Assembly: GCA_016183235.1 (NCBI GenBank) | Contig: JACPFA010000021.1 | Span: 33,596-97,595, forward strand | Source of the DNA: Deltaproteobacteria bacterium | GTDB lineage: Bacteria; UBA10199; DSSB01; JACPFA01 | Direction: 5' to 3' | Length of the DNA: 64,000 nucleotides | Shown here: one piece after another, positions 1 through 64,000 of the stretch | How positions within the stretch are numbered: position 1 is the stretch's first letter | How the letters are laid out: each line of letters opens with the position of its first letter | Notes under the pieces: model-generated | What the model saw: only the letters and a program-made list of their open reading frames with translations | Database searches by the model: none | Told to the model about the DNA's origin: nothing | Made by a program: the position numbers and the translations under genes

Positions 1-76
1 GGGTAGGGCACGCTAACAGCAACAAATTGAGAATGGCACTAGAAAATAGAGGAAAAATTTCCAAAGGAAATTTTTA

Positions 77-148
77 GGGCGCTTGGCTCAGTGGAAGAGC
101 ACTGCCTTCACACGGCAGGGGTCGTAGGTTCGAATCCTACAGCGCCCA
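77..148 (+). tRNA. tRNA-Val (anticodon CAC)
   Basis: Hand-folded cloverleaf. Acceptor GGGCGCT/AGCGCCC, D stem GCTC/GAGC, anticodon stem CTGCC/GGCAG with loop TTCACAC, 5-nt variable loop, T stem GTAGG/CCTAC with loop TTCGAAT, discriminator A. CCA is not encoded. Confidence 0.9.
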
Positions 149-158
149 CAATATTATT

Positions 159-530
159 TTACCCAATGAGAATCACGTCTTTCAATCCTCTGAAATCATT
201 ATCAGCGGTTACTAGTTTGGCTTGATGGGCTAGGGTGGTGCCGTACACAATGGCATCGGCCATGGGGAGTTTGTGTTTGATAGATAAATCTGCGCAAAGC
301 AAAGCCAAGTCATCATTGAATGGGATAGTGGTTCCCTTTTGCATTTGGCTAATGGCCAAAAGAGCCTCAGATTCGCTCGAGTTTTGTTTTATTTTTTTGT
401 AGACTTCAAATAATACTAAAGAGGGTGTGAGTAGAGGGTCCTTGCCTAAAATGTAATGAGAAAATTTATCTTTCTTGGGAAGTCCAAAAAAGAATTCGAT
501 CCAACCTGATGAATCAATCACATAGTTCAT
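159..530 (-). CDS. vapC: PIN-domain toxin (VapC family)
   Basis: 123-aa ORF. N-terminal VIDSSGWIEFF and C-terminal VTADNDF acidic residues are typical of PIN/VapC. ATGA 4-nt overlap with the upstream antitoxin ORF. Confidence 0.85.
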   Translation of the reverse strand: MNYVIDSSGWIEFFFGLPKKDKFSHYILGKDPLLTPSLVLFEVYKKIKQNSSESEALLAISQMQKGTTIPFNDDLALLCADLSIKHKLPMADAIVYGTTLAHQAKLVTADNDFRGLKDVILIG

Positions 531-742
531 AAACGATCGGTTTTCTCCCTTAAGGGGGAAGTGTCGAGGGATTTCCCTTGAAAAAAGCCTTTCATCTTCT
601 TGAGAGGTATTTCGGGGATTAAATAAATAACCCCACCCTTTTCGATGACACTAAATTTCTGCTTAGGGAGCAATTTGAGGCGGTTCCTTACCTCTTTAGG
701 GATTACCACTTGAAATTTTGGGGACAATGAAACGTATGTCAT
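527..742 (-). CDS. AbrB/SpoVT (MazE-like) antitoxin
   Basis: 71-aa ORF. SLSPKFQVVIPKEVRNRL matches the AbrB/SpoVT swapped-hairpin DNA-binding motif. Translationally coupled to the PIN gene. Confidence 0.75.
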   Translation of the reverse strand: MTYVSLSPKFQVVIPKEVRNRLKLLPKQKFSVIEKGGVIYLIPEIPLKKMKGFFQGKSLDTSPLREKTDRL

Positions 743-860
743 ATTTTTTATTTAACCAACATTATATTAATCGATGAAAATATCGTATAACAAAATAAGA
801 AAAAGGTAAAGGACTTTTTTGGTTTGATCAATAGCTTAGCTTTGGTTTAAGCTTAAACCC

Positions 861-1694
861 ATGCCATTCCAAAATATTCTTGTTGCGGTTACTTTTTCTC
901 CGAGACTGGCGGCTTTGGTTTGTGAAGCCGTGCGTGTTCAAAAAGTATGGAATAGCAAGCTTTTGTTTCTGCATGTGGGAGAAAAAACCTCCGAGAAAGA
1001 AAAAATCTTAGAAAATCTATTAACTCAATATCAAGCAACGGGTGCAACGATCCTTTGGGAAAAGGGTTCTATTGTCAAAAAAATATTGGCGGTTTGTCAA
1101 AATCAAAAAATTGATTTGTTGTTAGCTGGGGCTTTGGCCAAGGAGACCATGCTTAAATATTATATTGGTTCAACGGCTCGGGAATTGGTCCGTAAAGCTG
1201 CATGCCCCGTGCTTATTCTCATTTCTCCAAGTTTGATACCCAAACCTTTTCAAAAAATTGCCATTCATGTGGATGAAAATCGAGATTTTCAACGTTCGCT
1301 TGAAATGGGTTTTAGCATTGCTCGGTTGGAAAAGGCGCAAATGGTTTACATCACCAAAGAAGTAGAAATTGGTTATTTTAAAATGTTGATGTCACAGAAT
1401 TTGAGTGAAGAAGAAATAGCGCGCTTAAAGTCTAAAATAACTAATAAAGAATTAGAGTTTATCCAAAACTTGCTCAAAAACTTTGACACCCATGACATCA
1501 TCGTGAAGCCAGAATTGCTTTATGGCAAAGCGGGTTTTGAACTCAAAAATTTTGCTCAAGAGCATAGTCTCGATTTGATTGTCTTAAATGCCCCCGATAT
1601 TTCTTATGGGATTTTAGGCAGGCTCTTTCAACACGATGTTGAAAATTTGCTCGAAGAACTACCCTGTAATTTATTAATTATAAAAGAAAATTAA
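861..1694 (+). CDS. Universal stress protein, tandem Usp domains
   Basis: 277 aa. NILVAV...LLFLHV and STARELVRKAACPVLIL are UspA-family hallmarks. A second Usp-like half ends in PCNLLIIKE. Confidence 0.8.
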   Translation: MPFQNILVAVTFSPRLAALVCEAVRVQKVWNSKLLFLHVGEKTSEKEKILENLLTQYQATGATILWEKGSIVKKILAVCQNQKIDLLLAGALAKETMLKYYIGSTARELVRKAACPVLILISPSLIPKPFQKIAIHVDENRDFQRSLEMGFSIARLEKAQMVYITKEVEIGYFKMLMSQNLSEEEIARLKSKITNKELEFIQNLLKNFDTHDIIVKPELLYGKAGFELKNFAQEHSLDLIVLNAPDISYGILGRLFQHDVENLLEELPCNLLIIKEN

Positions 1695-1695
1695 A

Positions 1696-1873
1696 GGGCA
1701 TCTCTAAAAACTATGTTCGTTACGAAAAATCACAATCTGAGCCGAGACAAGGAAGATGAGCAAAAAGCCCGGAGACGTAGCCACAGCGCTACGTTGAGGA
1801 CTTTTTGTGAAATCTGACGCAGTTGCAGGCCAGAGTGTGATTTTGCAGTAGAAGATAGTTTTTAGAGGTGCCC
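1696..1873. repeat. Nested palindromic element, family D (copy 1)
   Basis: Outer 19-nt inverted repeat GGGCATCTCTAAAAACTAT / ATAGTTTTTAGAGGTGCCC (1 mismatch). It encloses a 93-nt core (1739-1831) that recurs at 45577-45667. Confidence 0.7.
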
Positions 1874-1894
1874 TGAAGGGAATAAAAATATCTT

Positions 1895-3139
1895 ATGCTC
1901 AAGTTAACTCATCTTGAACTTGATACCCTCATGGTGCAAATGGGCTTGCTGCTATTGGCCGCCCGCCTCTTGGGCGAGGTTGCCCGTCGTTTCAAACAAC
2001 CCGTGGTGGTGGGGGAAATCTTGGCCGGGGTATTGTTAGGGCCTACAATTTTGGGGGCCATCAGCCCTGAATTTTTTTATAAAATTTTCCCCCTATCGGG
2101 TAGCACAGCATTAACCCTCAACGCCATTGCCTCGCTTTCTGCTGTGATGCTGCTTTTTATTGCGGGGATCGAAGTCGAACTTGAGATGGTGTGGCAAGAA
2201 GGCCGCAAGGCTTTGTTTACCAGCTTTGGCGGGGTGATTGTTCCTTTTGTTGTGGGTTTTGGGATTGCATGGTTTCTGCCTAATCTTTTTGAATATTATG
2301 AAAGCTACGATCGTTTTCTCATGCCCTTGTTTTTGGGAACGGCCTTGTCGATCAGTGCATTACCCGTGATTGCTAAAACTTTGATGGATTTGGATATTTT
2401 TAAAACCCGATTGGGTAATTTAATTATTGCCAGTGCCATGGCCGATGATCTGTTTGGCTGGATGATGTTTTCACTGATTATTGCTCGCATGGGTGCTGGC
2501 CCTGGGATCAATTTGCTCATGACACTTTTTTTAACGCTACTTTTTACCTTCGGCATGCTTACGCTGGGCAGAATCTTGTTAGACAGGTCTTTAACGTTGG
2601 TCAAAAAACATTTTGTTTGGCCCGGTGGTGTGGTTGCCTTTGCCTTGTCATTGTGTTTTCTGGGGGCGGCTTTTACCGAATTTATTGGGATTCACGCCAT
2701 TTTTGGCGCCTTTATTGTAGGGGTGGCTTTAGGTGATTCAAGGCATCTTTCCATGCAAGCCAGAGAAATTATTTATCAGTTTGTCAACAATGTGTTCGCC
2801 CCACTTTTTTTTGCTACCATTGGATTAAAGGTCAATTTTGTTGAAAATTTTAATTTGCTACTAACACTCATTGTGGTTTTTGCCTCCTATTTTGGGAAAT
2901 TGGTGGGTTGTGGGTTAATTTCTTATTGGTCGGGGTTTCAATGGCGAGAGGCCATGGCCATTGGCTTTGGCATGAATGCCCGTGGCGCCATGGTTATCAT
3001 CTTGGGATTATTAGCTTTGGAACATGAACTGATTCAAACCAATCTTTTTGTCTCTTTGGTCATCATGGCCTTGGTTACCAGCATCACCAGTGGCCCTTTG
3101 ATGAAGTATTTTTTAAAACCCACTCCGGCCACACGTTGA
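1895..3139 (+). CDS. Cation:proton antiporter (CPA2/Kef-type)
   Basis: 414 aa, polytopic. N-terminal LLGEVARRFKQPVVVGEILAGVLLGPTILG is the typical CPA2 Na+(K+)/H+ exchanger signature. Confidence 0.8.
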   Translation: MLKLTHLELDTLMVQMGLLLLAARLLGEVARRFKQPVVVGEILAGVLLGPTILGAISPEFFYKIFPLSGSTALTLNAIASLSAVMLLFIAGIEVELEMVWQEGRKALFTSFGGVIVPFVVGFGIAWFLPNLFEYYESYDRFLMPLFLGTALSISALPVIAKTLMDLDIFKTRLGNLIIASAMADDLFGWMMFSLIIARMGAGPGINLLMTLFLTLLFTFGMLTLGRILLDRSLTLVKKHFVWPGGVVAFALSLCFLGAAFTEFIGIHAIFGAFIVGVALGDSRHLSMQAREIIYQFVNNVFAPLFFATIGLKVNFVENFNLLLTLIVVFASYFGKLVGCGLISYWSGFQWREAMAIGFGMNARGAMVIILGLLALEHELIQTNLFVSLVIMALVTSITSGPLMKYFLKPTPATR

Positions 3140-3172
3140 CAAAAGGGTTTTTCTTAAGTAGGGCAGCGAACA

Positions 3173-3454
3173 ATGGGAAAAGCGCGTCAAAAATTAATTC
3201 TTTTTTTATTAGGGTTTTTCCTATCGCAGGGGATGGTGCAAGTGCTTCATGCCCATGCCTTGGGGGCTGGTAAATTAGCGGGGACTTGTGACACTTGCAT
3301 CCTTTTACAACCAACGAGTTTTGCCGAGGCTCATGATCCTTCTCTTAATATAGGTTCGTATCAAACCGATTTTTTATTTATTTATTCTAACCCCCTTCCA
3401 TTGGGTTTTTTTTGTGATCTACAGTTTTCAAGAGCCCCTCCCATTTTAAAATAA
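3173..3454 (+). CDS. Small membrane-anchored His/Cys-containing hypothetical protein
   Basis: 93-aa ORF with an N-terminal hydrophobic helix followed by HAHALGAGKLAGTCDTC. Lies upstream of the metal-uptake cluster. Weak RBS and no recognisable family. Confidence 0.3.
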   Translation: MGKARQKLILFLLGFFLSQGMVQVLHAHALGAGKLAGTCDTCILLQPTSFAEAHDPSLNIGSYQTDFLFIYSNPLPLGFFCDLQFSRAPPILK

Positions 3455-3462
3455 TGTCATAG

Positions 3463-3568
3463 ATGGATCCTCAGGTCTTAGCCCGGGATGACGTCATATA
3501 TATAGATCCTAGGTTTTAGTCCGGCATGATGGCGCTATGTCATCCCGGGCTAAGACCTGAGGATCCAT
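3463..3568. repeat. Palindromic element, family C (30-nt perfect inverted repeat)
   Basis: ATGGATCCTCAGGTCTTAGCCCGGGATGAC (3463-3492) has its exact reverse complement at 3539-3568, with a 46-nt spacer. Related copies lie at 41224, 44900, 54304 and 55311. Confidence 0.8.
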
Positions 3569-3594
3569 GATGACCAATGTTATGGATGTTTACG

Positions 3595-4758
3595 ATGAAG
3601 TTTATTTTATCAATACTTTTTTTATTTCTTTTCACGATCACTGGTTATGCTGAAGAAAGTCAGCCAACCACTGCAGAGGAAGAGATTCAGCAAATTAATC
3701 AGCAATTAAATCAATCCCCAGGCAGCTCTTCTGTTCCTGCTAAAAAATATTTTGGACCTTTTAGTTATCCTGCCACGAATCAGGGTTTGGCCAAAATTAT
3801 TCCCGATATTAGTGTTATCGGGAGTTTGGCGACCGCTTACTTTAAAGAGGAGCCCGCCGGCGAAACGGGCCATGAGCCTGCCCGTACGGGTTTTACCCTA
3901 CAAGAAATTGAGATAGCCCTTCAATCGGTCATAGATCCCTATTTTCGAGCAGACGTTTTTTTATCCGTCAGCGAAGAGGGATTTGAGTTAGAAGAGGGTT
4001 ATGCAACTACTTTGAGCTTGCCCAAGGGTCTTCAAATTAAGGCAGGAAAATTTTTGTTACCTTTTGGGCGACAAAATTCGAAACATCTTGAACAATGGGA
4101 TTTTGTGAATGCCCCCTTGGTATCAAAATATTTGTGGGGGCCGGAGGGCTTAAACGAGTTGGGGGCTGAAATAGCCTATACCTTTCCGACCCCCTTCTTT
4201 CTTCAACTGCAGGGGACCTTTAGTAACGGAGTCAATGAAGAAAGTTTTGATGGGAAACAAAAAAAAGACTTTTTATATCAGGGGCGTTTATCGACTAGTT
4301 TTGATTTCAATGAGAAATGGACTTTACTTTTAGGGGCCTCGGGTGCCTGGGGCTTTAATGACGAGCTGCCAGGAGCCTTTACCCAAATCTATGGAGGAGA
4401 CTTGTTAATTCGATACAGACCTTCTTCATACCGAGCTCTGACCTTGCAAGCGGAATATCTTTTTCGTGATAAGGAATTGGCAAGTGGCAAGGCTCAAGAT
4501 GGCGGTGGTTACCTATTTGCAAACTATCAGTTTGCAAAACGTTGGCACGCAGGGCTGCGCTACGATCAAGTGGGTTGGCCAGCAGGGCTCATCACGCGTG
4601 AGTTTCGTGTGAGCCCCGATATTACGTTTAATCCAACCGAGTTTTCTCGTTTGCGTTTACAATATGATTTTAGCAAGGTGCCAGGTCACGAGGCTAATCA
4701 TGCAGCTATTTTGCAATTGCAATATACGATGGGGCCTCATGGGGCCCATCCCTTTTAA
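3595..4758 (+). CDS. Outer-membrane beta-barrel (porin-like) protein, first gene of the metal-uptake cluster
   Basis: Start moved to MKFILSILFLFLFTITGYA (signal peptide). Alternating amphipathic strands and a C-terminal aromatic residue (..GAHPF) are typical of OMP barrels. Family not identified. Confidence 0.6.
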   Translation: MKFILSILFLFLFTITGYAEESQPTTAEEEIQQINQQLNQSPGSSSVPAKKYFGPFSYPATNQGLAKIIPDISVIGSLATAYFKEEPAGETGHEPARTGFTLQEIEIALQSVIDPYFRADVFLSVSEEGFELEEGYATTLSLPKGLQIKAGKFLLPFGRQNSKHLEQWDFVNAPLVSKYLWGPEGLNELGAEIAYTFPTPFFLQLQGTFSNGVNEESFDGKQKKDFLYQGRLSTSFDFNEKWTLLLGASGAWGFNDELPGAFTQIYGGDLLIRYRPSSYRALTLQAEYLFRDKELASGKAQDGGGYLFANYQFAKRWHAGLRYDQVGWPAGLITREFRVSPDITFNPTEFSRLRLQYDFSKVPGHEANHAAILQLQYTMGPHGAHPF

Positions 4759-4770
4759 TAGAAGCTTGTT

Positions 4771-5664
4771 ATGAAAAAATTATTTTTAACCATTTTAATA
4801 TTTATGAGTTTCATCTTACAGGCTCAAGGCAAAGTTAAAATTGTAGCAACATTGCCGGTGTTTGGATCTATTGCCCAAGAAATCGGAGGCGAACGAGTAG
4901 AGGTGACGAGTTTGGCATCGGCAGATCAAGATCCTCATTTTATCGATGCCAAGCCATCTTATGCTGTTTTATTGAATCAAGCGGATTTGTTGATCGAAGG
5001 TAATATGGGTTTGGAGACAGGCTGGTTACCACCTTTGTTGTTGCAAGCTAGAAATCCTAAAATCATGAAAGGCGGCAAGGGTTACGTGGATGCTTCGCAG
5101 GGAGTCGAGAGTTTAGAAATTCCACAAGGGGGGGTGAATTTATTCCAAGGTGATATTCACCCGCGAGGCAATCCACACCAATGGTTCGATCCGCGTGCGG
5201 TCAAGATTTTAGCGGTCAATATTAACCAGCATTTGGTTGCCATCGATGCTGAAGGCAAACCTTACTACGATGCTCAATTGAAAAACTTTATTGATCAATT
5301 GAATCAACATTTAAGTCAGTGGGCTCAATTGACCCAAGGATGGCGGGGTAAAAAGATCATTACCTATCATCGGAGTTTAAGCTACTTGGCGCATTGGTTA
5401 GGCCTTGAGGTCCGAGATACTTTGGAACCTAAGCCAGGCATACCGCCTAGTACTAGGCGAATTGAAGAGTTGGTAAAAACTTTACAAAACGATAAAATTT
5501 CTTTGCTATTGAGCGAAGAATTTTATCCTCGTAGTTTAGCGGACTATCTGGCGCAGAATATGAAAGTTCCTTTGTTGGTGATTAAGGCGCAACCCCATGC
5601 TAAGCAAAAATATGTCGATTGGATGGATTCGTTGCTTAACCAAATGCAGAAGAAAATTTTGTGA
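4771..5664 (+). CDS. Metal (Zn/Mn) ABC transporter substrate-binding protein, ZnuA/TroA family
   Basis: 297 aa with a signal peptide. VATLPVFGSIAQEIGG...DPHF and ITYHRSLSYLA motifs belong to cluster-9 metal-binding proteins. No His-rich loop, so metal specificity is unresolved. Confidence 0.8.
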   Translation: MKKLFLTILIFMSFILQAQGKVKIVATLPVFGSIAQEIGGERVEVTSLASADQDPHFIDAKPSYAVLLNQADLLIEGNMGLETGWLPPLLLQARNPKIMKGGKGYVDASQGVESLEIPQGGVNLFQGDIHPRGNPHQWFDPRAVKILAVNINQHLVAIDAEGKPYYDAQLKNFIDQLNQHLSQWAQLTQGWRGKKIITYHRSLSYLAHWLGLEVRDTLEPKPGIPPSTRRIEELVKTLQNDKISLLLSEEFYPRSLADYLAQNMKVPLLVIKAQPHAKQKYVDWMDSLLNQMQKKIL

Positions 5665-6341
5665 ATGAACTGATTTTAACTTTAGAAAGTTTGATTGTAG
5701 GTTACTATCAAACCCCTTTGAGCCAAGCCATTTCTGCTTCGGTGCGTACGGGTGCGAGGGTAGGGGTGATGGGCCCCAACGGTGCGGGTAAGAGCACTTT
5801 TATAAAGACGCTCTTAGGTATTTTGAGGCCTGTGAGAGGGAATTTTCATTGGTTGCGGTCCGTGCGGCTTGGTTATGTGCCTCAAGAAAGAAATTTTGAT
5901 CCGCTCTTTCCATTAACGGTTCAAGATTATCTGCAGATGGGTTCTTTAAAAAGGGTCGAGGCACTTGGTGAAAAAGAGGTGGAGGCCATCCTACAGCAGT
6001 TTGACTTGCTGGCCTTACGTTATCAATTGGTTCGTTCCCTTTCGGGTGGGCAAAGACAGCGCGCATTGATTGCTAGGGCACTGGTGAGCCAGCCCTCGGT
6101 GCTATTGCTCGATGAGGCTTGGAATTCACTCGATGCTAACTTCAAAAGTTACTTAGAAGAAAATCTATTTCAATCTACCCAAGATCGGGGGCTTACTTAT
6201 TTTTTAGTGGAACATGATTTGTCGAGGCTCAAACGTTTAAGGGTAGAGCAGATTTTTTTATTTTCTCAAGACGGGGTGTGGATAGGTAATTTAGAAGAAT
6301 TATTGGCCAATCCCAAGCTTGTGGAGTTATCGGGTGATTAA
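5661..6341 (+). CDS. Metal ABC transporter ATP-binding protein (ZnuC-like)
   Basis: Walker A GPNGAGKST, ABC signature LSGGQRQR, Walker B LLLDEA. 4-nt overlap with the preceding gene. Confidence 0.85.
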   Translation: MNELILTLESLIVGYYQTPLSQAISASVRTGARVGVMGPNGAGKSTFIKTLLGILRPVRGNFHWLRSVRLGYVPQERNFDPLFPLTVQDYLQMGSLKRVEALGEKEVEAILQQFDLLALRYQLVRSLSGGQRQRALIARALVSQPSVLLLDEAWNSLDANFKSYLEENLFQSTQDRGLTYFLVEHDLSRLKRLRVEQIFLFSQDGVWIGNLEELLANPKLVELSGD

Positions 6342-7245
6342 AAGAGTTTTTTATTATTTATTGTTCACCATTGTCTTGTTAGCAGCGTTTTCTTATTTCC
6401 GTATTGCCGATGCCAAAACCTTCTTAAGTAATTTTTTTCTGTTTCGTGACCCCTTAATTGGGGGGATGGTAGCAGGGCTAGTTGTGGCCTATTTGGGCGT
6501 TTATATGCTGTTCAATCGCATTGTGTTTATGAGCCTTGCGGTGACACAAGGCGCGGGTTTGGGCATTTTTCTGGCTCTTCTGGTAGGGGCATGGTTGGGG
6601 CTTGAACATATGAATGCCTGGATAAGTTTGGGTTCTGGGATTGGGCTTGCGTTGTTGATTAGTTTAAGTTTTGGATTTTATCGGCGACAACGGCATTTGT
6701 CAGATGAGTCCATGATAGGCATTCTTTATGTCTTGGCTTCTAGCCTTATTGTGCTGGTGGGGGATCGAATTTCCGAAGGCCGTCATGAAATTGATAATTT
6801 GCTTTTTGGTAATGCCGTTGCGGTAACAACCCATTATTTGTGGGTGCTGGTTATAGGTGCAGGATTATTGCTGTTGGTACATTTGTTGTTTTATCGGCAA
6901 TTTTTGTATTGTTCGGCAGATCCTGAATTTATGCAAACCCAAGGCGTTAAAGTGGGGCTGTGGAGAGCCTTGTTATACTTGACTTTGACGGTGGGCATTA
7001 CCTTAGCTGTAAAATTATTGGGGAGTCTTACGATTGTTGCCTTGATTGTGATTCCACCGTTTATTGGGTTACGTCGAGGTAAAAATGCTGCCAGCGCTTT
7101 TGTGATAGCAAGTCTCTTAGGCCTGGTTTGCCCAGCCGTTGGTTTTTATTTATCTTACCTATTTTCATTGCCAGCAGGTGCTTCAGTGGTGAGTGTTTGC
7201 GGATTATATCTTTTATTAAGCCTTCTGGAAGATAAATTCCGTTGA
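6319..7245 (+). CDS. Metal ABC transporter permease (ABC-3/ZnuB-like)
   Basis: 308 aa, polytopic. Position and hydrophobic profile are typical of ABC-3 permeases. The start (TTG 6319 or a later GTG) is uncertain. Confidence 0.8.
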   Translation: MWSYRVIKRVFYYLLFTIVLLAAFSYFRIADAKTFLSNFFLFRDPLIGGMVAGLVVAYLGVYMLFNRIVFMSLAVTQGAGLGIFLALLVGAWLGLEHMNAWISLGSGIGLALLISLSFGFYRRQRHLSDESMIGILYVLASSLIVLVGDRISEGRHEIDNLLFGNAVAVTTHYLWVLVIGAGLLLLVHLLFYRQFLYCSADPEFMQTQGVKVGLWRALLYLTLTVGITLAVKLLGSLTIVALIVIPPFIGLRRGKNAASAFVIASLLGLVCPAVGFYLSYLFSLPAGASVVSVCGLYLLLSLLEDKFR

Positions 7246-7269
7246 CAATCGTGGTTGGGCTGGAAATAG

Positions 7270-8478
7270 GTGGTTCACCTTATGTCGCAGAAAAAACTGG
7301 TTATTTATTTAGGATTGATTTTATCAATTTGTGCTCAGTGGATCATTTTAAAATTTTCTGGGATTACGCTTCACACCCCATGGAATGCGGTGGCCCCAGG
7401 GGTGGCCATCTTTGGAGCGGCCTTTTTATTATCTTGGGCGGCGGAGCTTGCACAATTTGAAATCCCCGAGGCTTTAGCGATTTCGTTTTTGGCGTTTATT
7501 GCGGTGTTACCCGAATATGCTGTCGATGCCTATTTTGCTTGGGAAGCCGCAAAAGATCCTCAATACATTCATTATGCCACTGCCAACATGACGGGCGCTA
7601 ATCGGCTGCTCATCGGTATGGGCTGGGCAACGGTGATTTTTGCCTATTATTTTCGCTCTAAAAAAACCAAGGTGGTTTTGCCGAAAACCAGCCGCATTGA
7701 TTTGATGGCCCTTACTTTGGCCACGCTTTACTGTTTTATCATTCCTATTAAGGGCACCTTAACTTATTGGGATTCGATTGTTTTATTGAGTATCTTTGCC
7801 CTCTATATTTTTAAGCAAAGCCAAACTCACCATGCTGAACCTGAGGTAGAGGGGCCGGTGGCTGTGCTGGCTAAGTTGCCGCGGGGTAGGCGAATTTTTG
7901 TGACGGTATTGTTATTTTTTATTTCGGGCTTTACCATTTTTATTGCCGCAGAACCCTTTGCCGAAGGGCTTTTAGAATCCGGCCGAAGGTTTGGGGTAGA
8001 AGAATTTATTTTAGTGCAATGGTTGGCGCCGCTGGCCAGTGAATCGCCAGAATTTATCGTGGCGATTATTTTTGCATTAAACAAAAAACCCACAGCGAGT
8101 TTATCAACCTTGGTTTCTTCAAAAGTTAACCAATGGACTTTGCTGGTAGGCATGCTGCCTTTAATTTACAGTTTTTCGGCAGGGCAAATTTTGCCGATGG
8201 GTTTAGATGCTCGCCAATCCGAAGAAATTTTATTAACGGTAGCGCAATCGTTTTTTGCCATTGCCGTTATCGCCAACTTGTCGATTTCACTCTGGGAGGC
8301 TTTAATTCTCTTTGGACTGTTTGCGACCCAACTCTTCTTTACCTCAGGTGCCGTGCGCCATGTCTACGCCTATGTGTATATTGGCCTAGCGTTCTTACTG
8401 CTCCTAACCCAAAAGGAAAACCGCCGTGGTCTTTATGCAGTTATGCGTGAGACTTTCACATTGTCTGCCAAGCATTAA
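7270..8478 (+). CDS. Ca2+/cation antiporter (CaCA, sodium/calcium exchanger membrane region) family protein
   Basis: 402 aa, polytopic. Two alpha-repeat-like segments (VLPEYAVDAYFA and ASESPEFIVAIIFA) resemble CaCA exchangers. Confidence 0.55.
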   Translation: MVHLMSQKKLVIYLGLILSICAQWIILKFSGITLHTPWNAVAPGVAIFGAAFLLSWAAELAQFEIPEALAISFLAFIAVLPEYAVDAYFAWEAAKDPQYIHYATANMTGANRLLIGMGWATVIFAYYFRSKKTKVVLPKTSRIDLMALTLATLYCFIIPIKGTLTYWDSIVLLSIFALYIFKQSQTHHAEPEVEGPVAVLAKLPRGRRIFVTVLLFFISGFTIFIAAEPFAEGLLESGRRFGVEEFILVQWLAPLASESPEFIVAIIFALNKKPTASLSTLVSSKVNQWTLLVGMLPLIYSFSAGQILPMGLDARQSEEILLTVAQSFFAIAVIANLSISLWEALILFGLFATQLFFTSGAVRHVYAYVYIGLAFLLLLTQKENRRGLYAVMRETFTLSAKH

Positions 8479-8496
8479 TTTTAAAATCCTCTAATT

Positions 8497-10125
8497 TCAT
8501 AATCTTTTTCTTTGCCATCGAGCCAATAGCAACACGACCAAACCGCTTAGCAAAAATTGGATGAATATGGGGCTGGAGGCTTGCGAGGTTAGGTTACAAC
8601 CCTTGGAGCCAGTTTCTTGGGTTGTCGTTGGGTTGAAGTCCTTCTTTTCAGTATTGTTGATCGTGCCTGTGGGCGACGGCTTAGGTGCGGGTTGGGTACT
8701 GGCTGGAGGTTGAGTACTGGCTACAGGTTGAGGCGTTTCATCACAAACACTCGGATGATCGCTGTCTGAATCTTTTTGGTCTGGGTTGGCAACCATGGGG
8801 CAATTATCAAGGTCATTTTTGACACCATCACCATCGATGTCACTATCACAGGCATCGCCTTCAGCGTCGCCATCTAGATTTTTTTGATCGGTATTAGGAG
8901 TGATGAGGCAGTTGTCGGCACCATTGGGTACATCATCACTATCCATGTCACCATCGCAAGCATCTCCGCCATCATTCTGCCCATCGGTGTTTTTTTGGTC
9001 TGGGTTGGCAACCATGGGGCAATTGTCTTTTTCATCAAGAACTTTATCGTTGTCGTCATCGACGTCACAGATATCGCCATAAATATCATCGTCAGTATTT
9101 TTTTGATCAGGGTTGGCATCATTCGGGCAATTATCACCCGGTTCCAAAACACCGTCGCCATCTTTATCATATTGAATTTCATAAACTCCATTGCCAGTGC
9201 CGGCGTAGAGTTTATTGCCAAAAACAGCAAAGGACAAAACATTCTGGGCATTCGCCACCATCATTTTATCGAGACCAGCTTGTTTCCATTGGCTACCATC
9301 AAAACTAAAAACGCCTTGCCCATCGGTTCCAGCATAAAGAGTTTTGTTAAATACAATGAAGGCATTGATTTTTTTATTGATCAGGGCTTGCTCGGCAAGA
9401 GTCCATTGGTCATTCACCCCCCTGTAATGGAAAACTCTACCATTTTCAGTGCCAGCACGGAGTAAGTTAATAAAAAAGGTTAAAGCCGAGACTTTCAGGT
9501 CTGAAAGCCCATTAGATTTTGCAACCCAGCCTTTATTGATATCAAATAAAAACACCCCCTCGTTGGTTGCAATATAAAATTTGGTGCTCGAAGCAGCCAT
9601 CGCTCGAACACTTTTGTCGTTAAGACCTTTATTAAAAGCTTCCATCTGATTCTTATCGGCATTTAATTTAAACACTCCATCTAGGGGGGTACTGGCAAAG
9701 AGCGTGTCTTTATTTTCAAAGGGATAAATGACCAGATGGTCGACTGTTTTGGTGGAATCTAAACCAGGGATAGGATTAGACCATGTGCCTTCTTTAATGG
9801 AATAAGATTTTACCCCACCATCAAAGATGCCGGCATAAAGCATTGCGTCAAGGACCATAAGACTTTGTATATTTTTGCTAGCAAGTAGGTCTGGTTTTAA
9901 AGGGGTCCAATTATTACCATCATATTTGTATACACCGTCTTCTTTGGTGCCCGCATAGAGGGGGGTCAAAGCACGGTAGTCGGTTAAAGCTTGAACCGTT
10001 TTTCCTTCAAGCCCCGTAAGGCCCCAATGGTTAATTTCAGCTTGAGTGGAATGTGGCAAAAAAAATTGAAAAAAGATAACGATGGCTAAAGACAATAAAT
10101 TAATTTTTCGAAACATACCCCTCAC
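8497..10125 (-). CDS. Secreted 7-bladed beta-propeller-like protein with thrombospondin type-3 repeats and a C-terminal GCNL-TM-basic sorting tag (paralog 1)
   Basis: Signal peptide. Seven (L/F)YAGT..G(V)(F/Y) blade motifs. At least four DNCPxxxNPDQxDxD TSP3 repeats (about 8745-9135). Pro/Thr linker. Tail is SKGCNL + hydrophobic helix + RWQRKRL. Confidence 0.75.
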   Translation of the reverse strand: MRGMFRKINLLSLAIVIFFQFFLPHSTQAEINHWGLTGLEGKTVQALTDYRALTPLYAGTKEDGVYKYDGNNWTPLKPDLLASKNIQSLMVLDAMLYAGIFDGGVKSYSIKEGTWSNPIPGLDSTKTVDHLVIYPFENKDTLFASTPLDGVFKLNADKNQMEAFNKGLNDKSVRAMAASSTKFYIATNEGVFLFDINKGWVAKSNGLSDLKVSALTFFINLLRAGTENGRVFHYRGVNDQWTLAEQALINKKINAFIVFNKTLYAGTDGQGVFSFDGSQWKQAGLDKMMVANAQNVLSFAVFGNKLYAGTGNGVYEIQYDKDGDGVLEPGDNCPNDANPDQKNTDDDIYGDICDVDDDNDKVLDEKDNCPMVANPDQKNTDGQNDGGDACDGDMDSDDVPNGADNCLITPNTDQKNLDGDAEGDACDSDIDGDGVKNDLDNCPMVANPDQKDSDSDHPSVCDETPQPVASTQPPASTQPAPKPSPTGTINNTEKKDFNPTTTQETGSKGCNLTSQASSPIFIQFLLSGLVVLLLARWQRKRL

Positions 10126-10152
10126 CCCCTAATTAAATAACTAATTAAATAA

Positions 10153-11427
10153 CTAGTTCTTTTTTATTCTCTGTGGGCGTAGCCTTAGGGCTAAACCCAT
10201 AAAAAAGAATAGAGTGAAAAACCAAATAAACCCCACAGATGATTGAGCTGAGGCGTTTAAACTACATCCACTACCCCCGCCCGTAGGTGGAGTGGTGGCT
10301 TTGACTATTGTAAAATCAGGGTCACAAACATTGCCAATCCCATCGGCATCATCGTCTTTTTGATCGACGTTAGCAGCTTTAGGGCAATTGTCGCTTGCAT
10401 CGACCACACCATCACCATCGGTGTCAGCTGCGGGTGGCGAAGGAGGGGTAGAAGCAGGTGGCAGTTCAGGTTCAGTTGATGGAGGTGGTGAAGGTGGCGT
10501 AGCATCTCCTGGACTTGTTTGAAAATGAATCTCATACACCTGATTCTCAATGAGTGCATAGAGACTTGATCTATCGGCACTCAATTTCGTGGCAGGTTTG
10601 GATAGAGGCTTAAAAGATTCCCACTTACTTTTGTTGAGACTATAGATATTTTTATCAGGTGTAGCGGCGAGTAACGTGTCATTGTATTCTATCAGATCGG
10701 TTATGGATAGAGAGCCCAAACCGTCGGAAGCACTCTTAAAAAGGGCATCGGCATCCTTTTTGTAAAAAATACCCTTACTTCGATAACTGACAAAAAGATG
10801 ACCGTCGAATGCAAGCAGGTCTGTTACCCAATCCTCGGGGAGTCCTACATTGAGTGCTTTTTCAAAACTATTGTTGGAGATGAAAAACAAACCTTCATTG
10901 GTTCCTACGTATGAGCTGCTACCAAAGCGGTAAAATGCAGTGACTCGGGTTTGTTCCGCACTGCTGAGGATGCCCCAAGCTATACCCGCGCGGGAAATAA
11001 CACGACCTTCACTTGTTCCAAACATCAGGGTGTCACCTATACTGGTGAGCATGGTTATGGACTCAGCTGGAACGACACGAGGGGGTAATTCGACAGGTTT
11101 CCAATTTTTGTTCGTAAAGGAATAAAACCAAAGTTGGTAACCTCCGGCAGCAAAAAGTCCTTTATCGCTTGCGGCCAGATATTTAATGGGAGAACCTTCC
11201 GGGCCAAATTTTTCCCATCCACTACCATTATGATAAAAAACCCCTTCCTTAGTCCCTACGTAAAGGCCAGCTCTTGTGGTTGGATCGCCAATAAGATCAT
11301 ATAGTTGCAAACCATCTGGAAGGCCTTTAAGCTCGGTCCATTCGTTAACCCCTCCTTTGCTTGGAGTAGAAAATAACAAGATTAATACGACTACACAAAA
11401 TAGATTGGATAATTTGGACACCTTCAT
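10153..11427 (-). CDS. Secreted beta-propeller-like protein, one TSP3 repeat, GCSL-TM-basic tag (paralog 2)
   Basis: Signal peptide and seven blade-like motifs. Pro-rich linker, then DTDGDGVVDASDNCPKAANVDQKDDDADG. Tail is GGGSGCSL + helix + RLRPQRIKKN. Confidence 0.75.
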   Translation of the reverse strand: MKVSKLSNLFCVVVLILLFSTPSKGGVNEWTELKGLPDGLQLYDLIGDPTTRAGLYVGTKEGVFYHNGSGWEKFGPEGSPIKYLAASDKGLFAAGGYQLWFYSFTNKNWKPVELPPRVVPAESITMLTSIGDTLMFGTSEGRVISRAGIAWGILSSAEQTRVTAFYRFGSSSYVGTNEGLFFISNNSFEKALNVGLPEDWVTDLLAFDGHLFVSYRSKGIFYKKDADALFKSASDGLGSLSITDLIEYNDTLLAATPDKNIYSLNKSKWESFKPLSKPATKLSADRSSLYALIENQVYEIHFQTSPGDATPPSPPPSTEPELPPASTPPSPPAADTDGDGVVDASDNCPKAANVDQKDDDADGIGNVCDPDFTIVKATTPPTGGGSGCSLNASAQSSVGFIWFFTLFFFMGLALRLRPQRIKKN

Positions 11428-11527
11428 CCCATGCCTCCTAAGAAATTAAAGATTCCCAGTTCAATTAAGATTGTACGGGAAAGGGTAGGGCTTTGTAAAA
11501 TGTTTTTTTGTAAGTCAGGTTCCATTT

Positions 11528-11565
11528 ATGAAAAATATTATGAAAAATATGATATGAAAAATATG
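11528..11565. repeat. Short tandem repeat 3x ATGAAAAATAT(T/G) leading into a family-G hairpin remnant
   Basis: Read directly: ATGAAAAATATT ATGAAAAATATG AT ATGAAAAATATG, followed by ACGAAGGAACAATAAATTAAATAATTA, which recurs at 15698. Confidence 0.6.
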
Positions 11566-11981
11566 ACGAAGGAACAATAAATTAAATAATTACGACATGT
11601 TAAGCTTACTTATTTCGAAAGGAATTCTAAAATTCTTGAAGCAAAGGGTGTAGGTACAATAAGGAGGGGAATTTTTTTCTCTCCTGGATAATGAGGGAGT
11701 TTTGCCACGTATTCAGTCTGATAAGAAGGTTCAAAATTGCCGATCTTCACCAGACAAGAGCTTTGTGGTTCCAACAATGCAAAACAAAAGCATGAAACAA
11801 AAGCATGACGAAGGAATAGTAAATATAAGAATTACAAGGAGTTAAGCTTCCTCCGTCATACGATTCCTATATTTACATCACCTGCCAAGAATTGATTTTA
11901 ATTCGCTCTAATTTCTTTAAATTGCGTAAAATTAAGAAAAAATTATCTTGAAATTACGTAAAATCAAGATATGCTAGGGGA

Positions 11982-13301
11982 ATGGAATATTATAAAAGAC
12001 AGCTAGAAGATGCGTTGCTGGGTTATCTAAACGATCGGCAACTCCATAAAAATGTGCTTATCTTGGCGGGTGCTAGGCAAGTGGGGAAAACAACCCTCAT
12101 TGAGCAAATCACTCAAAAAAAGCCTGTTCTTTTACTCCATCTTGAAAAAGAACCCTCCATTGCAGAACACATCGATCGTTGCGAAAACTTTCAAGCCTTT
12201 GAGGATTACCTAAAAGAAGTTCATCGTTACCATCCCGAGAAACAAATTCTGGTCATTGATGAAGCACAAACCTCTCGCAAGCTAGGCAGTTTTGTGCGTT
12301 TTATGAAAGAGGATTGGGAATACGCCAATGTGATTATCACAGGCTCACTGGTTAGTGAAATTTACCAAGAAACCTCACGGACACCCGTAGGGCGAGAAAC
12401 TCATTTAGAACTTTGGCCCATGAGTTTCAAAGAATATTTGTTTGCCCTTGAACAAAACTCCCTGGTTAAGGCCTTGGAAGAATATCATCCCCTCCAGAGT
12501 TTTTCAGCGGAGAAACATGAACGATTATTAGAACATTTTAATCGTTATCTCGTGGTGGGGGGGCTGCCTGAGGTTGTGCGGTATGCGCTCCATGGTAAAG
12601 ATTTTCAAAAAATAAGAGCCGATATTTATAAAAGTTATGAAGATGATTTTATTCGTTATTATTCGATTGAAGAAGTTAATTTATTTAAACGCTCCATGGA
12701 AGCCGTGGCGAGCAATGTCGGATCCCCTAGCAAAGATAGTCAAGTCATACGATTGGATGCCCCCGGGTATAAAAAAGTTGCAAGTATCTTCGCTCGACTG
12801 GAAAAATGGAAACTCATCATCAAGTGTGAACAATTGGGCATTGAACCAGAAAAAAATAAATTTCATCCTAAACGTTATTTATATGATGTTGGTATATTGG
12901 GAGATCTGCGACTAAAAGGGTTACCCTTCATCGGTCTAGATGAATTACATTCGCCCATGCTTCGCACTCCACTGGGTGGTTTAATAGAAAATCACGTGGC
13001 ACTTTCACTTAAAATCCAATTTAATGATAATTTGTTTGGGCTAAGACTATCTTCTCGAGCTGAGATTGACTTTGCAGTAAAATTTAATCATCAAGTTTAC
13101 CCCGTTGAATGTAAACTCAGCCCAAAATTAAAAAATAATTTTTTAATTGGCCTGAAAACTTTTGAAAGTAAAATGGGTCTAAAGGGATTTCGTGGTTTCT
13201 TACTGTTTGGTGGTATGCCAAAGAAAATTGATGATCCAAAAGTGTTGGTACTTCCTTATTACTTTGCCGATGAAATAAAAAGATTGCTAGAAAGATTTTA
13301 G
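11982..13301 (+). CDS. AAA+ ATPase with DUF4143-type C-terminal domain
   Basis: 439 aa. Walker A GARQVGKTT and Walker B LVIDEAQ. Overall layout matches the widespread ATP-binding AAA/DUF4143 family. Confidence 0.75.
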   Translation: MEYYKRQLEDALLGYLNDRQLHKNVLILAGARQVGKTTLIEQITQKKPVLLLHLEKEPSIAEHIDRCENFQAFEDYLKEVHRYHPEKQILVIDEAQTSRKLGSFVRFMKEDWEYANVIITGSLVSEIYQETSRTPVGRETHLELWPMSFKEYLFALEQNSLVKALEEYHPLQSFSAEKHERLLEHFNRYLVVGGLPEVVRYALHGKDFQKIRADIYKSYEDDFIRYYSIEEVNLFKRSMEAVASNVGSPSKDSQVIRLDAPGYKKVASIFARLEKWKLIIKCEQLGIEPEKNKFHPKRYLYDVGILGDLRLKGLPFIGLDELHSPMLRTPLGGLIENHVALSLKIQFNDNLFGLRLSSRAEIDFAVKFNHQVYPVECKLSPKLKNNFLIGLKTFESKMGLKGFRGFLLFGGMPKKIDDPKVLVLPYYFADEIKRLLERF

Positions 13302-13405
13302 TGTTAGTGGATGGCTTTTCTAAAATGCAATTTTGGTGCAACAAATTACTATGAAGCAGAATTTTTCCCCATGTTGATTTGGGGTCAGACCATTAAATAA
13401 AAAAT

Positions 13406-13438
13406 AAGCCGGAGCTTAAGTTGGCTCCGGCTTATTTT
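13406..13438. terminator. Bidirectional rho-independent terminator
   Basis: 10-bp stem AAGCCGGAGC/GCTCCGGCTT with an 8-nt loop. A-tract upstream and T-tract downstream. Lies between convergent genes. Confidence 0.6.
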
Positions 13439-13456
13439 GCTAAATTTGAGGCAGTC

Positions 13457-14674
13457 TTATTTTTTTCGGAAATAAAGTAGCCTGCCTAGTCCTAGCAACA
13501 TGAGTGGCATAAATGTGAGCCACGAAAGTAGCGAGGTGCCAGGTGTGGAGAGGATGCTTAGACTACACCCACTGCTTTTACCTTCGCTAGGGGGTGGTTC
13601 GTTTTGACCAAAGTCAGGACCATCCGTGTCTAGGGGAGGTGTTGGGACGGGTGGGGTGGGGGATGGGGTTGGAGGCTGTTCGGGTTGTGCGGCGAAATGG
13701 ATTTCGTAGATTCGAGAAGTATTGCCGATGTAAAGACTACCATTTTTTGTAGGAGCTAGATGGATCACATTTATATTACCAAATGCCGAAGCTAGTGAGG
13801 GAGCAAAGGCTTGCCACGTTGAACCGTCTAAATAATGAAGACGACCGGGCTGTTGGCCAAATGCGATACGCACAAGTAAATAAAGGCGATCGCCATAACT
13901 TTCGAGTCCCATGATCGAAGCATTTGGTTCAAAAGTAAGGCCATCGGATATCTTTACAAAATTAGGTTTGTCAAAATCTTTGGCGTAGACTTCGGTATTA
14001 TAAGCAACAAAAAGGGTATTATTAAAGGTCGTGATAGCCTTGACATTCGCTGCTGGTAAAATGTCGTGGTTGGGCCTTATTGGGTTACCGTAGACGTAAA
14101 GCCCTTTACTGGTCCCTATTAAAATCATTTCATTAGGTTCATGTTGGTAGATGGCATTGATAAGCACAGTCATCTGCTGATTTGCAAGGTCGGGATACTG
14201 GGTGCGAAGATCAAGTGTTTGCCACGCACGCAGGTCGGCTCTCGTCGGAGCCAAGACTTTACCCCGGTTGGTTCCTAAGATGACATTGCCGTTACCCACG
14301 CTGATTGTGACAATTAATTCGTCGCCAGGAGGGGCTGGGATGGCAATTTCGTCCCAAATTCGTTTGCCGGAATTATAACGCCATAATTGTTTACCATCGG
14401 TAGTATAGAGAACATGGTTGATGATACCTATTTCTAAGATGATTTTATTTTGCAGGCCAAAGGGCTCCCAGCGATTTTCGGCATAAATATATTTATACAC
14501 ACCCGTATTGGTACCTGCATAAAGAGAACTTCCGCTACCACCTACGATACTGTTGATATTACGTACATTTCCGGGTGATAGTTCAGTCCACGCATTCAAT
14601 TCTGCGTGGCTGGTGCTGGTGATAGAAAATAAAAAGACAATGGCTAAGAAAGCCTTGAGTGTGTTCCCCTTCAT
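13457..14674 (-). CDS. Secreted beta-propeller-like protein, GCSL-TM-basic tag (paralog 3)
   Basis: 405 aa with a signal peptide, AELNAWTEL and blade motifs. Pro-rich linker, a truncated LDTDG TSP3 remnant, and tail SSGCSL + helix + RLLYFRKK. Confidence 0.75.
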   Translation of the reverse strand: MKGNTLKAFLAIVFLFSITSTSHAELNAWTELSPGNVRNINSIVGGSGSSLYAGTNTGVYKYIYAENRWEPFGLQNKIILEIGIINHVLYTTDGKQLWRYNSGKRIWDEIAIPAPPGDELIVTISVGNGNVILGTNRGKVLAPTRADLRAWQTLDLRTQYPDLANQQMTVLINAIYQHEPNEMILIGTSKGLYVYGNPIRPNHDILPAANVKAITTFNNTLFVAYNTEVYAKDFDKPNFVKISDGLTFEPNASIMGLESYGDRLYLLVRIAFGQQPGRLHYLDGSTWQAFAPSLASAFGNINVIHLAPTKNGSLYIGNTSRIYEIHFAAQPEQPPTPSPTPPVPTPPLDTDGPDFGQNEPPPSEGKSSGCSLSILSTPGTSLLSWLTFMPLMLLGLGRLLYFRKK

Positions 14675-14888
14675 AACCCTATACCTCCTAAATTAAAATT
14701 CACCCCCGCTTCTTTTATTGTAAAGAGCTTATCTGATGAGGGCAAGCCAAGAGTTGTTGAGCTAAGGGGATTTTTGTTAGAAAGGCAAACCTCTCAAGAA
14801 AATTGTGTATAAAGCGTTTTTCATTAGTGCAAAATAGACTTTATATGTTTTTTATTCATGAACTTGCTTGTCATCTTTTGGAAGGCTC

Positions 14889-14922
14889 TTGACAGCGGTT
14901 TTAAATTATGTACACTGTACAT
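14889..14922 (+). promoter_or_regulatory. Putative sigma-70 promoter with overlapping palindromic operator of the TA operon
   Basis: TTGACA (14889-14894), 16-nt spacer, TACACT (14911-14916). Perfect 7-1-7 palindrome ATGTACA-C-TGTACAT (14908-14922) lies 5 nt before the antitoxin ATG. Confidence 0.4.
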
Positions 14923-14926
14923 TGTT

Positions 14927-15172
14927 ATGAAACAGTTTTCTGCCACTGAGGCTCGAAAGAATTTTTTTAAACTTCTTGATTCTGCTGTAGAAGGCGAAAC
15001 AGTGACGATTAAAAGAAAAGGGATTGTATTAAAATTAGTTCCCAGCCGCCCCCAAAAAACTAAGAAGGTTTCGGGTTATTCTCCTTATATTCATAGCGAT
15101 GTGAGCAAGGCCGATCAATGGGTTTGGCATTGGGACCCAAACAAGGGGCTCATTTCTAAGAAAAACAGGTAG
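14927..15172 (+). CDS. Phd/YefM-type antitoxin
   Basis: Start moved to MKQFSATEARKNFFKLLD, the typical Phd/YefM N-terminus. The track ORF start at 14858 would run through the promoter. Followed 3 nt later by the PIN gene. Confidence 0.7.
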   Translation: MKQFSATEARKNFFKLLDSAVEGETVTIKRKGIVLKLVPSRPQKTKKVSGYSPYIHSDVSKADQWVWHWDPNKGLISKKNR

Positions 15173-15175
15173 CTC

Positions 15176-15556
15176 ATGTCTTCAAAAGAAGTGCTTCTCG
15201 ACACGCATGTCTTTTTATGGCTTCTCTCACAGTCAAAACGGCTAAAGTCTTTAATCTGGTTAAAGGACTTTTCTATTTATTGTATTTCACCAATTAGCAT
15301 TTTAGAAATAAGATTTCTTGAAGAATGTGGTCGATTGAAGATCGATTTGGAAAAAATCATCGAGGGGATTCGGTTTGATGGTCGATTTAAAATCGATGAT
15401 GTCTCGCTCGAAAGATTGTGCTTTCAGGCATTAGAAATTTCATGGACTCGTGATCCCTTTGACCGTTTTTTGGTAGCCCATAGTTCGCTTCGGCGAATCC
15501 CTTTAGGAACCTGTGATCATACGATCCAAAAGAACTACCCCAGGGTCGTTTTTTAG
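15176..15556 (+). CDS. vapC: PIN-domain toxin (VapC family)
   Basis: 126 aa. LLDTHVFLWLL N-terminal PIN motif and a C-terminal acidic residue (TCDHTI). Confidence 0.8.
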   Translation: MSSKEVLLDTHVFLWLLSQSKRLKSLIWLKDFSIYCISPISILEIRFLEECGRLKIDLEKIIEGIRFDGRFKIDDVSLERLCFQALEISWTRDPFDRFLVAHSSLRRIPLGTCDHTIQKNYPRVVF

Positions 15557-15688
15557 CTATTTCATCCTAAGCCAATGCCCAATTTTCATACTAACCTAAA
15601 GCGCCAGCTCCGCCAACCATGGAGCAGCTTTACAAATTTGGATTTTGTCGATCGTTCGTGGGGATAAATTTTTATCGTGAAAAATATT

Positions 15689-15757
15689 GAAAAATATGAC
15701 GAAGGAACAATAAATTAAATAATTATAATACGTTAGGCTTCCTTCGTCATATTTTTC
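15689..15757. repeat. Hairpin element, family G
   Basis: 18-nt arms GAAAAATATGACGAAGGA / TCCTTCGTCATATTTTTC around an AT-rich loop. Degenerate copies at about 11555-11620 and 11803-11866. Confidence 0.6.
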
Positions 15758-15850
15758 CTTTTGGATTACCGAGTTTGCAAAGACTTTAGAAATGCCAGAA
15801 ATTTGGGATGATGTGAAACATATCATCCAGCAGACGATTAAATAAAAAAT

Positions 15851-15884
15851 AAGCCGGAGTGTAGTTTCGCTCCGGCTTATTTTC
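15851..15884. terminator. Rho-independent terminator (duplicate of 13406)
   Basis: Stem AAGCCGGAG/CTCCGGCTT followed by ATTTT. Part of the duplicated segment. Confidence 0.55.
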
Positions 15885-15902
15885 CCTAAATTTAAAAAGG
15901 TC

Positions 15903-17130
15903 TTACTTTTTTCGGAAGTAAAATAGCCTGCCTAGTCCTAGCAACATGAGTGGCATAAATGTGAGCCACGAAAGTAGCGAGGTGCCAGGTGTGGAGAGGA
16001 TGCTTAGACTACACCCACTGCTTTTACCTTCGCTAGGGGGTGGTTCGTTTTGACCAAAGTCAGGTGGTATCGATGACACCATCACCATCTGTGTCTAGGG
16101 GAGGCGTTGGGACGGGTGGAGTGGGTGGTGGCGGTGGCGGTTCGGGTTGCGCGGGGAAGTGGATTTCGTAGATTCGAGAAGTATTGCCGATGTAAAGGCT
16201 GTCCTTGGTAGAAGTTAGGTAAAGCATGATTGTATTATTAAGGGTTGAAGCAATGGTAGGTGAGAATTCTTTCCAGCTTGAACCTTCGAGATAGAAAAGA
16301 CGACTTGGATAATCATTTCCACCACGTACCAATAGATAGAGACTCTCACCTTGTTTGGTAAAGCCCCTTACCACTGGCGCAGCCCGGTCAAACTCGAGAC
16401 CATCGGATAATTTCACAAAGTTAGATTGGTCAGAGGTTTTGGCATAAACTCCCGTTTTGTAGGCAACAAAAAGAGTGTTATTAAAGACAATAAGATCTTC
16501 TACACCATCTCGTGGTAGGACACCTCCGCCGATAGCCATCGGGGGATGAGATTGACCCACAATTGCTGCATAAAGCCCCCTGCTGGTTCCAATCACAATG
16601 ATTTTGGAATCATATTGGTGAATGGCACTGACTACAATAGTTTCATCCTCGAAATCGTAACTGTTCCAAACGGCTTGGTTAGGGCCAAACTCTCTGAACA
16701 CAAAGACCTTGCCTTTGTTGGTTCCTAGTATAAGGGTATCGTCACTCTTACTGAGAGAACGAATAACTTCTTCCCGTTCAAAAGAAGCAGGCAATGTAAG
16801 CTCATTCCATTTTTTGCCTGCGGCGTCGTAATGCCACAATTTCTTGCCATTAGCAGCATAGAGAACATGGTTGATGATACCTACTTCTAAGATGGTTTGG
16901 TCTTGCAGGCCAAGGGGCTCCCAACGATTTTCGGCGTAAATATATTTATGCACACCCTTATTGGTACCTGCATAGACATTAAGAGACATTTTGCCACCTA
17001 CGATGCTGTGAATGACGCCAACATCTCCGGGTGATAGTTCAGTCCACGCATTCAACTCTGCATGGCTGGTGCTGGTGATTGAAAATAAAAAGACAATGGC
17101 TAAGAAAGCCTTAAGTGTGTTCCCCTTCAT
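15903..17130 (-). pseudogene. Frameshifted paralog 4 of the propeller/GCSL-tag family
   Basis: The 356-aa ORF (16060-17130) stops after ..LDTDGDGVIDTT. The sorting tag (PDFGQNEPP..SSGCSL..FYFRKK) continues in another frame (15903-16088). Relative to paralog 3 there is a net +19-nt difference at 16065-16083. Confidence 0.65.
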
Positions 17131-17295
17131 AACCCTATACCTCCTAAATTAAAATTTACCCCCGCTTTTATTATAGGAAGCTTATCTGATGTGGGCAAGC
17201 TAGGAGTTGTTGAGCTAAGGGGATTTTTGTTAAAAAAACAAACCTCAATGCGAAGCGATGTAGAAACCGTTTTTTGTTAGTACAAGCGATGCACT

Positions 17296-19725
17296 TTACT
17301 TTGCATCAACGGGGATGCGCATGCCGTAGAACGAGCGATACACAAAGAATAAGGCGATCACAAAAAGGCCCAAGCCAATGCCTAATTTCCATTGGGGGTT
17401 GGTGACTTGAACGGCAATTTCTACAGCGAGCAAACCAAACAACGTGGTGAATTTAATCACGGGATTTAAGGCAACCGAAGAAGTGTCTTTGAAGGGGTCG
17501 CCCACGGTGTCGCCCACAATCGAGGCTTCGTGCAGCGGAGTGTTTTTTTGTTTAAGTTCTACTTCAACAACTTTCTTGGCGTTGTCCCAGGCGCCTCCGC
17601 CGTTGGCCATGAAAATGGCTTGGAATAAACCAAAGAAGGCCATGGCGATGAGATAACCAATAAAGGCATAAGGGTTCAAGAAAGGCACGGCCAAGGCAAA
17701 ACAGAAAATGACGATGAAGATATTGGTCATGCCTTTTTGGGCGTAGACCGTGCAAATTTCTACCACCTTTTTGCTATCTTGAATGGAGGCCTTTTCGATG
17801 CCTTCAAGTTTGATATTATTTTTAATGTAAACCACCGCGCGATAAGCCCCGGTGACCACGGCTTGGATAGATGCGCCGGTGAACCAATAAATCACCGCCC
17901 CGCCCAGCAAAAACCCGAAAATCACTTCGGCTTGAACGAGGCTTAGTTTTTCAACCACTCCACCAAAGAGTCGTTCGAGTAATAAGATGATACCAAACAC
18001 CATAGTGGTAGCACCCACGACGGCTGTACCAATCAGCACAGGTTTGGCCGTGGCCTTAAAGGTATTGCCAGCGCCATCCGCAGACTCTAAACAGTGTTTG
18101 GCGGCTTCAAAGTTGGGGTCAAAACCGAATTCTTTTTTAATTCGATCTTTAATATTGGGGAGTTTTTCTACCAGTGACAACTCATAAACTGATTGTGCGT
18201 TGTCGGTAACCGGGCCAAAGCTATCCACGGCAATAGTCACCGGGCCCATGCCTAAAAACCCAAAGGCCACCAAACCAAAAGCGAAGATGGGGGCAGCAAA
18301 GGGGTATTCGATGGGCATGATGGAAAGGAGTGCAGGGTGTTGTGACATAAAATAAGCGACCAACATGAGCACTAAAATCACGAGGCCTTGCCAGAAGGCT
18401 GAAAAATTACCGGCGACCAAACCTGAAAGGATGTTAAGTGAGGCCCCGCCTTGGCGGGCGCTGTTGACTACCTCTTTAACGTGGCGAGAGTTGGTGCTGG
18501 TGAACACTTTGGTAAATTCTGGAATAAGGGCCCCAGCGATTGTGCCACAACTAATGATGACTGATAAAATCCACCACAGTGAACCATAAGTAGAGGCCAG
18601 TAATAAGTGGCTGGCCCAGAAGGTAACCCCAATCGATACCAGCGAGGTGATCCAAACTAAGTTGGTGAGTGGGTGCTCTAGGTTAAAATCTTTTTTGTTG
18701 CCAAACAAGCCTTGGCTTAATTTAGCATTAAAGAAATAAGAAACGAGTGAGGTGATGATCATTAAAATTCTCATCACGAAAATCCAAATGATCAATTGCG
18801 CGCAGGTGCCAGGTTGAGTTTCTAAGGCCAAGGCAAGGAAGGCAATTAAGGCAACCCCGGTGACACCATAGGTTTCAAAACCATCGGCGGTGGGGCCTAC
18901 GGAATCGCCCGCGTTATCGCCCGTGCAGTCGGCAATGACGCCCGGGTTTTTGGGGTCATCTTCGGGGAGATGAAAAACGATTTTCATTAAATCCGAGCCA
19001 ATGTCGGCGATCTTGGTGAAAATACCCCCACAAATACGCAACACCGTTGCCCCCAGCGACTCACCCACCGCAAAACCAATAAAACAGGCACCGGCAAGTT
19101 CTTGTGGAAGGAAAGCTAAAATCGAGATCATAAAAAATAATTCAACGCTTACCAATAGCAAGCCTACACTCATGCCCGATTGTAGCGGGATAGCCAATAC
19201 GCCCATGGGGTTGCGATAGAGCGAGGCAAAAGAGGTGCGAGAGTTGGCGACGGTGTTAATACGAATCCCAAACCAGGCGACCCCATAAGAACCTGCAATT
19301 CCCAATAAAGAAGCGGCTAAAATAATAGAGACTTCAAAAACTGATTTGTGATTAAGCGCCGCGAAGTAATAAACAATGCAAGCCCCAATTAAGACCCACA
19401 GAATGGCCAAAAATTTGCCTTGTTGGGTGAGGTAAGTTTTGCAAGTTTCCCAGATGATTTGAGAGACATTTTTCATTTCACTTAAAACCGGCAGCGCCTT
19501 GGTTTGTTTGTATTGAATGATTCCAAAGATCATGCCAATGGCACAAACGGCCAAGCCCCAGTGCATGAGGCTTAAACCCAAGACGTCGTGCCCAAAGAGA
19601 TTAAAAGTGACCGCCTTAAGATCGGGAAGATTGATGTCGGCTTCACCGGCGAGAGCTGTTTTGGTGAGAAGTAAAACAGTCATCAAAATAAAAGCGGGAC
19701 TTAAAAACTTTTTTATTTTATTCAT
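17296..19725 (-). CDS. hppA: Membrane-bound H+-translocating pyrophosphatase
   Basis: About 809 aa and polytopic. DCTGDNAGDSVGPTADGFETYG, DNAKK and GDTVGDPFKDT are signature motifs. Start set to the ATG preceded by GGGAGA rather than the TTG at 19737. Confidence 0.9.
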   Translation of the reverse strand: MNKIKKFLSPAFILMTVLLLTKTALAGEADINLPDLKAVTFNLFGHDVLGLSLMHWGLAVCAIGMIFGIIQYKQTKALPVLSEMKNVSQIIWETCKTYLTQQGKFLAILWVLIGACIVYYFAALNHKSVFEVSIILAASLLGIAGSYGVAWFGIRINTVANSRTSFASLYRNPMGVLAIPLQSGMSVGLLLVSVELFFMISILAFLPQELAGACFIGFAVGESLGATVLRICGGIFTKIADIGSDLMKIVFHLPEDDPKNPGVIADCTGDNAGDSVGPTADGFETYGVTGVALIAFLALALETQPGTCAQLIIWIFVMRILMIITSLVSYFFNAKLSQGLFGNKKDFNLEHPLTNLVWITSLVSIGVTFWASHLLLASTYGSLWWILSVIISCGTIAGALIPEFTKVFTSTNSRHVKEVVNSARQGGASLNILSGLVAGNFSAFWQGLVILVLMLVAYFMSQHPALLSIMPIEYPFAAPIFAFGLVAFGFLGMGPVTIAVDSFGPVTDNAQSVYELSLVEKLPNIKDRIKKEFGFDPNFEAAKHCLESADGAGNTFKATAKPVLIGTAVVGATTMVFGIILLLERLFGGVVEKLSLVQAEVIFGFLLGGAVIYWFTGASIQAVVTGAYRAVVYIKNNIKLEGIEKASIQDSKKVVEICTVYAQKGMTNIFIVIFCFALAVPFLNPYAFIGYLIAMAFFGLFQAIFMANGGGAWDNAKKVVEVELKQKNTPLHEASIVGDTVGDPFKDTSSVALNPVIKFTTLFGLLAVEIAVQVTNPQWKLGIGLGLFVIALFFVYRSFYGMRIPVDAK

Positions 19726-19823
19726 GAAATCTCCCAATTGGAATTTTACGGTGCGCCTCCAATATATGACTTTCCTACCAAGGTCAAGTGCAACGCTTCA
19801 GTGAAGTGTGGAAAAAGTGTTGT

Positions 19824-19894
19824 GTCATTCCCGCGAAAGCGGGAATCCAGTCTTCTTTCAAGTATTTCTGGATCCCCGCCTTCGCGGGGATGAC
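19824..19894. repeat. Palindromic element, family B (copy 1)
   Basis: GTCATTCCCGCGAAAGCGGGAATCCAG, an 18-nt loop, then CTGGATCCCCGCCTTCGCGGGGATGAC. Confidence 0.75.
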
Positions 19895-19989
19895 AGCCAA
19901 CCATCCCACTGAGGGGTTACGATTGACAATCATTCTTACTTGTGGTGATTTCCAAAACTTCAAGGCATTTTCTGTTTGGGTGAGTATCC

Positions 19990-21897
19990 ATGAAATTTAA
20001 AATTCTGTTCTCTATTATTATATTGATCTGCCTTTGCATCAGCAGCTTCACTATCCATGCAGAAGAAATCACCTGTTATCCCCACCCCTATCAAGCGCCT
20101 ATCCAAGAAAAAACGTTGAGTGAAAAAATAGATGCCTCTTTTGGGGGGATTGTTGAAAGAATGGTGGCGGTCCTATTTTGGAATCCTTTCGCCTTTTCCA
20201 TTACCGACGAACAAGGCAAGCCCCTTTTAGAGCCCGTTAAGGCCAAAAACAAGCAGGGGCAGACTTTGGCCATCGTGAGCATCCCGATAGGGAAAAAAAT
20301 GGGTGGGGAAACCATCGTTCATCACCTTGATGCCTGTCTCGATGCAAAAGGAAATTTTCAATTCAATCAATCGGGGTATCCCTGGCTCACCCATTGGAAA
20401 TTGGAGCAAGGGAATTTTGTCCATGACAAACCCTATTTCCCCGCTGATTCATTTCCAGTTTATCTGGCAGACGAGCAGCGGTCTATTGATAGGGAACACC
20501 GCTATCTTGAAAGTTTAAAACCAAAAACCTCTGGAATCCCCCTGGTGGTTTTGCTGCTTTTGTTTGCAGGTATTTTCTACACCATCTGGTATAAATTTAT
20601 CAACTTTCGTCTCTTTAAACACGCCATCGACTGCATTCGGGGCATTTATGACAATCCCAAAGATCCCGGCGAAATTTCGCATTTTCAAGCCCTAACGGCC
20701 GCCCTTTCTGCGACCGTAGGCTTAGGTAATATTGCCGGAGTTGCTGTAGCCATCGGCTTGGGAGGGCCGGGGGCTGTTTTTTGGATGATGTTATTGGGGT
20801 TTTTGGGCATGACCTCAAAATTTCATGAATGTACGTTGGGCCAGATGTATCGCTGGATCGACTCGCAAGGGCGGGTTCATGGTGGGCCCAAATATTATCT
20901 CGATCGTGGGCTAAACGAGTTAGGCTACAAATCTTTGGGCAAGATTCTAGCCGGGATATTTGCCATTTTTTGTGTGGGGGGTTCTTTGGGGGGCGGCAAC
21001 ATGTTTCAGGCCAATCAATCTTTCAAGGCGATCAGCGGAGAATTGACCAAGTTTAAGTGGTTTGCTGATTTTCAATATTTAGATTGGGCCATAGGCATTG
21101 TCTTGGCTATCTTGGTAGGGCTCGTGATCTTGGGCGGGATTCGCCGCATTGGTAATGTCACGGCTAAGCTCGTTCCCCTTATGGTTTTTATCTATGTGGG
21201 GGCCTGCCTTTACATCATTATGATGCATTTTACACAACTCCCTGCAGTTTTTAAACTCGTCTTTGCCGAGGCCTTCAATTTGCAAGCCGGGGTTGGGGGT
21301 TTTGTAGGGGTGATGGTGCAAGGTATCAAACGAGCGGTCTTTTCAAATGAGGCGGGTATTGGTTCAGCCGCTATTGCCCACGCAGCCGCTAAAACAGAAG
21401 AACCCATACGCGAAGGGATAGTAGCACTGTTAGAGCCCTTTATCGATACCGTGGTTATCTGCGCCATGAGTGCCTTTGTGCTTATTGTTACAGGTGCCTA
21501 CGCTCATCCCGATGCAGGTCAAGGGGTTGAGATGATGCGTTTTGCTTTTCACTCAAAACTTGCTTGGTTTCCCACGATTCTCTCTCTGTCAGTTTTCTTT
21601 TTTGCGTATTCTACGATGATCAGCTGGTCTTATTATGGTGAGAAGGCCTGGACCTATCTCTTTGGCCACTCCTCAGGTTCGGTGAATACCTACAAAATCA
21701 TCTTTTTGATTTGTATTGTATTGGGCACCGTTTCTAGTTTGGACAATGTGATTACTTTTTCCGATCTCATGATTTTAGCCATGGCTTTTCCTAATATTTT
21801 GGGCGGCATCTGGTTGGCCAAAAAAGTACGCCGCGCCCTTCAAGAGTATATGGCCAAACTTAAGGCGGGTAAGTTTCAACGTTATGGGAACCACTAA
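19990..21897 (+). CDS. Alanine/glycine:cation symporter (AGCS family) with enlarged N-terminal region
   Basis: FQALTAALSATVGLGNIAGVAVAIGLGGPGAVFWMM and FSNEAGIGSAAIAHAAA are AGCS signatures. 635 aa, with about 180 aa preceding the conserved FRLFKHA region. Confidence 0.85.
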   Translation: MKFKILFSIIILICLCISSFTIHAEEITCYPHPYQAPIQEKTLSEKIDASFGGIVERMVAVLFWNPFAFSITDEQGKPLLEPVKAKNKQGQTLAIVSIPIGKKMGGETIVHHLDACLDAKGNFQFNQSGYPWLTHWKLEQGNFVHDKPYFPADSFPVYLADEQRSIDREHRYLESLKPKTSGIPLVVLLLLFAGIFYTIWYKFINFRLFKHAIDCIRGIYDNPKDPGEISHFQALTAALSATVGLGNIAGVAVAIGLGGPGAVFWMMLLGFLGMTSKFHECTLGQMYRWIDSQGRVHGGPKYYLDRGLNELGYKSLGKILAGIFAIFCVGGSLGGGNMFQANQSFKAISGELTKFKWFADFQYLDWAIGIVLAILVGLVILGGIRRIGNVTAKLVPLMVFIYVGACLYIIMMHFTQLPAVFKLVFAEAFNLQAGVGGFVGVMVQGIKRAVFSNEAGIGSAAIAHAAAKTEEPIREGIVALLEPFIDTVVICAMSAFVLIVTGAYAHPDAGQGVEMMRFAFHSKLAWFPTILSLSVFFFAYSTMISWSYYGEKAWTYLFGHSSGSVNTYKIIFLICIVLGTVSSLDNVITFSDLMILAMAFPNILGGIWLAKKVRRALQEYMAKLKAGKFQRYGNH

Positions 21898-21914
21898 AGG
21901 GAATGTTGAAAAAT

Positions 21915-21983
21915 GTCATTCCCGCGGAGGCGGGAATCCAGAACTGTTTAAAATCACTGGATCCCTGCCTTCGCAGGGATGAC
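21915..21983. repeat. Palindromic element, family B (copy 2)
   Basis: GTCATTCCCGCGGAGGCGGGAATCCAG, a 15-nt loop, then CTGGATCCCTGCCTTCGCAGGGATGAC. Outer flanks GTTGAAAAATG / GCATTTTTCAAC are also inverted. Confidence 0.75.
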
Positions 21984-22138
21984 AGAAAGTGCATTTTTCA
22001 ACGGTCCTCTAAAAAGGGCCCTTTGCTTGCTTAATTTTAGTGCAGGTGAGTAAGTTTTGAGCACCCCTTGACCTGTTGTAAAACAGGTTTTTCAATCGAA
22101 ATCTTTATAAATCAGTGAGTTAGTAAGACCATATTGAG

Positions 22139-22154
22139 TGGCATAGAATTTGCT
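22139..22154 (+). promoter_or_regulatory. Sigma-54 (-24/-12) promoter of amt-glnK
   Basis: TGGCAT-AGAAT-TTGCT matches TGGCAC-N5-TTGCW with correct GG/GC spacing. It lies about 50 nt upstream of the amt start. Confidence 0.5.
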
Positions 22155-22206
22155 TGTGCGTAGTTGCGATTCATTTCAATTTTTAATTTAAGAAAGGGTT
22201 GTCTCT

Positions 22207-23640
22207 ATGCCACGTAAACTCTTGCCACTCGTCAGCGTCTTTTATTTATTTTTGTTGGTTTCTCTATGCTCAGCACCCGCTTTCAGTGAACCTACCTTAG
22301 AACAACGCGTTGGAGATCTCGAAGCTTATATGAACAATGTCGATCGTACCGCCAAGGCAGCCGATGGTTCTTATATCGGAAAGCTTCCCGGGGCTGGCCC
22401 TGGCCATAATGCATGGCTATTGATTTCTACGGCGTTGGTTTTATTTATGACCTTGCCGGGATTGGCCTTATTTTATGGTGGTTTAGTGCGGGCCAAAAAC
22501 GTGTTGTCGGTTATGGCACAATGTTTGGGGATCGCTGGGCTGGTTACTATATTATGGTGGGCAGTCGGTTACAGTTTGGTTTTTGCAAAAGGCGGGCCCT
22601 TTTTTGGTAGTTTAGATTTTGCTTTTTTCACGGGGGTAGATGGCAACCCTAATACGGATTATGCCTACTGGACTTCACACAATGTCTTTTCGATGTTTCA
22701 ACTCATGTTTGCCATCATCACACCGGCCTTGATCATTGGTGCCATTGCCGAGCGTATGAAATATTCTGCGATACTTTTATTTGTAGCGTTGTGGATGTTT
22801 GCGGTTTATTTCCCGCTGGCTCATATGGTGTGGGGCATTAATGGCTACATGAACGGAGTGTGGAATGCCTCAGCGACCATCAAGGCGATTGATTTTGCAG
22901 GTGGGACCGTTGTGCACATGTCATCGGGTTGGTCGGCTTTGGTTTTGTGTTTGATTTTAGGCAAACGCCTTGGCTTTGGCCGCGATGCCATGCCACCGCA
23001 TAGCATGGTGCTTTGTATGGTGGGCACGGGCATGCTGTGGGTGGGTTGGTATGGGTTTAATGCCGGCAGCGCCTTGGCGGCCGATGGTTTGGCGGCGGTG
23101 GCTTTTACGAATACAACTTTGGCAGCAGCGGTGGCTAGCTTTGTGTGGGCCATGGCCGAGTATCTTTTGAAAAAGAAACCCAGTATTTTAGGGTTTTGTT
23201 CGGGTGCGGTGGCAGGCTTGGTGGTTATTACGCCTGCTTGCGGATTTGTGAGCACGAATGCCGCTATCATCATTGGTATTTTAGCAGGGCTCGTTCCCTT
23301 TTTGGCTTGCTATAAGCTAAAAAGTTGGTTGGGTTATGACGACGCCCTCGATACCTTTGGGGTGCACGCCGTAGGTGGAACGCTAGGTGCCTTTGTTACC
23401 GGTGTCTTTGCTAATGGCAACGTTAACGCGAACCTGCTTACAAATTTAGGGGATATTGTGGGTAAAACCCTATGGATCGAACAATTAAAAGCCATGGCTA
23501 TAACGGTTGTTTTGTCGGTGGTGGCGACAGCGGTTATTGCCTACATTGTGCGGGCTCTGATTGGCTTAAGGCCTGCCGACGAAGTGGAACGCCAAGGTTT
23601 GGATTTGTCTGAACATGGTGAAGAAGGCTACGTATTTTAA
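22207..23640 (+). CDS. amt: Ammonium transporter
   Basis: 477 aa with a signal peptide. DFAGGTVVHMSSGWSAL and GFNAGSA are Amt/MEP signatures. Confidence 0.9.
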   Translation: MPRKLLPLVSVFYLFLLVSLCSAPAFSEPTLEQRVGDLEAYMNNVDRTAKAADGSYIGKLPGAGPGHNAWLLISTALVLFMTLPGLALFYGGLVRAKNVLSVMAQCLGIAGLVTILWWAVGYSLVFAKGGPFFGSLDFAFFTGVDGNPNTDYAYWTSHNVFSMFQLMFAIITPALIIGAIAERMKYSAILLFVALWMFAVYFPLAHMVWGINGYMNGVWNASATIKAIDFAGGTVVHMSSGWSALVLCLILGKRLGFGRDAMPPHSMVLCMVGTGMLWVGWYGFNAGSALAADGLAAVAFTNTTLAAAVASFVWAMAEYLLKKKPSILGFCSGAVAGLVVITPACGFVSTNAAIIIGILAGLVPFLACYKLKSWLGYDDALDTFGVHAVGGTLGAFVTGVFANGNVNANLLTNLGDIVGKTLWIEQLKAMAITVVLSVVATAVIAYIVRALIGLRPADEVERQGLDLSEHGEEGYVF

Positions 23641-23645
23641 ATTAG

Positions 23646-24421
<776 letters not shown>

Positions 24422-24506
24422 AAAAGTTCCTCCAGTAAGTTTAAAGAAACACCCTAATCCAAAAAATTCAACCCTAAAAATAATTTTCTAAAATATTCAG
24501 AACCAC

Positions 24507-24866
24507 GTCTTTTTAAAAAGTAGGTAGGGCCTATCCTTGTTTGCAAACGCGCACCGTTCGCCCTACCGTCCGCCATCTGTCATTGCGAGCCCAGCAGGGT
24601 CCTTCGGCAAGCCTCAGGATAAACTCAGCAATCTCTTCTGTTTAAGCGATGGGATTGCCACGCTCGCCAACGTGGCTCGCTCGCAATGACAACATTTGTA
24701 TTGCCTTCGTGCGGGCTCTCTCCTGGTGCCCTTAAACAAACTTAGGACGTGCGGTCAAAAAAGAAACCTCTTTTTGATCAAGGGGGATTTTTTTTCTTGA
24801 CCGGCTTTTTCATAGATGCGCAATGTTTGCCAACAAGGATAGGCCCTACCTACTTTTTAAAAAGAC
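24507..24866. repeat. Composite nested palindromic element (42-nt terminal inverted repeats enclosing a family-A hairpin)
   Basis: GTCTTTTTAAAAAGTAGGTAGGGCCTATCCTTGTTTGCAAAC is matched in inverted form at 24825-24866. Inside lies GTCATTGCGAG...CTCGCAATGAC (24579-24690) plus another imperfect hairpin. Confidence 0.75.
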
Positions 24867-24882
24867 TTCTCCGTAAATATTT

Positions 24883-25105
24883 GCAGAGATATAAAAAGTT
24901 ATTTTGAGTTGGGCTAAGGGGTCTATCGAGAACCTGTAGCAGGAGTAAAGCCGTAGGAGGTCAAAAAAATCCTATTATTTTTTTGAATTAGAGGATGACA
25001 GAGGAATACTCTAATTCAATAAAAATAAAGGATTTTTTTGGCCGAGTAGGCTTTACGGGTGCGGGTTCTCGATAGACCCCTTAGCCCAACTCAAAATAAC
25101 TTTTT
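24883..25105. repeat. Three-level nested palindromic element
   Basis: 42-nt arms AAAAAGTTATTTTGAGTTGGGCTAAGGGGTCTATCGAGAACC (24883-24924) with the reverse complement at 25064-25105. An inner arm pair sits inside them. The innermost hairpin GAATTAGAG-GATGACAGAGGAATA-CTCTAATTC recurs at about 52655-52700. Confidence 0.75.
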
Positions 25106-25124
25106 AGGTGCGGTGATTTGTAAA

Positions 25125-28100
25125 TTAGCTGGCCATTACCATTAAACTTTTAATGACAAGGGCTGTAGCTAGTACGCTAAAGCCTATGATCGTGATGCGT
25201 TCAAATTCTTTGGTGTAGGTCTTCCATAAATAAAAGAGGCAAGGGTAGACTAACAATTCCATGGCAAAGGAAGTGAAAATCCCACCTACCATGGGGGCCG
25301 CAATGCGCTTAGTGACATCGGCACCCGTTTCGTGAGAGCCTGCCCACATGATGGGTAGTAAACCCATGAACGTTGTACCTACGGTCATGAGTTTGGGGCG
25401 AATTCTTTTCACCGCTCCATCGTGAATGATCTTTTTTAATTCGAGTGAGTTTGGGTTTTTGCCGGTTGAAATAAATTTTTTGTAAGCCAGATCTAGGTAG
25501 AGCAACATAACGGTTCCGGTTTCGGCATCAACACCGCCTAGGGCGATGATCCCCACCCATACTGCGATACTCAACTTGTAACCCAATAGCCACAAGAGCC
25601 CAAAGGCACCCACTAACGAAAAGGGGATAGCCAGCAACACAATACAGGTTTTGATCAGCGAATGATTGCTGGTATAAAGCAATAGAAAGATAATCAGCAG
25701 GGTCAGCGGGATGACCATCCAGAGGCGACGTTCAGCGCGTTTCAAATGTTCAAATTGTCCACTAATTTTATAGGTGTAACCTTCGGGTAATAAAGAAGAA
25801 TTTCTCAAGAAATCATCTAGCTTTTCAGCATAGGCACTCATGTCAACTTCTTCGTCTAAGTCCACAAATACCCACGATGATAAAAGGCCATTTTCGTTAC
25901 GGATCATGGCCGGGCCCTGCACGATGTTGACATCGGCCACTTCGCTTAAAGGGATGTGAGAGCCATTGCTCGACGTAATCAACGCATTTTTAATTTGTTC
26001 AAAGCTCGAACGAAAGTGGGGTTGGTAACGCAAACTTACGGAATAGCGTTCGCGCTTTTCGATGGTGGTGGTGAGAGGTTCGGCACCTAAGACCCCTTCG
26101 ATCAGAGAGTTGGCCTCTTCTATTGACCCAATCCCATAGGCGCCGAGCCGGTCGCGTTTGAGTTTGATATCAATGTAAAAACCGCCCAGGCTTCGTTCTG
26201 CGATGGCAGAGCGGGTGATGGGTTTAAATTCTGGGTTACTGAGTAAAACCCGTTCAATCTCAACGGCGATTTTTTCTAATTCGTTGAGTTCATCCCCATA
26301 AATTTTGATTCCAATCGGGGTGCGGATTCCGGTGGTGAGCATATCAATGCGCGTTTTAATGGGAAAAACCCAAGCATTGCTAGTACCGGGGAGTTGGATG
26401 GTGTTTTGTAAAGCTTTTACCAATTCTTGCCAATTGCGTGGTTTCATTTCAGGCCAGAAGGGGCGTAAGAAAATTTTCACTCCGTTGGGGGCAAAGTTTG
26501 AATACCAACGTTCATGATAAACTTCGGGCCAATCTTCTTGAGGGTGCAATTGAATAACCGTTTCGACCATCGACAAAGGTGCCGGGTCTGTTGGAGTCTC
26601 CGCACGGCCAGCCTTTCCAAAGATGGTAGCCACTTCTTTAAATTGTAAAATGAGCTTATCTTGTTGTTGCAGCCACTCTTTGGCCTTTTCAATGGAAATG
26701 CCGGGCAGAGTGGTGGGCATGTAAAGCAGGTCGCCTTCGTTAAGTGAAGGCATGAATTCTTTTTTAAGGCCGGGGAATATTTTGTTGAATAAAGGTAAGG
26801 GAATGCCTGCATAAAAAGGGATGATGGTTAAGATGATGAGCAAACTTGCAATGGCGATTTTAAAAGGTCTTTTCAAAACCCAATCTAGGGCGGGGGTGTA
26901 AATTTTAAAAAGTCGTGCGCTGATGGGGTGATTTTCTTCCGAAGTAATGGTGCCTGTCCAAAAAAAGTTGACAATTTTACTTGCCCTAGGATTTTTTAAT
27001 TTAAGGGGTTTGGGCAGGTTGAGGAAAAAACGTACCAAGGCAGGGGCCAAGGTGGCCGCTAACACAGCACCGAAAAATAAAGAAAAGGTTTTGGTAAGGG
27101 CTAGGGGTTTAAAGAGTTTGCCCTCTTGCCCCTCCAAGACAAAGATGGGTAAAAACGAAACCGCCATAACCAACAAGGCAAAGAAAATCGGGGTGCCCAC
27201 TTCTTTGACGGCTTGCAGAAGGGCGTCGAGGAGGTTACCTTTTTCACCTTGTTCGCGCCAATGCTCAAGGGCCTTGTGGGCGTTTTCAATCACCACAATC
27301 GCCGAGTCAACCAGAGCACCAATGGCAATGGCAATCCCGCCTAAAGACATAATGTTGGAATTGATCCCCCAGTAATACATCGGGATGAACGAAAAAAGCA
27401 CGGAGATGGGTAAAATAAAAATGGGAATGAGCGAAGAACGAAAATGCCAAAGGAACACTAGAATAACGAGTGCCACCACAATCATTTCATCCCAAAGTTC
27501 AGTCTTTAGAGTACGAATCGAATTGCCAATCACCTTCGAGCGATCGTAGGTGATGACAATCTTGCTGCCCTTGGGCAGGCTAGGTTCTACGCTTTTTAAG
27601 GTGTCTTTGATTTTTTGAATGAGGGAATAGGCATCGTTTCCATAGCGCATCACCACAATGGCGCTTACGGCCTCGCCTCTGCCATTAAGATCAATGGCAC
27701 CGCGGCGAATATCAGGAACCTTCACCACCTTGCCGATGTGCTTGATAAGCACGGCATCGCCCGTGGGGTTACTTTTAAGGGGGATATTTTCAATATCTTC
27801 GATATTTTTAATATAACCTAAACCACGGATAAAATATTCGCGTTCGCTTAATTCTAAAGTTCTGCCCCCCACATCGCGGTTACTAGCGCGAACCTTATCC
27901 ATAACTTCATCTAAGTTTAACTTATATTGAGCCAGCGCCATGGGGTTGACTTGAATCTGATATTCTTTAACATACCCGCCAACACTTGCTACTTCTGCAA
28001 CTCCGGGGATGGCTTTGAGCAAATAACGCAGTTTCCAATCTTGAAAAGAACGCAAATCTTCAATGGAATTTTGCCCCGATTCATCAACGAGCGAATATTG

Positions 28101-28523
28101 AAAGATCCAGCCCACACCGGTGGCATCAGGGCCCAGGATGGGATTGACGCCTTCGGGTAGTCGATCAGTAATTTGGGTGAGATATTCTAAAACTCGCGAT
28201 CTAGCCCAATAAATGTCGGTGCCATCGTCAAAAATGACGTAAACAAAACTCATGCCAAACATCGATAGCCCACGGGTTACTTTGACCTTGGGGGCTGACA
28301 TAAGAGAAGAAACAACCGGGTAGGTGATTTGGTCTTCGATGAGATCGGGCGAGCGGCCCTTCCATTCGGTAAAGATAATCACTTGTGGTTCAGATAAATC
28401 CGGGATGGCATCCAAAGGGACTTTGCTAATCGCAAAGATGGCCCAAATAATGCAAAGTGCGACGATGAAAAATATGGTGCCAGGTCTTTTAAAACTAAAA
28501 TCAATTAATTTTGAAATGAGCAT
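25125..28523 (-). CDS. cusA: Heavy-metal efflux RND pump, CusA-like (HME-RND)
   Basis: 1132 aa. AIGALVDSAIVVIENAHKALEHW closely resembles the CusA motif AIGAMVDAAIVMIENAHK. 12-TM RND layout within a cusCBA-ordered operon. Confidence 0.9.
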   Translation of the reverse strand: MLISKLIDFSFKRPGTIFFIVALCIIWAIFAISKVPLDAIPDLSEPQVIIFTEWKGRSPDLIEDQITYPVVSSLMSAPKVKVTRGLSMFGMSFVYVIFDDGTDIYWARSRVLEYLTQITDRLPEGVNPILGPDATGVGWIFQYSLVDESGQNSIEDLRSFQDWKLRYLLKAIPGVAEVASVGGYVKEYQIQVNPMALAQYKLNLDEVMDKVRASNRDVGGRTLELSEREYFIRGLGYIKNIEDIENIPLKSNPTGDAVLIKHIGKVVKVPDIRRGAIDLNGRGEAVSAIVVMRYGNDAYSLIQKIKDTLKSVEPSLPKGSKIVITYDRSKVIGNSIRTLKTELWDEMIVVALVILVFLWHFRSSLIPIFILPISVLFSFIPMYYWGINSNIMSLGGIAIAIGALVDSAIVVIENAHKALEHWREQGEKGNLLDALLQAVKEVGTPIFFALLVMAVSFLPIFVLEGQEGKLFKPLALTKTFSLFFGAVLAATLAPALVRFFLNLPKPLKLKNPRASKIVNFFWTGTITSEENHPISARLFKIYTPALDWVLKRPFKIAIASLLIILTIIPFYAGIPLPLFNKIFPGLKKEFMPSLNEGDLLYMPTTLPGISIEKAKEWLQQQDKLILQFKEVATIFGKAGRAETPTDPAPLSMVETVIQLHPQEDWPEVYHERWYSNFAPNGVKIFLRPFWPEMKPRNWQELVKALQNTIQLPGTSNAWVFPIKTRIDMLTTGIRTPIGIKIYGDELNELEKIAVEIERVLLSNPEFKPITRSAIAERSLGGFYIDIKLKRDRLGAYGIGSIEEANSLIEGVLGAEPLTTTIEKRERYSVSLRYQPHFRSSFEQIKNALITSSNGSHIPLSEVADVNIVQGPAMIRNENGLLSSWVFVDLDEEVDMSAYAEKLDDFLRNSSLLPEGYTYKISGQFEHLKRAERRLWMVIPLTLLIIFLLLYTSNHSLIKTCIVLLAIPFSLVGAFGLLWLLGYKLSIAVWVGIIALGGVDAETGTVMLLYLDLAYKKFISTGKNPNSLELKKIIHDGAVKRIRPKLMTVGTTFMGLLPIMWAGSHETGADVTKRIAAPMVGGIFTSFAMELLVYPCLFYLWKTYTKEFERITIIGFSVLATALVIKSLMVMAS

Positions 28524-28531
28524 ATTTGTCT

Positions 28532-28608
28532 GTCATTGCGAGGAGTGTAACGACGAAGCAATCTCTTTCTTAGTGTGAGATCGCCACGCCCGTTGGGCTC
28601 GCGATGAC
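28532..28608. repeat. Palindromic element, family A, inside the cus operon
   Basis: GTCATTGCGAGGAGTGTAACGACGAAGCAATC...GGGCTCGCGATGAC fills the 92-nt cusB-cusA spacer. Confidence 0.75.
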
Positions 28609-28615
28609 AGTGTCT

Positions 28616-29647
28616 TTAATGTTGATGCGAGCTGCCGGTTCCCATTTTAATCTTGCTTTCGGAATCGATTAAAAAGGTTCCGTTGGTGACAATTATTTCG
28701 CCAGGTTCTAACCCTGAGATGATTTCGTAAAAACCATTAGCCTCTTGCCCCACTTCAACTTTTTTGGTGATGTAGTGATTCTCGTGTTTGACATAAACCA
28801 TATTGTGGTCGCCAAAGAACAGCACGGCCTCTTGGGGCACACTCAGCTTTTCCCCCAAAGGGATGAAGATTTTAAATTGCATAAAAGTATTGGATTTTAC
28901 GTGCAGCGATTCTTTGGCACGAATGAGCACCTTGAGTGATTTGGTTTCAGGGTCGAGCACCGTCGCGATTGATTCAATTTCGCCTTTTTGCAAGAGCTGA
29001 CCATCTTGATCTAAAATATTAACCGGTAACCCCACCTTGATAGCGTTGAAATCAGATTGATAAATATAGGCTTCAAATAGAGGGGGCTCTTTATCGTTAG
29101 GGAGGTGAAGGCCCAAATCGGCTTTACGCTTTTTTCTTAAATTTTTAATCCATTCGTCCGATAAGCCCATGAAGCGAAGCTTGGATTCTACCGATTGAAT
29201 CAAGGCAGGGTTGCCCAGTTTTAAGGCCTCCAGATATTCATTTTGAGCGACCCAGAGGGAAGGGTCGTGAGCGACCCTTCCATAGGTAAAGATGATTTTG
29301 TTTAACGGCCTCACCGTTACGGTATCGGTTTTAATTCCGATGTTTTGCACCAAAACAGGGTCGATTTCGATACCTTCATTCTTCGAAGTATCGCCTTCAT
29401 GTTGCTGCGTCGGTGCGGATTTCTTTTTGGGTTTTACAGGTACCAGGTCCATGCCACAAATGGGGCATTGGCCAGGGCCTGATTGATGGATCTGCGGGTG
29501 CATGGGGCAGGTCCAATATTCTTCGGCCTGCATTTCATGGTCATGTTTTGGCCCTTTGGTGTAGTGTTGATAGGCATAAAAGCCTATCGTGCCCACGAGA
29601 CCTGCTATGAGCAGTGCTAAAATAATCAACTTATTTTTCGGTTTCAT
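28616..29647 (-). CDS. cusB: Efflux RND periplasmic adaptor (CusB-like) with an N-terminal heavy-metal-binding domain
   Basis: 343 aa with a membrane anchor. YWTCPMHPQIHQSGPGQCPICGMDL is the CxxC-type metal-binding domain seen on CusB/CzcB adaptors. Followed by an MFP barrel-sandwich-like sequence. Confidence 0.8.
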   Translation of the reverse strand: MKPKNKLIILALLIAGLVGTIGFYAYQHYTKGPKHDHEMQAEEYWTCPMHPQIHQSGPGQCPICGMDLVPVKPKKKSAPTQQHEGDTSKNEGIEIDPVLVQNIGIKTDTVTVRPLNKIIFTYGRVAHDPSLWVAQNEYLEALKLGNPALIQSVESKLRFMGLSDEWIKNLRKKRKADLGLHLPNDKEPPLFEAYIYQSDFNAIKVGLPVNILDQDGQLLQKGEIESIATVLDPETKSLKVLIRAKESLHVKSNTFMQFKIFIPLGEKLSVPQEAVLFFGDHNMVYVKHENHYITKKVEVGQEANGFYEIISGLEPGEIIVTNGTFLIDSESKIKMGTGSSHQH

Positions 29648-29658
29648 GATTTGTTTCC

Positions 29659-30924
29659 TTATTCTGACTCACCTATCAGGAACAGGAGTTTAGCTCTGGC
29701 CCGGGCGTGATCGACTTCGGCTTGGAGCAGGTCATTTTCATAGCGGAATACTTTTTGCAGATTTAAGAGAATGTCTGTAAACTGCACCGAACCCGCTTGA
29801 TAAGCCACTTGGGCGTTGTCGACCGCGATCCTCGATTGCGGCAGCAGCCGCCCTGCAACTAAGCTATACACCTTAGCCGCGCGGGTGAGCTCAGCTAGGG
29901 TTTCCTCCAATTCATAACGCAAGTCATTTTCAGTTTTGGTTTTTTTGGCTAGGGTTTCTTGGTACTGGCTAGCGGTTTCGCGCACCCGTTTACTTTGCTT
30001 GGTACCGGCAAAGATGGGCAAAGGGATTTTAACTGCTGCCTTCATAAAATCTTCACCCATGCCGGGTTCTCGTTCCAACAAGTCAAATTTTCGATAAAAA
30101 ACACCCACGTCAAAATCGGGATAGTAATCGAGTTTGGCCATGCGATGTTCTTTTTTGGCAGCTTCGACCCATTGCTCATTGGCCTTGAGCACATAAGATT
30201 GCTGCAGCATGCGGTTCACCAGTTCAGCGTTGGAATAAGGCAACCTTGCCAGCCCCAGCCGCTTGGGCAAGTTAATGGGCGTGCGCACATCCCGTGCCAT
30301 CAGGGTGTTGAGTTTGGCCTGCAACATTTGTTTATCTTTTTGCAGGTCGAGAATTTCTTTGCTCAATTCATCCCGTTCGATTTGGGATCTTAACACATCC
30401 TGTTGCGTGGAAAGATCGGCCGACAATTTGGTTTGGTCGGTTTGTACGGCAGAGCTGGCCAAACCTTGATTGCGCTGAAAGATACCGATGCTTCGGGTCA
30501 CCAAGTAGAGTTGATAATAGGTGTCGCGGAGTTGCCAGATAATTTCATTGCGGGCTTGATCCAATTCATAACCATAGCCTTTGGCTTCAAGAGTGCTCTT
30601 GGCCTTGGCCGTTGATTTTTTTCCGGGGAAGGGGAATCGTTGTTCAATCCCAGCTTCGATCATGGTCATGGAGTTTTGCGGGGATCCATATTTGGCCAAC
30701 GGAATGTCTTCGACCATCACCATGAGCATGGGGTCATCCCAACTCCCAGCTTGGGGAATTTTATAATGAGCCGCATCGAGGCGATGCTTGGCCTCTTGCA
30801 ACATAGGATTTTGTTGCAAGGCCTGCTCAATTAATTTTTTTAAGTTGGGGTCGTCTTCAGCCTTCAGTTGAAAGGAGGCGAGTAAACATAACCCAATCCA
30901 CAAGAAAATTTTTGGATAACGCAT
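29659..30924 (-). CDS. cusC: TolC-family outer-membrane efflux protein (CusC-like)
   Basis: 421 aa with a signal peptide. Two coiled-coil-rich OEP repeats. First large gene of the cus operon. Confidence 0.75.
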   Translation of the reverse strand: MRYPKIFLWIGLCLLASFQLKAEDDPNLKKLIEQALQQNPMLQEAKHRLDAAHYKIPQAGSWDDPMLMVMVEDIPLAKYGSPQNSMTMIEAGIEQRFPFPGKKSTAKAKSTLEAKGYGYELDQARNEIIWQLRDTYYQLYLVTRSIGIFQRNQGLASSAVQTDQTKLSADLSTQQDVLRSQIERDELSKEILDLQKDKQMLQAKLNTLMARDVRTPINLPKRLGLARLPYSNAELVNRMLQQSYVLKANEQWVEAAKKEHRMAKLDYYPDFDVGVFYRKFDLLEREPGMGEDFMKAAVKIPLPIFAGTKQSKRVRETASQYQETLAKKTKTENDLRYELEETLAELTRAAKVYSLVAGRLLPQSRIAVDNAQVAYQAGSVQFTDILLNLQKVFRYENDLLQAEVDHARARAKLLFLIGESE

Positions 30925-30982
30925 AGAAAATTACCGTTTTAAAATGGTTTGCGAACCACTTTGCACTAGAGCGGTAATGATC

Positions 30983-31381
30983 TCAATTTAAAAAATGCTG
31001 ATGTTTTAAGAACAGATGAGGGCCTGGCGGCTGAAAGGCCAACCCGTTGCTTTTAAGCGAGGTTTCAGAAGAATTTAAAAATTCATTGGCGGCTAACATC
31101 AATGGGGTAGAAGTAAACAAATCATGATTCACAGTTTCTGGTTTTGTTAACAACAAGCCCACAGTTTTTGCGTCATGCCTACAACAGGTGGGGGTTTCTT
31201 TGGCTTGGGTTGGTGCAGAGGCTTGGCGATGGCAATGGGAACTTTCTTTGGCAACTGTTACAGCTCGAGCTTGGGGCGAGCGGCATAGCTCCTGGCATAG
31301 GCCCAAGAGGGGTAAGAGTACGACCAAGGCCAAGCCCAATATGATTGACTGTTTAGCTAGTTTTTGCGATCGTAGCCTCAT
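30983..31381 (-). CDS. Small membrane-anchored Cys/His-rich hypothetical protein upstream of cusC
   Basis: ORF with one hydrophobic helix ([16 protein letters not shown]) followed by CQELC, SSHCH and PTCCRHD. No good RBS, and the start (31381 or 31420) is uncertain. Confidence 0.3.
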
Positions 31382-31440
31382 ACTTTGTTCATTGTATATA
31401 CGTATTAAGAGAAATTTCAATCTTAATTTTTTTAGTATAT

Positions 31441-31522
31441 GTCATTGCGAACCCCCTTGGGGTGAAGCAATCCCACCGGTTGGGCAGAAGAGATTGCTTC
31501 ACCCTGCTGGGTTCGCAATGAC
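31441..31522. repeat. Palindromic element, family A
   Basis: GTCATTGCGAACCCCCTTGGGGTGAAGCAATC...GAGATTGCTTCACCCTGCTGGGTTCGCAATGAC, ending 16 nt before the acs ATG. Confidence 0.8.
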
Positions 31523-31538
31523 AGAGGTAGAGGCTTTT

Positions 31539-33521
31539 ATGCCAGACTCTCCCACTTTTATTGAATCGTTAGCTGCGGATGTACTTAAAGTCCCGCCACC
31601 TAAGGCCTTTGTTGAGCAGGCCAACCTAAAATCAAAGCGAGAATTTGAAACCCTCTATGTTCGTTCTTTAATGGAACCGCAGGCCTTTTGGTTAGAACAG
31701 GCCAAGCGATTAAACTGGAAAAAATTTCCTAGTCAAAGCCTTCGTTATGATTGGGATGTGGCTAAGGGCAAGCTTTCGCAGCAGTGGTTTGAAGATGGCA
31801 CCTTGAATGTAGCCTCTAATTGTTTAGATCGTCATCTGCCGGTGCGGGCAAATAAAATTGCCATCTTGTGGCAGGGGGAACGTGACGAAGAGGTGCGCAA
31901 AATCACCTACGGTGAATTAACTCAAGCCGTCTGCCAATTGGCGAATGTTTTAACTGCACAAGGTATACAAAAGGGCGATCGAGTTTGTATTTACCTCCCT
32001 ATGATTCCAGAAGCTGCGATCGCCATGCTCGCTTGCGCGCGGATTGGCGCCATTCATTCCGTGGTCTTTGGGGGATTTTCGGCGCAAGCGCTGCAACATC
32101 GCATTCAAGATGCTCAATGCAAATTGTTGATCACGGCCGATGTAGGCTATCGGGGTGGCAAAGAAATTCCCCTTAAAAAAATTGCAGATGAAGCCTTGCG
32201 AGGCTGTCCTTCGATCGAAAAGGTGATCGTGGTAAAAAGAGGCATAGGCGAATGTAATTTAAATAGTACGCGTGAGTTGTGGTGGCACGAACTGATAGAA
32301 AAAAGTTCAACGAGTCACCAAGCGCTGCCCTTTGAAGCCGAACAACCCTTATTTATTCTTTACACCTCCGGTTCTACGGGCAAGCCTAAAGGCGTGTTGC
32401 ACACCAGTGCCGGTTATTTGCTGTTTGCCAACTTAACTCACGATTATATTTTTGATCACCATGAAAATGATTTGTTCTGGTGCACGGCCGATGTGGGCTG
32501 GGTGACCGGCCATTCTTATTTAGTTTATGGGCCGCTTTCGAATGGGGCGACGGTGCTGATGTTTGAAGGCATTCCCACTTATCCCGATGCGGGTCGGTTT
32601 TGGCAGGTGATTCAAAAACATAAGGTGACGGTTTTTTATACCGCGCCCACAGCCATTCGCGCCTTGATGCGTGAAGGCGAGCATTGGCCTGCGCAATACG
32701 ATTTAAGTTCATTACGTTTGTTAGGTAGCGTGGGGGAACCGATTAATCCCCAGGCCTGGGTTTGGTATCATGAACATATTGGTAAAAAGCGTTGCCCCAT
32801 TGTCGACACCTGGTGGCAAACCGAAACGGGTGGGATTTTGATCAGCCCGCTTCCCGGCGTGCATACTTTAAAAGCGGGCAGTGCAGGGCACCCGTTCTTT
32901 GGCATTGAACCGGTGATTTTGCGCGATGATGGTTTGGAGTGTGAAGCGGGCGAGGGAGGTAAGTTGTGTATTAAAAAACCGTGGCCCGGTATGGCGCGCA
33001 CCATGTGGGGCGATCATGAACGGTTTATTCAAACTTATTTTACGACTTATAAAAATTTATATTTTACCGGTGATGGTTGTAAAATTGATGAAGATGGCGA
33101 TTATTGGTTGATGGGACGCATTGATGATGTGGTGAACATTTCTGGCCATCGCTTGGGAACCGCTGAGGTGGAAAGTGCTCTCGTGGGGCATGATTTGGTG
33201 GCCGAGGCTGCGGTGGTACCCATGCCGCATCCTATCAAAGGGCAATCCATTTATGCCTTTGTAACACCGGTCGAAGGCCAAACCCCAACCGATGAATTGC
33301 GCAAAAAATTGATCCAACATATTCGTAACAGCATTGGCCCCATTGCCGTGCCGGAGGTCATTCAGTTTGCCGATAGCTTACCCAAAACCCGTAGCGGTAA
33401 AATCATGCGCCGCATTTTACGAAAAATTGTAGAAGGGGATTTAGAACATTTGGGGGATGTGTCAACTTTGGCCGATCCTACGGTAGTGGAAAAATTAATA
33501 AAGGCCAAAGGCCCTTCTTAA
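31539..33521 (+). CDS. acs: Acetyl-CoA synthetase
   Basis: [14 protein letters not shown]-binding motif and WWQTETGG, with a full-length match to the Acs layout. Start set to MPDSPTF (660 aa). The upstream 117 codons of the track ORF are repeat and antisense sequence. Confidence 0.9.
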
Positions 33522-34190
33522 TTTATAATAGTGCAGCGCAGCCTTCCATGCTGTTGCTTCGTAACTTAGTTTAGGAGTTCCTGGGGGAATGACTTGTTCA
33601 AACTTAGGATGTAGGTAAGGAGAATCAGACAAGAAATATTTTACGTCAGTGAAAAGATGAAAATCGAATAAGCTCAATGTTGCATCCCTGACATTAGCTC
33701 CAACAAAATCATCAGGCGAATTGATTAACCAAGCCCCTGGGCCCATGTAACGATTTTCAAGAATACTTAAGTAATTCAGCAAAGGATGAACAATATGAAG
33801 TTTGTTGGTAAGATCGGTAATGTAAGTATGATCACAGACCGAAGTTTTTAGGTAAGCCCGTGGGATGGGTGCATATTCGTCATTTTTATTCTTGCCAATG
33901 GCATAGGTCCACATCAGAGAAAATTGGGGTTGATAAGAGGATAAACCCTCCTTTAGCCAGTAGTATGCAGTAGAGGCTGCGGCAGCGCTTGTGGAATAAG
34001 GAAAGGCTCTAATCCAACTGTCGGTTGCATAAGGTGGTGAAGAATTATAAAGTTGAAGTAATTGATTAGCGATTTGAGCGGGGTTGAAACTTTCGCAAGG
34101 AGAAGCTTGTGGTGAAGGACCTGTTTCGTGAGGAGGAGTGATTGTGCTAGTTATACTTACCGAAGCTGAGGCCGGAACGGGAGGACTCAT
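33495..34190 (-). CDS. Hypothetical protein
   Basis: 231-aa ORF with a Ser/Thr/Pro-rich N-terminus. No recognisable motif. Its 3' end overlaps the acs 3' end by 27 nt (convergent). Confidence 0.4.
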
Positions 34191-34334
34191 TTTTAAACCC
34201 CTTCTACCCCCAGCTTTTCTACTCCTCTGATTATCGTCATTTATTGAAGAGAGTTGTGATTTTTTTTAATTGAGTTGTTGCGGCTAAAATCTTACAATAA
34301 AGCGTCAATCAAGGGTAGTTGGGTTTAAAATTCC

Positions 34335-34736
34335 ATGCAAGAATTTGAATACCGCAAAATTGGTTTAGAGCAAGATTTAAATTGGGCCATGTGGTGCCAC
34401 TTGAGTGCGTTGTTGGCCTGTTGGATTCCCATGGCCCAATTTTTGGGACCCTTTATTATTTGGCTCACTCGCCATAAAGATTCACTATTGGTTGACGAAC
34501 ATGGCAAGGCGGCCATGAATTACAATCTTTCTATTATCGTTTATACGATTTTATTTATTTTATTAATTTTCTTTATTCGCAACGATTGGGTGCGGATTAT
34601 TTTGGGGAGTGTTTATTTGCTTTGGATCTTGGCTTCGCCCATCTTTATCATTATGGCGGCCTGCCGGGCCAAGAAGGGTAAGAGCTTTGTGTATCCCCTT
34701 TCCATCGAATTTTTCAAACCCCGGCCTAAATACTAA
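34335..34736 (+). CDS. DUF4870-like small membrane protein
   Basis: 133 aa. WAMWCHLSALL...GPFIIWLTRHKDSLLVDEHGKAAMNYNLS matches the DUF4870 pattern (3-4 TM). Confidence 0.6.
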   Translation: MQEFEYRKIGLEQDLNWAMWCHLSALLACWIPMAQFLGPFIIWLTRHKDSLLVDEHGKAAMNYNLSIIVYTILFILLIFFIRNDWVRIILGSVYLLWILASPIFIIMAACRAKKGKSFVYPLSIEFFKPRPKY

Positions 34737-34862
34737 ACCTCCCTACCTCATCAAAGACGTCTTTTAGGGGTAAATTGGGGTTTTTTGTCCCCAAACTCAA
34801 GAGATATGCCTGAACGACTCACGAAAAGGTCAATGATTACAAAGTAGTAAATAGTCAAGTTG

Positions 34863-34878
34863 TGGCATAATTTCTGCA
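34863..34878 (+). promoter_or_regulatory. Possible sigma-54 promoter upstream of the giant ORF
   Basis: TGGCAT-AATTT-CTGCA has GG and GC at the canonical -24/-12 spacing. It lies 43 nt upstream of ATG 34921, which is preceded by GGGGGAAT. Confidence 0.35.
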
Positions 34879-34920
34879 CGCTCAAGTTGGACTGGGTAGA
34901 ATGGTACTAATTGGGGGAAT

Positions 34921-37900
34921 ATGGTTTTACCTGTAGGGTTAGCATTACTAGGGGCAGTTCTTTTTGAAGAAGATTGGGTCGACGAGGCATCTCTTCATCA
35001 ACCTTTCGCTCATGGATCTTCTGATTTTCCTAAGAACATCATCGATGAATTTAAAAAGGTGACCGATGGATTTTCTCATTTGGCATTTCAGGTGCCTTGG
35101 TTTGCGAGAGAATTTTTTTCTGTGGCCTCGGTTACGGCGGATTATCTTCTTACGGATGCTTTGTTAGAAGAGGCACTCAATTTGGTTGAAGAGCACCATC
35201 TTGATGCAGAAATGGGGATGGTGGTTCGAGAAAGGGTTTTTGAATTATCGGAACAAAATAAAAACAGCAATGAAGAAGTTAAACTTAAGTCAGAACTGTT
35301 ATTGGGGCAACTGTATTTGTGGATTGAGGTCAATCAACTAAAATTTGCCGAGCCCGATAGGAAGAGGCCTGCTGGCCATGAATATACTCATTCAAAATTA
35401 GTCGATGGCGTGCGAGGTAAAATTCTTTTGTCCCTGCGGTTGAAAGATTCAGCGTTATATCACGAAGCCCAGCGTAAATTTTTCATCTTAAAAGAATTGG
35501 CCGATCATTTAGAACGCAAGGTTGAGCTGGCCCATGCCCACCGGATGATGGCGGCTTTGCCCGTGAAGCATGGTTTAGAACCTGTGCAAGGAGATTATCA
35601 TTGCGAAGAAAATTGTGATCGAGCCAAAACACCTTACGCTTATTTAAATGGTGAGGCCTACAGCCAAGTTTATCAGCGGATGACCGTTGGGAGAAAGTCC
35701 GATTTTGACAAGGGTTTGCGTGTTTTGTTTGGCAAACATGGGCAGGGTGTTTTGGATGGTGAGTATGCAGGGGGTTGGGAGGATTTTTTAGCGAAGCTGC
35801 AAGGGGAGGATTACGAGGGGGTGCTGCGTTTTATTGAAGAAGAAACAGCCATTCTCCAACAGGCCGACTTCAAGACCTTCTTTGAATTTGTGGAGAAGGC
35901 TAGTTTAGATCCTGCTACCGAGAGAGTTTTGGATAATCGCAAGGCCATCGATGAATTGAGCCGTGAAATGAAAGCAGGGCAAGGATTATGGGTCTTGCTT
36001 AAGACCTTAGAGAAGGATTCACAGCCGAGCCGTGCCGAAAGAGATGCGATTTTAAGTGCCGTGGTTGAGGAATTAAGGGCCGAGAAGACCAAGTTATGGG
36101 AGGAGGCAGGGAAACTTGGTTTAAGCCCTCGGGAAGAGGAATATTTAAGAAGGTTGGGGGAAACCCAAGACATCCAACATGCAACCGGGATGATGGAAGA
36201 GAGCGCAGAGCGATATAATAACGAAGATCGGGTGGGATCCTATGCTGATGAGGAGGGCAATTGTAGTGATCCAGCAGGTTGTTTGGAACCATCGAGCAAA
36301 TATTTTCATGAAGTAGGTGATGGATATGCGGTTCAATTAAAAGAACAATGGGAACGGTTTGAAGAAAAATATAAAGGGGTTAGTGATTATGTGGATGTGG
36401 CCGATGAGATTCGTGGTTTAATCCTTACGCAGCAGAAGATTCAAATTTTGCATTTGAAGATGCGGGTGACCCGAGAACTAGAGGTAGTGGGTTTAAGCCA
36501 AGTAGAGCGTGAGCAGGTGGATGAGCTTTTTGAGAAGCTTAATAAACAAGGGACTGATCTTACGCAAGAAAAGGTTGAGACTTTACTCAAGCCTATCCGC
36601 GAACAAATTGAACGCAAGGCCTTAGCCAACGTTATTGAATCCGAACTTCGCGTGACTCAGGCCATGGCTCAAAAATTATTTGCGTCACACCGCGACATTG
36701 CAGGTTTTCCAGAGCTAGTGATCAATTATGAAAGGGCCTTAAGGTTATATCAAGGAGATGAGTACGAAAAGGCCCGGGCTTTATTTTTGGAATGTTACCA
36801 CAGCCCATTGCGGGCCACACTAGGAGAAGAGTTTGCCGAGATTGTTGCCAAGGAAAGGGAAGAAAACGAAGTTAGTTTTTGGATAAGCCTTGCTATCGTG
36901 ATTGCAGCGACCATGATTGCGACGGTGTTGACGGATGGGGCTGCCACGGTTTGGACATTGAGTGTTACCAGCCGATTTTTACTCAATGGGACCCTTTGGT
37001 ACTTTAGCCATGAGGCCTTGGGGATGGGATACGCTGTGCTGCAAGGCCGCGAGATTCCTACCAAGGGCTTGATGGAGCATGGGCGTGATTTAGTGCTTAC
37101 GTTAGGGATGTTTGGTGCGATTGCCCGAGGGATGAAATCTTTTCTTGATTCTGTCAAAGGCCAGTTAGCCGCGCGGTTTTTGCAAAGAACCGGGCGTGAG
37201 CTTACTGAGTTAGAATTAGAGGCCGAATTTAAGCAATGGTTAGCAGGTTCAACGCTGTGGAATAAAATTAAGTTTCATGTCCGCATGTTTGGCGCGGAGT
37301 TCAAATATTTTACGGGATGGAATTTGTTAGAAGGGAATATTCGCTTAGCTTTGAAAGAAGAGTTTGATCCCTTGGGGGTGTTGATTGAGAATTTAAGCCC
37401 CGAGAGTTTAGGGCAGCAGGCTTTGTTTTTATTGGGTTTGAAGGTAGGCAATTTTGCAGCCAAGCCTGTAACAAAATTCGCCAATGCCCAAATCGAAAAA
37501 GGTATTTTGGGAGAAGAGACCTATCGGGCCTTAAAGGTTAATGAGGCCGAGGCCGAACAACTTCAAAAAGAATTGATGCAATATTTAGCGGAAGTCGAAT
37601 TGGGTAAAGCCTCTTTTGAACCCCAAGACCGGGTTAAGTTTTTTGTTCGATATTTAGAGTTATTGACGGAACGTGCCAGGATCATCGGTTCTGTGCGCAA
37701 TGAGTATCGCCATGAAGGGGCATTAGAAGATGTGGCAGTGGAGAGGGAGCAGACCGAACAATTAGCGGCGGCTGGCCAAGTGAGCATGCAACGAACGGGT
37801 GAATTTACCTTTGTGGTGGATGAAAATACGATCAAGCAATTGAGGGTGATGGGTGTTTCATTGACTGAATTAAAACCAGGGGTTTATTCCCTCGAAGTCG

Positions 37901-39783
37901 ATGGAAAAAAGATTTTTCTGGTGGAAAAAGACAAAATTGAGGTTCGTGATCAAACGCCCAAGCCGTCCGATCTCGAACCTGCTTCCACACCATTGTACTC
38001 AGCGGCATTGCTAGGGGGATGGGAAATTGTTCAACAGATAGCCCATGACGTATTATTTTATGGTTCTCGAGTTTTACTGGTGGGGTGCTTGGTTTTGATG
38101 GTGCACCATCGGCATCAAGCCAAACTAGCGTTCGAACGTGGGGTCAGACGCATTCGACATTGGATGGATTATCGTCATTTTGATGCAAGGGCCTATTTTG
38201 ACCAATTACCAGACCTGACCCCTTCTCAGCGAGAGCTGCTTGCCGAACTATACCCGAAGGGTTTGGACATCTCACACTTGCGGCAGGGCAGGATAGGTGA
38301 CTGTCATTTGGTATCTACTTTATATGGTTTTAAACAAACACCACTGGCCCCCTATCTTATCGCGAAGATGATTCGTAAAGTAGACAAGGGTTGGGAAGTT
38401 ACTTTTCCCGATAGTTTTAACCCGGTCTTTGTATCAGTCAAAGAAATTCGTCGAGGTAAACAAAGGGGACGCGATCGTTTCACGGGGCAATACGAAACAT
38501 TTCGATTTTCTTCCGGGGCCCTGGGTGATCGCATTTTAGAACGAGCTTTGGGTAAAGTCACCCGACAGAAGCGAGGAGGCCAGGAAGGTGAGACAGCGGC
38601 TCTTATGCAAGGGGGGTTTGGTTACGAGGCTTTTGATATTTTATTGGGCCGATTTCACCACCACGAAATGGTCGATAATTACCAGCGAGGGCCTTTTAGC
38701 GAAATGTTGGATTTTGGTCGCACCAAGGTAGAAAACGTTCTCTTAGATTTTGCCAAAGACCCAGGGAATCATATTTTATGGGCGGCTACACCGGTTGATT
38801 ATAAAACACCATGGTATTATTGGGTGCCTAGTGGTCGCCGGGGATTTGAAAAAGTTTATTTTATGGATAAGGCCCGCTATTTTGTGCAGCAACATGCCTA
38901 TGTGGTGACCCAAGTAGATGCTAAGGATCGTACGGTAACGGTGATCAATCCCCATGATACGGGTAAAGAACATATCATGAGCTTTGATGATTTTTACAAG
39001 ATTTTCTCTCGGGTAGAGATTGCAAGGTACGATCGGGCGGCTATGCGCACTTACTTGGGCGATGTTTATTTGTTGCAAGGCGGTCAACGGGTTGAAGGGA
39101 TTGAAGGGCGGCTTCAGCACCGAGTGACTTATCATTATAGCTTGGATGCAACTCAAGGCTTGCGGGTTAGTTTAGACGGGTATGAGGTACAAATATATCG
39201 TAAGGGTCGTAAGCTCATTGTGTTGGGCAGTGGATTGCCGGTTTCTTTAAGAGAGGGTATTTCCCCGGGAGGTGAATATGTTTTGGGTCGTTTGGTTTCA
39301 GATGAACTTCCTGCTTCTGTTTCGGGGCGTCACCTGAAGATTGCCTTCCATCGCGATGGTAGTACGGTTGCTTTGGAAGATTTAGCTTCTCGCAGCGGCA
39401 CGCGAGTCTTGAAGGAGACGCGGATTCCTGAGCCTGCCGAGAAGGGATTGTTAGCCTTTACAGGCACGTTGGGTCACCCGCTCAACGGAGATCATTTCCA
39501 CGCCTATGAGCCCCTAGATATAGGGTATCGTATTCAACTAGGGCGGGAATTTTTAAATGTCATTTTTATGGGTGAACGTTTGGAATTGGTTGATCGTCAA
39601 AACAGAAGGGTGGCCAGATTGTCCCCTGGGCAAGAAATTATTGTTGGAAGGGAACACTTTTCGAGTTCAGAAGGGAGAACGGTTTCTGCAAATCATGTCC
39701 ATATTATTTTTAGTAGGGAAGGTCATTTGCTCATCAAAGACTTAAACTCCAGTAATGGGACGATGGTTTTTTACAATCAATAG
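34921..39783 (+). CDS. Giant (1620 aa) membrane-associated protein: helical N-region, TM segments, calpain-like (peptidase C2) cysteine protease core, two C-terminal FHA domains
   Basis: Calpain triad context: RQGRIGDCHLVS (Cys codon at 38302), QQHAYVV (His codon at 38893), VINPHD (Asn codon at 38947). FHA1 is YVLGR..SGRHLKI..DLASRSGT (about 39260-39430). FHA2 is IIVGR..SANHVHI..DLNSSNGT (about 39600-39780). Hydrophobic helices lie at about 36871-37080 and 38010-38110. Confidence 0.85.
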   Translation: MVLPVGLALLGAVLFEEDWVDEASLHQPFAHGSSDFPKNIIDEFKKVTDGFSHLAFQVPWFAREFFSVASVTADYLLTDALLEEALNLVEEHHLDAEMGMVVRERVFELSEQNKNSNEEVKLKSELLLGQLYLWIEVNQLKFAEPDRKRPAGHEYTHSKLVDGVRGKILLSLRLKDSALYHEAQRKFFILKELADHLERKVELAHAHRMMAALPVKHGLEPVQGDYHCEENCDRAKTPYAYLNGEAYSQVYQRMTVGRKSDFDKGLRVLFGKHGQGVLDGEYAGGWEDFLAKLQGEDYEGVLRFIEEETAILQQADFKTFFEFVEKASLDPATERVLDNRKAIDELSREMKAGQGLWVLLKTLEKDSQPSRAERDAILSAVVEELRAEKTKLWEEAGKLGLSPREEEYLRRLGETQDIQHATGMMEESAERYNNEDRVGSYADEEGNCSDPAGCLEPSSKYFHEVGDGYAVQLKEQWERFEEKYKGVSDYVDVADEIRGLILTQQKIQILHLKMRVTRELEVVGLSQVEREQVDELFEKLNKQGTDLTQEKVETLLKPIREQIERKALANVIESELRVTQAMAQKLFASHRDIAGFPELVINYERALRLYQGDEYEKARALFLECYHSPLRATLGEEFAEIVAKEREENEVSFWISLAIVIAATMIATVLTDGAATVWTLSVTSRFLLNGTLWYFSHEALGMGYAVLQGREIPTKGLMEHGRDLVLTLGMFGAIARGMKSFLDSVKGQLAARFLQRTGRELTELELEAEFKQWLAGSTLWNKIKFHVRMFGAEFKYFTGWNLLEGNIRLALKEEFDPLGVLIENLSPESLGQQALFLLGLKVGNFAAKPVTKFANAQIEKGILGEETYRALKVNEAEAEQLQKELMQYLAEVELGKASFEPQDRVKFFVRYLELLTERARIIGSVRNEYRHEGALEDVAVEREQTEQLAAAGQVSMQRTGEFTFVVDENTIKQLRVMGVSLTELKPGVYSLEVDGKKIFLVEKDKIEVRDQTPKPSDLEPASTPLYSAALLGGWEIVQQIAHDVLFYGSRVLLVGCLVLMVHHRHQAKLAFERGVRRIRHWMDYRHFDARAYFDQLPDLTPSQRELLAELYPKGLDISHLRQGRIGDCHLVSTLYGFKQTPLAPYLIAKMIRKVDKGWEVTFPDSFNPVFVSVKEIRRGKQRGRDRFTGQYETFRFSSGALGDRILERALGKVTRQKRGGQEGETAALMQGGFGYEAFDILLGRFHHHEMVDNYQRGPFSEMLDFGRTKVENVLLDFAKDPGNHILWAATPVDYKTPWYYWVPSGRRGFEKVYFMDKARYFVQQHAYVVTQVDAKDRTVTVINPHDTGKEHIMSFDDFYKIFSRVEIARYDRAAMRTYLGDVYLLQGGQRVEGIEGRLQHRVTYHYSLDATQGLRVSLDGYEVQIYRKGRKLIVLGSGLPVSLREGISPGGEYVLGRLVSDELPASVSGRHLKIAFHRDGSTVALEDLASRSGTRVLKETRIPEPAEKGLLAFTGTLGHPLNGDHFHAYEPLDIGYRIQLGREFLNVIFMGERLELVDRQNRRVARLSPGQEIIVGREHFSSSEGRTVSANHVHIIFSREGHLLIKDLNSSNGTMVFYNQ

Positions 39784-39901
39784 CGATCTAACTTGAAGTG
39801 ATGGATTTGGGGTTTGACAAATAAGTGTAAACGTGGGAATGATCCCCGGTCAATTAAACTATTACGGCCGGTTTCGGCTTTTTATTTTGGAGATAGATTT
39901 C

Positions 39902-40222
39902 ATGAATCAAAAATTGTATGTGGGTAATTTACCCTTTCAAGTCACTGAAGACGAATTAAGAAACACCTTTGCCGCTACTGGCGAGGTGGCTAATGTTCAA
40001 ATTATTACTGATAAGATCTCAGGTCGGTCAAGGGGATTTGCCTTTGTCGAAATGGGAAGTGCCGAAGCCGCGAATGAAGCCATTGGTAAGTTAGATGGAA
40101 CCAGCTTAGGTGGTCGTAATATTGTGGTCCGTGAAGCCCGCCCGATGAATAAAAATGGTGGTGGCGGTGGTGGTGGCAGACGTGATTTTTCAGGTCGCCC
40201 CCGCGGTCCCAGACGCTATTAA
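39902..40222 (+). CDS. RRM-type RNA-binding protein with Gly/Arg-rich tail
   Basis: Start at MNQKLYVGNLPF (RNP2) and RGFAFVEM (RNP1). GGGGGGGRRDFSGRPRGPRRY tail. RBS GGAGA upstream. Confidence 0.85.
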   Translation: MNQKLYVGNLPFQVTEDELRNTFAATGEVANVQIITDKISGRSRGFAFVEMGSAEAANEAIGKLDGTSLGGRNIVVREARPMNKNGGGGGGGRRDFSGRPRGPRRY

Positions 40223-40249
40223 TCGCTAATATTTAGTTTTGAAAACAGG

Positions 40250-40283
40250 GATTGGATGGCCTTCTGAGGCCATCCAATCTTTG
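40250..40283 (+). terminator. Rho-independent terminator after the RRM gene
   Basis: Perfect 12-bp stem GATTGGATGGCC/GGCCATCCAATC with a 6-nt loop, followed by TTT. Confidence 0.55.
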
Positions 40284-40293
40284 GAGTTTGCTT

Positions 40294-40947
40294 GTGAAGC
40301 AAGAAGAACTCCTCTCTTTACATCCACTTGATAAAGAATGGTTTGAAAGAACTTTCTCCCAACAGGGTTATCGCTTGATTGCAGGCGTTGATGAAGTTGG
40401 CAGAGGGTGCTTGGCCGGGCCTGTGGTGGCAGCGGCGGTGGTATTGCCTATCCCTTGCCCTATTCAAGGGATCGATGATTCTAAAAAACTTTCTTCTGAA
40501 AAACGCGAAGCGCTTTTCCCGATCATTCAAAGTTTAAGTTTTGCCTTTGCGATTGTCGAAATTTCCCCCCAAATCATTGATGAGCTGAATATTTTGCATG
40601 CTTCACTTGAAGCTATGCGGCAGGCCATTGCTGCTTTAAAAACCCCTCCTGATTTTATTTTGATTGATGGGAATAGGGGCTTAGGTATTAAAACCCCCCA
40701 ACGTTGTTTGATCAAAGGCGATGGGCGGAGTGTCAATATTGGGGCGGCTAGTATTTTAGCCAAGGTGCATCGTGATCGATTGATGGCGGAATATGAAAAA
40801 AATTATCCAGCGTTTCAATTTTCTGTTCATAAAGGTTATGGGACTAAGTTGCATCTTGAGGAATTGAATCGAATGGGACCGTCGCCCATTCATCGCAAAA
40901 GTTTTAGGCCTGTAACAGAGGCGTCTTTGGTGGTACGCAATCTTTGA
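40294..40947 (+). CDS. rnhB: Ribonuclease HII
   Basis: IAGVDEVGRGCLAGPVV catalytic motif and DSKKLS. Start moved to GTG 40294 (GGAG 8 nt upstream), because the track start at 40252 lies inside the terminator hairpin. Confidence 0.85.
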   Translation: MKQEELLSLHPLDKEWFERTFSQQGYRLIAGVDEVGRGCLAGPVVAAAVVLPIPCPIQGIDDSKKLSSEKREALFPIIQSLSFAFAIVEISPQIIDELNILHASLEAMRQAIAALKTPPDFILIDGNRGLGIKTPQRCLIKGDGRSVNIGAASILAKVHRDRLMAEYEKNYPAFQFSVHKGYGTKLHLEELNRMGPSPIHRKSFRPVTEASLVVRNL

Positions 40948-41198
40948 AAAAGTTTTACTGAGGCTGCTGACAAAGCCGGCGCTCCAGCGCATGCGCCTCG
41001 GGACAGGGTCCGCGGCGGGCTCCTCTGTCATTGCGAACCCAGCAGGGTGAAGCAATCCCTTCTGTCTAACCGGTGGGATTGCCACGCCCGTTGGGCTCGC
41101 AATGACAGAAAGCCCATAACGTCATCCATATGAGGTCGAAGCTTCCGCGATGGCTTTGTCAGCAGCCTCAGTAAAAATTTTTCAAAGATTGCGCCAGT
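40942..41198. repeat. Nested palindromic element (36-nt outer arms enclosing a family-A hairpin)
   Basis: CTTTGAAAAAGTTTTACTGAGGCTGCTGACAAAGCC (40942-40977) has its reverse complement at 41163-41198 (1 mismatch). GTCATTGCGAACCC...GCTCGCAATGAC sits at 41027-41106. The left arm overlaps the rnhB stop codon. Confidence 0.75.
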
Positions 41199-41223
41199 AG
41201 CGTCTATAATAGTTTCTGACATT

Positions 41224-41253
41224 ACGTCATCCCGGGCTAGACCCGGGATCCAT
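41224..41253. repeat. Family C half-element
   Basis: ACGTCATCCCGGGCTAGACCCGGGATCCAT matches one arm of the 3463/44900/54304/55311 elements. Confidence 0.5.
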
Positions 41254-41271
41254 GTATGACAGTATAAATAT

Positions 41272-41778
41272 ATGCAAATAGCATTTTCGATTTTATTGAT
41301 TTTTATTTATTTGGTTGGGTTTGGGTTGGTTTTGGTGACTTTGCCGGGGACCTGGCTGATTTTTTTAAGCACCGTTGTTTATGCTTTCTTTTTTCCCTTT
41401 GATCAGGGGCAGACCCATGCATTATGGGTTTTGGGGATATTATTGGGGTTGGCGTTGTTGGGGGAGTTGGTTGAATTTGTGGTGGGGACTTTTGGGAGCA
41501 AAACGGTGAAGGTGAGCAATGGCGCTATTGTGGTGGCGTTTATCGGTGGGTTAGTGGGGGTCATCTTGGGGGCGGCTTTCTTTTTGGTAGGGGCTTTGGT
41601 GGGGGTGTTGCTAGGTAGCTTTTTGGGGGCGCTCATTTATGAATGGGTGGTGACGAAAGATTTTCGTGAAGGTTTTGTGGCGGCCTGTGCGGTGTTGGCT
41701 ACGCGTGTTGTGGCGATCACACTAAAGAGTTCGATAGCTTTGAGTATGGGGGTTTATGCTACTTTTAAGTTGTTTTGA
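41272..41778 (+). CDS. DUF456-like small membrane protein
   Basis: 168 aa with 4 Gly-rich TM helices and an LPGTWLIF start motif. Confidence 0.6.
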   Translation: MQIAFSILLIFIYLVGFGLVLVTLPGTWLIFLSTVVYAFFFPFDQGQTHALWVLGILLGLALLGELVEFVVGTFGSKTVKVSNGAIVVAFIGGLVGVILGAAFFLVGALVGVLLGSFLGALIYEWVVTKDFREGFVAACAVLATRVVAITLKSSIALSMGVYATFKLF

Positions 41779-41800
41779 ATATAGAACCCATCGTAGTCAC

Positions 41801-41928
41801 GCCTTTTCGAAGCCGGAAGTGCAAAGTCTTGCCGAATCCGGCAGAGGCTCCCTCAACCACGAGCAAAGTGGTTTCGGGTAGCCTCTTCCCGCTTCGGCAA
41901 GACTTTGCACTTCCGGCTTCGAAAAGGC
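41801..41928. repeat. Palindromic element, family H (36-nt perfect arms)
   Basis: GCCTTTTCGAAGCCGGAAGTGCAAAGTCTTGCCGAA (41801-41836) has its exact reverse complement at 41893-41928. The 56-nt centre shares a core with 56061-56114 inside folC. Confidence 0.75.
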
Positions 41929-41952
41929 TTTTTACAAATAGTTACCAATATT

Positions 41953-42657
41953 ATGAAAAAATCGGTCTTAAATTCGGGATTATTATGGGAGCGGCTGCTT
42001 TCTTATTCGGAGGATCCGGAACGATTGCATTTGTGGCCAGAAGATGTGGATGGGTTCTATACCTTAAAGTTGGTGGATCCACAAAAATTACCTAAAGTGA
42101 AAATGCAAAAATCGCTAGCTCGTTATCGGAAGGGCGATCATTATGTTATTGAGCCAGAAGCTTTTGAAGAATTTACCAAGCCCTTTAGTTGGGATAAGTT
42201 AAAAGATTATTTTGAACCAGCGCGTTTAAAAGAGGGGAATTTTTCTAAAGAGTGGCTTGAGCAATTTTATGAAAATGTTTTGTCTCATCTAACCACTTTA
42301 GAAGAAGATGATTGGAAACAAACTTTAAAAGAAATGCAACAGCGAGGTTTTATTAGCCCCCAAGGCATTAAGGTCAATGCTGCATTTAAGGGTTTTATTT
42401 TTGATTTGTTAGTCGCTAAGCCTTCGAGTTTGCGTGAATTGGAACTCAAAATTCATTTTCATGCTGATGCATTAAAAGAATATTATGCTGAGCATAATCG
42501 TGCCTTGCAAAAAATGAATAAGAGCACTTATGTGCAAGAAGATAAAAATGATGCCCAGCAGTTGAAAAAAATTACCCGCGCTGGAGAACAGACCCACCCC
42601 ACGGTAGAAGATAAAGAACTCATCGATCTGCTAGATGACCTTACGGAAGAGGAGTAA
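41953..42657 (+). CDS. Hypothetical protein with acidic C-terminus
   Basis: Start moved to MKKSVLNSG, because the track start at 41905 lies in the repeat. 234 aa, no recognisable motif. Ends DLLDDLTEEE. Confidence 0.5.
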   Translation: MKKSVLNSGLLWERLLSYSEDPERLHLWPEDVDGFYTLKLVDPQKLPKVKMQKSLARYRKGDHYVIEPEAFEEFTKPFSWDKLKDYFEPARLKEGNFSKEWLEQFYENVLSHLTTLEEDDWKQTLKEMQQRGFISPQGIKVNAAFKGFIFDLLVAKPSSLRELELKIHFHADALKEYYAEHNRALQKMNKSTYVQEDKNDAQQLKKITRAGEQTHPTVEDKELIDLLDDLTEEE

Positions 42658-42850
42658 TTTTTTGCTATTGATCTTTAAAATCATTTATTTACGATTGAGG
42701 GGTTTGATTCAGAGTAGATTGCTTAACAAGCATCTTTCAGAAGATGCATCGAGCGTGTTTAAAACGCTTCGAAATAAATATCATCGAAGAACCAACTAAA
42801 AGATTGAAGAAATAGTGAGGTCGAAAAATTATTGAAATAATAGCGCGTGT

Positions 42851-43297
42851 GTCATCCCTGCCCCTGCCTGCGCAGGGGTAAACTCCGGCAGGGATCCAGT
42901 CATGTGTTTGTTTATTGCCGGATAAACTTCATAAAAGCTTTTCATAGAGATCTTTCCATTTTGGATTCAGTTCTTCTATCAGTCTTAATTTCCAACTTCT
43001 TTTCCATTTTTTAAGTTGTTTTTCTCGTGTGATGGCTGCATTCACATCATCAGTTTCCTCAACGTAAACAAGATGATGCACTTTATATCTTTCAGTAAAT
43101 CCTTTAATCAGATCATTTTTATGTTCATAAACTCTTCTCACTATGTCATTAGTTACACCAATATAGAGCGTTCCATTTCTTCGACTTGCCATAATATAAA
43201 TAAAATACTTTTTCATCGCGCTCTATTTTCACTTAGTGAAAAAAAAGACTGGATCCCTGCCGGAGTTTACCCCTGCGTAGGCAGGGGCAGGGATGAC
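42851..43297. mobile_element. Candidate autonomous family-B element: 51-nt terminal inverted repeats flanking a GIY-YIG nuclease gene
   Basis: 42851-42901 (GTCATCCCTGCCCCTGCCTGCGCAGGGGTAAACTCCGGCAGGGATCCAGTC) and 43247-43297 are reverse complements, 50/51 identical. The termini are those of the gene-less hairpins at 19824 and 21915. The flank AGAAAGTGCATTTTTCAAC is shared with 21984-22002. Confidence 0.55.
42929..43216 (-). CDS. GIY-YIG nuclease family protein (COG2827/UPF0213 type)
   Basis: 95 aa. YIYIMASRRNGTLYIGVTNDIVRRVYEHK...GFT..Y...LVY.E....AI.REKQLKKW is the canonical small GIY-YIG domain. Confidence 0.85.
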   Translation of the reverse strand: MKKYFIYIMASRRNGTLYIGVTNDIVRRVYEHKNDLIKGFTERYKVHHLVYVEETDDVNAAITREKQLKKWKRSWKLRLIEELNPKWKDLYEKLL

Positions 43298-43363
43298 AGA
43301 AAGTGCATTTTTCAACAAACCCATCAAATAATATTTTTGTTCTCCTGTTTACGAAAGAATCCC

Positions 43364-44884
43364 TTAAGCTATTTTGCGTTGACGGATGGCTTTTTTGCGG
43401 CTTACTTCGATTTCTCGCCAAATGAGGTCGATGGTTTTGAGGCCTAAGAGTAGTTTGCCTTCAAAGCCTAAGGCGGCTAGCACTTCGGGGCTGGTGAGGA
43501 ATAAATTTTTATAAAAAGTGCGATTGGAAATAGGGAAAAGATCGGTAAATCGTTTGGGGACGATTTCGTAAATAGGGTTTTCTTGGGCGTTTTCGCGAAA
43601 GATTTCAAAATCGTCTTTTTCTAGGGCGAATAATAAATTGCCTTCTTCTTGTTCGTGAGTGGCGGGTTGATCAAGGGGGAAGATGAGCCTTAAACTTTCG
43701 GCAAAGGGCATGAGGTGGTGCAGGTGGTCGCTGATTTCGTCGTGGATGACTTGTAAAAATTCTTTGGGGGAATGCAAAAATTCGGCTTCTAACAAATAAG
43801 AAACGTTTAGAAAAATAGGGGCATGGCTTGCAAGTTCGGTGGGTTGAAAGACATTAACATGAAAAAAATTAGACCCGGTGAGGGGTTTGTTGGGATCGGC
43901 AATGAAAAGCAGATTTTCTTTCATGCCCTCGGGGAGTTCGTCTCGGTTAATTTCGTAACGAATACTAAAGTGATATTGTTTGGGGGTAATCGAGCGAATT
44001 TGTTTGAGCATGGTGTGGGTCCAAAAACTTTTGGGGATAAACGGCTCAATGCTGCGGACCCGGGCATTCCACAATAAATAGCGGCAGCCAATGGTGCCTT
44101 CAAAACCGGCTAGGCGAATCCCTTGAATTTTGCGTTTTTCAATTTCTAAGGCTTCGATGTGAACATTGTTTTTAATCACGCCCGAATAAGATTCGATTTT
44201 ATCTAAAAAGACCTTTTTTAAGCGACCCATGCCACCTTTAACTTCGTAGAGTACACAGTTTTCATTCGAGAGCAGCTTAGAAATAACATAAGTATAAGGG
44301 TTGTCAGAATAGGTGCTGGCTAGAAAGCGCAGTTGGGCTTCTAAAAAAGTTTTGATGTCGAGGTTGGCCTTTAAATCTTCTAAATAACTCGAAAGCCGTT
44401 CGGTTAAACCGCTATTTTGAATAAATTTTTTAAATTTCCATTTTTCTTGAAAGGTTTTAGGCAAAATTAATTCTTGCAAAGTTTCGGTATCGAGTACCGA
44501 TTCAAAAAGATCCATGGAACTATAAAATTCTTTAACCAATTTAAAGTCGTACGGAAATTCTCGCTTGAGTTCTCTTTCAAAGAGATCGCGATCAGTGAAG
44601 ACATCGAGACGATGGTTGGGTAAAACCACTTGGTAAGGGATAGAGAGTTTGCGCACGACGGCTAATTCGTGGTCCATGATCGATAGCCGCCCTAAGATGC
44701 TTTTAAACAGCTTGCTGTCGAGGTGGGTGACTAAATTGGGTTGGATATCTTTTTTGGTGGACGCAAGTTCTTTGTCGAAGTTGAGCACAATCACCGACAG
44801 CCCGCGCTTGGCCAAAAAGGCGCCGGTGATTAACCCTGCCAAATCCATCCCTACAATGAGTACATCACAATATTTTTCAGACAT
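43364..44884 (-). CDS. FAD/NAD(P)-binding oxidoreductase (phytoene-desaturase-like)
   Basis: 506 aa. The N-terminal CDVLIVGMDLAGLITGAFLAKRGLSVIVL is a dinucleotide-binding fold. No further assignment possible. Confidence 0.55.
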   Translation of the reverse strand: MSEKYCDVLIVGMDLAGLITGAFLAKRGLSVIVLNFDKELASTKKDIQPNLVTHLDSKLFKSILGRLSIMDHELAVVRKLSIPYQVVLPNHRLDVFTDRDLFERELKREFPYDFKLVKEFYSSMDLFESVLDTETLQELILPKTFQEKWKFKKFIQNSGLTERLSSYLEDLKANLDIKTFLEAQLRFLASTYSDNPYTYVISKLLSNENCVLYEVKGGMGRLKKVFLDKIESYSGVIKNNVHIEALEIEKRKIQGIRLAGFEGTIGCRYLLWNARVRSIEPFIPKSFWTHTMLKQIRSITPKQYHFSIRYEINRDELPEGMKENLLFIADPNKPLTGSNFFHVNVFQPTELASHAPIFLNVSYLLEAEFLHSPKEFLQVIHDEISDHLHHLMPFAESLRLIFPLDQPATHEQEEGNLLFALEKDDFEIFRENAQENPIYEIVPKRFTDLFPISNRTFYKNLFLTSPEVLAALGFEGKLLLGLKTIDLIWREIEVSRKKAIRQRKIA

Positions 44885-44899
44885 AATAGCATTTCATAT

Positions 44900-44956
44900 A
44901 TGGATCCCGGGTCAAGCCCGGGATGACGTCATGCCGGCCCCCGAGCCGGCATCCAT
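44900..44956. repeat. Palindromic element, family C
   Basis: ATGGATCCCGGGTCAAGCCCGGGATGACGTCATGCCGGCCCCCGAGCCGGCATCCAT. Confidence 0.7.
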
Positions 44957-45517
44957 TTAAAAGTGATACATTACATTGCCAGTCATTCCAAAATCCATGA
45001 GGGCGCTGGAATTACTGTTGCTTTGAATCAGGCCAATCGACCGAAATTGAGCCGATAAACCAACCGATAATCTTTCGGCCACATAGAAGTCGGCCCCTAA
45101 GCCTACTTGTGCGCCCATGCCAACGCCACCCGTGCCATCAGCGCGTGAACCTTCGGTCAAAAAGTAAAGACCAATACCGGCTAGGGCATAGGGTTCAATA
45201 TTGGCTTCTTCGCTCATGAAATAAAATTTTAGATTAACATTCGGTATGCCCAGTAGATATTGACTATCGTCACCGGCATTGGGGCCCTTGCCATCGTGGA
45301 TGCTAAAATAAAAGTCAGATTCTAAGGCCCAACGTTGATTGAAACGAAAATCAATCGCAATACCGCCGCCGGGGCCAATCTTTAATTGGGGGTTGGCATC
45401 GGTAAGAAAAAAATCTCCCACGCCTAGTAACCCAACTGAGCTACCTTCTCGGGCCCAGGATTGGGTGGATAACATTAAACAAGTGAGTGTAAGCAAAGTT
45501 AAAGATAATTTTTTCAT
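44957..45517 (-). CDS. Small outer-membrane beta-barrel protein (OmpW/OmpA-like porin family)
   Basis: Start moved to MKKLSLTLLTLTCLMLSTQSWA (RBS AAGGAG). Eight-strand-like alternating pattern and a C-terminal ..NVMYHF. Confidence 0.65.
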   Translation of the reverse strand: MKKLSLTLLTLTCLMLSTQSWAREGSSVGLLGVGDFFLTDANPQLKIGPGGGIAIDFRFNQRWALESDFYFSIHDGKGPNAGDDSQYLLGIPNVNLKFYFMSEEANIEPYALAGIGLYFLTEGSRADGTGGVGMGAQVGLGADFYVAERLSVGLSAQFRSIGLIQSNSNSSALMDFGMTGNVMYHF

Positions 45518-45534
45518 AGAGACTCCTTTTATTA

Positions 45535-45709
45535 TTAACCGTCCCGTTACAGTATGGATATATGACATAAGATCATGAGCCGAGACAAGGAAGATGAGCA
45601 AAAAGCGCGGAGGCGTAGCTGTGGCTACGTCGAGCACTTTTTGTGAAATCTGACGCAGTCGCAGGCCATGAGCTGAAGTCAGATGTCCATACTGTAACGG
45701 GACGGTTAA
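45535..45709. repeat. Nested palindromic element, family D (copy 2)
   Basis: Outer arms TTAACCGTCCCGTTACAGTATGGA / TCCATACTGTAACGGGACGGTTAA enclose the 91-nt core (45577-45667) shared with 1739-1831. The right arm overlaps the purN stop codon. Confidence 0.75.
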
Positions 45710-46314
45710 TAGTATTCCACTTTGACCTTGCGCCCTTGGAGATGAACCTTGCCTTGGGCGAATTTTTCAATCACTTCAGAATAAAGTTGATGTTCAGAAA
45801 CTAAAATGCGTTCGCTTAAACTTGCTTCGGTGTCGTTTTGTAGCACAGGGACCACCTGTTGCGCAATGATGGGGCCTGAGTCAGTGCCTGCATCGACAAA
45901 GTGCACGGTGCAACCCGCAATTTTAGCGCCGTATTCGATGGTTTGACGTTGGGCGTGCAGGCCTTTAAAAGCGGGCAACAGCGCAGGATGAATGTTAATT
46001 ACTTTGTTAGGATAGGCTGCTAGAAAAGTTGGAGTGAGTAGTCGCATAAATCCCGCTAAGACGATTAAATCGATGGGGTATTCTTGGAGTTTTGCGATCA
46101 GAAGTCTATCAAAATTTTCGCGATTTAGGTTTTGTGCTTCGATAATGTGGGTGGGCACATGATGGGCTTCGGCAATCTTCAAAGCCTTGGCCTTTGGATT
46201 ATCTGAAATCACACAGCTAGTTTGAGCTGATAAACGACCGGTTTGAATATTTTTTAAAATCGCTTCTAAATTGGAACCTTGCCTAGAGGCGAGGACGGCA
46301 ATGTGAAAGGTCAT
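45706..46314 (-). CDS. purN: Phosphoribosylglycinamide formyltransferase
   Basis: 202 aa. IAVLASRQGSNLEAIL, INIHPALLPAFKG and DxG motifs are typical of PurN. Confidence 0.9.
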   Translation of the reverse strand: MTFHIAVLASRQGSNLEAILKNIQTGRLSAQTSCVISDNPKAKALKIAEAHHVPTHIIEAQNLNRENFDRLLIAKLQEYPIDLIVLAGFMRLLTPTFLAAYPNKVINIHPALLPAFKGLHAQRQTIEYGAKIAGCTVHFVDAGTDSGPIIAQQVVPVLQNDTEASLSERILVSEHQLYSEVIEKFAQGKVHLQGRKVKVEYY

Positions 46315-47348
46315 AGTATAAAATCGGGTTCATTGGGTTTACGGGATTCGATGGTTCCAATTTCGAAGGCTTGTTCGCCTAAACCTTGTAGCATGCTGAT
46401 GCAATCTTGGGTGTCTTGGGCGCTGACAATCAAAATCATTCCAATGCCGCAATTAAAAACTCGGATCATTTCGCTTTGTTCGACTCGGCCGTGTTTTTGT
46501 AAAAAATCAAAAATGGGTAAGACCGGCCAAGAACCCCAATTGAGATGGGCCTTGCAGGATTCGGGTAAAACTCGAGGGATATTTTCGATCAATCCTCCAC
46601 CGGTGATGTGGCAAATGCCATACAGGGGGTAGTGGTTTTTCAAGTGGAGGATGGGGTTGACGTAAATGCGAGTGGGTTCTAATAAAATGCGGCCCAAGGG
46701 TTCGGTAAACCCAGGATAGGTTTTGTGAACATCGAGCTCTGCGCTGGCAAGAATTTTGCGCACCAATGAAAAACCATTGCTGTGCACCCCGCTGGAGGCA
46801 ATGCCGATGATCTTGTGGCCAATGGCGATCGAGCTGCCATCGATGATATCTTTGCGATTGACCACGCCCACGGTAAAGCCGGCTAAGTCAAAATCGCCTT
46901 CGTGATAGACCCCGGGCATTTCGGCGGTTTCACCACCAATGAGGGCGCAGTTGATGGCCTTGAGCGACTCCGTCATGCCGCGAATGAGTTCTACCGAGCG
47001 TTCGGGTTTTAATTTCCCAGTGGCAAAATAATCTAAAAAGAAAAGCGGTTCGGCGCCGGTGCAAAGCACATCATTTACACACATGGCGACCAAGTCTTGG
47101 CCTAGGCCACTTAAATAATTGTATTCGATGGCAAGCTTGAGTTTGGTGCCAATGCCATCGGTAGAGGCCACCAAAACCGGTTCTTCATACTTTAATTTAT
47201 TGATGGAAAAGAGGCCTGCGAAACCCCCGATGCCAGTTAAAACCTCGCGGCGCTGGGTGGTTTTAATGAGGGGTTTGATGGCTTCTACAAAGGCATTACC
47301 AGCGTCGATATTGACACCAGCCTCACGGTAAGTGATGGGTTTGTCCAT
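46311..47348 (-). CDS. purM: Phosphoribosylformylglycinamidine cyclo-ligase (AIR synthase)
   Basis: 345 aa. TYREAGVNIDAGN, TDGIGTKLK and DYFATGKL motifs. 4-nt overlap with purN. Confidence 0.9.
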   Translation of the reverse strand: MDKPITYREAGVNIDAGNAFVEAIKPLIKTTQRREVLTGIGGFAGLFSINKLKYEEPVLVASTDGIGTKLKLAIEYNYLSGLGQDLVAMCVNDVLCTGAEPLFFLDYFATGKLKPERSVELIRGMTESLKAINCALIGGETAEMPGVYHEGDFDLAGFTVGVVNRKDIIDGSSIAIGHKIIGIASSGVHSNGFSLVRKILASAELDVHKTYPGFTEPLGRILLEPTRIYVNPILHLKNHYPLYGICHITGGGLIENIPRVLPESCKAHLNWGSWPVLPIFDFLQKHGRVEQSEMIRVFNCGIGMILIVSAQDTQDCISMLQGLGEQAFEIGTIESRKPNEPDFIL

Positions 47349-47386
47349 AAATAATTTTAAATAAAAACAATAGGTTATTATTGATT

Positions 47387-47459
47387 GTCATTGCGAGGAG
47401 TCAGCGACGAAGCAATCTCACACAATTAAGAGATTGCTTCGGCCTCGCCTCGCAATGAC
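47387..47459. repeat. Palindromic element, family A
   Basis: GTCATTGCGAGGAGTCAGCGACGAAGCAATCTC-loop-GAGATTGCTTCGGCCTCGCCTCGCAATGAC. Confidence 0.8.
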
Positions 47460-47509
47460 AGAGTCTTTAACACCGGTTACCGAAAAATTTTTTATCGTTA
47501 AGATAAACG

Positions 47510-47538
47510 GTGACAAGATTCTGACAACCTAGTACAAT
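47510..47538 (+). promoter_or_regulatory. Possible sigma-70 promoter of the kinase/EBP operon
   Basis: GTGACA, 17-nt spacer, TACAAT, about 110 nt upstream of ATG 47650. Sequence match only. Confidence 0.25.
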
Positions 47539-47649
47539 TTTACCCAGGTAGTTCTTACATAGTTCCTCGGGTCTGGGTTTAAACCGTAACTGTACCAAGT
47601 TTCATAAGGCTTTTTTCCGGCTTTTGAAAGCATTTTTCGAGGTATCTTC

Positions 47650-48771
47650 ATGAGTATGGCACAAGACAAGCTTGATCATAGGGTGGCAGAGCTTGAACGC
47701 TTGGTGGAAATTCTTTCTCGCGGCAAATATCTTTGGGAAAAAACCTTTGATGCCATTGTTGACCCGGTTTTGGTGGTGAGCGAACATTATAAGATCGACC
47801 GAGCTAATCTAGCCCTAGCCGCTAGTAGCGGGCAAGCGGTGCAGACCATCATTGGGAAAAAATGTTACGAGGTCTTTGCGCATCGCACGGGCCCATGCCC
47901 CCGGTGCCCCATGCAACGTCAGCAAGGTAAATCAAACCTCGATGCCTTTTCCGATGGCCGTGAATTTTTGGCGTTTAGCTATCCCTTGCCTCCGCACCCC
48001 ACGAGCCCTGAAAAACATTATGTGGTGCATTACCAAGATGTAACCCGGCTTAAAGAATTAGAAGAACAACTGATTCAGTCAGAAAAATTGGGGGCCATTG
48101 GCTTGTTGGCCGGCGGGGTGGCCCATGAAATCAATAATCCTTTGGGGGGTATTTTGGCCTTTGCCCAATTGGCTAAAAAAGAACTTGCTGCGGAAAGCCA
48201 GATTTATCAAGACCTAACCGAGATTGAACACAATGCCTTGGCTTGTAAACGTATCATCGAAGATTTACTTGCCTTTGCAAGGCCGGCTTCGAAGCTAGAA
48301 AAAAAGGCGGTTTCGCTTTCTAAAGTTATGGAAAAAGTTTTGAGCTTAGTGCGTACGCAGTGGAAAGATTCAAAGATTGAAATTAAAAATGAAATGCCCA
48401 CCCAGTTACCCAGTGTGTTGGGCAATGAAAATCGCTTAGAACAAGTATTTTTGAATTTGCTCACCAACGCCTGCCAAGCGGTGAATGGCCAGGGTTGGGT
48501 GAGAATCTTTGCCGAATCCCTAAAACACGAGGTGATGATTGGGTTTGAAGATAATGGTGCAGGGATTTCATCCGAACATTTGCCTAAAATTTTTGACCCT
48601 TATTTTTCTACTAAGGCACGGGGCCAAGGCACTGGCCTAGGGTTATCGATTACTTATCAAATTATTCAGGCGCATAGTGGCAAAATCGAAGTGCAAAGCA
48701 AACTTGCTGCGGGGACTTTATTTAAAATTTATTTGCCAAAGTCTATTCGTGCAGTAGGAGGTGGCCGGTGA
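47650..48771 (+). CDS. Soluble sensor histidine kinase (Cys-rich PAS-like input + HisKA + HATPase)
   Basis: 373 aa with no TM segment. H-box GVAHEINNPLGGI, N-box NLLTNACQA, G-boxes DNGAGI and GTGLGLSI. The input region has KCYEVFAHRTGPCPRCP. Confidence 0.85.
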   Translation: MSMAQDKLDHRVAELERLVEILSRGKYLWEKTFDAIVDPVLVVSEHYKIDRANLALAASSGQAVQTIIGKKCYEVFAHRTGPCPRCPMQRQQGKSNLDAFSDGREFLAFSYPLPPHPTSPEKHYVVHYQDVTRLKELEEQLIQSEKLGAIGLLAGGVAHEINNPLGGILAFAQLAKKELAAESQIYQDLTEIEHNALACKRIIEDLLAFARPASKLEKKAVSLSKVMEKVLSLVRTQWKDSKIEIKNEMPTQLPSVLGNENRLEQVFLNLLTNACQAVNGQGWVRIFAESLKHEVMIGFEDNGAGISSEHLPKIFDPYFSTKARGQGTGLGLSITYQIIQAHSGKIEVQSKLAAGTLFKIYLPKSIRAVGGGR

Positions 48772-49742
48772 ATTTCCCAGAAATTATTGGGCAATCGCAA
48801 CCCATGCAAGAAGTCTTTGCGCTCATGCGGAAGGTGATTGAATCCGATAGTACGGTTTTGATTTTGGGTGAGTCGGGCACGGGTAAAGAGATGGTTGCTC
48901 GGGCAATCCATGAGCGGGGGAGTCGCTGGGCCTTTCCACTGGTGACGGTGAATTGCGGGGCCATCCCAGAAGGGTTATTAGAATCAGAGTTGTTTGGGCA
49001 CGCTCGAGGTTCTTTTACCGGAGCCATTGAAAACCATCGTGGAAAATTTGAAGTAGCCAATCACGGCACCTTGTTTTTGGATGAGATTGGCGACATGAGC
49101 CCTAAACTACAAGTCAAGTTGCTGCGGGTTTTACAAGAAAGAAAAATTGAAAGTGTGGGGGCTAATAAATTAGTCGAAGTTGATGTGCGGGTGATTGCAG
49201 CCACCCATAAAGATTTAGAAAAGGTGGTGCAAACAGGGCATTTTCGTGAAGATTTGTATTATCGCTTGAATGTTATCCCCATACCCGTGCCGCCCTTGCG
49301 TGATCGCAAAGCCGACATACCCTTACTCTTAGAATATTTTTTAAAAAAATATGCCCAAGAAAATCAGTTGGCCGAACCCGTGCTCGGCCCTGAAGTCATG
49401 GCCTTACTTTATTCCTACACTTGGCCGGGCAATGTGCGGGAGTTGGAAAACTTTGCTGAACGGGTGGTGGTGCTTTATCCCGGGGCTGTGCTGAAGGCTC
49501 AAGATATTTTGCAAAAATTTTTAAAAGGGCCCACCAGCGTTATGACATCCGTGCAAATTTCAGATGAAGGGATATCGTTCAAAGAGGTGGTGAGTGATTT
49601 TGAAAATGAACTCATTGCCAAAGCTTTGGAAAGAACGGGGGGCAACAAAAACAAGGCCGCTCACTTGTTACATTTAAATCGCACCACGTTAGTGGAAAAA
49701 ATTAAAAGGCTCAATCGAGGTAACCATGACATCAAGCCCTAG
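48768..49742 (+). CDS. Sigma-54 enhancer-binding protein lacking any N-terminal regulatory domain (AAA+ + Fis-type HTH)
   Basis: 324 aa. Starts directly at IIGQSQPMQEV. Walker A GESGTGKE, sigma-54 contact loop GSFTGA, GTLFLDEI, C-terminal HTH GGNKNKAAHLLHLNRTTL. GTGA overlap with the kinase stop. Confidence 0.85.
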   Translation: MNFPEIIGQSQPMQEVFALMRKVIESDSTVLILGESGTGKEMVARAIHERGSRWAFPLVTVNCGAIPEGLLESELFGHARGSFTGAIENHRGKFEVANHGTLFLDEIGDMSPKLQVKLLRVLQERKIESVGANKLVEVDVRVIAATHKDLEKVVQTGHFREDLYYRLNVIPIPVPPLRDRKADIPLLLEYFLKKYAQENQLAEPVLGPEVMALLYSYTWPGNVRELENFAERVVVLYPGAVLKAQDILQKFLKGPTSVMTSVQISDEGISFKEVVSDFENELIAKALERTGGNKNKAAHLLHLNRTTLVEKIKRLNRGNHDIKP

Positions 49743-51156
49743 TACTAAAAAAACCACATCCTTGTTAATTGTCGACGATGAAGAATCGATTGTTAAAGTT
49801 TTTCAACGGGTGGCTAAAAACGAAAAGTTAAGCTGTGCGGCTTGTAAAAATGGCATTGAGGCCATGGATTATTTGTCGAAACACGAAGTGGAATGTGTGT
49901 TGCTCGATATTAATTTGCCCAAATATTCTGGGTTTGAAATTTTAGAATACGTCAAATCAACCCAACTCAATACCGAAGTTATTTTGATTACTGGTTCAGG
50001 CAGCGTGGAGAATGCCGTAAAGGCCTTGAAAGCAGGGGCCTATGATTATTTAACCAAACCTTTTGATTCGCTCGATAAAGTCACCTTGACCTTACGCAAT
50101 GCAATTACCAAATACCGTTTAGTGATGAAGGTTAAATCACTAGAAGAAAATACCGAAGACGTGGATAGTTTTGAAGGGATCATGGGTCGCTCTAAACCTA
50201 TGCAAGAGATTTATCGAATTATTAAGAATATCTCGATTGCCAACTCCAGCGTGTTGATTCAAGGCGAATCGGGTACCGGCAAAGAATTGGTGGCCAAGGC
50301 CATTCATCAAACCAGCAAGCGTAAAAATAATCCCTTTGTGGTAATCAATTGTGCAGCGATCCCCGAGGGTTTGTTAGAGTCAGAACTTTTTGGCCATGCC
50401 AAGGGTTCTTTCACCGGGGCCTATTATGACAAAAAAGGGCTTTTTGAAGAAGGTAACCACGGCACCGTATTTTTAGATGAAATTGGAGAAATCCCGCAAA
50501 GCATTCAGGTAAAATTGTTGCGGGTGTTGCAGAATGGCGAAATTAAACCCGTAGGCGGCAACGACAATAAACACGTGGATGTGCGGATTATTGCGGCGAC
50601 CAATAAAGAGTTGTTGGAAATGACCAAGGCGGGGACTTTTCGGGAAGACTTGTATTACCGCTTGAATGTTATTGGCATTAATATGCCCAGCCTCAAAGAG
50701 CGGGCCGAAGATATTCCCCTGCTATGCCAGCATTTTTTGAAAAAATATAATGAAAAGACGGGCAAAAATATTACCGGGTTTTCGATTGATAGTATGCAGG
50801 CTTTGCAAAGTTACCACTGGGTGGGGAATGTACGGGAGTTAGAAAATACGGTGGAACGCAGTGTGGTGCTAGCTACCGAAGACCAAATTAAAGCCAAAGA
50901 TCTGCCAGTGAAAATTTTGTCTTCTACTTTTTATATGTTGGATGACAAAGAAGAAGATCTCACCAAGTTTTCTTATCAAGATGCCAAAACGCGGGCCCTG
51001 CATATTTTCAATAAAACCTATATTAAAAATATTTTGCACCAAGCCCGGGGGAATATTTCAGTGGCGAGCGATCGGGCGGGGATGGACAGAAGTAATTTTA
51101 AAAAGATTGTGAAAAAATACGATATTGATGTGAACGAATTTAGGAAATCGAGCTAA
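49726..51156 (+). CDS. NtrC-family response regulator (REC + sigma-54 AAA+ + HTH)
   Basis: 476 aa. Canonical receiver (IVDDEE, VLLDINLP, ILITG, LTKPF), then GESGTGKE, GSFTGA and an HTH. 17-nt overlap with the previous gene. Confidence 0.9.
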   Translation: MTSSPSTKKTTSLLIVDDEESIVKVFQRVAKNEKLSCAACKNGIEAMDYLSKHEVECVLLDINLPKYSGFEILEYVKSTQLNTEVILITGSGSVENAVKALKAGAYDYLTKPFDSLDKVTLTLRNAITKYRLVMKVKSLEENTEDVDSFEGIMGRSKPMQEIYRIIKNISIANSSVLIQGESGTGKELVAKAIHQTSKRKNNPFVVINCAAIPEGLLESELFGHAKGSFTGAYYDKKGLFEEGNHGTVFLDEIGEIPQSIQVKLLRVLQNGEIKPVGGNDNKHVDVRIIAATNKELLEMTKAGTFREDLYYRLNVIGINMPSLKERAEDIPLLCQHFLKKYNEKTGKNITGFSIDSMQALQSYHWVGNVRELENTVERSVVLATEDQIKAKDLPVKILSSTFYMLDDKEEDLTKFSYQDAKTRALHIFNKTYIKNILHQARGNISVASDRAGMDRSNFKKIVKKYDIDVNEFRKSS

Positions 51157-51158
51157 AC

Positions 51159-52523
51159 ATGCAACTGCAAATGCCACAAATTTTGTGTTGGGATGGAAAG
51201 AATGCTTTTTCAGAAGCGCTTCTGCAACAGTTGAAAATAAAGGGCTTGGTGGTTACCTGTGTGCCGGTTGATGAACTCTTGGCCAAGGTGGTGAAGGGTT
51301 CATATGATGGGATGGTGTTAAATTTTGCCGAAGAACCAACCCAAGTGGAATTAGCTTTGATTCAAGAATTAAAAGAAATGGATGATCAAATCCCTATCTT
51401 TGTGTTGACACCCACAGCCCCGGTGGCAACGGCAGTTGAATTTATGAAGCAAGGCATTACCGATTTTTTGATCTTGCCTACCGGTGTAGAAACTTTGGGC
51501 GATCGTTTGCTTCACCAAGCCCATCGCTATCGCTTGACTAGGCGAGTTTATCAGATGGAGCCTAAGTTACAGCCCGTGGGCAATTTCATGGGTATTGTGG
51601 GACAAAGTGAATCGATGTTGCAATTATTTGAGACTGTCGAAACCGTTGCTAAAACCAAGGCTACGGTTTTGGTTTTAGGTGAATCGGGGGTGGGCAAAGA
51701 ATTGGTGGCCGCAGCCATTCACCATCTCTCGACCCGCAACACTCATCGCTTTATCGATATTAATTGTGGGGCCATTCCGCATGAGTTGTTAGAAAACGAA
51801 TTGTTTGGTCATGAGCGGGGGGCTTACACGGGGGCCGAGCGGCGTTACATTGGTAGCTTTGAACGGGCGCAAGGCGGCACACTTTTTCTAGATGAAATTT
51901 GTGAAATGGATCTGGCCTTGCAAGCCAAGATATTACGCGTGTTGCAAGAAAAGCATTTTTTTCGTGTGGGGGGCAATGAAGAAGTCGAAGTGGATGTGCG
52001 GGTGATTGCGGCCACCAATCGCAATATTGAACAAGAGGTGAAGGCCGGGCGCTTTAGAGAAGATTTGTATTACCGTTTGAATGTGATTCCCATGAATGTG
52101 CCGCCGTTGCGCGAACGGCGGGCGGATATTCCCTTATTAGCCAAACATTTTTTGATTCGTTATGCGCGGGAGCAAGAAAAGATTATGCATGAAATTCATC
52201 ATGAGGCGATTGAAGCATTGGTGAGTTATGATTGGCCTGGTAATGTGCGAGAGTTGGAGAACACCATTCAACGGGTGGTGGCATTATATAATGACAGCAC
52301 GGTGAAGTTAAAGCATCTACCGCTGGAGATTCGTAAAAAACGTAAAGTTGTAGAGATCAAAAGTTCAGAGACAAAAATTAGCCCGCTCGAAGAAGTTGAG
52401 AAGGCGGCCATTGCGGAGGCGTTGCGGCATTTAGAGGGCAACATGGTCATGGCGGCCAAACTGCTCAATATTGGGCAGGCCACCCTTTATCGCAAAGTGC
52501 GCAAATACGGAATCGAGCGCTAA
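51159..52523 (+). CDS. Sigma-54 enhancer-binding protein with degenerate (pseudo-)receiver domain
   Basis: 454 aa. The receiver-like N-domain lacks the acidic pocket and the phospho-acceptor (MVLNFAEEP in place of xxxDxxMP) and has no Lys in LILP. The AAA+ core is intact (GESGVGKE, GAYTGA) and the HTH is GNMVMAAKLLNIGQATLYRK. Confidence 0.85.
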   Translation: MQLQMPQILCWDGKNAFSEALLQQLKIKGLVVTCVPVDELLAKVVKGSYDGMVLNFAEEPTQVELALIQELKEMDDQIPIFVLTPTAPVATAVEFMKQGITDFLILPTGVETLGDRLLHQAHRYRLTRRVYQMEPKLQPVGNFMGIVGQSESMLQLFETVETVAKTKATVLVLGESGVGKELVAAAIHHLSTRNTHRFIDINCGAIPHELLENELFGHERGAYTGAERRYIGSFERAQGGTLFLDEICEMDLALQAKILRVLQEKHFFRVGGNEEVEVDVRVIAATNRNIEQEVKAGRFREDLYYRLNVIPMNVPPLRERRADIPLLAKHFLIRYAREQEKIMHEIHHEAIEALVSYDWPGNVRELENTIQRVVALYNDSTVKLKHLPLEIRKKRKVVEIKSSETKISPLEEVEKAAIAEALRHLEGNMVMAAKLLNIGQATLYRKVRKYGIER

Positions 52524-52535
52524 CTCTCCCTCCAT

Positions 52536-52785
52536 GTCATTGCGAGCCCAACGGGCGTGGCAATCTTCCTTTCTTAGCCACGTCTTTTCGAGGTAGGGAG
52601 AGGCCAAGTGAGAGCCCGCGCCCGGTCGGCCTACTCAGGCTAAAAAATTTTTTGTTTTTAATTGAATTAGAGTATTCCTCTGTCATCCTCTAATTCAAAA
52701 AAAACAATAAAATTTTTTAGCCTTCGTACGTCCGACCTTTAGCGCTAAAAGGCTCTCCCTTGACCTCTCTCTACCTCGAAAAGAC
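52536..52785. repeat. Composite repeat cluster (family-A half-element + nested palindrome related to 24507-25105)
   Basis: The half-element GTCATTGCGAGCCCAACGGGCGTGGCAATC comes first. Arms GTCTTTTCGAGGTAGGGAGAGG.. (52582) pair with ..CCTCTCTCTACCTCGAAAAGAC (52785). These enclose inner arms and the GAATTAGAG/CTCTAATTC core. The flanking TTCTCTGCAAATATTTGAGAGATAT resembles 24867-24892. Confidence 0.7.
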
Positions 52786-52862
52786 TTCTCTGCAAATATT
52801 TGAGAGATATGAGGTGCGGGGATTTGCTTATTTATTGATTGCGTAAGGGTGAGGGGCTGGGT

Positions 52863-53954
52863 ATGGGTCATTATTGTATGCCGGCTAAAATTTCTCATCT
52901 TTATGCGGTGATCATGGCAGGGGGGAGCGGGACCCGGCTCTGGCCTTTGTCGCGTAAAAATCATCCCAAACAATTTATGCGGATGGGGCAAGAGGGGTCT
53001 TTGTTTGAAGGGACCTTACAAAGATTGGCTGGATTAGTAGAGCCTAAGCAGGTTTGGGTGGTGTGTGGCGAGGTGCATGCCAAGGTGATTCGTGAAGAAA
53101 TACCTCAAGTAACACCTGAACAAATCTTGGTTGAACCTGAAGGTAAAAATACGGCACCGGCCCTGGCCTTGGCAGCCAAAGTCTTGGCCGATCGCGACCC
53201 TGAAGCCATGATGCTGGTGATGCCGGCGGATCATTACATTCCCATGCATGAAAATAAAAAATTTACTGCCTCTATTTTAAGGGCGGTGGAATTGATAGGC
53301 CAACGGGATGGGTTGGTGACCTTTGGGTTAAAGCCGGCCTTTCCGGCGACCGGTTATGGTTATATTGAACGGGATCGGCCCTTGGGCGTGGTGGGGACTT
53401 ATCAAGTAAAAAAGTTTCATGAGAAACCCAATGCTAGTTTGGCGGCCCTCTATATTAGGCAGGGGCGTTATTTGTGGAACAGTGGGATTTTTCTTTTTAG
53501 AGCCACAACTTTTTTAGAAGAGCTAAGCTTGCATAGCCCTAGTTTGGGTGAACTATTTAGTCAATTGGATACAAAACAGGAGTTTTATGGCCAATTATCG
53601 GCGCTTTATGCCAAGGCTGAAAATATTTCGGTAGATTATGCGGTGTTTGAAAAATCTAAACGAGTAGGGGTGGTAGAAGTTGATTTTGCCTGGAGCGATG
53701 TAGGGGCCCTCGATAGTTTGGGAGATTTTTTAGTTAAGGATGAAGCGGGCAATGCGACGAGTGGTGAAGTGGTGGTGTTGGAGAGTCGTAACAATATCCT
53801 TTGGTCGCAAACTCGCCTAATTGCCGCGCTGGGGGTGGAGAGCCTGGTGGTGGTGGAAACGCCCGATGCTATTTTGATAGTACCCAAAGATCGGGTTCAA
53901 GACGTTAAAAAAATGGTGGAACATTTAACGGCACAAAAGAAGCCGCAAGTTTAA
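52863..53954 (+). CDS. manC: Mannose-1-phosphate guanylyltransferase
   Basis: AVIMAGGSGTRLWPLSR nucleotidyltransferase motif and EKP...SGIF. No PMI domain. Start is ambiguous (ATG 52863 or 52878; the track start is TTG 52839). Confidence 0.8.
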   Translation: MGHYCMPAKISHLYAVIMAGGSGTRLWPLSRKNHPKQFMRMGQEGSLFEGTLQRLAGLVEPKQVWVVCGEVHAKVIREEIPQVTPEQILVEPEGKNTAPALALAAKVLADRDPEAMMLVMPADHYIPMHENKKFTASILRAVELIGQRDGLVTFGLKPAFPATGYGYIERDRPLGVVGTYQVKKFHEKPNASLAALYIRQGRYLWNSGIFLFRATTFLEELSLHSPSLGELFSQLDTKQEFYGQLSALYAKAENISVDYAVFEKSKRVGVVEVDFAWSDVGALDSLGDFLVKDEAGNATSGEVVVLESRNNILWSQTRLIAALGVESLVVVETPDAILIVPKDRVQDVKKMVEHLTAQKKPQV

Positions 53955-53955
53955 T

Positions 53956-54285
53956 ATGGAAATAACGCAAAGTCAGATGGGTGATTATTGTGTGATTAGG
54001 CTGTGCGGCAATATTGATGCGGCTCACACGCCTAAGCTTAAAAAATTTTTCAAACAAACTCAAAATGCGCCATCCCAAAAGGTCATTTTAGATATGGCCG
54101 AGGTTGAATTTGTCGATTCTACAGGGTTGGGGGCCTTTATTTCTTTTTTTAGAAATTTAAAAGAAAACAACGGTGTTTTTAAACTGGCTTCGCTTTCTGA
54201 CCAAGTGCGCACTATTTTTGAAATTACCCGGCTTTATCGAGTGTTTGAAATTTATGATAGCCTTGAAGCGGCTTTAAATTCATGA
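53956..54285 (+). CDS. STAS-domain anti-sigma-factor antagonist (SpoIIAA/RsbV-like)
   Basis: 109 aa. VDSTGLGAFI contains the conserved phosphorylatable Ser/Thr position. Confidence 0.8.
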   Translation: MEITQSQMGDYCVIRLCGNIDAAHTPKLKKFFKQTQNAPSQKVILDMAEVEFVDSTGLGAFISFFRNLKENNGVFKLASLSDQVRTIFEITRLYRVFEIYDSLEAALNS

Positions 54286-54303
54286 GTGAAGCTGATGTCG
54301 TGT

Positions 54304-54403
54304 ATGGATCCTCAGGTCTTAGCCCGGGATGACGCAATGCCGTCATGCCGGACTTGATCCGGCATCCATTCATTCATTGTGAGGAGGAACGACGAAGCAA
54401 TCT
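54304..54403. repeat. Composite insertion: family-C hairpin plus family-A half-element
   Basis: ATGGATCCTCAGGTCTTAGCCCGGGATGACGCAATGCCGTCATGCCGGACTTGATCCGGCATCCAT (54304-54369) is followed by CATTGTGAGGAGGAACGACGAAGCAATCT. Confidence 0.7.
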
Positions 54404-54457
54404 TTTGATATCAGCGTTACTTCTACTGCGAAAATTGCTTCGCAAATTAAAAAAGTT

Positions 54458-55285
54458 TTGCGATGGATCGGTGCGCAGCGCGGGTATCAACATTTATCCC
54501 CCTTGATTAGCCAAGATCTGAGAATAGCCTTACAAGAAAGCCTCGCCAATGCCTTTCAGCACGGCTGTTGTCATCAGCAACGCCCCGCCCAAGTTAAAAT
54601 TGGGTTAACTGCTAAAAAAATTATTTTAGAGGTTTTTGATGCTGGGCCGCCTTATTTGCTGCGGCCCAAAACAACTATGGCTTTGATCGAACATGGGCGG
54701 GGGTTGGGTTTGATTTTGCAAGCGATGGATCGTTGTGAGTTAAAACGAAGGGGTCAGGTCAATACTTTAATCATGGTCAAAAGTTTGGTGCCGAAAAAGA
54801 ACATTGATTTATTTGTGGAACTGATTGAACGGCTTAATCAGAGGTTGCGAGAGCGCCGTGCCGTAGCGGATTTATATCAATTTTTTCTCGAGTTTATTGG
54901 TTATGCTTTCAATGTTAATCGGGCAAGTCTTATGATTCTTGAGGCCAAGAGCCAGCAACTTCAAATGGTAGCCAGCCTAGGTTACAAGCCGAACCTGATG
55001 CAAAAAATTGTGGTTAAGCCAGGGCAAGGGATTGCAGGGCGAGTATTTTCAAAAGGGAAAGCAGAATTGATGCGACATGCTCCCAATCCTCGTTACCAAT
55101 CTGAGGCGTCACTTTCAGTGCCCATCGTAGCTTCACCCTTGAAGATTGGGGAAGAGACTTTAGGGGTAGTCAATATAACCGACCGTCGCGGAGGCATGCC
55201 ACTTAAATCAGAAGATATTAAGTGGTTATATGCCATGGCAAGTCAGTTGGCGGCGGTAATTAAGATAAGGGAATTATTAAAATGA
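54458..55285 (+). CDS. RsbW/SpoIIAB-like anti-sigma serine kinase fused to a GAF domain (5' end apparently disrupted)
   Basis: N-box QESLANAFQHG, DAGPPY and GRGLGL form the HATPase core, followed by a GAF-like domain (VNRASLMIL...GIAGRV...LSVPI...GVVNITDRR). The same frame is open from 54383 but has no start codon before TTG 54458. Confidence 0.7.
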   Translation: MRWIGAQRGYQHLSPLISQDLRIALQESLANAFQHGCCHQQRPAQVKIGLTAKKIILEVFDAGPPYLLRPKTTMALIEHGRGLGLILQAMDRCELKRRGQVNTLIMVKSLVPKKNIDLFVELIERLNQRLRERRAVADLYQFFLEFIGYAFNVNRASLMILEAKSQQLQMVASLGYKPNLMQKIVVKPGQGIAGRVFSKGKAELMRHAPNPRYQSEASLSVPIVASPLKIGEETLGVVNITDRRGGMPLKSEDIKWLYAMASQLAAVIKIRELLK

Positions 55286-55310
55286 CAATGTTGGGTTAAG
55301 AATGAAATGA

Positions 55311-55375
55311 ATGGATCCCGGGTCTAGCCCGGGATGACGTAATGCCGTCATGCCGGACATTGATCCGACACCCAT
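55311..55375. repeat. Palindromic element, family C
   Basis: ATGGATCCCGGGTCTAGCCCGGGATGACGTAATGCCGTCATGCCGGACATTGATCCGACACCCAT. Confidence 0.7.
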
Positions 55376-55390
55376 ATATGACATACAACT

Positions 55391-64000: not shown

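Follow-up and report, generated by a model that had tools for sequence, protein, structure and literature searches.

Four propeller paralogs of a groundwater bacterium and their cysteine-containing, MYXO-CTERM-like C-terminal tails

Four neighbouring homologous genes, P1 to P4, all located on the minus strand of a 64-kb stretch of DNA (hereafter the window), encode proteins ending in a short cysteine motif, a transmembrane (TM) helix and a basic cluster, which raises the question of whether this ending is a plain anchor or a sorting signal of the MYXO-CTERM kind. The host is an uncultured groundwater MAG of ~44% GC labelled only 'Deltaproteobacteria bacterium', and the NCBI annotation (locus-tag prefix HYU97) describes the four products as hypothetical or TSP3 proteins.

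Layout of the four paralogs

P1 to P4 share a common layout comprising a signal peptide, a seven-bladed propeller, a Pro-rich linker, zero to four TSP3 repeats and a Cys tail. Their features and the hairpins that follow two of them are:

8497-10125, minus strand: P1, 542 aa
10039-10125, minus strand: P1 signal peptide
9169-10038, minus strand: P1 seven-bladed propeller (AlphaFold2 model and Foldseek)
8737-9168, minus strand: P1, four TSP3 repeats (TSP_3, PF02412, 92 bits in four stretches)
8611-8736, minus strand: P1 Pro/Thr linker
8500-8610, minus strand: P1 tail, GSKGCNL, TM and RWQRKRL (GCNL at 8590-8601)
10153-11427, minus strand: P2, 424 aa
11353-11427, minus strand: P2 signal peptide
10522-11352, minus strand: P2 propeller
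10429-10521, minus strand: P2 Pro-rich linker
10312-10428, minus strand: P2, one TSP3 repeat (TSP_3, 29.9 bits)
10156-10278, minus strand: P2 tail, GGSGCSL, TM and RLRPQRIKKN (GCSL at 10258-10269)
13457-14674, minus strand: P3, 405 aa
14603-14674, minus strand: P3 signal peptide
13694-14602, minus strand: P3 propeller
13580-13693, minus strand: P3 Pro-rich linker
13460-13579, minus strand: P3 tail, KSSGCSL, TM and RLLYFRKK (GCSL at 13559-13570)
13401-13438, minus strand: terminator-like hairpin directly 3' of P3
16060-17130, minus strand: P4 N-terminal ORF, 356 aa
17059-17130, minus strand: P4 signal peptide
16156-17058, minus strand: P4 propeller
16063-16155, minus strand: P4 linker and TSP3 remnant
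15903-16088, minus strand: P4 tail remnant, out of frame, …EGKSSGCSLSILSTPGTSLLSWLTFMPLMLLGLGRLFYFRKK (GCSL at 16005-16016)
~15846-15883: related hairpin 3' of the P4 tail

An earlier note on this DNA had described four paralogous ORFs, each with a signal peptide. Homology and coordinates stood, and signal-peptide-like N-termini were found in all four, but 15903-17130 consists of two frames and not of a single ORF. P4 stops prematurely at 16060, after ...DTDGDGVIDTT, and lacks 74 nt when compared to its intact ortholog P0153; this deletion shifts the frame, so that the tail is left in another one. The remnant is almost the same as the P3 tail, and a copy of the same hairpin comes after it; DNA identity between the two 3' modules is 87% with the downstream sequence included. 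P3 carries a 93-nt in-frame deletion with which a TSP3 repeat was lost. TSP3 repeats number 4, 1, 0 and 0 in P1, P2, P3 and P4, which corrects the upper figure of 'four or more' given earlier. P2 lies only 27 nt upstream of P1 and the two are therefore probably co-transcribed.

The N-terminal NxW motif reported in the earlier note is present in all four paralogs directly after the signal peptide, in the form (E/G)(I/L/V)NxW, and in AlphaFold2 models it makes up the first beta-strand, the one that completes blade 7. The seven blades, for which structure prediction had been suggested as a check, were recovered in two such models (pLDDT 75.9 and 73.8, pTM 0.77 and 0.67) displaying 28-29 strands in seven groups, and their Foldseek matches are seven-bladed propellers, with TM-scores of 0.70-0.76 to beta'-COP, YCF48 and BT4673. 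In the P3 model the propeller spans residues 27-327, followed by a disordered stretch (328-380) and a helix (381-404). The propellers of P1 to P4 have relatives among the sensors of Bacteroides hybrid two-component systems: the Reg_prop-type periplasmic sensors (PDB 4a2l, 3ott and 3va6) share the blade motif and the seven-bladed fold, and the propeller profile matched PDB entries with E-values of 2e-16 to 3e-15. Blade motif and fold also recur in the LFAGTxxGGVFxSxDxGxxW propeller surface proteins, a very large family with T9SS tails, and 31,580 propeller relatives were found in the database at E<=1e-3. Proteins of these two groups are sensors or are sorted by a type IX secretion system C-terminal domain, whereas P1 to P4 combine one propeller with a TSP3 stalk and a Cys tail.

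A variable locus with a portable C-terminal module

Three other loci of the window are relevant to the comparison with a closely related groundwater organism:

7270-8478, plus strand: Na+/Ca2+ exchanger family gene, convergent with P1
11982-13301, plus strand: AAA_14/DUF4143 ATPase gene between P2 and P3
14858-15556, plus strand: Phd/YefM antitoxin and PIN toxin pair between P3 and P4 (the antitoxin being a weak Pfam match under the gathering score)

Flanking genes are conserved between the two organisms (96% protein and 89.6% DNA identity), the exchanger gene forming the right-hand flank with a 96% identical protein. The propellers are only 32-61% identical and the C-terminal modules 62-76%. 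The ATPase gene and the antitoxin/PIN pair are missing at the related organism's corresponding locus. Over its last 90 aa, P2 shares 79% identity with the C-terminus of a protein in syntenic position (L002/L028) whose ectodomain consists of delta-60 repeats (TIGR02608, E 3.8e-19) and is unrelated to the propeller. As TSP3 and tail are borne by an unrelated ectodomain and the propellers have diverged, the tail is a portable module and the locus a hypervariable surface-protein locus. The tails are not confined to the four paralogs, since they also occur in the close relative, including on the delta-60-repeat protein. No similar tail was found among the other ORFs of the window.

The tail and its closest known counterparts

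In all four paralogs the tail matches the tripartite description given earlier: G-C-[S/N/G]-L comes first, ~9-10 polar residues lead from it to a TM helix, and a Lys/Arg cluster stands at the end. The form originally proposed, GC[SN]L, holds for its G, C and L and is widened by the relatives at the third position. None of these three residues varies among 8 distinct tails, whereas TM segments have diverged between tail types; the tails stem from the window MAG, one close relative and one more distant contig, a single narrow lineage, and shared ancestry could therefore partly account for the invariance. The tail Cys is the sole unpaired Cys in every protein, the other Cys of the mature proteins being paired within TSP3 repeats (DNC...GDxCD): P1 has four Cys pairs and one unpaired Cys, and Cys370 is the only Cys of P3, where the motif lies in the disordered stretch 11 residues ahead of the modelled helix.

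Several of these traits recur in MYXO-CTERM (TIGR03901.2; formerly TIGR03382, 'GC_trans_RRR'), a tripartite tail that forms the very C-terminus of proteins with a signal peptide and is processed by the CPBP-family myxosortases MrtX, MrtC and MrtP. In both cases a Gly/Ser-rich run precedes an invariant Cys, which is followed by ~9 small or polar residues, the last of them often Pro (at Cys +8/+9 in 6 of the 8 lineage tails, as in TIGR03901.2-positive tails), and then by a TM helix and a basic cluster. Spacing is similar too: the first basic residue lies at a distance of 26-29 from the Cys here, and of 20-31 (median 24) in tails to which TIGR03901.2 gives 28-32 bits. Multiple substrates per genome, the lack of an adjacent protease gene and the frequent combination of tail and TSP3 repeats, as in MtsC, complete the resemblance. 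The tails analysed here differ in always carrying one Cys, never GCGC or CC, in their invariant Leu at Cys +2, in an aromatic-rich TM segment at times containing Pro (as in P3), in a basic cluster mixing Lys and Arg with no Arg run and in their host, which is no recognised member of Myxococcota or Bradymonadales.

Model searches had been suggested earlier as a check. None of the curated CTERM models, including TIGR03901.2, TIGR03382 and NF033191, matched a window tail at its cutoff, and P1 and P3 gave no MYXO-CTERM or JDVT-CTERM match at E<=10. The best scores in the lineage were those of P0160, a paralog in the related organism: MYXO-CTERM gave it 18.5 bits against a cutoff of 20, and JDVT-CTERM 22 bits against one of 27. 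JDVT-CTERM also gave sub-threshold scores with P0075 (12.9 bits) and P2 (7.9 bits). Elsewhere, a JGI-annotated MYXO-CTERM protein ending in GGCNL, TM and RRRKR scored 18 bits, and a tail with GCGCSL 31 bits. A custom HMM built from 17 TIGR03901-positive TSP3 tails gave 0-8.7 bits, which is not significant. Since GGCNL, GGCSL and GCGCSL are found in MYXO-CTERM-type tails outside the lineage and ectodomains other than the propeller carry the tail, neither the exact GC[SN]L form nor its pairing with a propeller and TSP3 defines a system of its own, as had been proposed. The parallel with MYXO-CTERM itself is supported by the invariant G, C and L, the single free Cys, the spacing and the portability, and by the sub-threshold model scores within the lineage.

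JDVT-CTERM (NF033191, processed by MrtJ) likewise has one invariant Cys and a Pro close ahead of the TM helix; it differs by a near-invariant D-P where S-P is found here, and by its single substrate adjoining mrtJ, as opposed to several substrates with no adjacent protease. C-x-L (Cys, variable, aliphatic) also resembles C-a1-a2 of the CaaX box recognised by eukaryotic and archaeal Rce1 (MmRce1), and myxosortases are Rce1 homologs. However, ~35 further residues including the TM helix follow the motif here, as compared to one terminal residue in CaaX proteins, and the P1 to P4 proteins are extracytoplasmic.

Sorting signal or anchor

These sequence comparisons support the view that the tail behaves like the Cys-containing sorting modules of the MYXO-CTERM type and not like an incidental anchor. 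Taken as a single explanation, we judge it rather probable that the products of P1 to P4 are located on the cell surface of a Gram-negative groundwater bacterium, that their tail belongs with the tripartite signals of the myxosortase class (MYXO-CTERM, JDVT-CTERM) as a divergent, low-GC form with a single Cys, and that the locus is a hot spot of diversification where ectodomains are replaced or diverge fast while stalk, tail and flanks are conserved.

The tail could instead be a plain TM anchor of uncleaved, unlipidated type I (bitopic) periplasmic proteins of the inner membrane, in which case the GC motif would be a remnant specific to this family or a detail of structure. The model searches, both curated and custom, are in keeping with such an anchor, as are the provenance of all tails from one narrow lineage and the lack of a CPBP or other candidate sorting protease in the window, as the earlier note had stated, or in related loci, every multi-TM ORF being an identified transporter or DUF456. 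It is nevertheless unlikely, since G-C-x-L was kept while the TM segment and flanking residues diverged, the Cys is always single and unpaired, the motif keeps a constant spacing from the helix within a disordered linker, and the module moved intact between unrelated ectodomains; long Pro-rich/TSP3 stalks and hypervariable ectodomains would also fit surface exposure better than the periplasm.

Less probable again is a true sorting signal served by another enzyme, whether a rhombosortase (reading GGGSG as a GlyGly-type motif), an exosortase-like or an undescribed one. Gly-Gly does stand ahead of Cys in several tails (GGGSGC, GGSSGC, KGGC), the TSP3 protein P0192 has a GlyGly-type tail without Cys ahead of its TM helix, and no processing enzyme was found in the window or related loci. 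However, GlyGly-CTERM, PEP-CTERM and other non-Cys models matched none of the lineage tails and sub-threshold matches were restricted to two Cys-type models. In GlyGly-CTERM the TM helix directly follows the motif, whereas ~10 polar residues separate them here, and P1 (SKGC) and P3 (SSGC) have no Gly-Gly directly ahead of Cys. An intermolecular disulfide made by the unpaired Cys, to a dimer or another envelope protein, with the helix retained as an anchor, is the most improbable reading: a lone free Cys in an exposed disordered segment adjoining the membrane would suit it, but it leaves the invariant Gly -1 and Leu +2 and the MYXO-like spacing unexplained and the sequences analysed indicate no partner.

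If the tail is a myxosortase-class signal, we infer its processing by analogy with Guo, Haft and Wall 2025 (mechanism from PMC11980579 and 10.1101/2023.06.07.544157). The ectodomain, here a Reg_prop-like seven-bladed propeller on a Pro-rich, Ca-binding TSP3 stalk, would be the variable ligand-binding part. The protein would be exported by Sec and lose its signal peptide to signal peptidase I, with the C-terminal helix predicted to stay in the inner membrane and its Lys/Arg cluster in the cytoplasm. The single free Cys of G-C-x-L, which sits in a disordered segment ~11 residues ahead of the helix, might then be lipidated, whereupon an intramembrane protease of the CPBP/Rce1 type, its gene lying elsewhere in the genome, would cleave just past the Cys and remove the helix, and the lipid-anchored protein would reach the outer surface, probably via the type II secretion system.

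Two MYXO-CTERM surface proteins of Myxococcus xanthus offer partial counterparts: MtsC in its TSP3 stalk and Cys tail, and the polymorphic kin-recognition receptor TraA in that its outer domain varies while stalk and anchor are conserved. Homology of MtsC and TraA/TraB to P1 to P4 is confined to the TSP3 repeats, and the ectodomain here is a propeller and not a PA14-like domain. P1 matches the MtsC model NF047638 over its TSP3 region (4e-39), and Cys-TM-Arg tails occur in ~20 of 117 TSP3-rich database proteins; the combination of TSP3 and MYXO-CTERM is an already known, recurrent architecture.

The four paralogs and their propeller domain

Four paralogous genes of the window, P1 to P4, encode secreted proteins whose NCBI annotation reads 'hypothetical' or 'thrombospondin type 3 repeat-containing' (MAG label 'Deltaproteobacteria bacterium', locus-tag prefix HYU97, proteins MBI2336036-MBI2336042):

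P1, 8497-10125, minus strand, 542 aa
P2, 10153-11427, minus strand, 424 aa
P3, 13457-14674, minus strand, 405 aa
P4, 16060-17130, minus strand, 356 aa, broken gene

The N-termini of all four, read by eye, are signal-peptide-like with AxA-type ends (for example TQA or SHA followed by E). Lipoprotein-type N-terminal processing was rejected, also by eye, the cleavage sites being AxA-like and a lipobox Cys absent. Directly after the signal peptide, the motif (E/G)(I/L/V)NxW forms beta-strand 1, which closes the last blade in both of the structures that we modelled with AlphaFold2 (P1 N-domain, mean pLDDT 75.9 and pTM 0.77; full-length P3, 73.8 and 0.67). Each model contains 28-29 strands arranged as seven four-stranded blades, so that the seven-bladed propeller proposed in the earlier note was borne out by structure prediction. 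Foldseek matches were likewise seven-bladed propellers (beta'-COP, G-beta, YCF48, PorZ and, at 19% identity, the BT4673 sensor), with TM scores of 0.70-0.76 to seven-bladed structures including BT4673 and YCF48. A profile of eight family members searched against the PDB retrieved 4a2l at 2e-16 and 3ott/3va6 at 3e-15, which are periplasmic propellers of Bacteroides hybrid two-component sensors. Single Pfam propeller models all scored under their cutoffs on the paralogs; strand closure, fold and sequence relationship nonetheless identify the domain as a seven-bladed propeller of the Reg_prop / LFAGT-blade type. This module is an ordinary and widespread one for surface proteins, since the propeller profile found 31,580 relatives at E<=1e-3 among 1.84 billion representative proteins, most of them carrying several propellers and type IX secretion tails. 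The corresponding C-terminal sorting domain (a beta-sandwich of ~80 aa, NPFNP...KLxLxK), present in most of these database relatives, is absent from the paralogs.

Downstream of the propeller lie a Pro-rich linker and the TSP3 repeats. Using the Pfam gathering score of 25 bits for TSP_3 (PF02412) together with the pattern DxDxDGxxDxxDNC...D with its Cys pair, we counted four stretches with four Cys pairs in P1 (92 bits), one pair in P2 (29.9 bits) and none in P3 or P4, where the repeat has been lost. The range had previously been put at zero to four or more; its lower end holds and the counts are 4, 1, 0 and 0. Four homologous genes are present as described, but P4 is not the single ORF 15903-17130: its reading frame ends in ...DTDGDGVIDTT and its tail lies in another frame, at 15903-16088. 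When aligned to its intact ortholog from the related contigs (P0153, 426 aa), P4 as assembled is missing 74 nt of the TSP3 repeat, which produces the frameshift, and P3 is missing 93 nt in frame, with the right-hand junction common to both deletions. Over the signal peptide at the 5' end, and again over the tail with its downstream hairpin at the 3' end, the DNA of P3 is 85-87% identical to that of P4, whereas the middle portions of the two genes have diverged. Promoter-like hexamers also precede both genes on the minus strand (TTGCCC-17-TATAAT at 17170-17198 for P4; TTGCCC-17-TACAAT at 14717-14745 for P3). The promoter and terminator scan performed no better than chance overall and is used here only for these hexamers and for the hairpin behind P3; the match between the two sets of hexamers is consistent with a duplication that took in the complete 5' module together with its regulatory DNA.

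A single-Cys C-terminal tail

We compiled tails from the window (four), from a close groundwater relative (four; contigs L002/L028) and from the more distant contig L001 (one); those of P3 and P4 differ by one residue and are pooled, which leaves eight distinct tails. In the consensus a Gly/Ser-rich run leads into the motif G-C-[S/N/G]-L; about nine polar residues separate this motif from a hydrophobic helix some 17 residues long, which is followed by two to four Lys/Arg. In the motif, previously written GC[SN]L, Gly at -1, Cys and Leu at +2 are indeed invariant and the third position may be S, N or G; the helices vary among tail types, and a Pro stands at +8/+9 in six of the eight. The Leu two residues past the Cys is reminiscent of a2, the aliphatic position in the CaaX boxes that Rce1 recognises. 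The invariant C-x-L could serve as a testable hint at substrate recognition by Rce1-like proteases. In every protein only the tail Cys lacks a partner; the remaining Cys of the mature chain are paired, mostly within TSP3 DNC...GDxCD. With no Cys but that of the tail among its 405 residues, P3 would be a very clean substrate for tests; in its AlphaFold2 model the motif (369-372) sits in a disordered segment, 11 residues ahead of the helix at 381-404. No further ORF of the 64-kb window carries such a tail. The tagged proteins number four in the window and four in the related locus, counting these loci only; for MYXO-CTERM the number expected in a whole genome is several to dozens.

Ending proteins with signal peptides, this combination of Cys motif, transmembrane helix and basic cluster reproduces the tripartite layout of MYXO-CTERM. 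The parallel drawn in the earlier note therefore stands for layout and geometry and does not extend to the curated model, as no tail of the window reaches its cutoff: TIGR03901.2 (20 bits; NCBIfam release 20) gave no match at E<=10 to the tails of P1, P2, P3 or P4. The best-scoring tail of the lineage, that of P0160 on the related contigs, reached 18.5 bits with MYXO-CTERM and 22 bits with JDVT-CTERM (NF033191, cutoff 27 bits), both under cutoff, as were the JDVT-CTERM scores of P2 (7.9 bits) and of P0075, whose tail comes from another contig of the same lineage (12.9 bits). GlyGly-CTERM, PEP-CTERM and the other curated CTERM models did not match any lineage tail at E<=10. The MYXO-CTERM logo has a transmembrane segment free of charged residues and Pro and frequently a second Cys (GCGC/CC) (10.1101/2023.06.07.544157); the lineage tails, in contrast, never have a second Cys, and those of P3, P4 and P0153 contain Pro inside the transmembrane segment. 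They also fall outside JDVT-CTERM and its protease MrtJ, in which D-P rather than S-P precedes the helix and a single substrate gene adjoins mrtJ, whereas here there are several substrates and no adjoining protease.

As controls we used tails recovered by a homolog search with P1 and its ortholog, the results of which were dominated by TSP3-rich proteins; about 20 of 117 unrelated TSP3-rich proteins ended in a Cys-TM-Arg tail. The geometry was compared over 20 control tails, only part of which were scored on TIGR03901.2. The first basic residue stands 26-29 positions from the Cys in the lineage and 20-31 positions in the 20 controls, and both sets commonly have a Pro shortly ahead of the helix and Gly/Ser ahead of the Cys. 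Seven of the nine control tails scored gave 28-32 bits, one of them ending GCGCSL; the lower-scoring ones were a JGI-annotated MYXO-CTERM protein ending GGCNL (18 bits) and another at 11 bits. Our own HMM, built from 17 TIGR03901-positive TSP3 tails, gave 8.7 bits for P1 (E 0.25 within the window) and 0-5 bits for the others, which is not significant, and we therefore do not claim MYXO-CTERM membership on sequence grounds. A tails-only profile against a database of 5.8 billion proteins yielded two word-sharing candidates, neither of which scored. As the MYXO-CTERM region is short and highly divergent and needs models for each lineage (Haft; 10.1101/2023.06.07.544157), we treat the tail as a MYXO-CTERM-like working variant rather than as a member by the curated test. 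It is best described as a low-GC, single-Cys variant of a known myxosortase-class sorting signal, carried by a strain-variable surface-protein family. The earlier observation holds for the most part; the points that needed correcting were the fourth gene, which is broken, the number of repeats and the definition of the motif. Its interpretation is partly supported.

In about one third of the TSP3-rich database proteins (P0158, P0162, P0163, P0166, P0168, P0175-P0177 and many others) we observed a different conserved Cys-rich C-terminal domain, of the pattern …LCPCxGPRGxxxxWKNHGKYVSCVAKxxxxFVxxGLITxxEKDAIVSxAAQSSCGxKK, which seems to be an alternative end module of TSP3 stalk proteins.

Probable exchange of ectodomains between related loci

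The same locus of a close relative was found on the Rifle groundwater contig L028 and in copies on L002, L029 and L030/L016. The flanks of the two loci are closely similar: identity is 96% for the Na/Ca-exchanger protein and 89.6% for a 1.58-kb stretch of flank DNA, and a fragment of the ABC-3 permease is about as similar as other flank sequence. Between the flanks, DNA alignment is restricted to the 3' modules comprising TSP3 repeats and tail (74-91%), and in positional counterparts protein identity is 32-61% for the propellers and 62-76% for the C-terminal modules. At the position of P2 the relative encodes a 571-aa delta-60-repeat protein (TIGR02608, E 3.8e-19) that is 79% identical to P2 over the last 90 residues, namely the TSP3 repeat and the tail, and otherwise dissimilar. 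The relative also has an additional P1-type gene, P0160, but no P3, no AAA/DUF4143 gene and no Phd/PIN pair. On L001 a P1-like propeller (45% identical) is joined to some 250 residues of Cys-containing middle region, to a Pro-rich linker and to a tail with GKGGCSL. The next gene, interrupted by the contig end, again encodes a delta-60-repeat protein. Apart from one contig identical to the relative's locus, a P1-type propeller profile searched against genome and metagenome contigs returned only distant propellers with type IX secretion or other tails, in delta-proteobacterial, Polyangiaceae, Ignavibacteriota and other MAGs.

Since the tail occurs on unrelated ectodomains, it is not confined to one paralog family, and from these alignments it is a portable module in a hypervariable locus. 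The comparison points to recombination and to diversifying selection on the exposed domains; with ectodomains at 32-61% identity or replaced altogether between flanks as conserved as the exchanger protein, the locus is likely under strong diversifying selection at the cell surface, in an organism known only from metagenomes.

Between the paralogs of the window lie an AAA_14/DUF4143 ATPase gene (11982-13301, plus strand) and a Phd/YefM-PIN toxin-antitoxin pair (14858-15556, plus strand; the Phd match is weak and under the Pfam gathering score), and in their place the relative has a gene of 155 aa that weakly matches a nucleotidyltransferase (Lnu(A)-like). That the inserted genes differ between relatives fits a recombination-prone, island-like locus. 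On L001, two adjacent YVTN/YncE-like beta-propeller proteins with lipobox-like N-termini (…LLNAC and …LLSC) are encoded at 2237-4638 (plus strand); the gene for the Cys-tailed propeller lies a few kb downstream, suggesting a neighbourhood rich in surface proteins. A 193-aa ORF with about four apparent transmembrane segments (window 8884-9465, plus strand) runs antisense to the P1 TSP3 repeats, and L002, L016 and L028 have ORFs of this kind opposite their TSP3 repeats as well. The codon pattern of the repeat is the most likely source, which would make the ORF an artefact and not a gene.

A candidate sorting route and the neighbouring genes

The experimentally supported model of MYXO-CTERM processing (PMC11980579; 10.1101/2023.06.07.544157) served as our template. 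By analogy, the paralogs would be exported by Sec and held temporarily by the C-terminal helix, a lipid would be added to the tail Cys, a CPBP/Rce1-type intramembrane protease would cut just past this Cys, and the type II secretion system would bring the protein to the surface. What the analysis shows is the substrate side of this route: how the proteins are built, an unpaired Cys that never varies, where this Cys sits, and that the module is portable. For the enzymatic steps we rely on inference.

In MYXO-CTERM systems one genome encodes both the tagged proteins and a cognate myxosortase, a CPBP protease built on an NF040914 core. The earlier note had reported no processing protease in the window, and our ORF screen agrees. 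We detected no CPBP or other candidate protease in the 64-kb window, L001, L002 or L028, and ORFs of at least 120 aa from the window and related loci, screened for EExxxR, FxxxH and HxxxN motifs and transmembrane segments, included no CPBP-like protein; all multi-pass membrane ORFs there are identified transporters or DUF456. A CPBP gene was also absent from the neighbourhoods of P0250 and P0214, proteins of other organisms with GGCSL or GGCNL tails. The absence of a candidate enzyme from these loci would fit the main rival explanation, that the tail is a plain membrane anchor and is not processed. The other expectation raised for simple anchors, that the tails occur only in these four paralogs, is contradicted by the delta-60-repeat protein of the relative, and we consider the plain anchor unlikely.

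More speculatively, the locus may serve this uncultivated groundwater lineage as a system of cassettes for surface receptors that differ from strain to strain, in which unrelated ligand-binding ectodomains (Reg_prop-like propellers, delta-60-repeat, CARDB-like) might be swapped onto a conserved Ca-binding TSP3 stalk with a G-C-x-L lipid-anchoring tail. Phages, predators or kin discrimination could drive the diversification, as for TraA of Myxococcus, and the sorting proteases acting on the tail could form a new Rce1-like subfamily that recognises, among other features, the invariant Leu at Cys+2. Definitions of Cys-containing C-terminal tags, and of the CPBP myxosortases that go with them, date only from 2023-2025; the hosts documented so far are Myxococcota, Bradymonadales, some beta- and gammaproteobacteria (JDVT-CTERM), Synergistetes and Thermococcales. 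The GC content of the present host, about 44%, is lower than in most cultured Myxococcota, and a tail form missed by curated models in such a low-GC groundwater lineage would widen the host range of the system; if the cassette and its new protease are real, the myxosortase system reaches beyond Myxococcota and Bradymonadales. The tails would also feed a lineage-specific HMM for proteins now annotated as 'hypothetical' or 'TSP3 repeat protein'. For specialists this is an extension of the expected kind, yet the swapping of ectodomains while stalk and anchor stay conserved is unusually clear here.

The gene of the Na+/Ca2+ exchanger family (window 7270-8478, plus strand; L028 7320-8510, minus strand) is convergent with the TSP3 cluster and adjoins it in both loci. 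A link between Ca2+ export and the loading of TSP3 repeats is possible, or the arrangement may merely be conserved gene order. Elsewhere in the window, a 1852-aa ORF (58306-63864, minus strand) lies in a stretch of 51-56% GC, compared with 40-47% in the rest; its sole match is a weak one to acyltransferase (PF01553) near residue 1450, it has a NGNGNGNG run near the C-terminus, and it may have been acquired horizontally. A 1620-aa protein (34921-39783, plus strand) has a C-terminal FHA as its only recognisable domain. Two further stretches are ordinary context: an OmpL-like porin gene leading into an operon for metal uptake (ZnuA/ABC/ABC-3; 3577-7245, plus strand) and, on a reading of the sequence only, an apparent RND-type efflux operon (25125-30924, minus strand).

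Follow-up and report, generated by a model that had tools for sequence, protein, structure and literature searches.

A single gene in the 64-kb stretch of DNA analysed here (the window) raises the question of whether a bacterial calpain-type protease might be directed by the recognition of phosphothreonine. Bacterial calpain homologues are almost uncharacterised, and the published surveys consulted revealed no link between them and Ser/Thr-phosphorylation signalling. We asked whether the gene is genuine, whether its protein has both a calpain-like core and FHA domains, how the protein might sit in the cell and whether the combination recurs in other bacteria.

A long gene under purifying selection

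The gene and its putative upstream signals are as follows.

34921..39783, + strand: complete ORF with ATG start, 1620 aa plus stop, zero internal stops
34913..34918, + strand: Shine-Dalgarno-like GGGGGA, read off the sequence
34863..34878, + strand: candidate sigma-54 (-24/-12) promoter TGGCATAATTTCTGCA, 43 nt upstream of the start codon, a consensus match only

The 1620-aa protein called in the original prediction is indeed encoded by an intact ORF, and NCBI has a record of exactly this protein, annotated as hypothetical and derived from a "Deltaproteobacteria bacterium" MAG. A 1619-aa orthologue, 81% identical, is intact on three independently assembled groundwater metagenome contigs that share the gene order. 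The dN/dS ratio against this orthologue is 0.21 overall and lies between 0.14 and 0.36 across every segment. Because the orthologue is intact and all segments fall in this range, a frameshift artefact, which had been named as a possible flaw, is excluded. The 1620-aa ORF is thus a real gene under purifying selection over its full length. The promoter pattern TGGCAYN5YTGCW has three matches in the 64-kb window against 0.32 expected, another of which sits just upstream of an ammonium transporter gene, and the GG and GC elements of the candidate are kept at the orthologous locus, which is consistent with possible expression from a sigma-54 promoter.

A divergent calpain-like core with a conserved catalytic set

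The following features define the protease region.

38188..39087, + strand: calpain-like (peptidase C2-type) cysteine protease core, aa ~1090-1389, assigned by family, profile and fold
38284-38286, + strand: Gln1122, predicted oxyanion-hole residue
38302-38304, + strand: Cys1128, in RQGRIGDCHLV
38893-38895, + strand: His1325, in QQHAYVV
38947-38949, + strand: Asn1343, in VINPHD

Cys1128, His1325 and Asn1343 were found at exactly the positions, and in the contexts, for which a calpain triad had been proposed. Recognition of the fold needs profiles, since a PDB search with the whole protein as a single sequence gave no match. Likewise, with Pfam Peptidase_C2 (PF00648) the full-length protein scores 14.0 bits and the isolated domain 20.4 bits, both below the cut-off of 23.8, so that the Pfam check fails for the sequence itself but succeeds for its family, members of which score 27.5, 27.3, 26.6, 28.4 and 35.6 bits. 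This family comprises 335 representatives gathered by a homology search at E≤1e-3, and PF00648 matches all 33 of its aligned members (best E=1.1e-14). Each of these 33 proteins, aligned at ~30% identity, keeps Cys1128 and His1325, and at least 90% keep Gln1122 and Asn1343. When compared with the PDB, the family profile is significant for calpains only, hitting 11 distinct calpain sequences at E values from 8e-6 to 3e-4. Its alignments with calpain-3 and calpain-9 place QgniGdCY over QGELGDCW, HAYs over HAYS and NPH over NPW, so that the three motifs align in order and their Cys, His and Asn pair with the calpain triad instead of falling outside it. The AlphaFold model of the protease domain (pLDDT 89.1, pTM 0.87) points the same way: the best 19 Foldseek matches in the PDB are all calpain cores (E 3e-7 to 9e-5, ~300 aligned columns, probability 1.00), with modest TM-scores of 0.31-0.48 and 13-18% identity, and other papain-like folds begin only at E≥0.01, about four logs behind. 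The calpain-type core is thus confirmed, as judged from family conservation, profiles and predicted fold: residues ~1090-1389 form a divergent calpain-like core with a conserved catalytic set.

Such divergence might suggest that the protein is an inert scaffold, or that its domain is a non-proteolytic enzyme (e.g., transglutaminase-like), leaving a phospho-dependent adaptor only. The identity to characterised calpains in structural alignments and a TM-score of ~0.45 would fit this reading, but the retention of the four catalytic residues at ~30% identity is expected of an active protease and not of a pseudoenzyme, and no fold other than the calpain core is matched significantly. We therefore regard an inactive domain as highly improbable, and proteolytic activity of the calpain-like domain as the natural expectation from its sequence.

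Tandem FHA domains follow the protease

The C terminus of the protein is organised as follows.

39136..39420, + strand: FHA domain 1, aa ~1406-1500, with G1456-R1457, S1468, H1471, S1490 and S1492 (replacing the usual Asn); PF00498 20.1 bits alone
39421..39525, + strand: inter-FHA linker, aa 1501-1535 (35 residues), containing Thr1517 (FTGT), which is kept in the orthologue
39526..39780, + strand: FHA domain 2, aa ~1536-1620, with the full canonical set G1576-R1577, S1589, H1592, S1610 and N1612; PF00498 25.3 bits alone

The expectation of two well-formed FHA domains stood for the second, which is canonical, and in part for the first, which was confirmed as an FHA domain but is marginal when taken alone and has the Asn changed to Ser, its loop reading SRSGT where SxNGT is usual. 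PF00498 matches the protein in two stretches (E=6.5e-9, 36.5 bits, gathering score 20.7); the protein and FHA2 pass this threshold, but FHA1 alone falls just under it. Across 14 homologues, the GR, SxxH and SxNG residues are conserved in both domains. Profiles were again needed, since the FHA region as a single-sequence PDB query gave matches of E~0.7 at best. With a profile, FHA1 (profile positions 58-131) matches solved FHA domains of GarA, RNF8 and others, and FHA2 (profile positions 178-245) matches that of Mycobacterium tuberculosis FhaA (Rv0020c) at E=6.6e-10, and also those of OdhI and Rv1747. By motif and profile, both FHA domains are genuine and keep the residues predicted to bind phosphothreonine (FHA1 without the loop Asn), and both would probably bind it.

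The FHA domains may bind the protein's own phosphothreonines, for example in the linker or N-terminal region, bringing about self-association or relief of autoinhibition and not substrate choice. The tandem arrangement and a 35-residue linker with a conserved Thr are kept across the subfamily, and Thr1517 might, speculatively, be a phospho-acceptor. Moreover, the match of the profile to the FHA domain of Rv1747 offers an analogy, as tandem FHA domains drive clustering of this M. tuberculosis transporter. However, linker length and sequence are poorly conserved among homologues. We consider such binding in cis possible but rather unlikely as the principal role; in any case, it is compatible with, and not exclusive of, recognition of phosphothreonine as a means of directing the protease.

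A lineage-specific N-terminal region and a predicted membrane anchor

Upstream of the protease lie the following regions.

34921..36858, + strand: N-terminal region, aa 1-646, Glu/Leu/Lys-rich and predicted helical from composition and a low-confidence, all-helical AlphaFold model
36871..36927, + strand: predicted transmembrane segment 1, aa 651-669, VSFWISLAIVIAATMIATV, Kyte-Doolittle 19-residue mean 2.23 (orthologue 2.35)
36928..38049, + strand: middle region, aa 670-1043, mostly helical, dN/dS 0.14-0.18
38050..38106, + strand: predicted transmembrane segment 2, aa 1044-1062, followed by a strongly basic stretch, HHRHQAKLAFERGVRRIRH, Kyte-Doolittle 1.93 (orthologue 1.57)

The composition of residues 1-640 (E 13%, L 12.3%, K 6.6%) and the all-helical model agree with the helical, Glu/Lys/Leu-rich region of about 640 aa that had been predicted, and the region carries two conserved Cys pairs, HCEENC (aa 227-232) and NCSDPAGC (aa 447-454). 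Residues 1-646 are 85% identical to the orthologue with a dN/dS of 0.19, and gave no significant match in Pfam, PDB or PADLOC. The whole N-terminal 1061 aa have zero relatives among 185,579 species genomes, no significant Pfam match when scanned piecewise and no phmmer match to the N termini of the family's other giants; an AlphaFold prediction for aa 1-1062 from a two-sequence alignment reached a pLDDT of 39 and a pTM of 0.26. The N termini of the other giant family members are mutually related and centred on a transmembrane "membrane module," and ancestry shared with this module was rejected for want of evidence (profile-profile probability 0.2%). By these comparisons, the N-terminal 1060 aa are lineage-specific.

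The hydrophobic helices expected at about 650-720 and 1030-1060 correspond to strong segments at 651-669 and 1044-1062, both kept in the orthologue. As predicted, there is no classical signal peptide, though residues 2-16 are hydrophobic (with no basic n-region). The number of transmembrane helices is uncertain: two are strong, and there is perhaps a third, given a weaker hydrophobic segment in the middle region (aa 724-742) and the hydrophobic N terminus (aa 2-16). The middle region also contains a small beta unit (~aa 963-1002) and has no family match in a Pfam scan. In the 19 residues after segment 2, Lys and Arg number six and Asp and Glu one, and because of this basic stretch the positive-inside rule would place the C-terminal part in the cytoplasm. 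Homologues of ~600 aa that share the protease-FHA-FHA module lack a strong transmembrane segment and show one weak N-terminal hydrophobic stretch (P0003), which is consistent with a cytoplasmic module. If the two-helix reading holds, the middle region would lie outside the cytoplasm; in this predicted topology, the N-terminal and loop regions may serve as a sensor or scaffold.

The genomic neighbourhood

Two genes lie just upstream.

34335..34736, + strand: DUF4870 gene, E=3e-25
33495..34190, - strand: 231-aa ORF with no match in Pfam or PADLOC

Both are as originally described, namely a DUF4870 membrane protein gene and an unassignable ORF, the latter on the minus strand. For the flanks as a whole (DUF4870, an RRM protein, RNase HII, DUF456, an acetyl-CoA-synthetase-like protein and CusCBA-like efflux), synteny extends to the close orthologue only. 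An operon with these genes was considered, and we claim no functional link, since the flanks are absent beside the distant homologues inspected. An anti-phage defence system was rejected, as there is no conserved neighbourhood and neither the protein nor three unknown or poorly assigned neighbour proteins matched PADLOC-DB at E≤0.1. The 64-kb window has no gene for a Ser/Thr kinase or PP2C phosphatase, and on the contigs inspected for eight homologues no such gene adjoins the homologue. Four giant homologues (on metagenomic contigs, one of them from a Gracilibacteria MAG) have a conserved gene of 111-132 aa immediately downstream, which has no counterpart within the window.

Proteases and FHA domains have been coupled repeatedly

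At least 45 of the ~150 best of the 335 homologues bear FHA domains, and the co-occurrence of FHA and protease was confirmed by Pfam on 11 proteins. Among 151 homologues, the FHA domains are C-terminal to the protease in 26 and N-terminal in 19. The nearest neighbour by protease domain has the same arrangement for 25 of the 26 C-terminal proteins and 15 of the 19 N-terminal ones, and never the opposite one. As judged by protease-domain similarity, the two arrangements are separate subfamilies, and sequence comparison indicates that protease and FHA domains have been coupled repeatedly in evolution. Proteins combining FHA and calpain-like domains occur in CPR/Patescibacteria, Melainabacteria, Bacteroidota and Bdellovibrionales, the species-genome search for relatives having used a hand-made degenerate DNA pattern. 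Sizes vary widely, from compact, soluble protease-FHA-FHA members of ~600 aa in Melainabacteria and Bacteroidota to giant relatives of 1500-2800 aa; in some giants that lack FHA domains, a calcineurin-like phosphoesterase domain precedes the protease instead. We found no mention of a fusion of FHA and calpain-like domains in the calpain surveys consulted or by full-text literature searches. Bacterial calpains are known, and it is their fusion to FHA domains that is apparently undescribed, as had been suspected; however, the architecture is not unique to this protein, since it occurs in two subfamilies and several phyla.

This distribution also bears on whether the protein could be an effector, exported or delivered by contact, whose calpain-like domain cleaves host or prey proteins while the FHA domains bind phosphoproteins of that cell. 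Episymbiotic or predatory lineages (Gracilibacteria, Peregrinibacteria/Peribacteria, other Patescibacteria and Bdellovibrionales) are over-represented in the family, the giant size of the relatives would suit such a role, and the small gene downstream of four giants can be read as an immunity-like partner. However, that partner is missing from the window, there is neither a signal peptide nor a recognisable secretion domain, the internal transmembrane segments suggest an integral membrane protein, and soluble 600-aa forms occur in Melainabacteria and Bacteroidota. Furthermore, a conserved C-terminal module behind variable N termini is the reverse of what is seen in polymorphic toxins. An effector role therefore seems quite unlikely.

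A proposed mode of action and its significance

The reading that we favour, to which we give a probability of roughly 55%, is that of a membrane-anchored, cytoplasm-facing calpain-type protease that relies on its two C-terminal FHA domains, and on their recognition of phosphothreonine, to be targeted or activated. The helices at aa 651-669 and 1044-1062 would tether the protein so that its large helical N-terminal region and its C-terminal protease-FHA-FHA module both face the cytoplasm, and the ~370 residues that join the helices lie on the outer side. A Hanks-type kinase whose gene is located elsewhere would phosphorylate a threonine of a partner protein, a substrate or the protease; the FHA domains would bind this phosphothreonine; and the adjacent Cys1128/His1325/Asn1343 site, with Gln1122 as oxyanion-hole residue, would make a limited, irreversible cut. 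Control by phosphorylation, and the involvement of a kinase and a substrate, are what this architecture leads us to infer. More tentatively, the whole family may carry out phosphorylation-directed limited proteolysis, in which FHA domains read phosphothreonines made by Hanks-type kinases and hand the phosphorylated protein to the fused protease, so that a reversible signal would become an irreversible cut; membrane-anchored giants such as this one, with an extracytoplasmic loop and a large helical domain in the cytoplasm, would act as transmembrane sensor-proteases.

That a protease is fused to readers of phosphothreonine in several phyla, and in two arrangements independent of each other, suggests a testable new logic in which a kinase signal is converted into irreversible proteolysis. 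If true, prokaryotes would have a functional equivalent of phosphodegron-type control. The family is found chiefly in CPR bacteria, whose small genomes make a protein of 1500-2800 residues a large investment, and its function may hence bear on the regulation of the envelope, division or host interaction. The soluble members of ~600 aa offer an easy experimental entry point.

Comparison with known systems

The solved FHA domains that best match those described here are those of FhaA/Rv0020c, GarA and Rv1747 from M. tuberculosis and OdhI from Corynebacterium glutamicum, with which the Arg/Ser/His(/Asn) set is shared. Tandem FHA domains are also present in Rv1747. These proteins link FHA domains to the inhibition of metabolic enzymes, to transport or to cell-wall scaffolding, and to our knowledge none has been reported with a protease domain.

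The calpain core (MEROPS C2, PF00648; human calpain-1, -3, -5 and -9) has the same two-lobed papain-like organisation that is predicted here, with collinear Gln, Cys, His and Asn motifs (Q-G-x-x-G-D-C; H-A-Y; N-P-H/W). The present protein differs in its 13-18% identity, its score below the Pfam threshold and its NPH instead of NPW at the catalytic Asn, and, unlike classical calpains, it has no penta-EF-hand and no C2-like/CBSW domains. Bacterial calpain homologues are reported to lack calcium-binding sites, and only Tpr of Porphyromonas gingivalis among them to have had any biochemistry (Rawlings 2015, PMC4631099). Those homologues, including Tpr (PMC4631099), and the cyanobacterial calpains (PMC9380684) are likewise bacterial and patchily distributed, with varied architectures, some membrane-associated. 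Their partner domains are PPC, haemolysin-type calcium-binding, deaminase and similar domains, with a few transmembrane forms (PMC4631099, PMC9380684), and the text of neither survey mentions FHA domains. In contrast to the surveyed proteins, the present subfamily comes mostly from uncultivated lineages that were sequenced later.

An analogue in layout is found in eukaryotic calpains of the DEK1 type (MEM-Linker-CysPc; PMC10762896), in which a membrane part also leads through a linker to a cytoplasmic core. The sequence relationship with DEK1 is limited to the core, and the present protein is bacterial, is predicted to have two (perhaps three) transmembrane helices versus ~20 and ends in FHA domains, not in a CBSW domain. 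If our reading is correct, it would be a bacterial layout analogue of DEK1-type membrane calpains.

Results

In the window sequence, 34921..39783 (+) is one unbroken ORF of 1620 codons plus stop, and a protein identical to its product is already in NCBI, named hypothetical, from the metagenome-assembled genome (MAG) of a 'Deltaproteobacteria bacterium'. Its orthologue (1619 aa, 81% identity) occurs on three groundwater metagenome contigs, each assembled independently, in which the flanking gene order matches the window on both sides. Codon-wise comparison of the two gave an overall dN/dS of 0.21, with low values in all seven segments (0.14-0.36; N-terminal helical part, 0.19; membrane region, 0.14; protease region, 0.19; FHA regions, 0.23 and 0.26), and the whole 1620-aa ORF is therefore genuinely protein-coding. 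The intact orthologue and these segment values also dispose of the concern, raised with the original prediction, that frameshifts might split the ORF. Other parts of that prediction agree with the translation: the proposed calpain triad lies at C1128, H1325 and N1343; residues 1-640, described as rich in Glu, Lys and Leu, contain 13% E, 12% L and 6.6% K; and the hydrophobic helices correspond to two strong segments (651-669 and 1044-1062), both kept in the orthologue. Short elements of the gene are as follows.

Four bases ahead of the ATG (+): SD-like GGGGGA, from the sequence
35599-35616 (+), aa 227-232: Cys pair HCEENC, conserved in the orthologue
36259-36282 (+), aa 447-454: Cys pair NCSDPAGC, conserved in the orthologue

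Pfam, NCBIfam, PDB sequences and PADLOC gave nothing significant for the N-terminal 1060 residues, and a search of 185,579 species-representative genomes found no relative of them. Between the two orthologues this region equals the protease domain in conservation (97% identity at aa 421-480 and 601-660), and its Cys pairs could bind a metal ion or be joined as disulfides. AlphaFold, run on the N-terminal part with two sequences, returned near-total helix and a small beta unit (aa 963-1002) at a pLDDT of 39, too low for use. Of the 19 residues that follow TM segment 2, six are K/R and one is D/E, which by the positive-inside rule would place the protease-FHA module on the cytoplasmic side, in agreement with the location that FHA function would need. 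On a two-TM reading the N-terminal region would be cytoplasmic too and aa 670-1043 would face outward; this topology is uncertain because of a weaker hydrophobic segment (724-742) and a hydrophobic N-terminus.

Taken alone, the query sequence would read as a marginal calpain: its Peptidase_C2 (Pfam) score is 14.0 bits for the whole protein and 20.4 bits for the isolated domain, short of the 23.8 cut-off, the alignment spans just 27 residues around the Cys, and a single-sequence search of PDB sequences found no match. Residues 1062-1410, used in an exhaustive HMMER search, recovered 335 representatives at E<=1e-3 (16 at E<=1e-30), 33 of which, with 25-36% identity to the query (86% for the orthologue), make up the protease-domain alignment. 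G1126, C1128, H1325 and P1344 are invariant in it, and Q1122 and N1343 are kept in at least 90% of members; the conserved Gln/Cys/His/Asn is the papain-like protease set, in calpain-type motifs. A pseudoenzyme, that is, a calpain-like domain without catalysis, is unlikely given the conservation of this catalytic set across the aligned members. All 33 match PF00648 (best E = 1.1e-14), and several full-length homologues, unlike the query, score over its threshold. Against the PDB, the alignment profile found 11 distinct calpain sequences (E 8e-6 to 3e-4) and no unrelated chain below E=1e-3 (one designed protein came at 1.1e-3), with three motifs (Cys, HAY/NPx and one C-terminal) collinear with the calpains. 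The top 19 Foldseek PDB matches of a confident AlphaFold2 model built from the alignment (pLDDT 89.1, pTM 0.87) are all calpain protease cores, from calpain-1, -2, -3, -5, -8 and -9 (~300 aligned columns, E 3e-7 to 9e-5), other papain-like enzymes being the next folds from E 0.01 upward. TM-scores of the calpain-core matches are modest (0.31-0.48); the two lobes of calpain shift relative to each other, and this movement, divergence or both could contribute. With the relatives included, the case for the calpain assignment originally proposed is strong. Because relatives pass the strict Pfam threshold and the query does not, we file the domain, which its motifs and predicted fold group with family C2 calpains, as a divergent calpain-like member.

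The protein had also been predicted to carry two FHA domains, and Pfam FHA does match it in two stretches (whole-protein E=6.5e-9). Scored alone, FHA2 (aa ~1536-1620) reaches 25.3 bits, over the 20.7 cut-off, and FHA1 (aa ~1406-1500) 20.1 bits, slightly below it. Aligned post-protease tails of 14 family members contain two repeats of the pattern G-R ... (V/I)-S-x-x-H ... D-L-x-S-x-N-G-T, whose Ser, His, Asp, Ser and Gly never vary in either repeat; the G-R element is nearly invariant at both positions in FHA1, and in FHA2 has an invariant Gly and an Arg present in 12 of 14. FHA2 of the query has the full set (R1577, S1589, H1592, S1610, N1612), while FHA1 has R1457, S1468, H1471 and S1490, its Asn being replaced by Ser1492. 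Through both halves the tail profile matches solved FHA domains, best M. tuberculosis FhaA/Rv0020c (6.6e-10), then GarA, OdhI, Rv1747, RNF8 and Rad53. Residue conservation and profile matches together argue that both FHA domains are genuine, FHA1 being slightly atypical.

The protease-FHA fusion is a family trait and no accident. When the query and its 150 best-listed homologues were probed with the query's FHA region, FHA lay C-terminal to the protease in 26 of the 151 (C-type) and N-terminal in 19 (N-type); Pfam confirms both domains on homologues P0003, P0004, P0005 (three FHA stretches), P0006, P0008, P0009, P0010, P0015, P0016, P0081 and P0158. By protease-domain similarity alone, the nearest neighbour is of the same type for 25/26 C-type and 15/19 N-type proteins, and never of the other type in either group, so that two separate subfamilies, with the domains in opposite order, have each retained the pairing, which argues for functional coupling of protease and FHA. 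The most frequent form is a protease-FHA-FHA protein of ~600 aa without a strong TM segment (P0003 has a weak hydrophobic stretch at its N-terminus). Giant forms of 1500-2800 aa add a long N-terminal part that includes one strong TM segment; these parts are related among themselves and show no detectable relationship to that of the query. Two FHA-less giants carry a Metallophos (calcineurin-like phosphoesterase) domain upstream of the protease, tentatively a second hint toward a phospho-signalling link.

P0088, aa 1306-1465: Metallophos, 25.3 bits, over cut-off
P0132, aa 1614-1705: Metallophos, weak match

Relatives with a named source come from Candidatus Gracilibacteria, 'Patescibacteria group', Peregrinibacteria/Peribacteria, Gastranaerophilales (Melainabacteria), a Muribaculaceae MAG and a Bdellovibrionales MAG. 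On one Patescibacteria MAG contig (L007), paralogous protease-FHA-FHA genes stand in tandem (8001-9779, 592 aa; 9842-11563, 573 aa), close to FtsW/RodA, MurG-like and LspA genes.

The ORF is preceded by a candidate sigma-54-type element, identified by consensus match; TGGCAYN5YTGCW has 3 matches in the window versus 0.32 expected.

34863-34878 (+): sigma-54-type -24/-12 element TGGCATAATTTCTGCA, 43 nt ahead of the ATG
22139-22154 (+): sigma-54-type element directly upstream of the ammonium transporter gene 22207..23640
61245-61260 (+): sigma-54-type element inside and antisense to the 1852-aa ORF

The GG and GC dinucleotides of the first are kept in the orthologous locus (intergenic region 93% identical), and annotation of the syntenic locus puts two sigma-54 activator genes at 48768-51156. 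Before the ORF lie CusCBA-like efflux genes, an acetyl-CoA-synthetase-like gene, an unassigned 231-aa minus-strand ORF and DUF4870, and after it genes for an RRM protein, RNase HII and DUF456; we saw no functional link of these neighbours to the protease, and none recurs next to distant homologues. Neither a Ser/Thr kinase nor a PP2C phosphatase is encoded within the 64-kb window or adjoining eight homologues on other contigs. The RRM-type RNA-binding protein directly 3' of the ORF (39833-40222 (+); PF00076 E=1e-20; Gly/Arg-rich tail) probably has its GTG start at 39833 set too far upstream, because the gene call for the orthologue gives 106 aa. It is followed by a hairpin (40246-40283, 17-bp perfect stem, terminator-like on both strands) that overlaps the listed TTG start of RNase HII (40252; 231 aa here, 214 aa in the orthologue), so that this gene probably begins further downstream. 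The orthologue's locus has an extra 185-aa gene without a Pfam family (L001 8801-9358 (-)) between its 231-aa ORF and DUF4870 counterparts; comparison with 34191-34334 found no counterpart in the window. Elsewhere, a second giant ORF (58306-63864 (-), 1852 aa) matches Acyltransferase weakly at aa 1444-1497 (E=1.9e-6) and is otherwise unassigned, and adjacent genes at 8497-10125 (-) and 10153-11427 (-) encode thrombospondin type 3 (calcium-binding) repeats, one with beta-propeller-like matches.

Discussion

The reading with the best support is that of a calpain-type protease, tethered to the membrane and facing the cytoplasm, that would depend on phosphothreonine: recognition by the FHA domains would govern its recruitment to substrates, or its activation. 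The parts of the protein are identified and evolutionarily coupled; phosphothreonine binding, proteolysis, topology, kinase and substrates are what we infer. The family's concentration in episymbiotic and predatory lineages could instead suggest an exported effector, as could a conserved gene for a 111-132-aa protein directly 3' of four giant homologues on metagenomic contigs, one from a Gracilibacteria MAG.

L004 7717-8052: small-protein gene, 10-17 nt 3' of a giant calpain-like homologue
L005 16414-16770: small-protein gene, same spacing and position
L008 13696-14094: small-protein gene, same spacing and position
L022 13623-13982: small-protein gene, same spacing and position

The four products are mutually related (pairwise E 3e-5 to 4e-17), belong to no Pfam family and could act as partner, regulator or inhibitor to the protease. 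However, the window lacks this gene, the query is without a secretion signal and conservation lies in the C-terminal module, all of which speak against export. Closely related to the phosphothreonine-dependent protease is an alternative modelled on Rv1747, in which the FHA domains here would bind phospho-sites on their own protein and thereby govern its self-association or autoinhibition. The two readings are compatible, neither excluding the other.

The fusion of calpain and FHA was originally proposed as an undescribed architecture, and FHA domains go unmentioned in the texts of Rawlings' bacterial calpain survey (PMC4631099), a cyanobacterial calpain study (PMC9380684), a survey of 41 calpain architectures (PMC3563603) and a review devoted to membrane-anchored calpains (PMC10762896). 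In the openly accessible literature, searches of full texts for Peptidase_C2 together with FHA, or bacterial calpain-like with forkhead-associated, found no paper. The combination is already visible in databases, as Pfam matches on P0158 and NCBI names like 'FHA domain-containing protein', and is therefore undescribed rather than undetectable. While the protein's parts are known, what is new is a calpain-type protease coupled to phosphothreonine readers and, in the query gene, a membrane and helical region, specific to its lineage, that makes up two-thirds of the protein. This finding offers a clear, testable hypothesis of phosphorylation-directed proteolysis in bacteria.

Follow-up and report, generated by a model that had tools for sequence, protein, structure and literature searches.

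What relationship connects a small GIY-YIG nuclease gene with the hairpin repeats that bracket it, and has the gene taken part in spreading them? The question is raised by a locus in a 64-kb stretch of DNA (64,000 nucleotides, hereafter the window) from an uncultured 'Deltaproteobacteria' MAG. The initial annotation treated the gene and its flanking repeats as a candidate autonomous element, with the gene-less hairpins elsewhere in the window as its MITE derivatives, and considered the link between GIY-YIG proteins and such repeats to be new. Literature searches combining GIY-YIG with MITE, REPIN, REP or COG2827/UPF0213/YhbQ returned nothing relevant. The repeat sequence itself, used as a literature query, led to the work of Chenal et al. 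(2025, Nat Commun 16:2388; PMC11893778). The novelty was thereby lost, since the repeat, the Ssn nuclease family and the SRM-ssn-SRM flanking, likened there to insertion sequences and to RAYT/REP, are already in print (PMC11893778). Follow-up literature searches brought up no later study of the mobility of Ssn.

The published repeat is the 28-nt Neisseria Transformation Sequence (NTS), CGTCATTCCCGCGMAVGCGGGAATCYRG, which includes the older dRS3 repeat and was generalised to Ssn-related motifs, SRM (PMC11893778). SsnA is a 94-aa single-domain GIY-YIG protein of CDD family cd10448. It binds the motif in ssDNA only and on the GTCAT-to-ATCCAG strand only, and it hydrolyses the bound strand a few nt 5′ of the motif; loop changes and extensions are tolerated, while dsDNA and RNA are not substrates (PMC11893778). 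Binding of the ssDNA hairpin and strand-specific cleavage were demonstrated for four family members. In N. meningitidis, SsnA reduces the integration of incoming NTS-bearing ssDNA, and deletion of ssnA raises transformation about 5-fold, an effect that needs an intact NTS (PMC11893778). At least one SRM was reported near 71% of ssn homologs and on both sides of 42%; whether Ssn genes are mobile or domesticated was left open (PMC11893778).

Organization of the ssn cassette

The cassette comprises the following features.

42929-43216, minus strand: ssn gene, coding for a 95-aa single-domain GIY-YIG nuclease (Pfam, E = 1.1e-17)
43247-43298, minus strand: upstream SRM, long variant (arm comparison and ssDNA fold)
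42850-42901, plus strand: downstream SRM, long variant, equal to the upstream arm at 51/52 positions; folds as an ssDNA hairpin
43298-43316, no strand assigned: flank outside the upstream SRM, 19 nt, on the gene strand GTTGAAAAATGCACTTTCT, immediately 5′ of GTCAT and common to 21984-22002
42847-43014 (plus), 43016-43447 (plus) and 43233-43421 (minus): unsupported mechanical ORFs overlapping the cassette (ORF listing)

The arms had been described as 51-nt inverted copies, identical at 50 of 51 positions, that bracket the GIY-YIG gene. Our comparison bears this out and lengthens them to 52 nt with one mismatch, a pairing found 0 times in 100 shuffles; in a repeat search the pairing reaches 60 nt, with 93% of positions complementary. 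Each arm is one SRM unit with a loop of 24 nt, in which a second, small hairpin is nested. On the gene strand, the upstream unit consists of TGTCAT, the stem CCCTGC, a loop formed by the nested hairpin CCCCTGC-CTAC-GCAGGGG and TAAACTCCG, the stem GCAGGG, and ATCCAGTC. Both arms start with TGTCATCCCTGC and end with GCAGGGATCCAG. The upstream unit folds as an ssDNA hairpin of −14.4 kcal/mol (z = −2.8) and lies 32 nt from the ssn ATG; the downstream unit lies 29 nt past the stop codon. The arms are oriented outward: GTCAT points away from the nuclease gene. The nuclease gene had also been called the only ORF between the arms. It is the only one with support, but mechanical ORFs do overlap the cassette.

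The 19 nt outside the right end had been noted to recur at 21984-22002. A blastn comparison gave 18 nt at 100% identity at 21985-22002, and reading out the sequence showed that the neighbouring base is also the same. The shared flank sits outside the inverted repeat and spans the position of the reported Ssn cleavage (cut position from PMC11893778). Except for this match of 18-19 nt, the outer flanks of the arms did not resemble any other ssn locus. Scanning the cassette for promoters and terminators gave nothing beyond the level of shuffled sequence. An Rfam scan of 40.5-45.5 kb returned a sub-threshold RT-6 match alone, so no RNA family accounts for the repeats there.

The encoded protein

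The Pfam GIY-YIG domain spans residues 3-77 of the 95-aa protein (E = 1.1e-17), with no second significant domain, which agrees with the earlier assignment of the ORF at 42929-43216. The gonococcal ortholog locus in PLSDB, where two N. gonorrhoeae chromosomes are labelled as plasmids, was used as the Neisseria reference in place of N. meningitidis CAX49033.1. The window protein is identical to the product of the gonococcal ssnA locus at 52 of 85 residues (61%; pairwise E = 1e-38), and tblastn in N. gonorrhoeae NZ_CP119142.1 gave 60.5% identity at E = 3e-18. This reference locus carries canonical NTS on its flanks and appears frameshifted at about codon 5. Residues Y7 (in FIY), Y18 (in LYIG) and E65 (in TREKQLKKW) of the window protein align with the gonococcal product; their counterparts in SsnA of N. 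meningitidis are Y6, Y17 and E64 (numbering from PMC11893778). Homology was defined in the published work as E < 1e-10 over more than 75% of the length or, more strictly, as 60% identity (PMC11893778); judged through the gonococcal ortholog locus, the window protein is an SsnA homolog. It also fits the Ssn size class (95 aa against about 94 aa, below 150 aa) and has no added DNA-binding domain. A PDB sequence search with the protein found no solved relative, and no homolog was present in phage records.

Because the protein has a single GIY-YIG domain, 61% identity and aligned catalytic residues, and because one of the repeat units is NTS-like (see below), the locus is almost certainly a member of the Ssn/SRM system, with an SsnA-type protein and its cognate SRM/NTS units. 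It has in common with the Neisseria system a single-domain GIY-YIG protein of about 94-95 aa, the invariant GTCAT and ATCC(A/G)G around a GC-rich hairpin, a gene placed between repeats, and repeats that are enriched and intergenic, here at the level of the window. It differs in the 24-nt nested-hairpin loop of the arms, in their orientation (GTCAT faces the gene at the gonococcal locus and points away from it in the window), and in its host, an uncultured MAG whose enzyme has putative activity.

SRM units in the window

The units share an oriented plan: (T)GTCAT, a GC-rich stem of 6-7 bp, a loop, the complementary stem and ATCCAG. At least 15 of them were recognised by structure in the window, and the following lie outside the cassette.

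19823-19895, no strand assigned: tail-to-tail SRM doublet, REPIN-like, with units 19823-19850 (plus) and 19868-19895 (minus) and a 17-nt spacer
21914-22002, no strand assigned: tail-to-tail SRM doublet with units 21915-21940 (plus) and 21958-21983 (minus), followed by the shared 19-nt flank at 21984-22002
41225-41253, plus strand: one isolated SRM, of a second subtype with the stem CCCGGG and the tail ATCCAT; at this site relative L086 has a different palindromic element
44889-44956, no strand assigned: head-to-head SRM doublet with units 44901-44927 (minus) and 44928-44955 (plus); a 67-nt segment here is missing in relatives L086 and L089
54304-54369, no strand assigned: head-to-head SRM pair, degenerate unit 54304-54333 (minus) and unit 54342-54368 (plus), upstream of the gene at 54458-55285
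55311-55375, no strand assigned: head-to-head SRM pair, unit 55312-55338 (minus) and degenerate unit 55347-55374 (plus), downstream of the same gene
3463-3568, no strand assigned: pair of degenerate second-subtype SRMs, 3463-3492 (minus) and 3539-3568 (plus), with 30-nt arms that are 100% complementary

Stems vary between units (TCCCGC, CCCCGC, CCCTGC, CCCGGG, GCCGGC and others), and each is internally complementary. The unit at 19823-19850, TGTCATTCCCGCGAAAGCGGGAATCCAG, departs from the Neisseria NTS consensus in its first base only and agrees with it at the other 27 of 28 positions. The second subtype, with the tail ATCCAT, forms head-to-head pairs at 3463-3568, 44900-44956, 54304-54369 and 55311-55375.

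Each of the gene-less hairpins (19824-19894 and 21915-21983) contains two inverted units with 6-bp stems and 4-nt loops, separated by a spacer of 15-18 nt. They fold at −26.1 kcal/mol (z = −7.8; doublet 19823-19895) and −21.9 kcal/mol (z = −5.8; doublet 21914-21984). The initial annotation saw in them a 15-18-nt loop in the place of the gene, and they are indeed built like the cassette with the gene taken out. It further equated the cassette termini with the arms of these hairpins, which is correct in part. The GTCAT...ATCCAG ends recur, but among the units of the two hairpins only 21958-21983 has the exact arm stem (CCCTGC/GCAGGG), and the two units of one doublet have unlike stems.

The published SRM pattern gave 5 matches in the 64 kb of the window against 0.11 expected from shuffles. 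It suits CCCGCG-type stems with short loops and passes over many units; with its loop of 0-5 nt it misses the cassette's own arms, whose loop has 24 nt. Long-loop SRM variants directly beside ssn genes thus escape the published search pattern. The 24-nt loop fits an Ssn substrate, because the enzyme tolerates large loops (PMC11893778).

It had been stated that no transposase, integrase or RAYT-like gene in the window could otherwise explain the repeats. The window has 45 ORFs of 110 aa or more, and a Pfam scan of 44 of them (all but 39833-40222, 129 aa) likewise revealed no transposase, integrase or RAYT. The ssn gene is present in the window in one copy.

Association of ssn homologs with SRM across phyla

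At E < 1e-5 the window protein has 7157 homologs, among them many from widely separated phyla with 65-90% identity. We scanned one genome per species, which gave 80 loci at 57-80% identity with 83 homologous genes. The loci came from cyanobacteria, Nitrospirota, candidate-phyla-radiation groups, Alpha-, Beta- and Gammaproteobacteria, Ignavibacteria, Rickettsiales, Bradyrhizobium and others. An outward-facing pair of units was present at 44 of the 83 genes, typically tens of nt from the start and stop codons, and at least one unit lay within 200 nt of 70 of them. Close to the genes there were 3.3 units per kb, compared with 0.31 per kb in the remainder of these loci and 0.02 per kb after shuffling; the published SRM pattern was 25-fold denser near the genes. 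The 185 units of these loci had 51 different stems around invariant GTCAT and ATCCA. Because the outward pair occurs at 44 of 83 genes and the units are enriched near them, the association of gene and repeat is a property of the family, beyond the single locus. The bracketing of GIY-YIG homologs by the same inverted repeats is therefore not unique to the window; uniqueness to this locus was what the initial annotation had named as speaking against its proposal.

Some homologs with 79-89% DNA identity occur in unrelated gene contexts, and their DNA similarity is confined to the gene and the units. A homolog on a Planktothrix plasmid is located between an MmeI restriction-modification gene and the DISARM gene drmA.

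Relatives without the gene and the repeats

Searching metagenomes with the neighbouring 506-aa protein (43364-44884) yielded a syntenic contig, L086, with about 90% nucleotide identity to the window. Protein look-ups added three more metagenome contigs of the same arrangement and about the same identity (L089-L091); the longest fetched locus was 21.5 kb. This relative is represented in three metagenomes. Two further contigs with 71-73% protein identity (L092 and L093) served as outgroups. Neither an SRM unit nor an ssn gene was found in L086, L089, L091, L092 or L093 over up to 21.5 kb, and the matching 19 kb of the window contain five units and ssn at 3 sites. The gap between the genes for the 506-aa and 250-aa proteins is 47 nt in the relatives and 706 nt, with the cassette, in the window. 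The 67-nt head-to-head doublet (44889-44955) is cleanly missing from L086 and L089.

The search for filled and empty sites recommended in the initial annotation was thus productive, since the gene and five units are absent at the same sites in L086/L089 and in L092 and L093. None of these five contigs carried a resident gene without repeats, the case in which two half-elements would have landed beside it by chance; gene and arms were absent together. As the relatives of about 90% identity and both outgroups are empty, the parsimonious reading of the alignments indicates a recent acquisition of the cassette and the scattered units in the lineage of the window.

The boundaries of the indels were less regular. 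Window-only DNA at the cassette site reaches 66 nt and about 190 nt past the arms, so the cassette indel is not bounded by GTCAT. The edges of the 67-nt doublet insertion show at most an imperfect AAAT(G) repeat, with no clear target duplication. For an empty-site comparison at the two tail-to-tail doublets, the gene between them offered a single close homolog, on a contig of 1.9 kb; the next one has 60% identity.

Origin and spread of the repeats

Taken together, the data are very probably best explained by a member of the Ssn/SRM system, with a RAYT/REPIN-like relation as the likeliest link between the gene and its repeats. For the mobility part on its own, the arguments are about evenly balanced, and the mobilisation of the repeats by the nuclease is put forward as a hypothesis. 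In this relation, one nuclease gene would sit among its own hairpins. SsnA cleaves the GTCAT-to-ATCCAG strand alone, and with the arms inverted each cassette strand would carry a single cleavable site just outside the cassette. On the minus strand this site is predicted around 43299-43306, on the plus strand immediately 5′ of 42850. Nicks at extruded hairpins would stimulate repair, recombination or template switching, and copying as a by-product would spread units, gene-less doublets and, occasionally, the gene. The 19 nt shared outside the inverted repeat, at the expected cut, point to such copying by recombination or template switching and not to excision at the termini.

GIY-YIG enzymes hydrolyse DNA without a covalent intermediate. 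To our knowledge, they have no strand-transfer step and are unable to reseal DNA alone. This weighs against a classical autonomous transposon, in which the GIY-YIG protein would be the transposase and the doublets would be MITEs excised and reinserted at their GTCAT termini. We consider such an element unlikely, although several observations would suit it: the inverted termini are identical at 51 of 52 positions, the doublets share these ends and have a 15-18-nt spacer in the gene's stead, filled and empty sites were found, and no other transposase was detected among the window ORFs scanned. In addition, the spacer of 19824-19894 and the 5′ leader that follows the upstream SRM of one homolog (L082) both begin with ATCCAGTCTTCTTTC. 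Against these stand, besides the chemistry, the specificity of SsnA for one motif strand and for ssDNA, which leaves one cut site per cassette strand and not two, the indel boundaries that lie off GTCAT, the lack of a clear target-site duplication and the shared flank outside the terminus. The proposal of an autonomous element with MITEs is thus partly supported: the cross-phyla association, the cassette-like doublets and the empty sites speak for it, and the indel edges, the want of a clear duplication and the hydrolytic enzyme weigh against it. Cut-and-paste transposition by the nuclease is less likely than the RAYT/REPIN-like relation. No joining activity has been reported for SsnA, and the role demonstrated in Neisseria is restriction of incoming ssDNA, not transposition (PMC11893778).

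That role could be the whole explanation: Ssn would restrict or trim incoming or exposed ssDNA at SRMs, and the repeats beside ssn would be regulatory or reflect a preference for intergenic DNA. We regard this as a serious alternative, possible rather than probable, and compatible with the RAYT/REPIN-like proposal. It draws on the 5-fold rise in transformation after ssnA deletion with its requirement for intact NTS, on the SRM pairs around an ordinary gene (54458-55285) and on the place of the Planktothrix plasmid homolog between the MmeI gene and drmA. The single ssn gene in 64 kb also agrees with a host function and counts against mobility. A host function alone leaves unexplained how five units and the gene came to occupy 3 sites in 19 kb within about 10% nucleotide divergence, why homologs of 79-89% DNA identity occupy unrelated contexts, why 60-70% protein identity is kept across phyla and why 44 of 83 genes show the tight outward geometry. 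Homing, in which Ssn would nick empty doublets and host recombination would copy the gene from a filled doublet with the units as homology arms, is quite unlikely. GIY-YIG homing enzymes are generally known to use host repair, a tail-to-tail doublet corresponds to a cassette that lacks the gene, and the arms of 27-52 nt are around the minimal length for RecA-dependent recombination. However, at the empty site of L086/L089 there is no doublet and not a single SRM, the reported cut falls outside the unit and not in the spacer, both window doublets are still empty, and the unit stems differ within a doublet. Chance juxtaposition of two independent hairpin repeats with a resident gene was rejected as extremely improbable. 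SRMs are intergenic and also flank another window gene, but the arms agree at 51 of 52 positions and share an unusual 24-nt nested loop, 44 of 83 homologs show the same layout, with units locally enriched about 10-fold, and gene and arms are jointly absent in relatives.

A bolder version can be formulated, in which SRM-ssn-SRM is an active mobile module with a new type of mechanism, and a hydrolytic, hairpin-guided ssDNA nickase, in place of a transposase, drives the copying of hairpin-bounded DNA. This version is tentative and, in our estimate, rather doubtful. If it were true, the module would seed REPIN-like doublets and dRS3/NTS-type repeats across bacteria, and three such events within about 10% divergence would be recorded by the window and L089 as a filled and an empty counterpart in nature.

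The window adds nothing new on the nature of the Ssn/SRM system, a family published in 2025, and its additions are modest: the long-loop SRM variant and the comparison of filled with empty sites, which bears on how dRS3/NTS-type hairpin repeats arise and spread. With the gene and every repeat missing in relatives and outgroups, the locus is a clean comparative case that can be used to test whether Ssn makes copies of the repeats.

Comparison with other mobile-element systems

As in the RAYT and REP/REPIN systems, a small nuclease gene is located between inverted copies of a dispersed hairpin repeat, the enzyme acts on ssDNA hairpins (shown for Ssn relatives), and gene-less inverted doublets fold into long hairpins; the doublets are likened to REPINs by analogy only. 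The enzymes differ, being a hydrolytic GIY-YIG protein in one case and an HuH/Y1 transposase in the other, and from the former neither a covalent intermediate nor rejoining is expected. A Y1 (IS200-like) transposase is absent between the repeats, where the protein is of the GIY-YIG type, and from the window ORFs scanned. IS200/IS605 elements likewise have sub-terminal hairpin ends that are recognised as ssDNA and cleaved at an offset from the hairpin. Their Y1 transposase cuts both ends on one strand, whereas the window units are inverted, with one site per strand.

With the GIY-YIG homing endonucleases I-TevI and I-BmoI, the window protein shares the catalytic domain, and its gene shares the character of a small, selfish-looking intergenic gene that would need host repair to spread. 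It differs from them in having no DNA-binding extension, in the ssDNA substrate (known from Ssn relatives), and in a gene that is outside any intron or intein and flanked by repeats. The NCBIfam match to TIGR01453 was weak (22 bits against a cutoff of 56), and with its single 95-aa domain the protein was not assigned to the homing-endonuclease class.

With the Neisseria dRS3/NIMEs, the units at 19824-19849 and 21915-21940 share the core ATTCCC-N8-GGGAAT. The dRS3 repeat is the palindromic core only, whereas the functional entity is the oriented GTCAT...ATCCAG motif (PMC11893778).

SRM units adjoining the ssn gene

The GIY-YIG nuclease gene (ssn) is accompanied by a long variant of its cognate GTCAT-hairpin-ATCCAG unit (SRM), in which a nested hairpin is followed by GGG(G)TRAACTCCGGC. 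This variant forms both arms around ssn in the window and was also found in two contigs with ssn homologs, at positions 307-357 of L083 and in the upstream unit of L052. In all three contigs, which are unrelated, it lies directly upstream of ssn. With its loop of 0-5 nt, the SRM search pattern published earlier cannot detect this variant.

The window also contains an inverted repeat with 52-nt arms (41801-41928), which was compared with positions 4026-4078 of L086, a syntenic metagenome relative. The window copy has an additional 25-nt segment in each arm, and the two segments are complementary to one another. Both arms were thus altered together, which suggests template switching between them. 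Such arm-to-arm copying would also account for the ssn arms being identical at 51/52 positions. In L082 (700-790), L083 (690-800) and L025 (2420-2476), ssn genes adjoin arrays of 5′ half-units arranged in tandem. In one example, TTGCTTGTCATYCC recurs at intervals of about 18 nt. The arrays may be footprints left where the site upstream of GTCAT was repeatedly cut and repaired.

Upstream of the SRM-ssn-SRM cassette, a further motif was present in the closest relatives only.

Occurrences of the motif GGTTCTTTCGTAAA
Window 43348-43361
L081 (contig with an ssn homolog) 2002-2032 and 2502-2532
L083 287-300

The entire cassette of L081 is enclosed by an outer inverted repeat that consists of a 31-nt version of the motif. 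In the window, the motif starts directly past the stop codon of the neighbouring 506-aa gene, at the edge of the DNA missing in the syntenic relatives. The motif could indicate either a mobile unit of larger extent or a favoured target.

An ordinary gene (54458-55285), coding for HATPase_c_2 and GAF domains, has a head-to-head SRM pair on either side (54304-55375). The same layout has been described as the NTS-gene-NTS configuration for surface-protein genes of Neisseria.

Other repeat families and genes

Further features of the window
45535-45711, MITE-like element, 177 nt, terminal inverted repeats of ~30 nt, CTATTAACCGTCCCGTTACAGTATGGA...
41024-41109 and 47387-47461 (also L086 4634-4750), second palindromic family, TGTCATTGCGAGG...CGAAGCAATCTC-loop-GAGATTGCTTCG...CCTCGCAATGACA
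24491-25106 and 52582-52785, nested inverted-repeat elements of other families, arms 35-58 nt, some 100% complementary
159-530, 15176-15556, 56870-57265 and 57566-57970, four scattered small PIN-domain ORFs, probably toxins of toxin-antitoxin systems

The MITE-like element, apparently bordered by TA on both sides, is missing in L086 and the second syntenic relative, L089, and has no relation to SRM units. The second palindromic family starts with GTCAT, as SRM units do. A copy of it occupies in L086 the site of the window SRM at 41226-41252, and comparison of the window with L089 showed the copy at 47351-47490 in the window only. This family may either serve a different nuclease as its cognate repeat or represent a divergent form of SRM. 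The synteny of L089 with the window stops after 52576.

ssn homologs in other replicons

An annotated ssn homolog on the Planktothrix agardhii plasmid NZ_LR882964.1 (18847-19131) is located inside a defence island, with a type IIL MmeI restriction-modification gene on one side and DISARM drmA on the other. The N. gonorrhoeae ssnA locus (NZ_CP119142.1, 1881700-1882000) belongs to a 2.17-Mb chromosome that PLSDB labels as a plasmid. Here, the GTCAT of the flanking NTS units faces the gene, whereas at most loci it points in the opposite direction. The ssnA reading frame is out of frame with the upstream ATG, with an apparent frameshift near codon 5.
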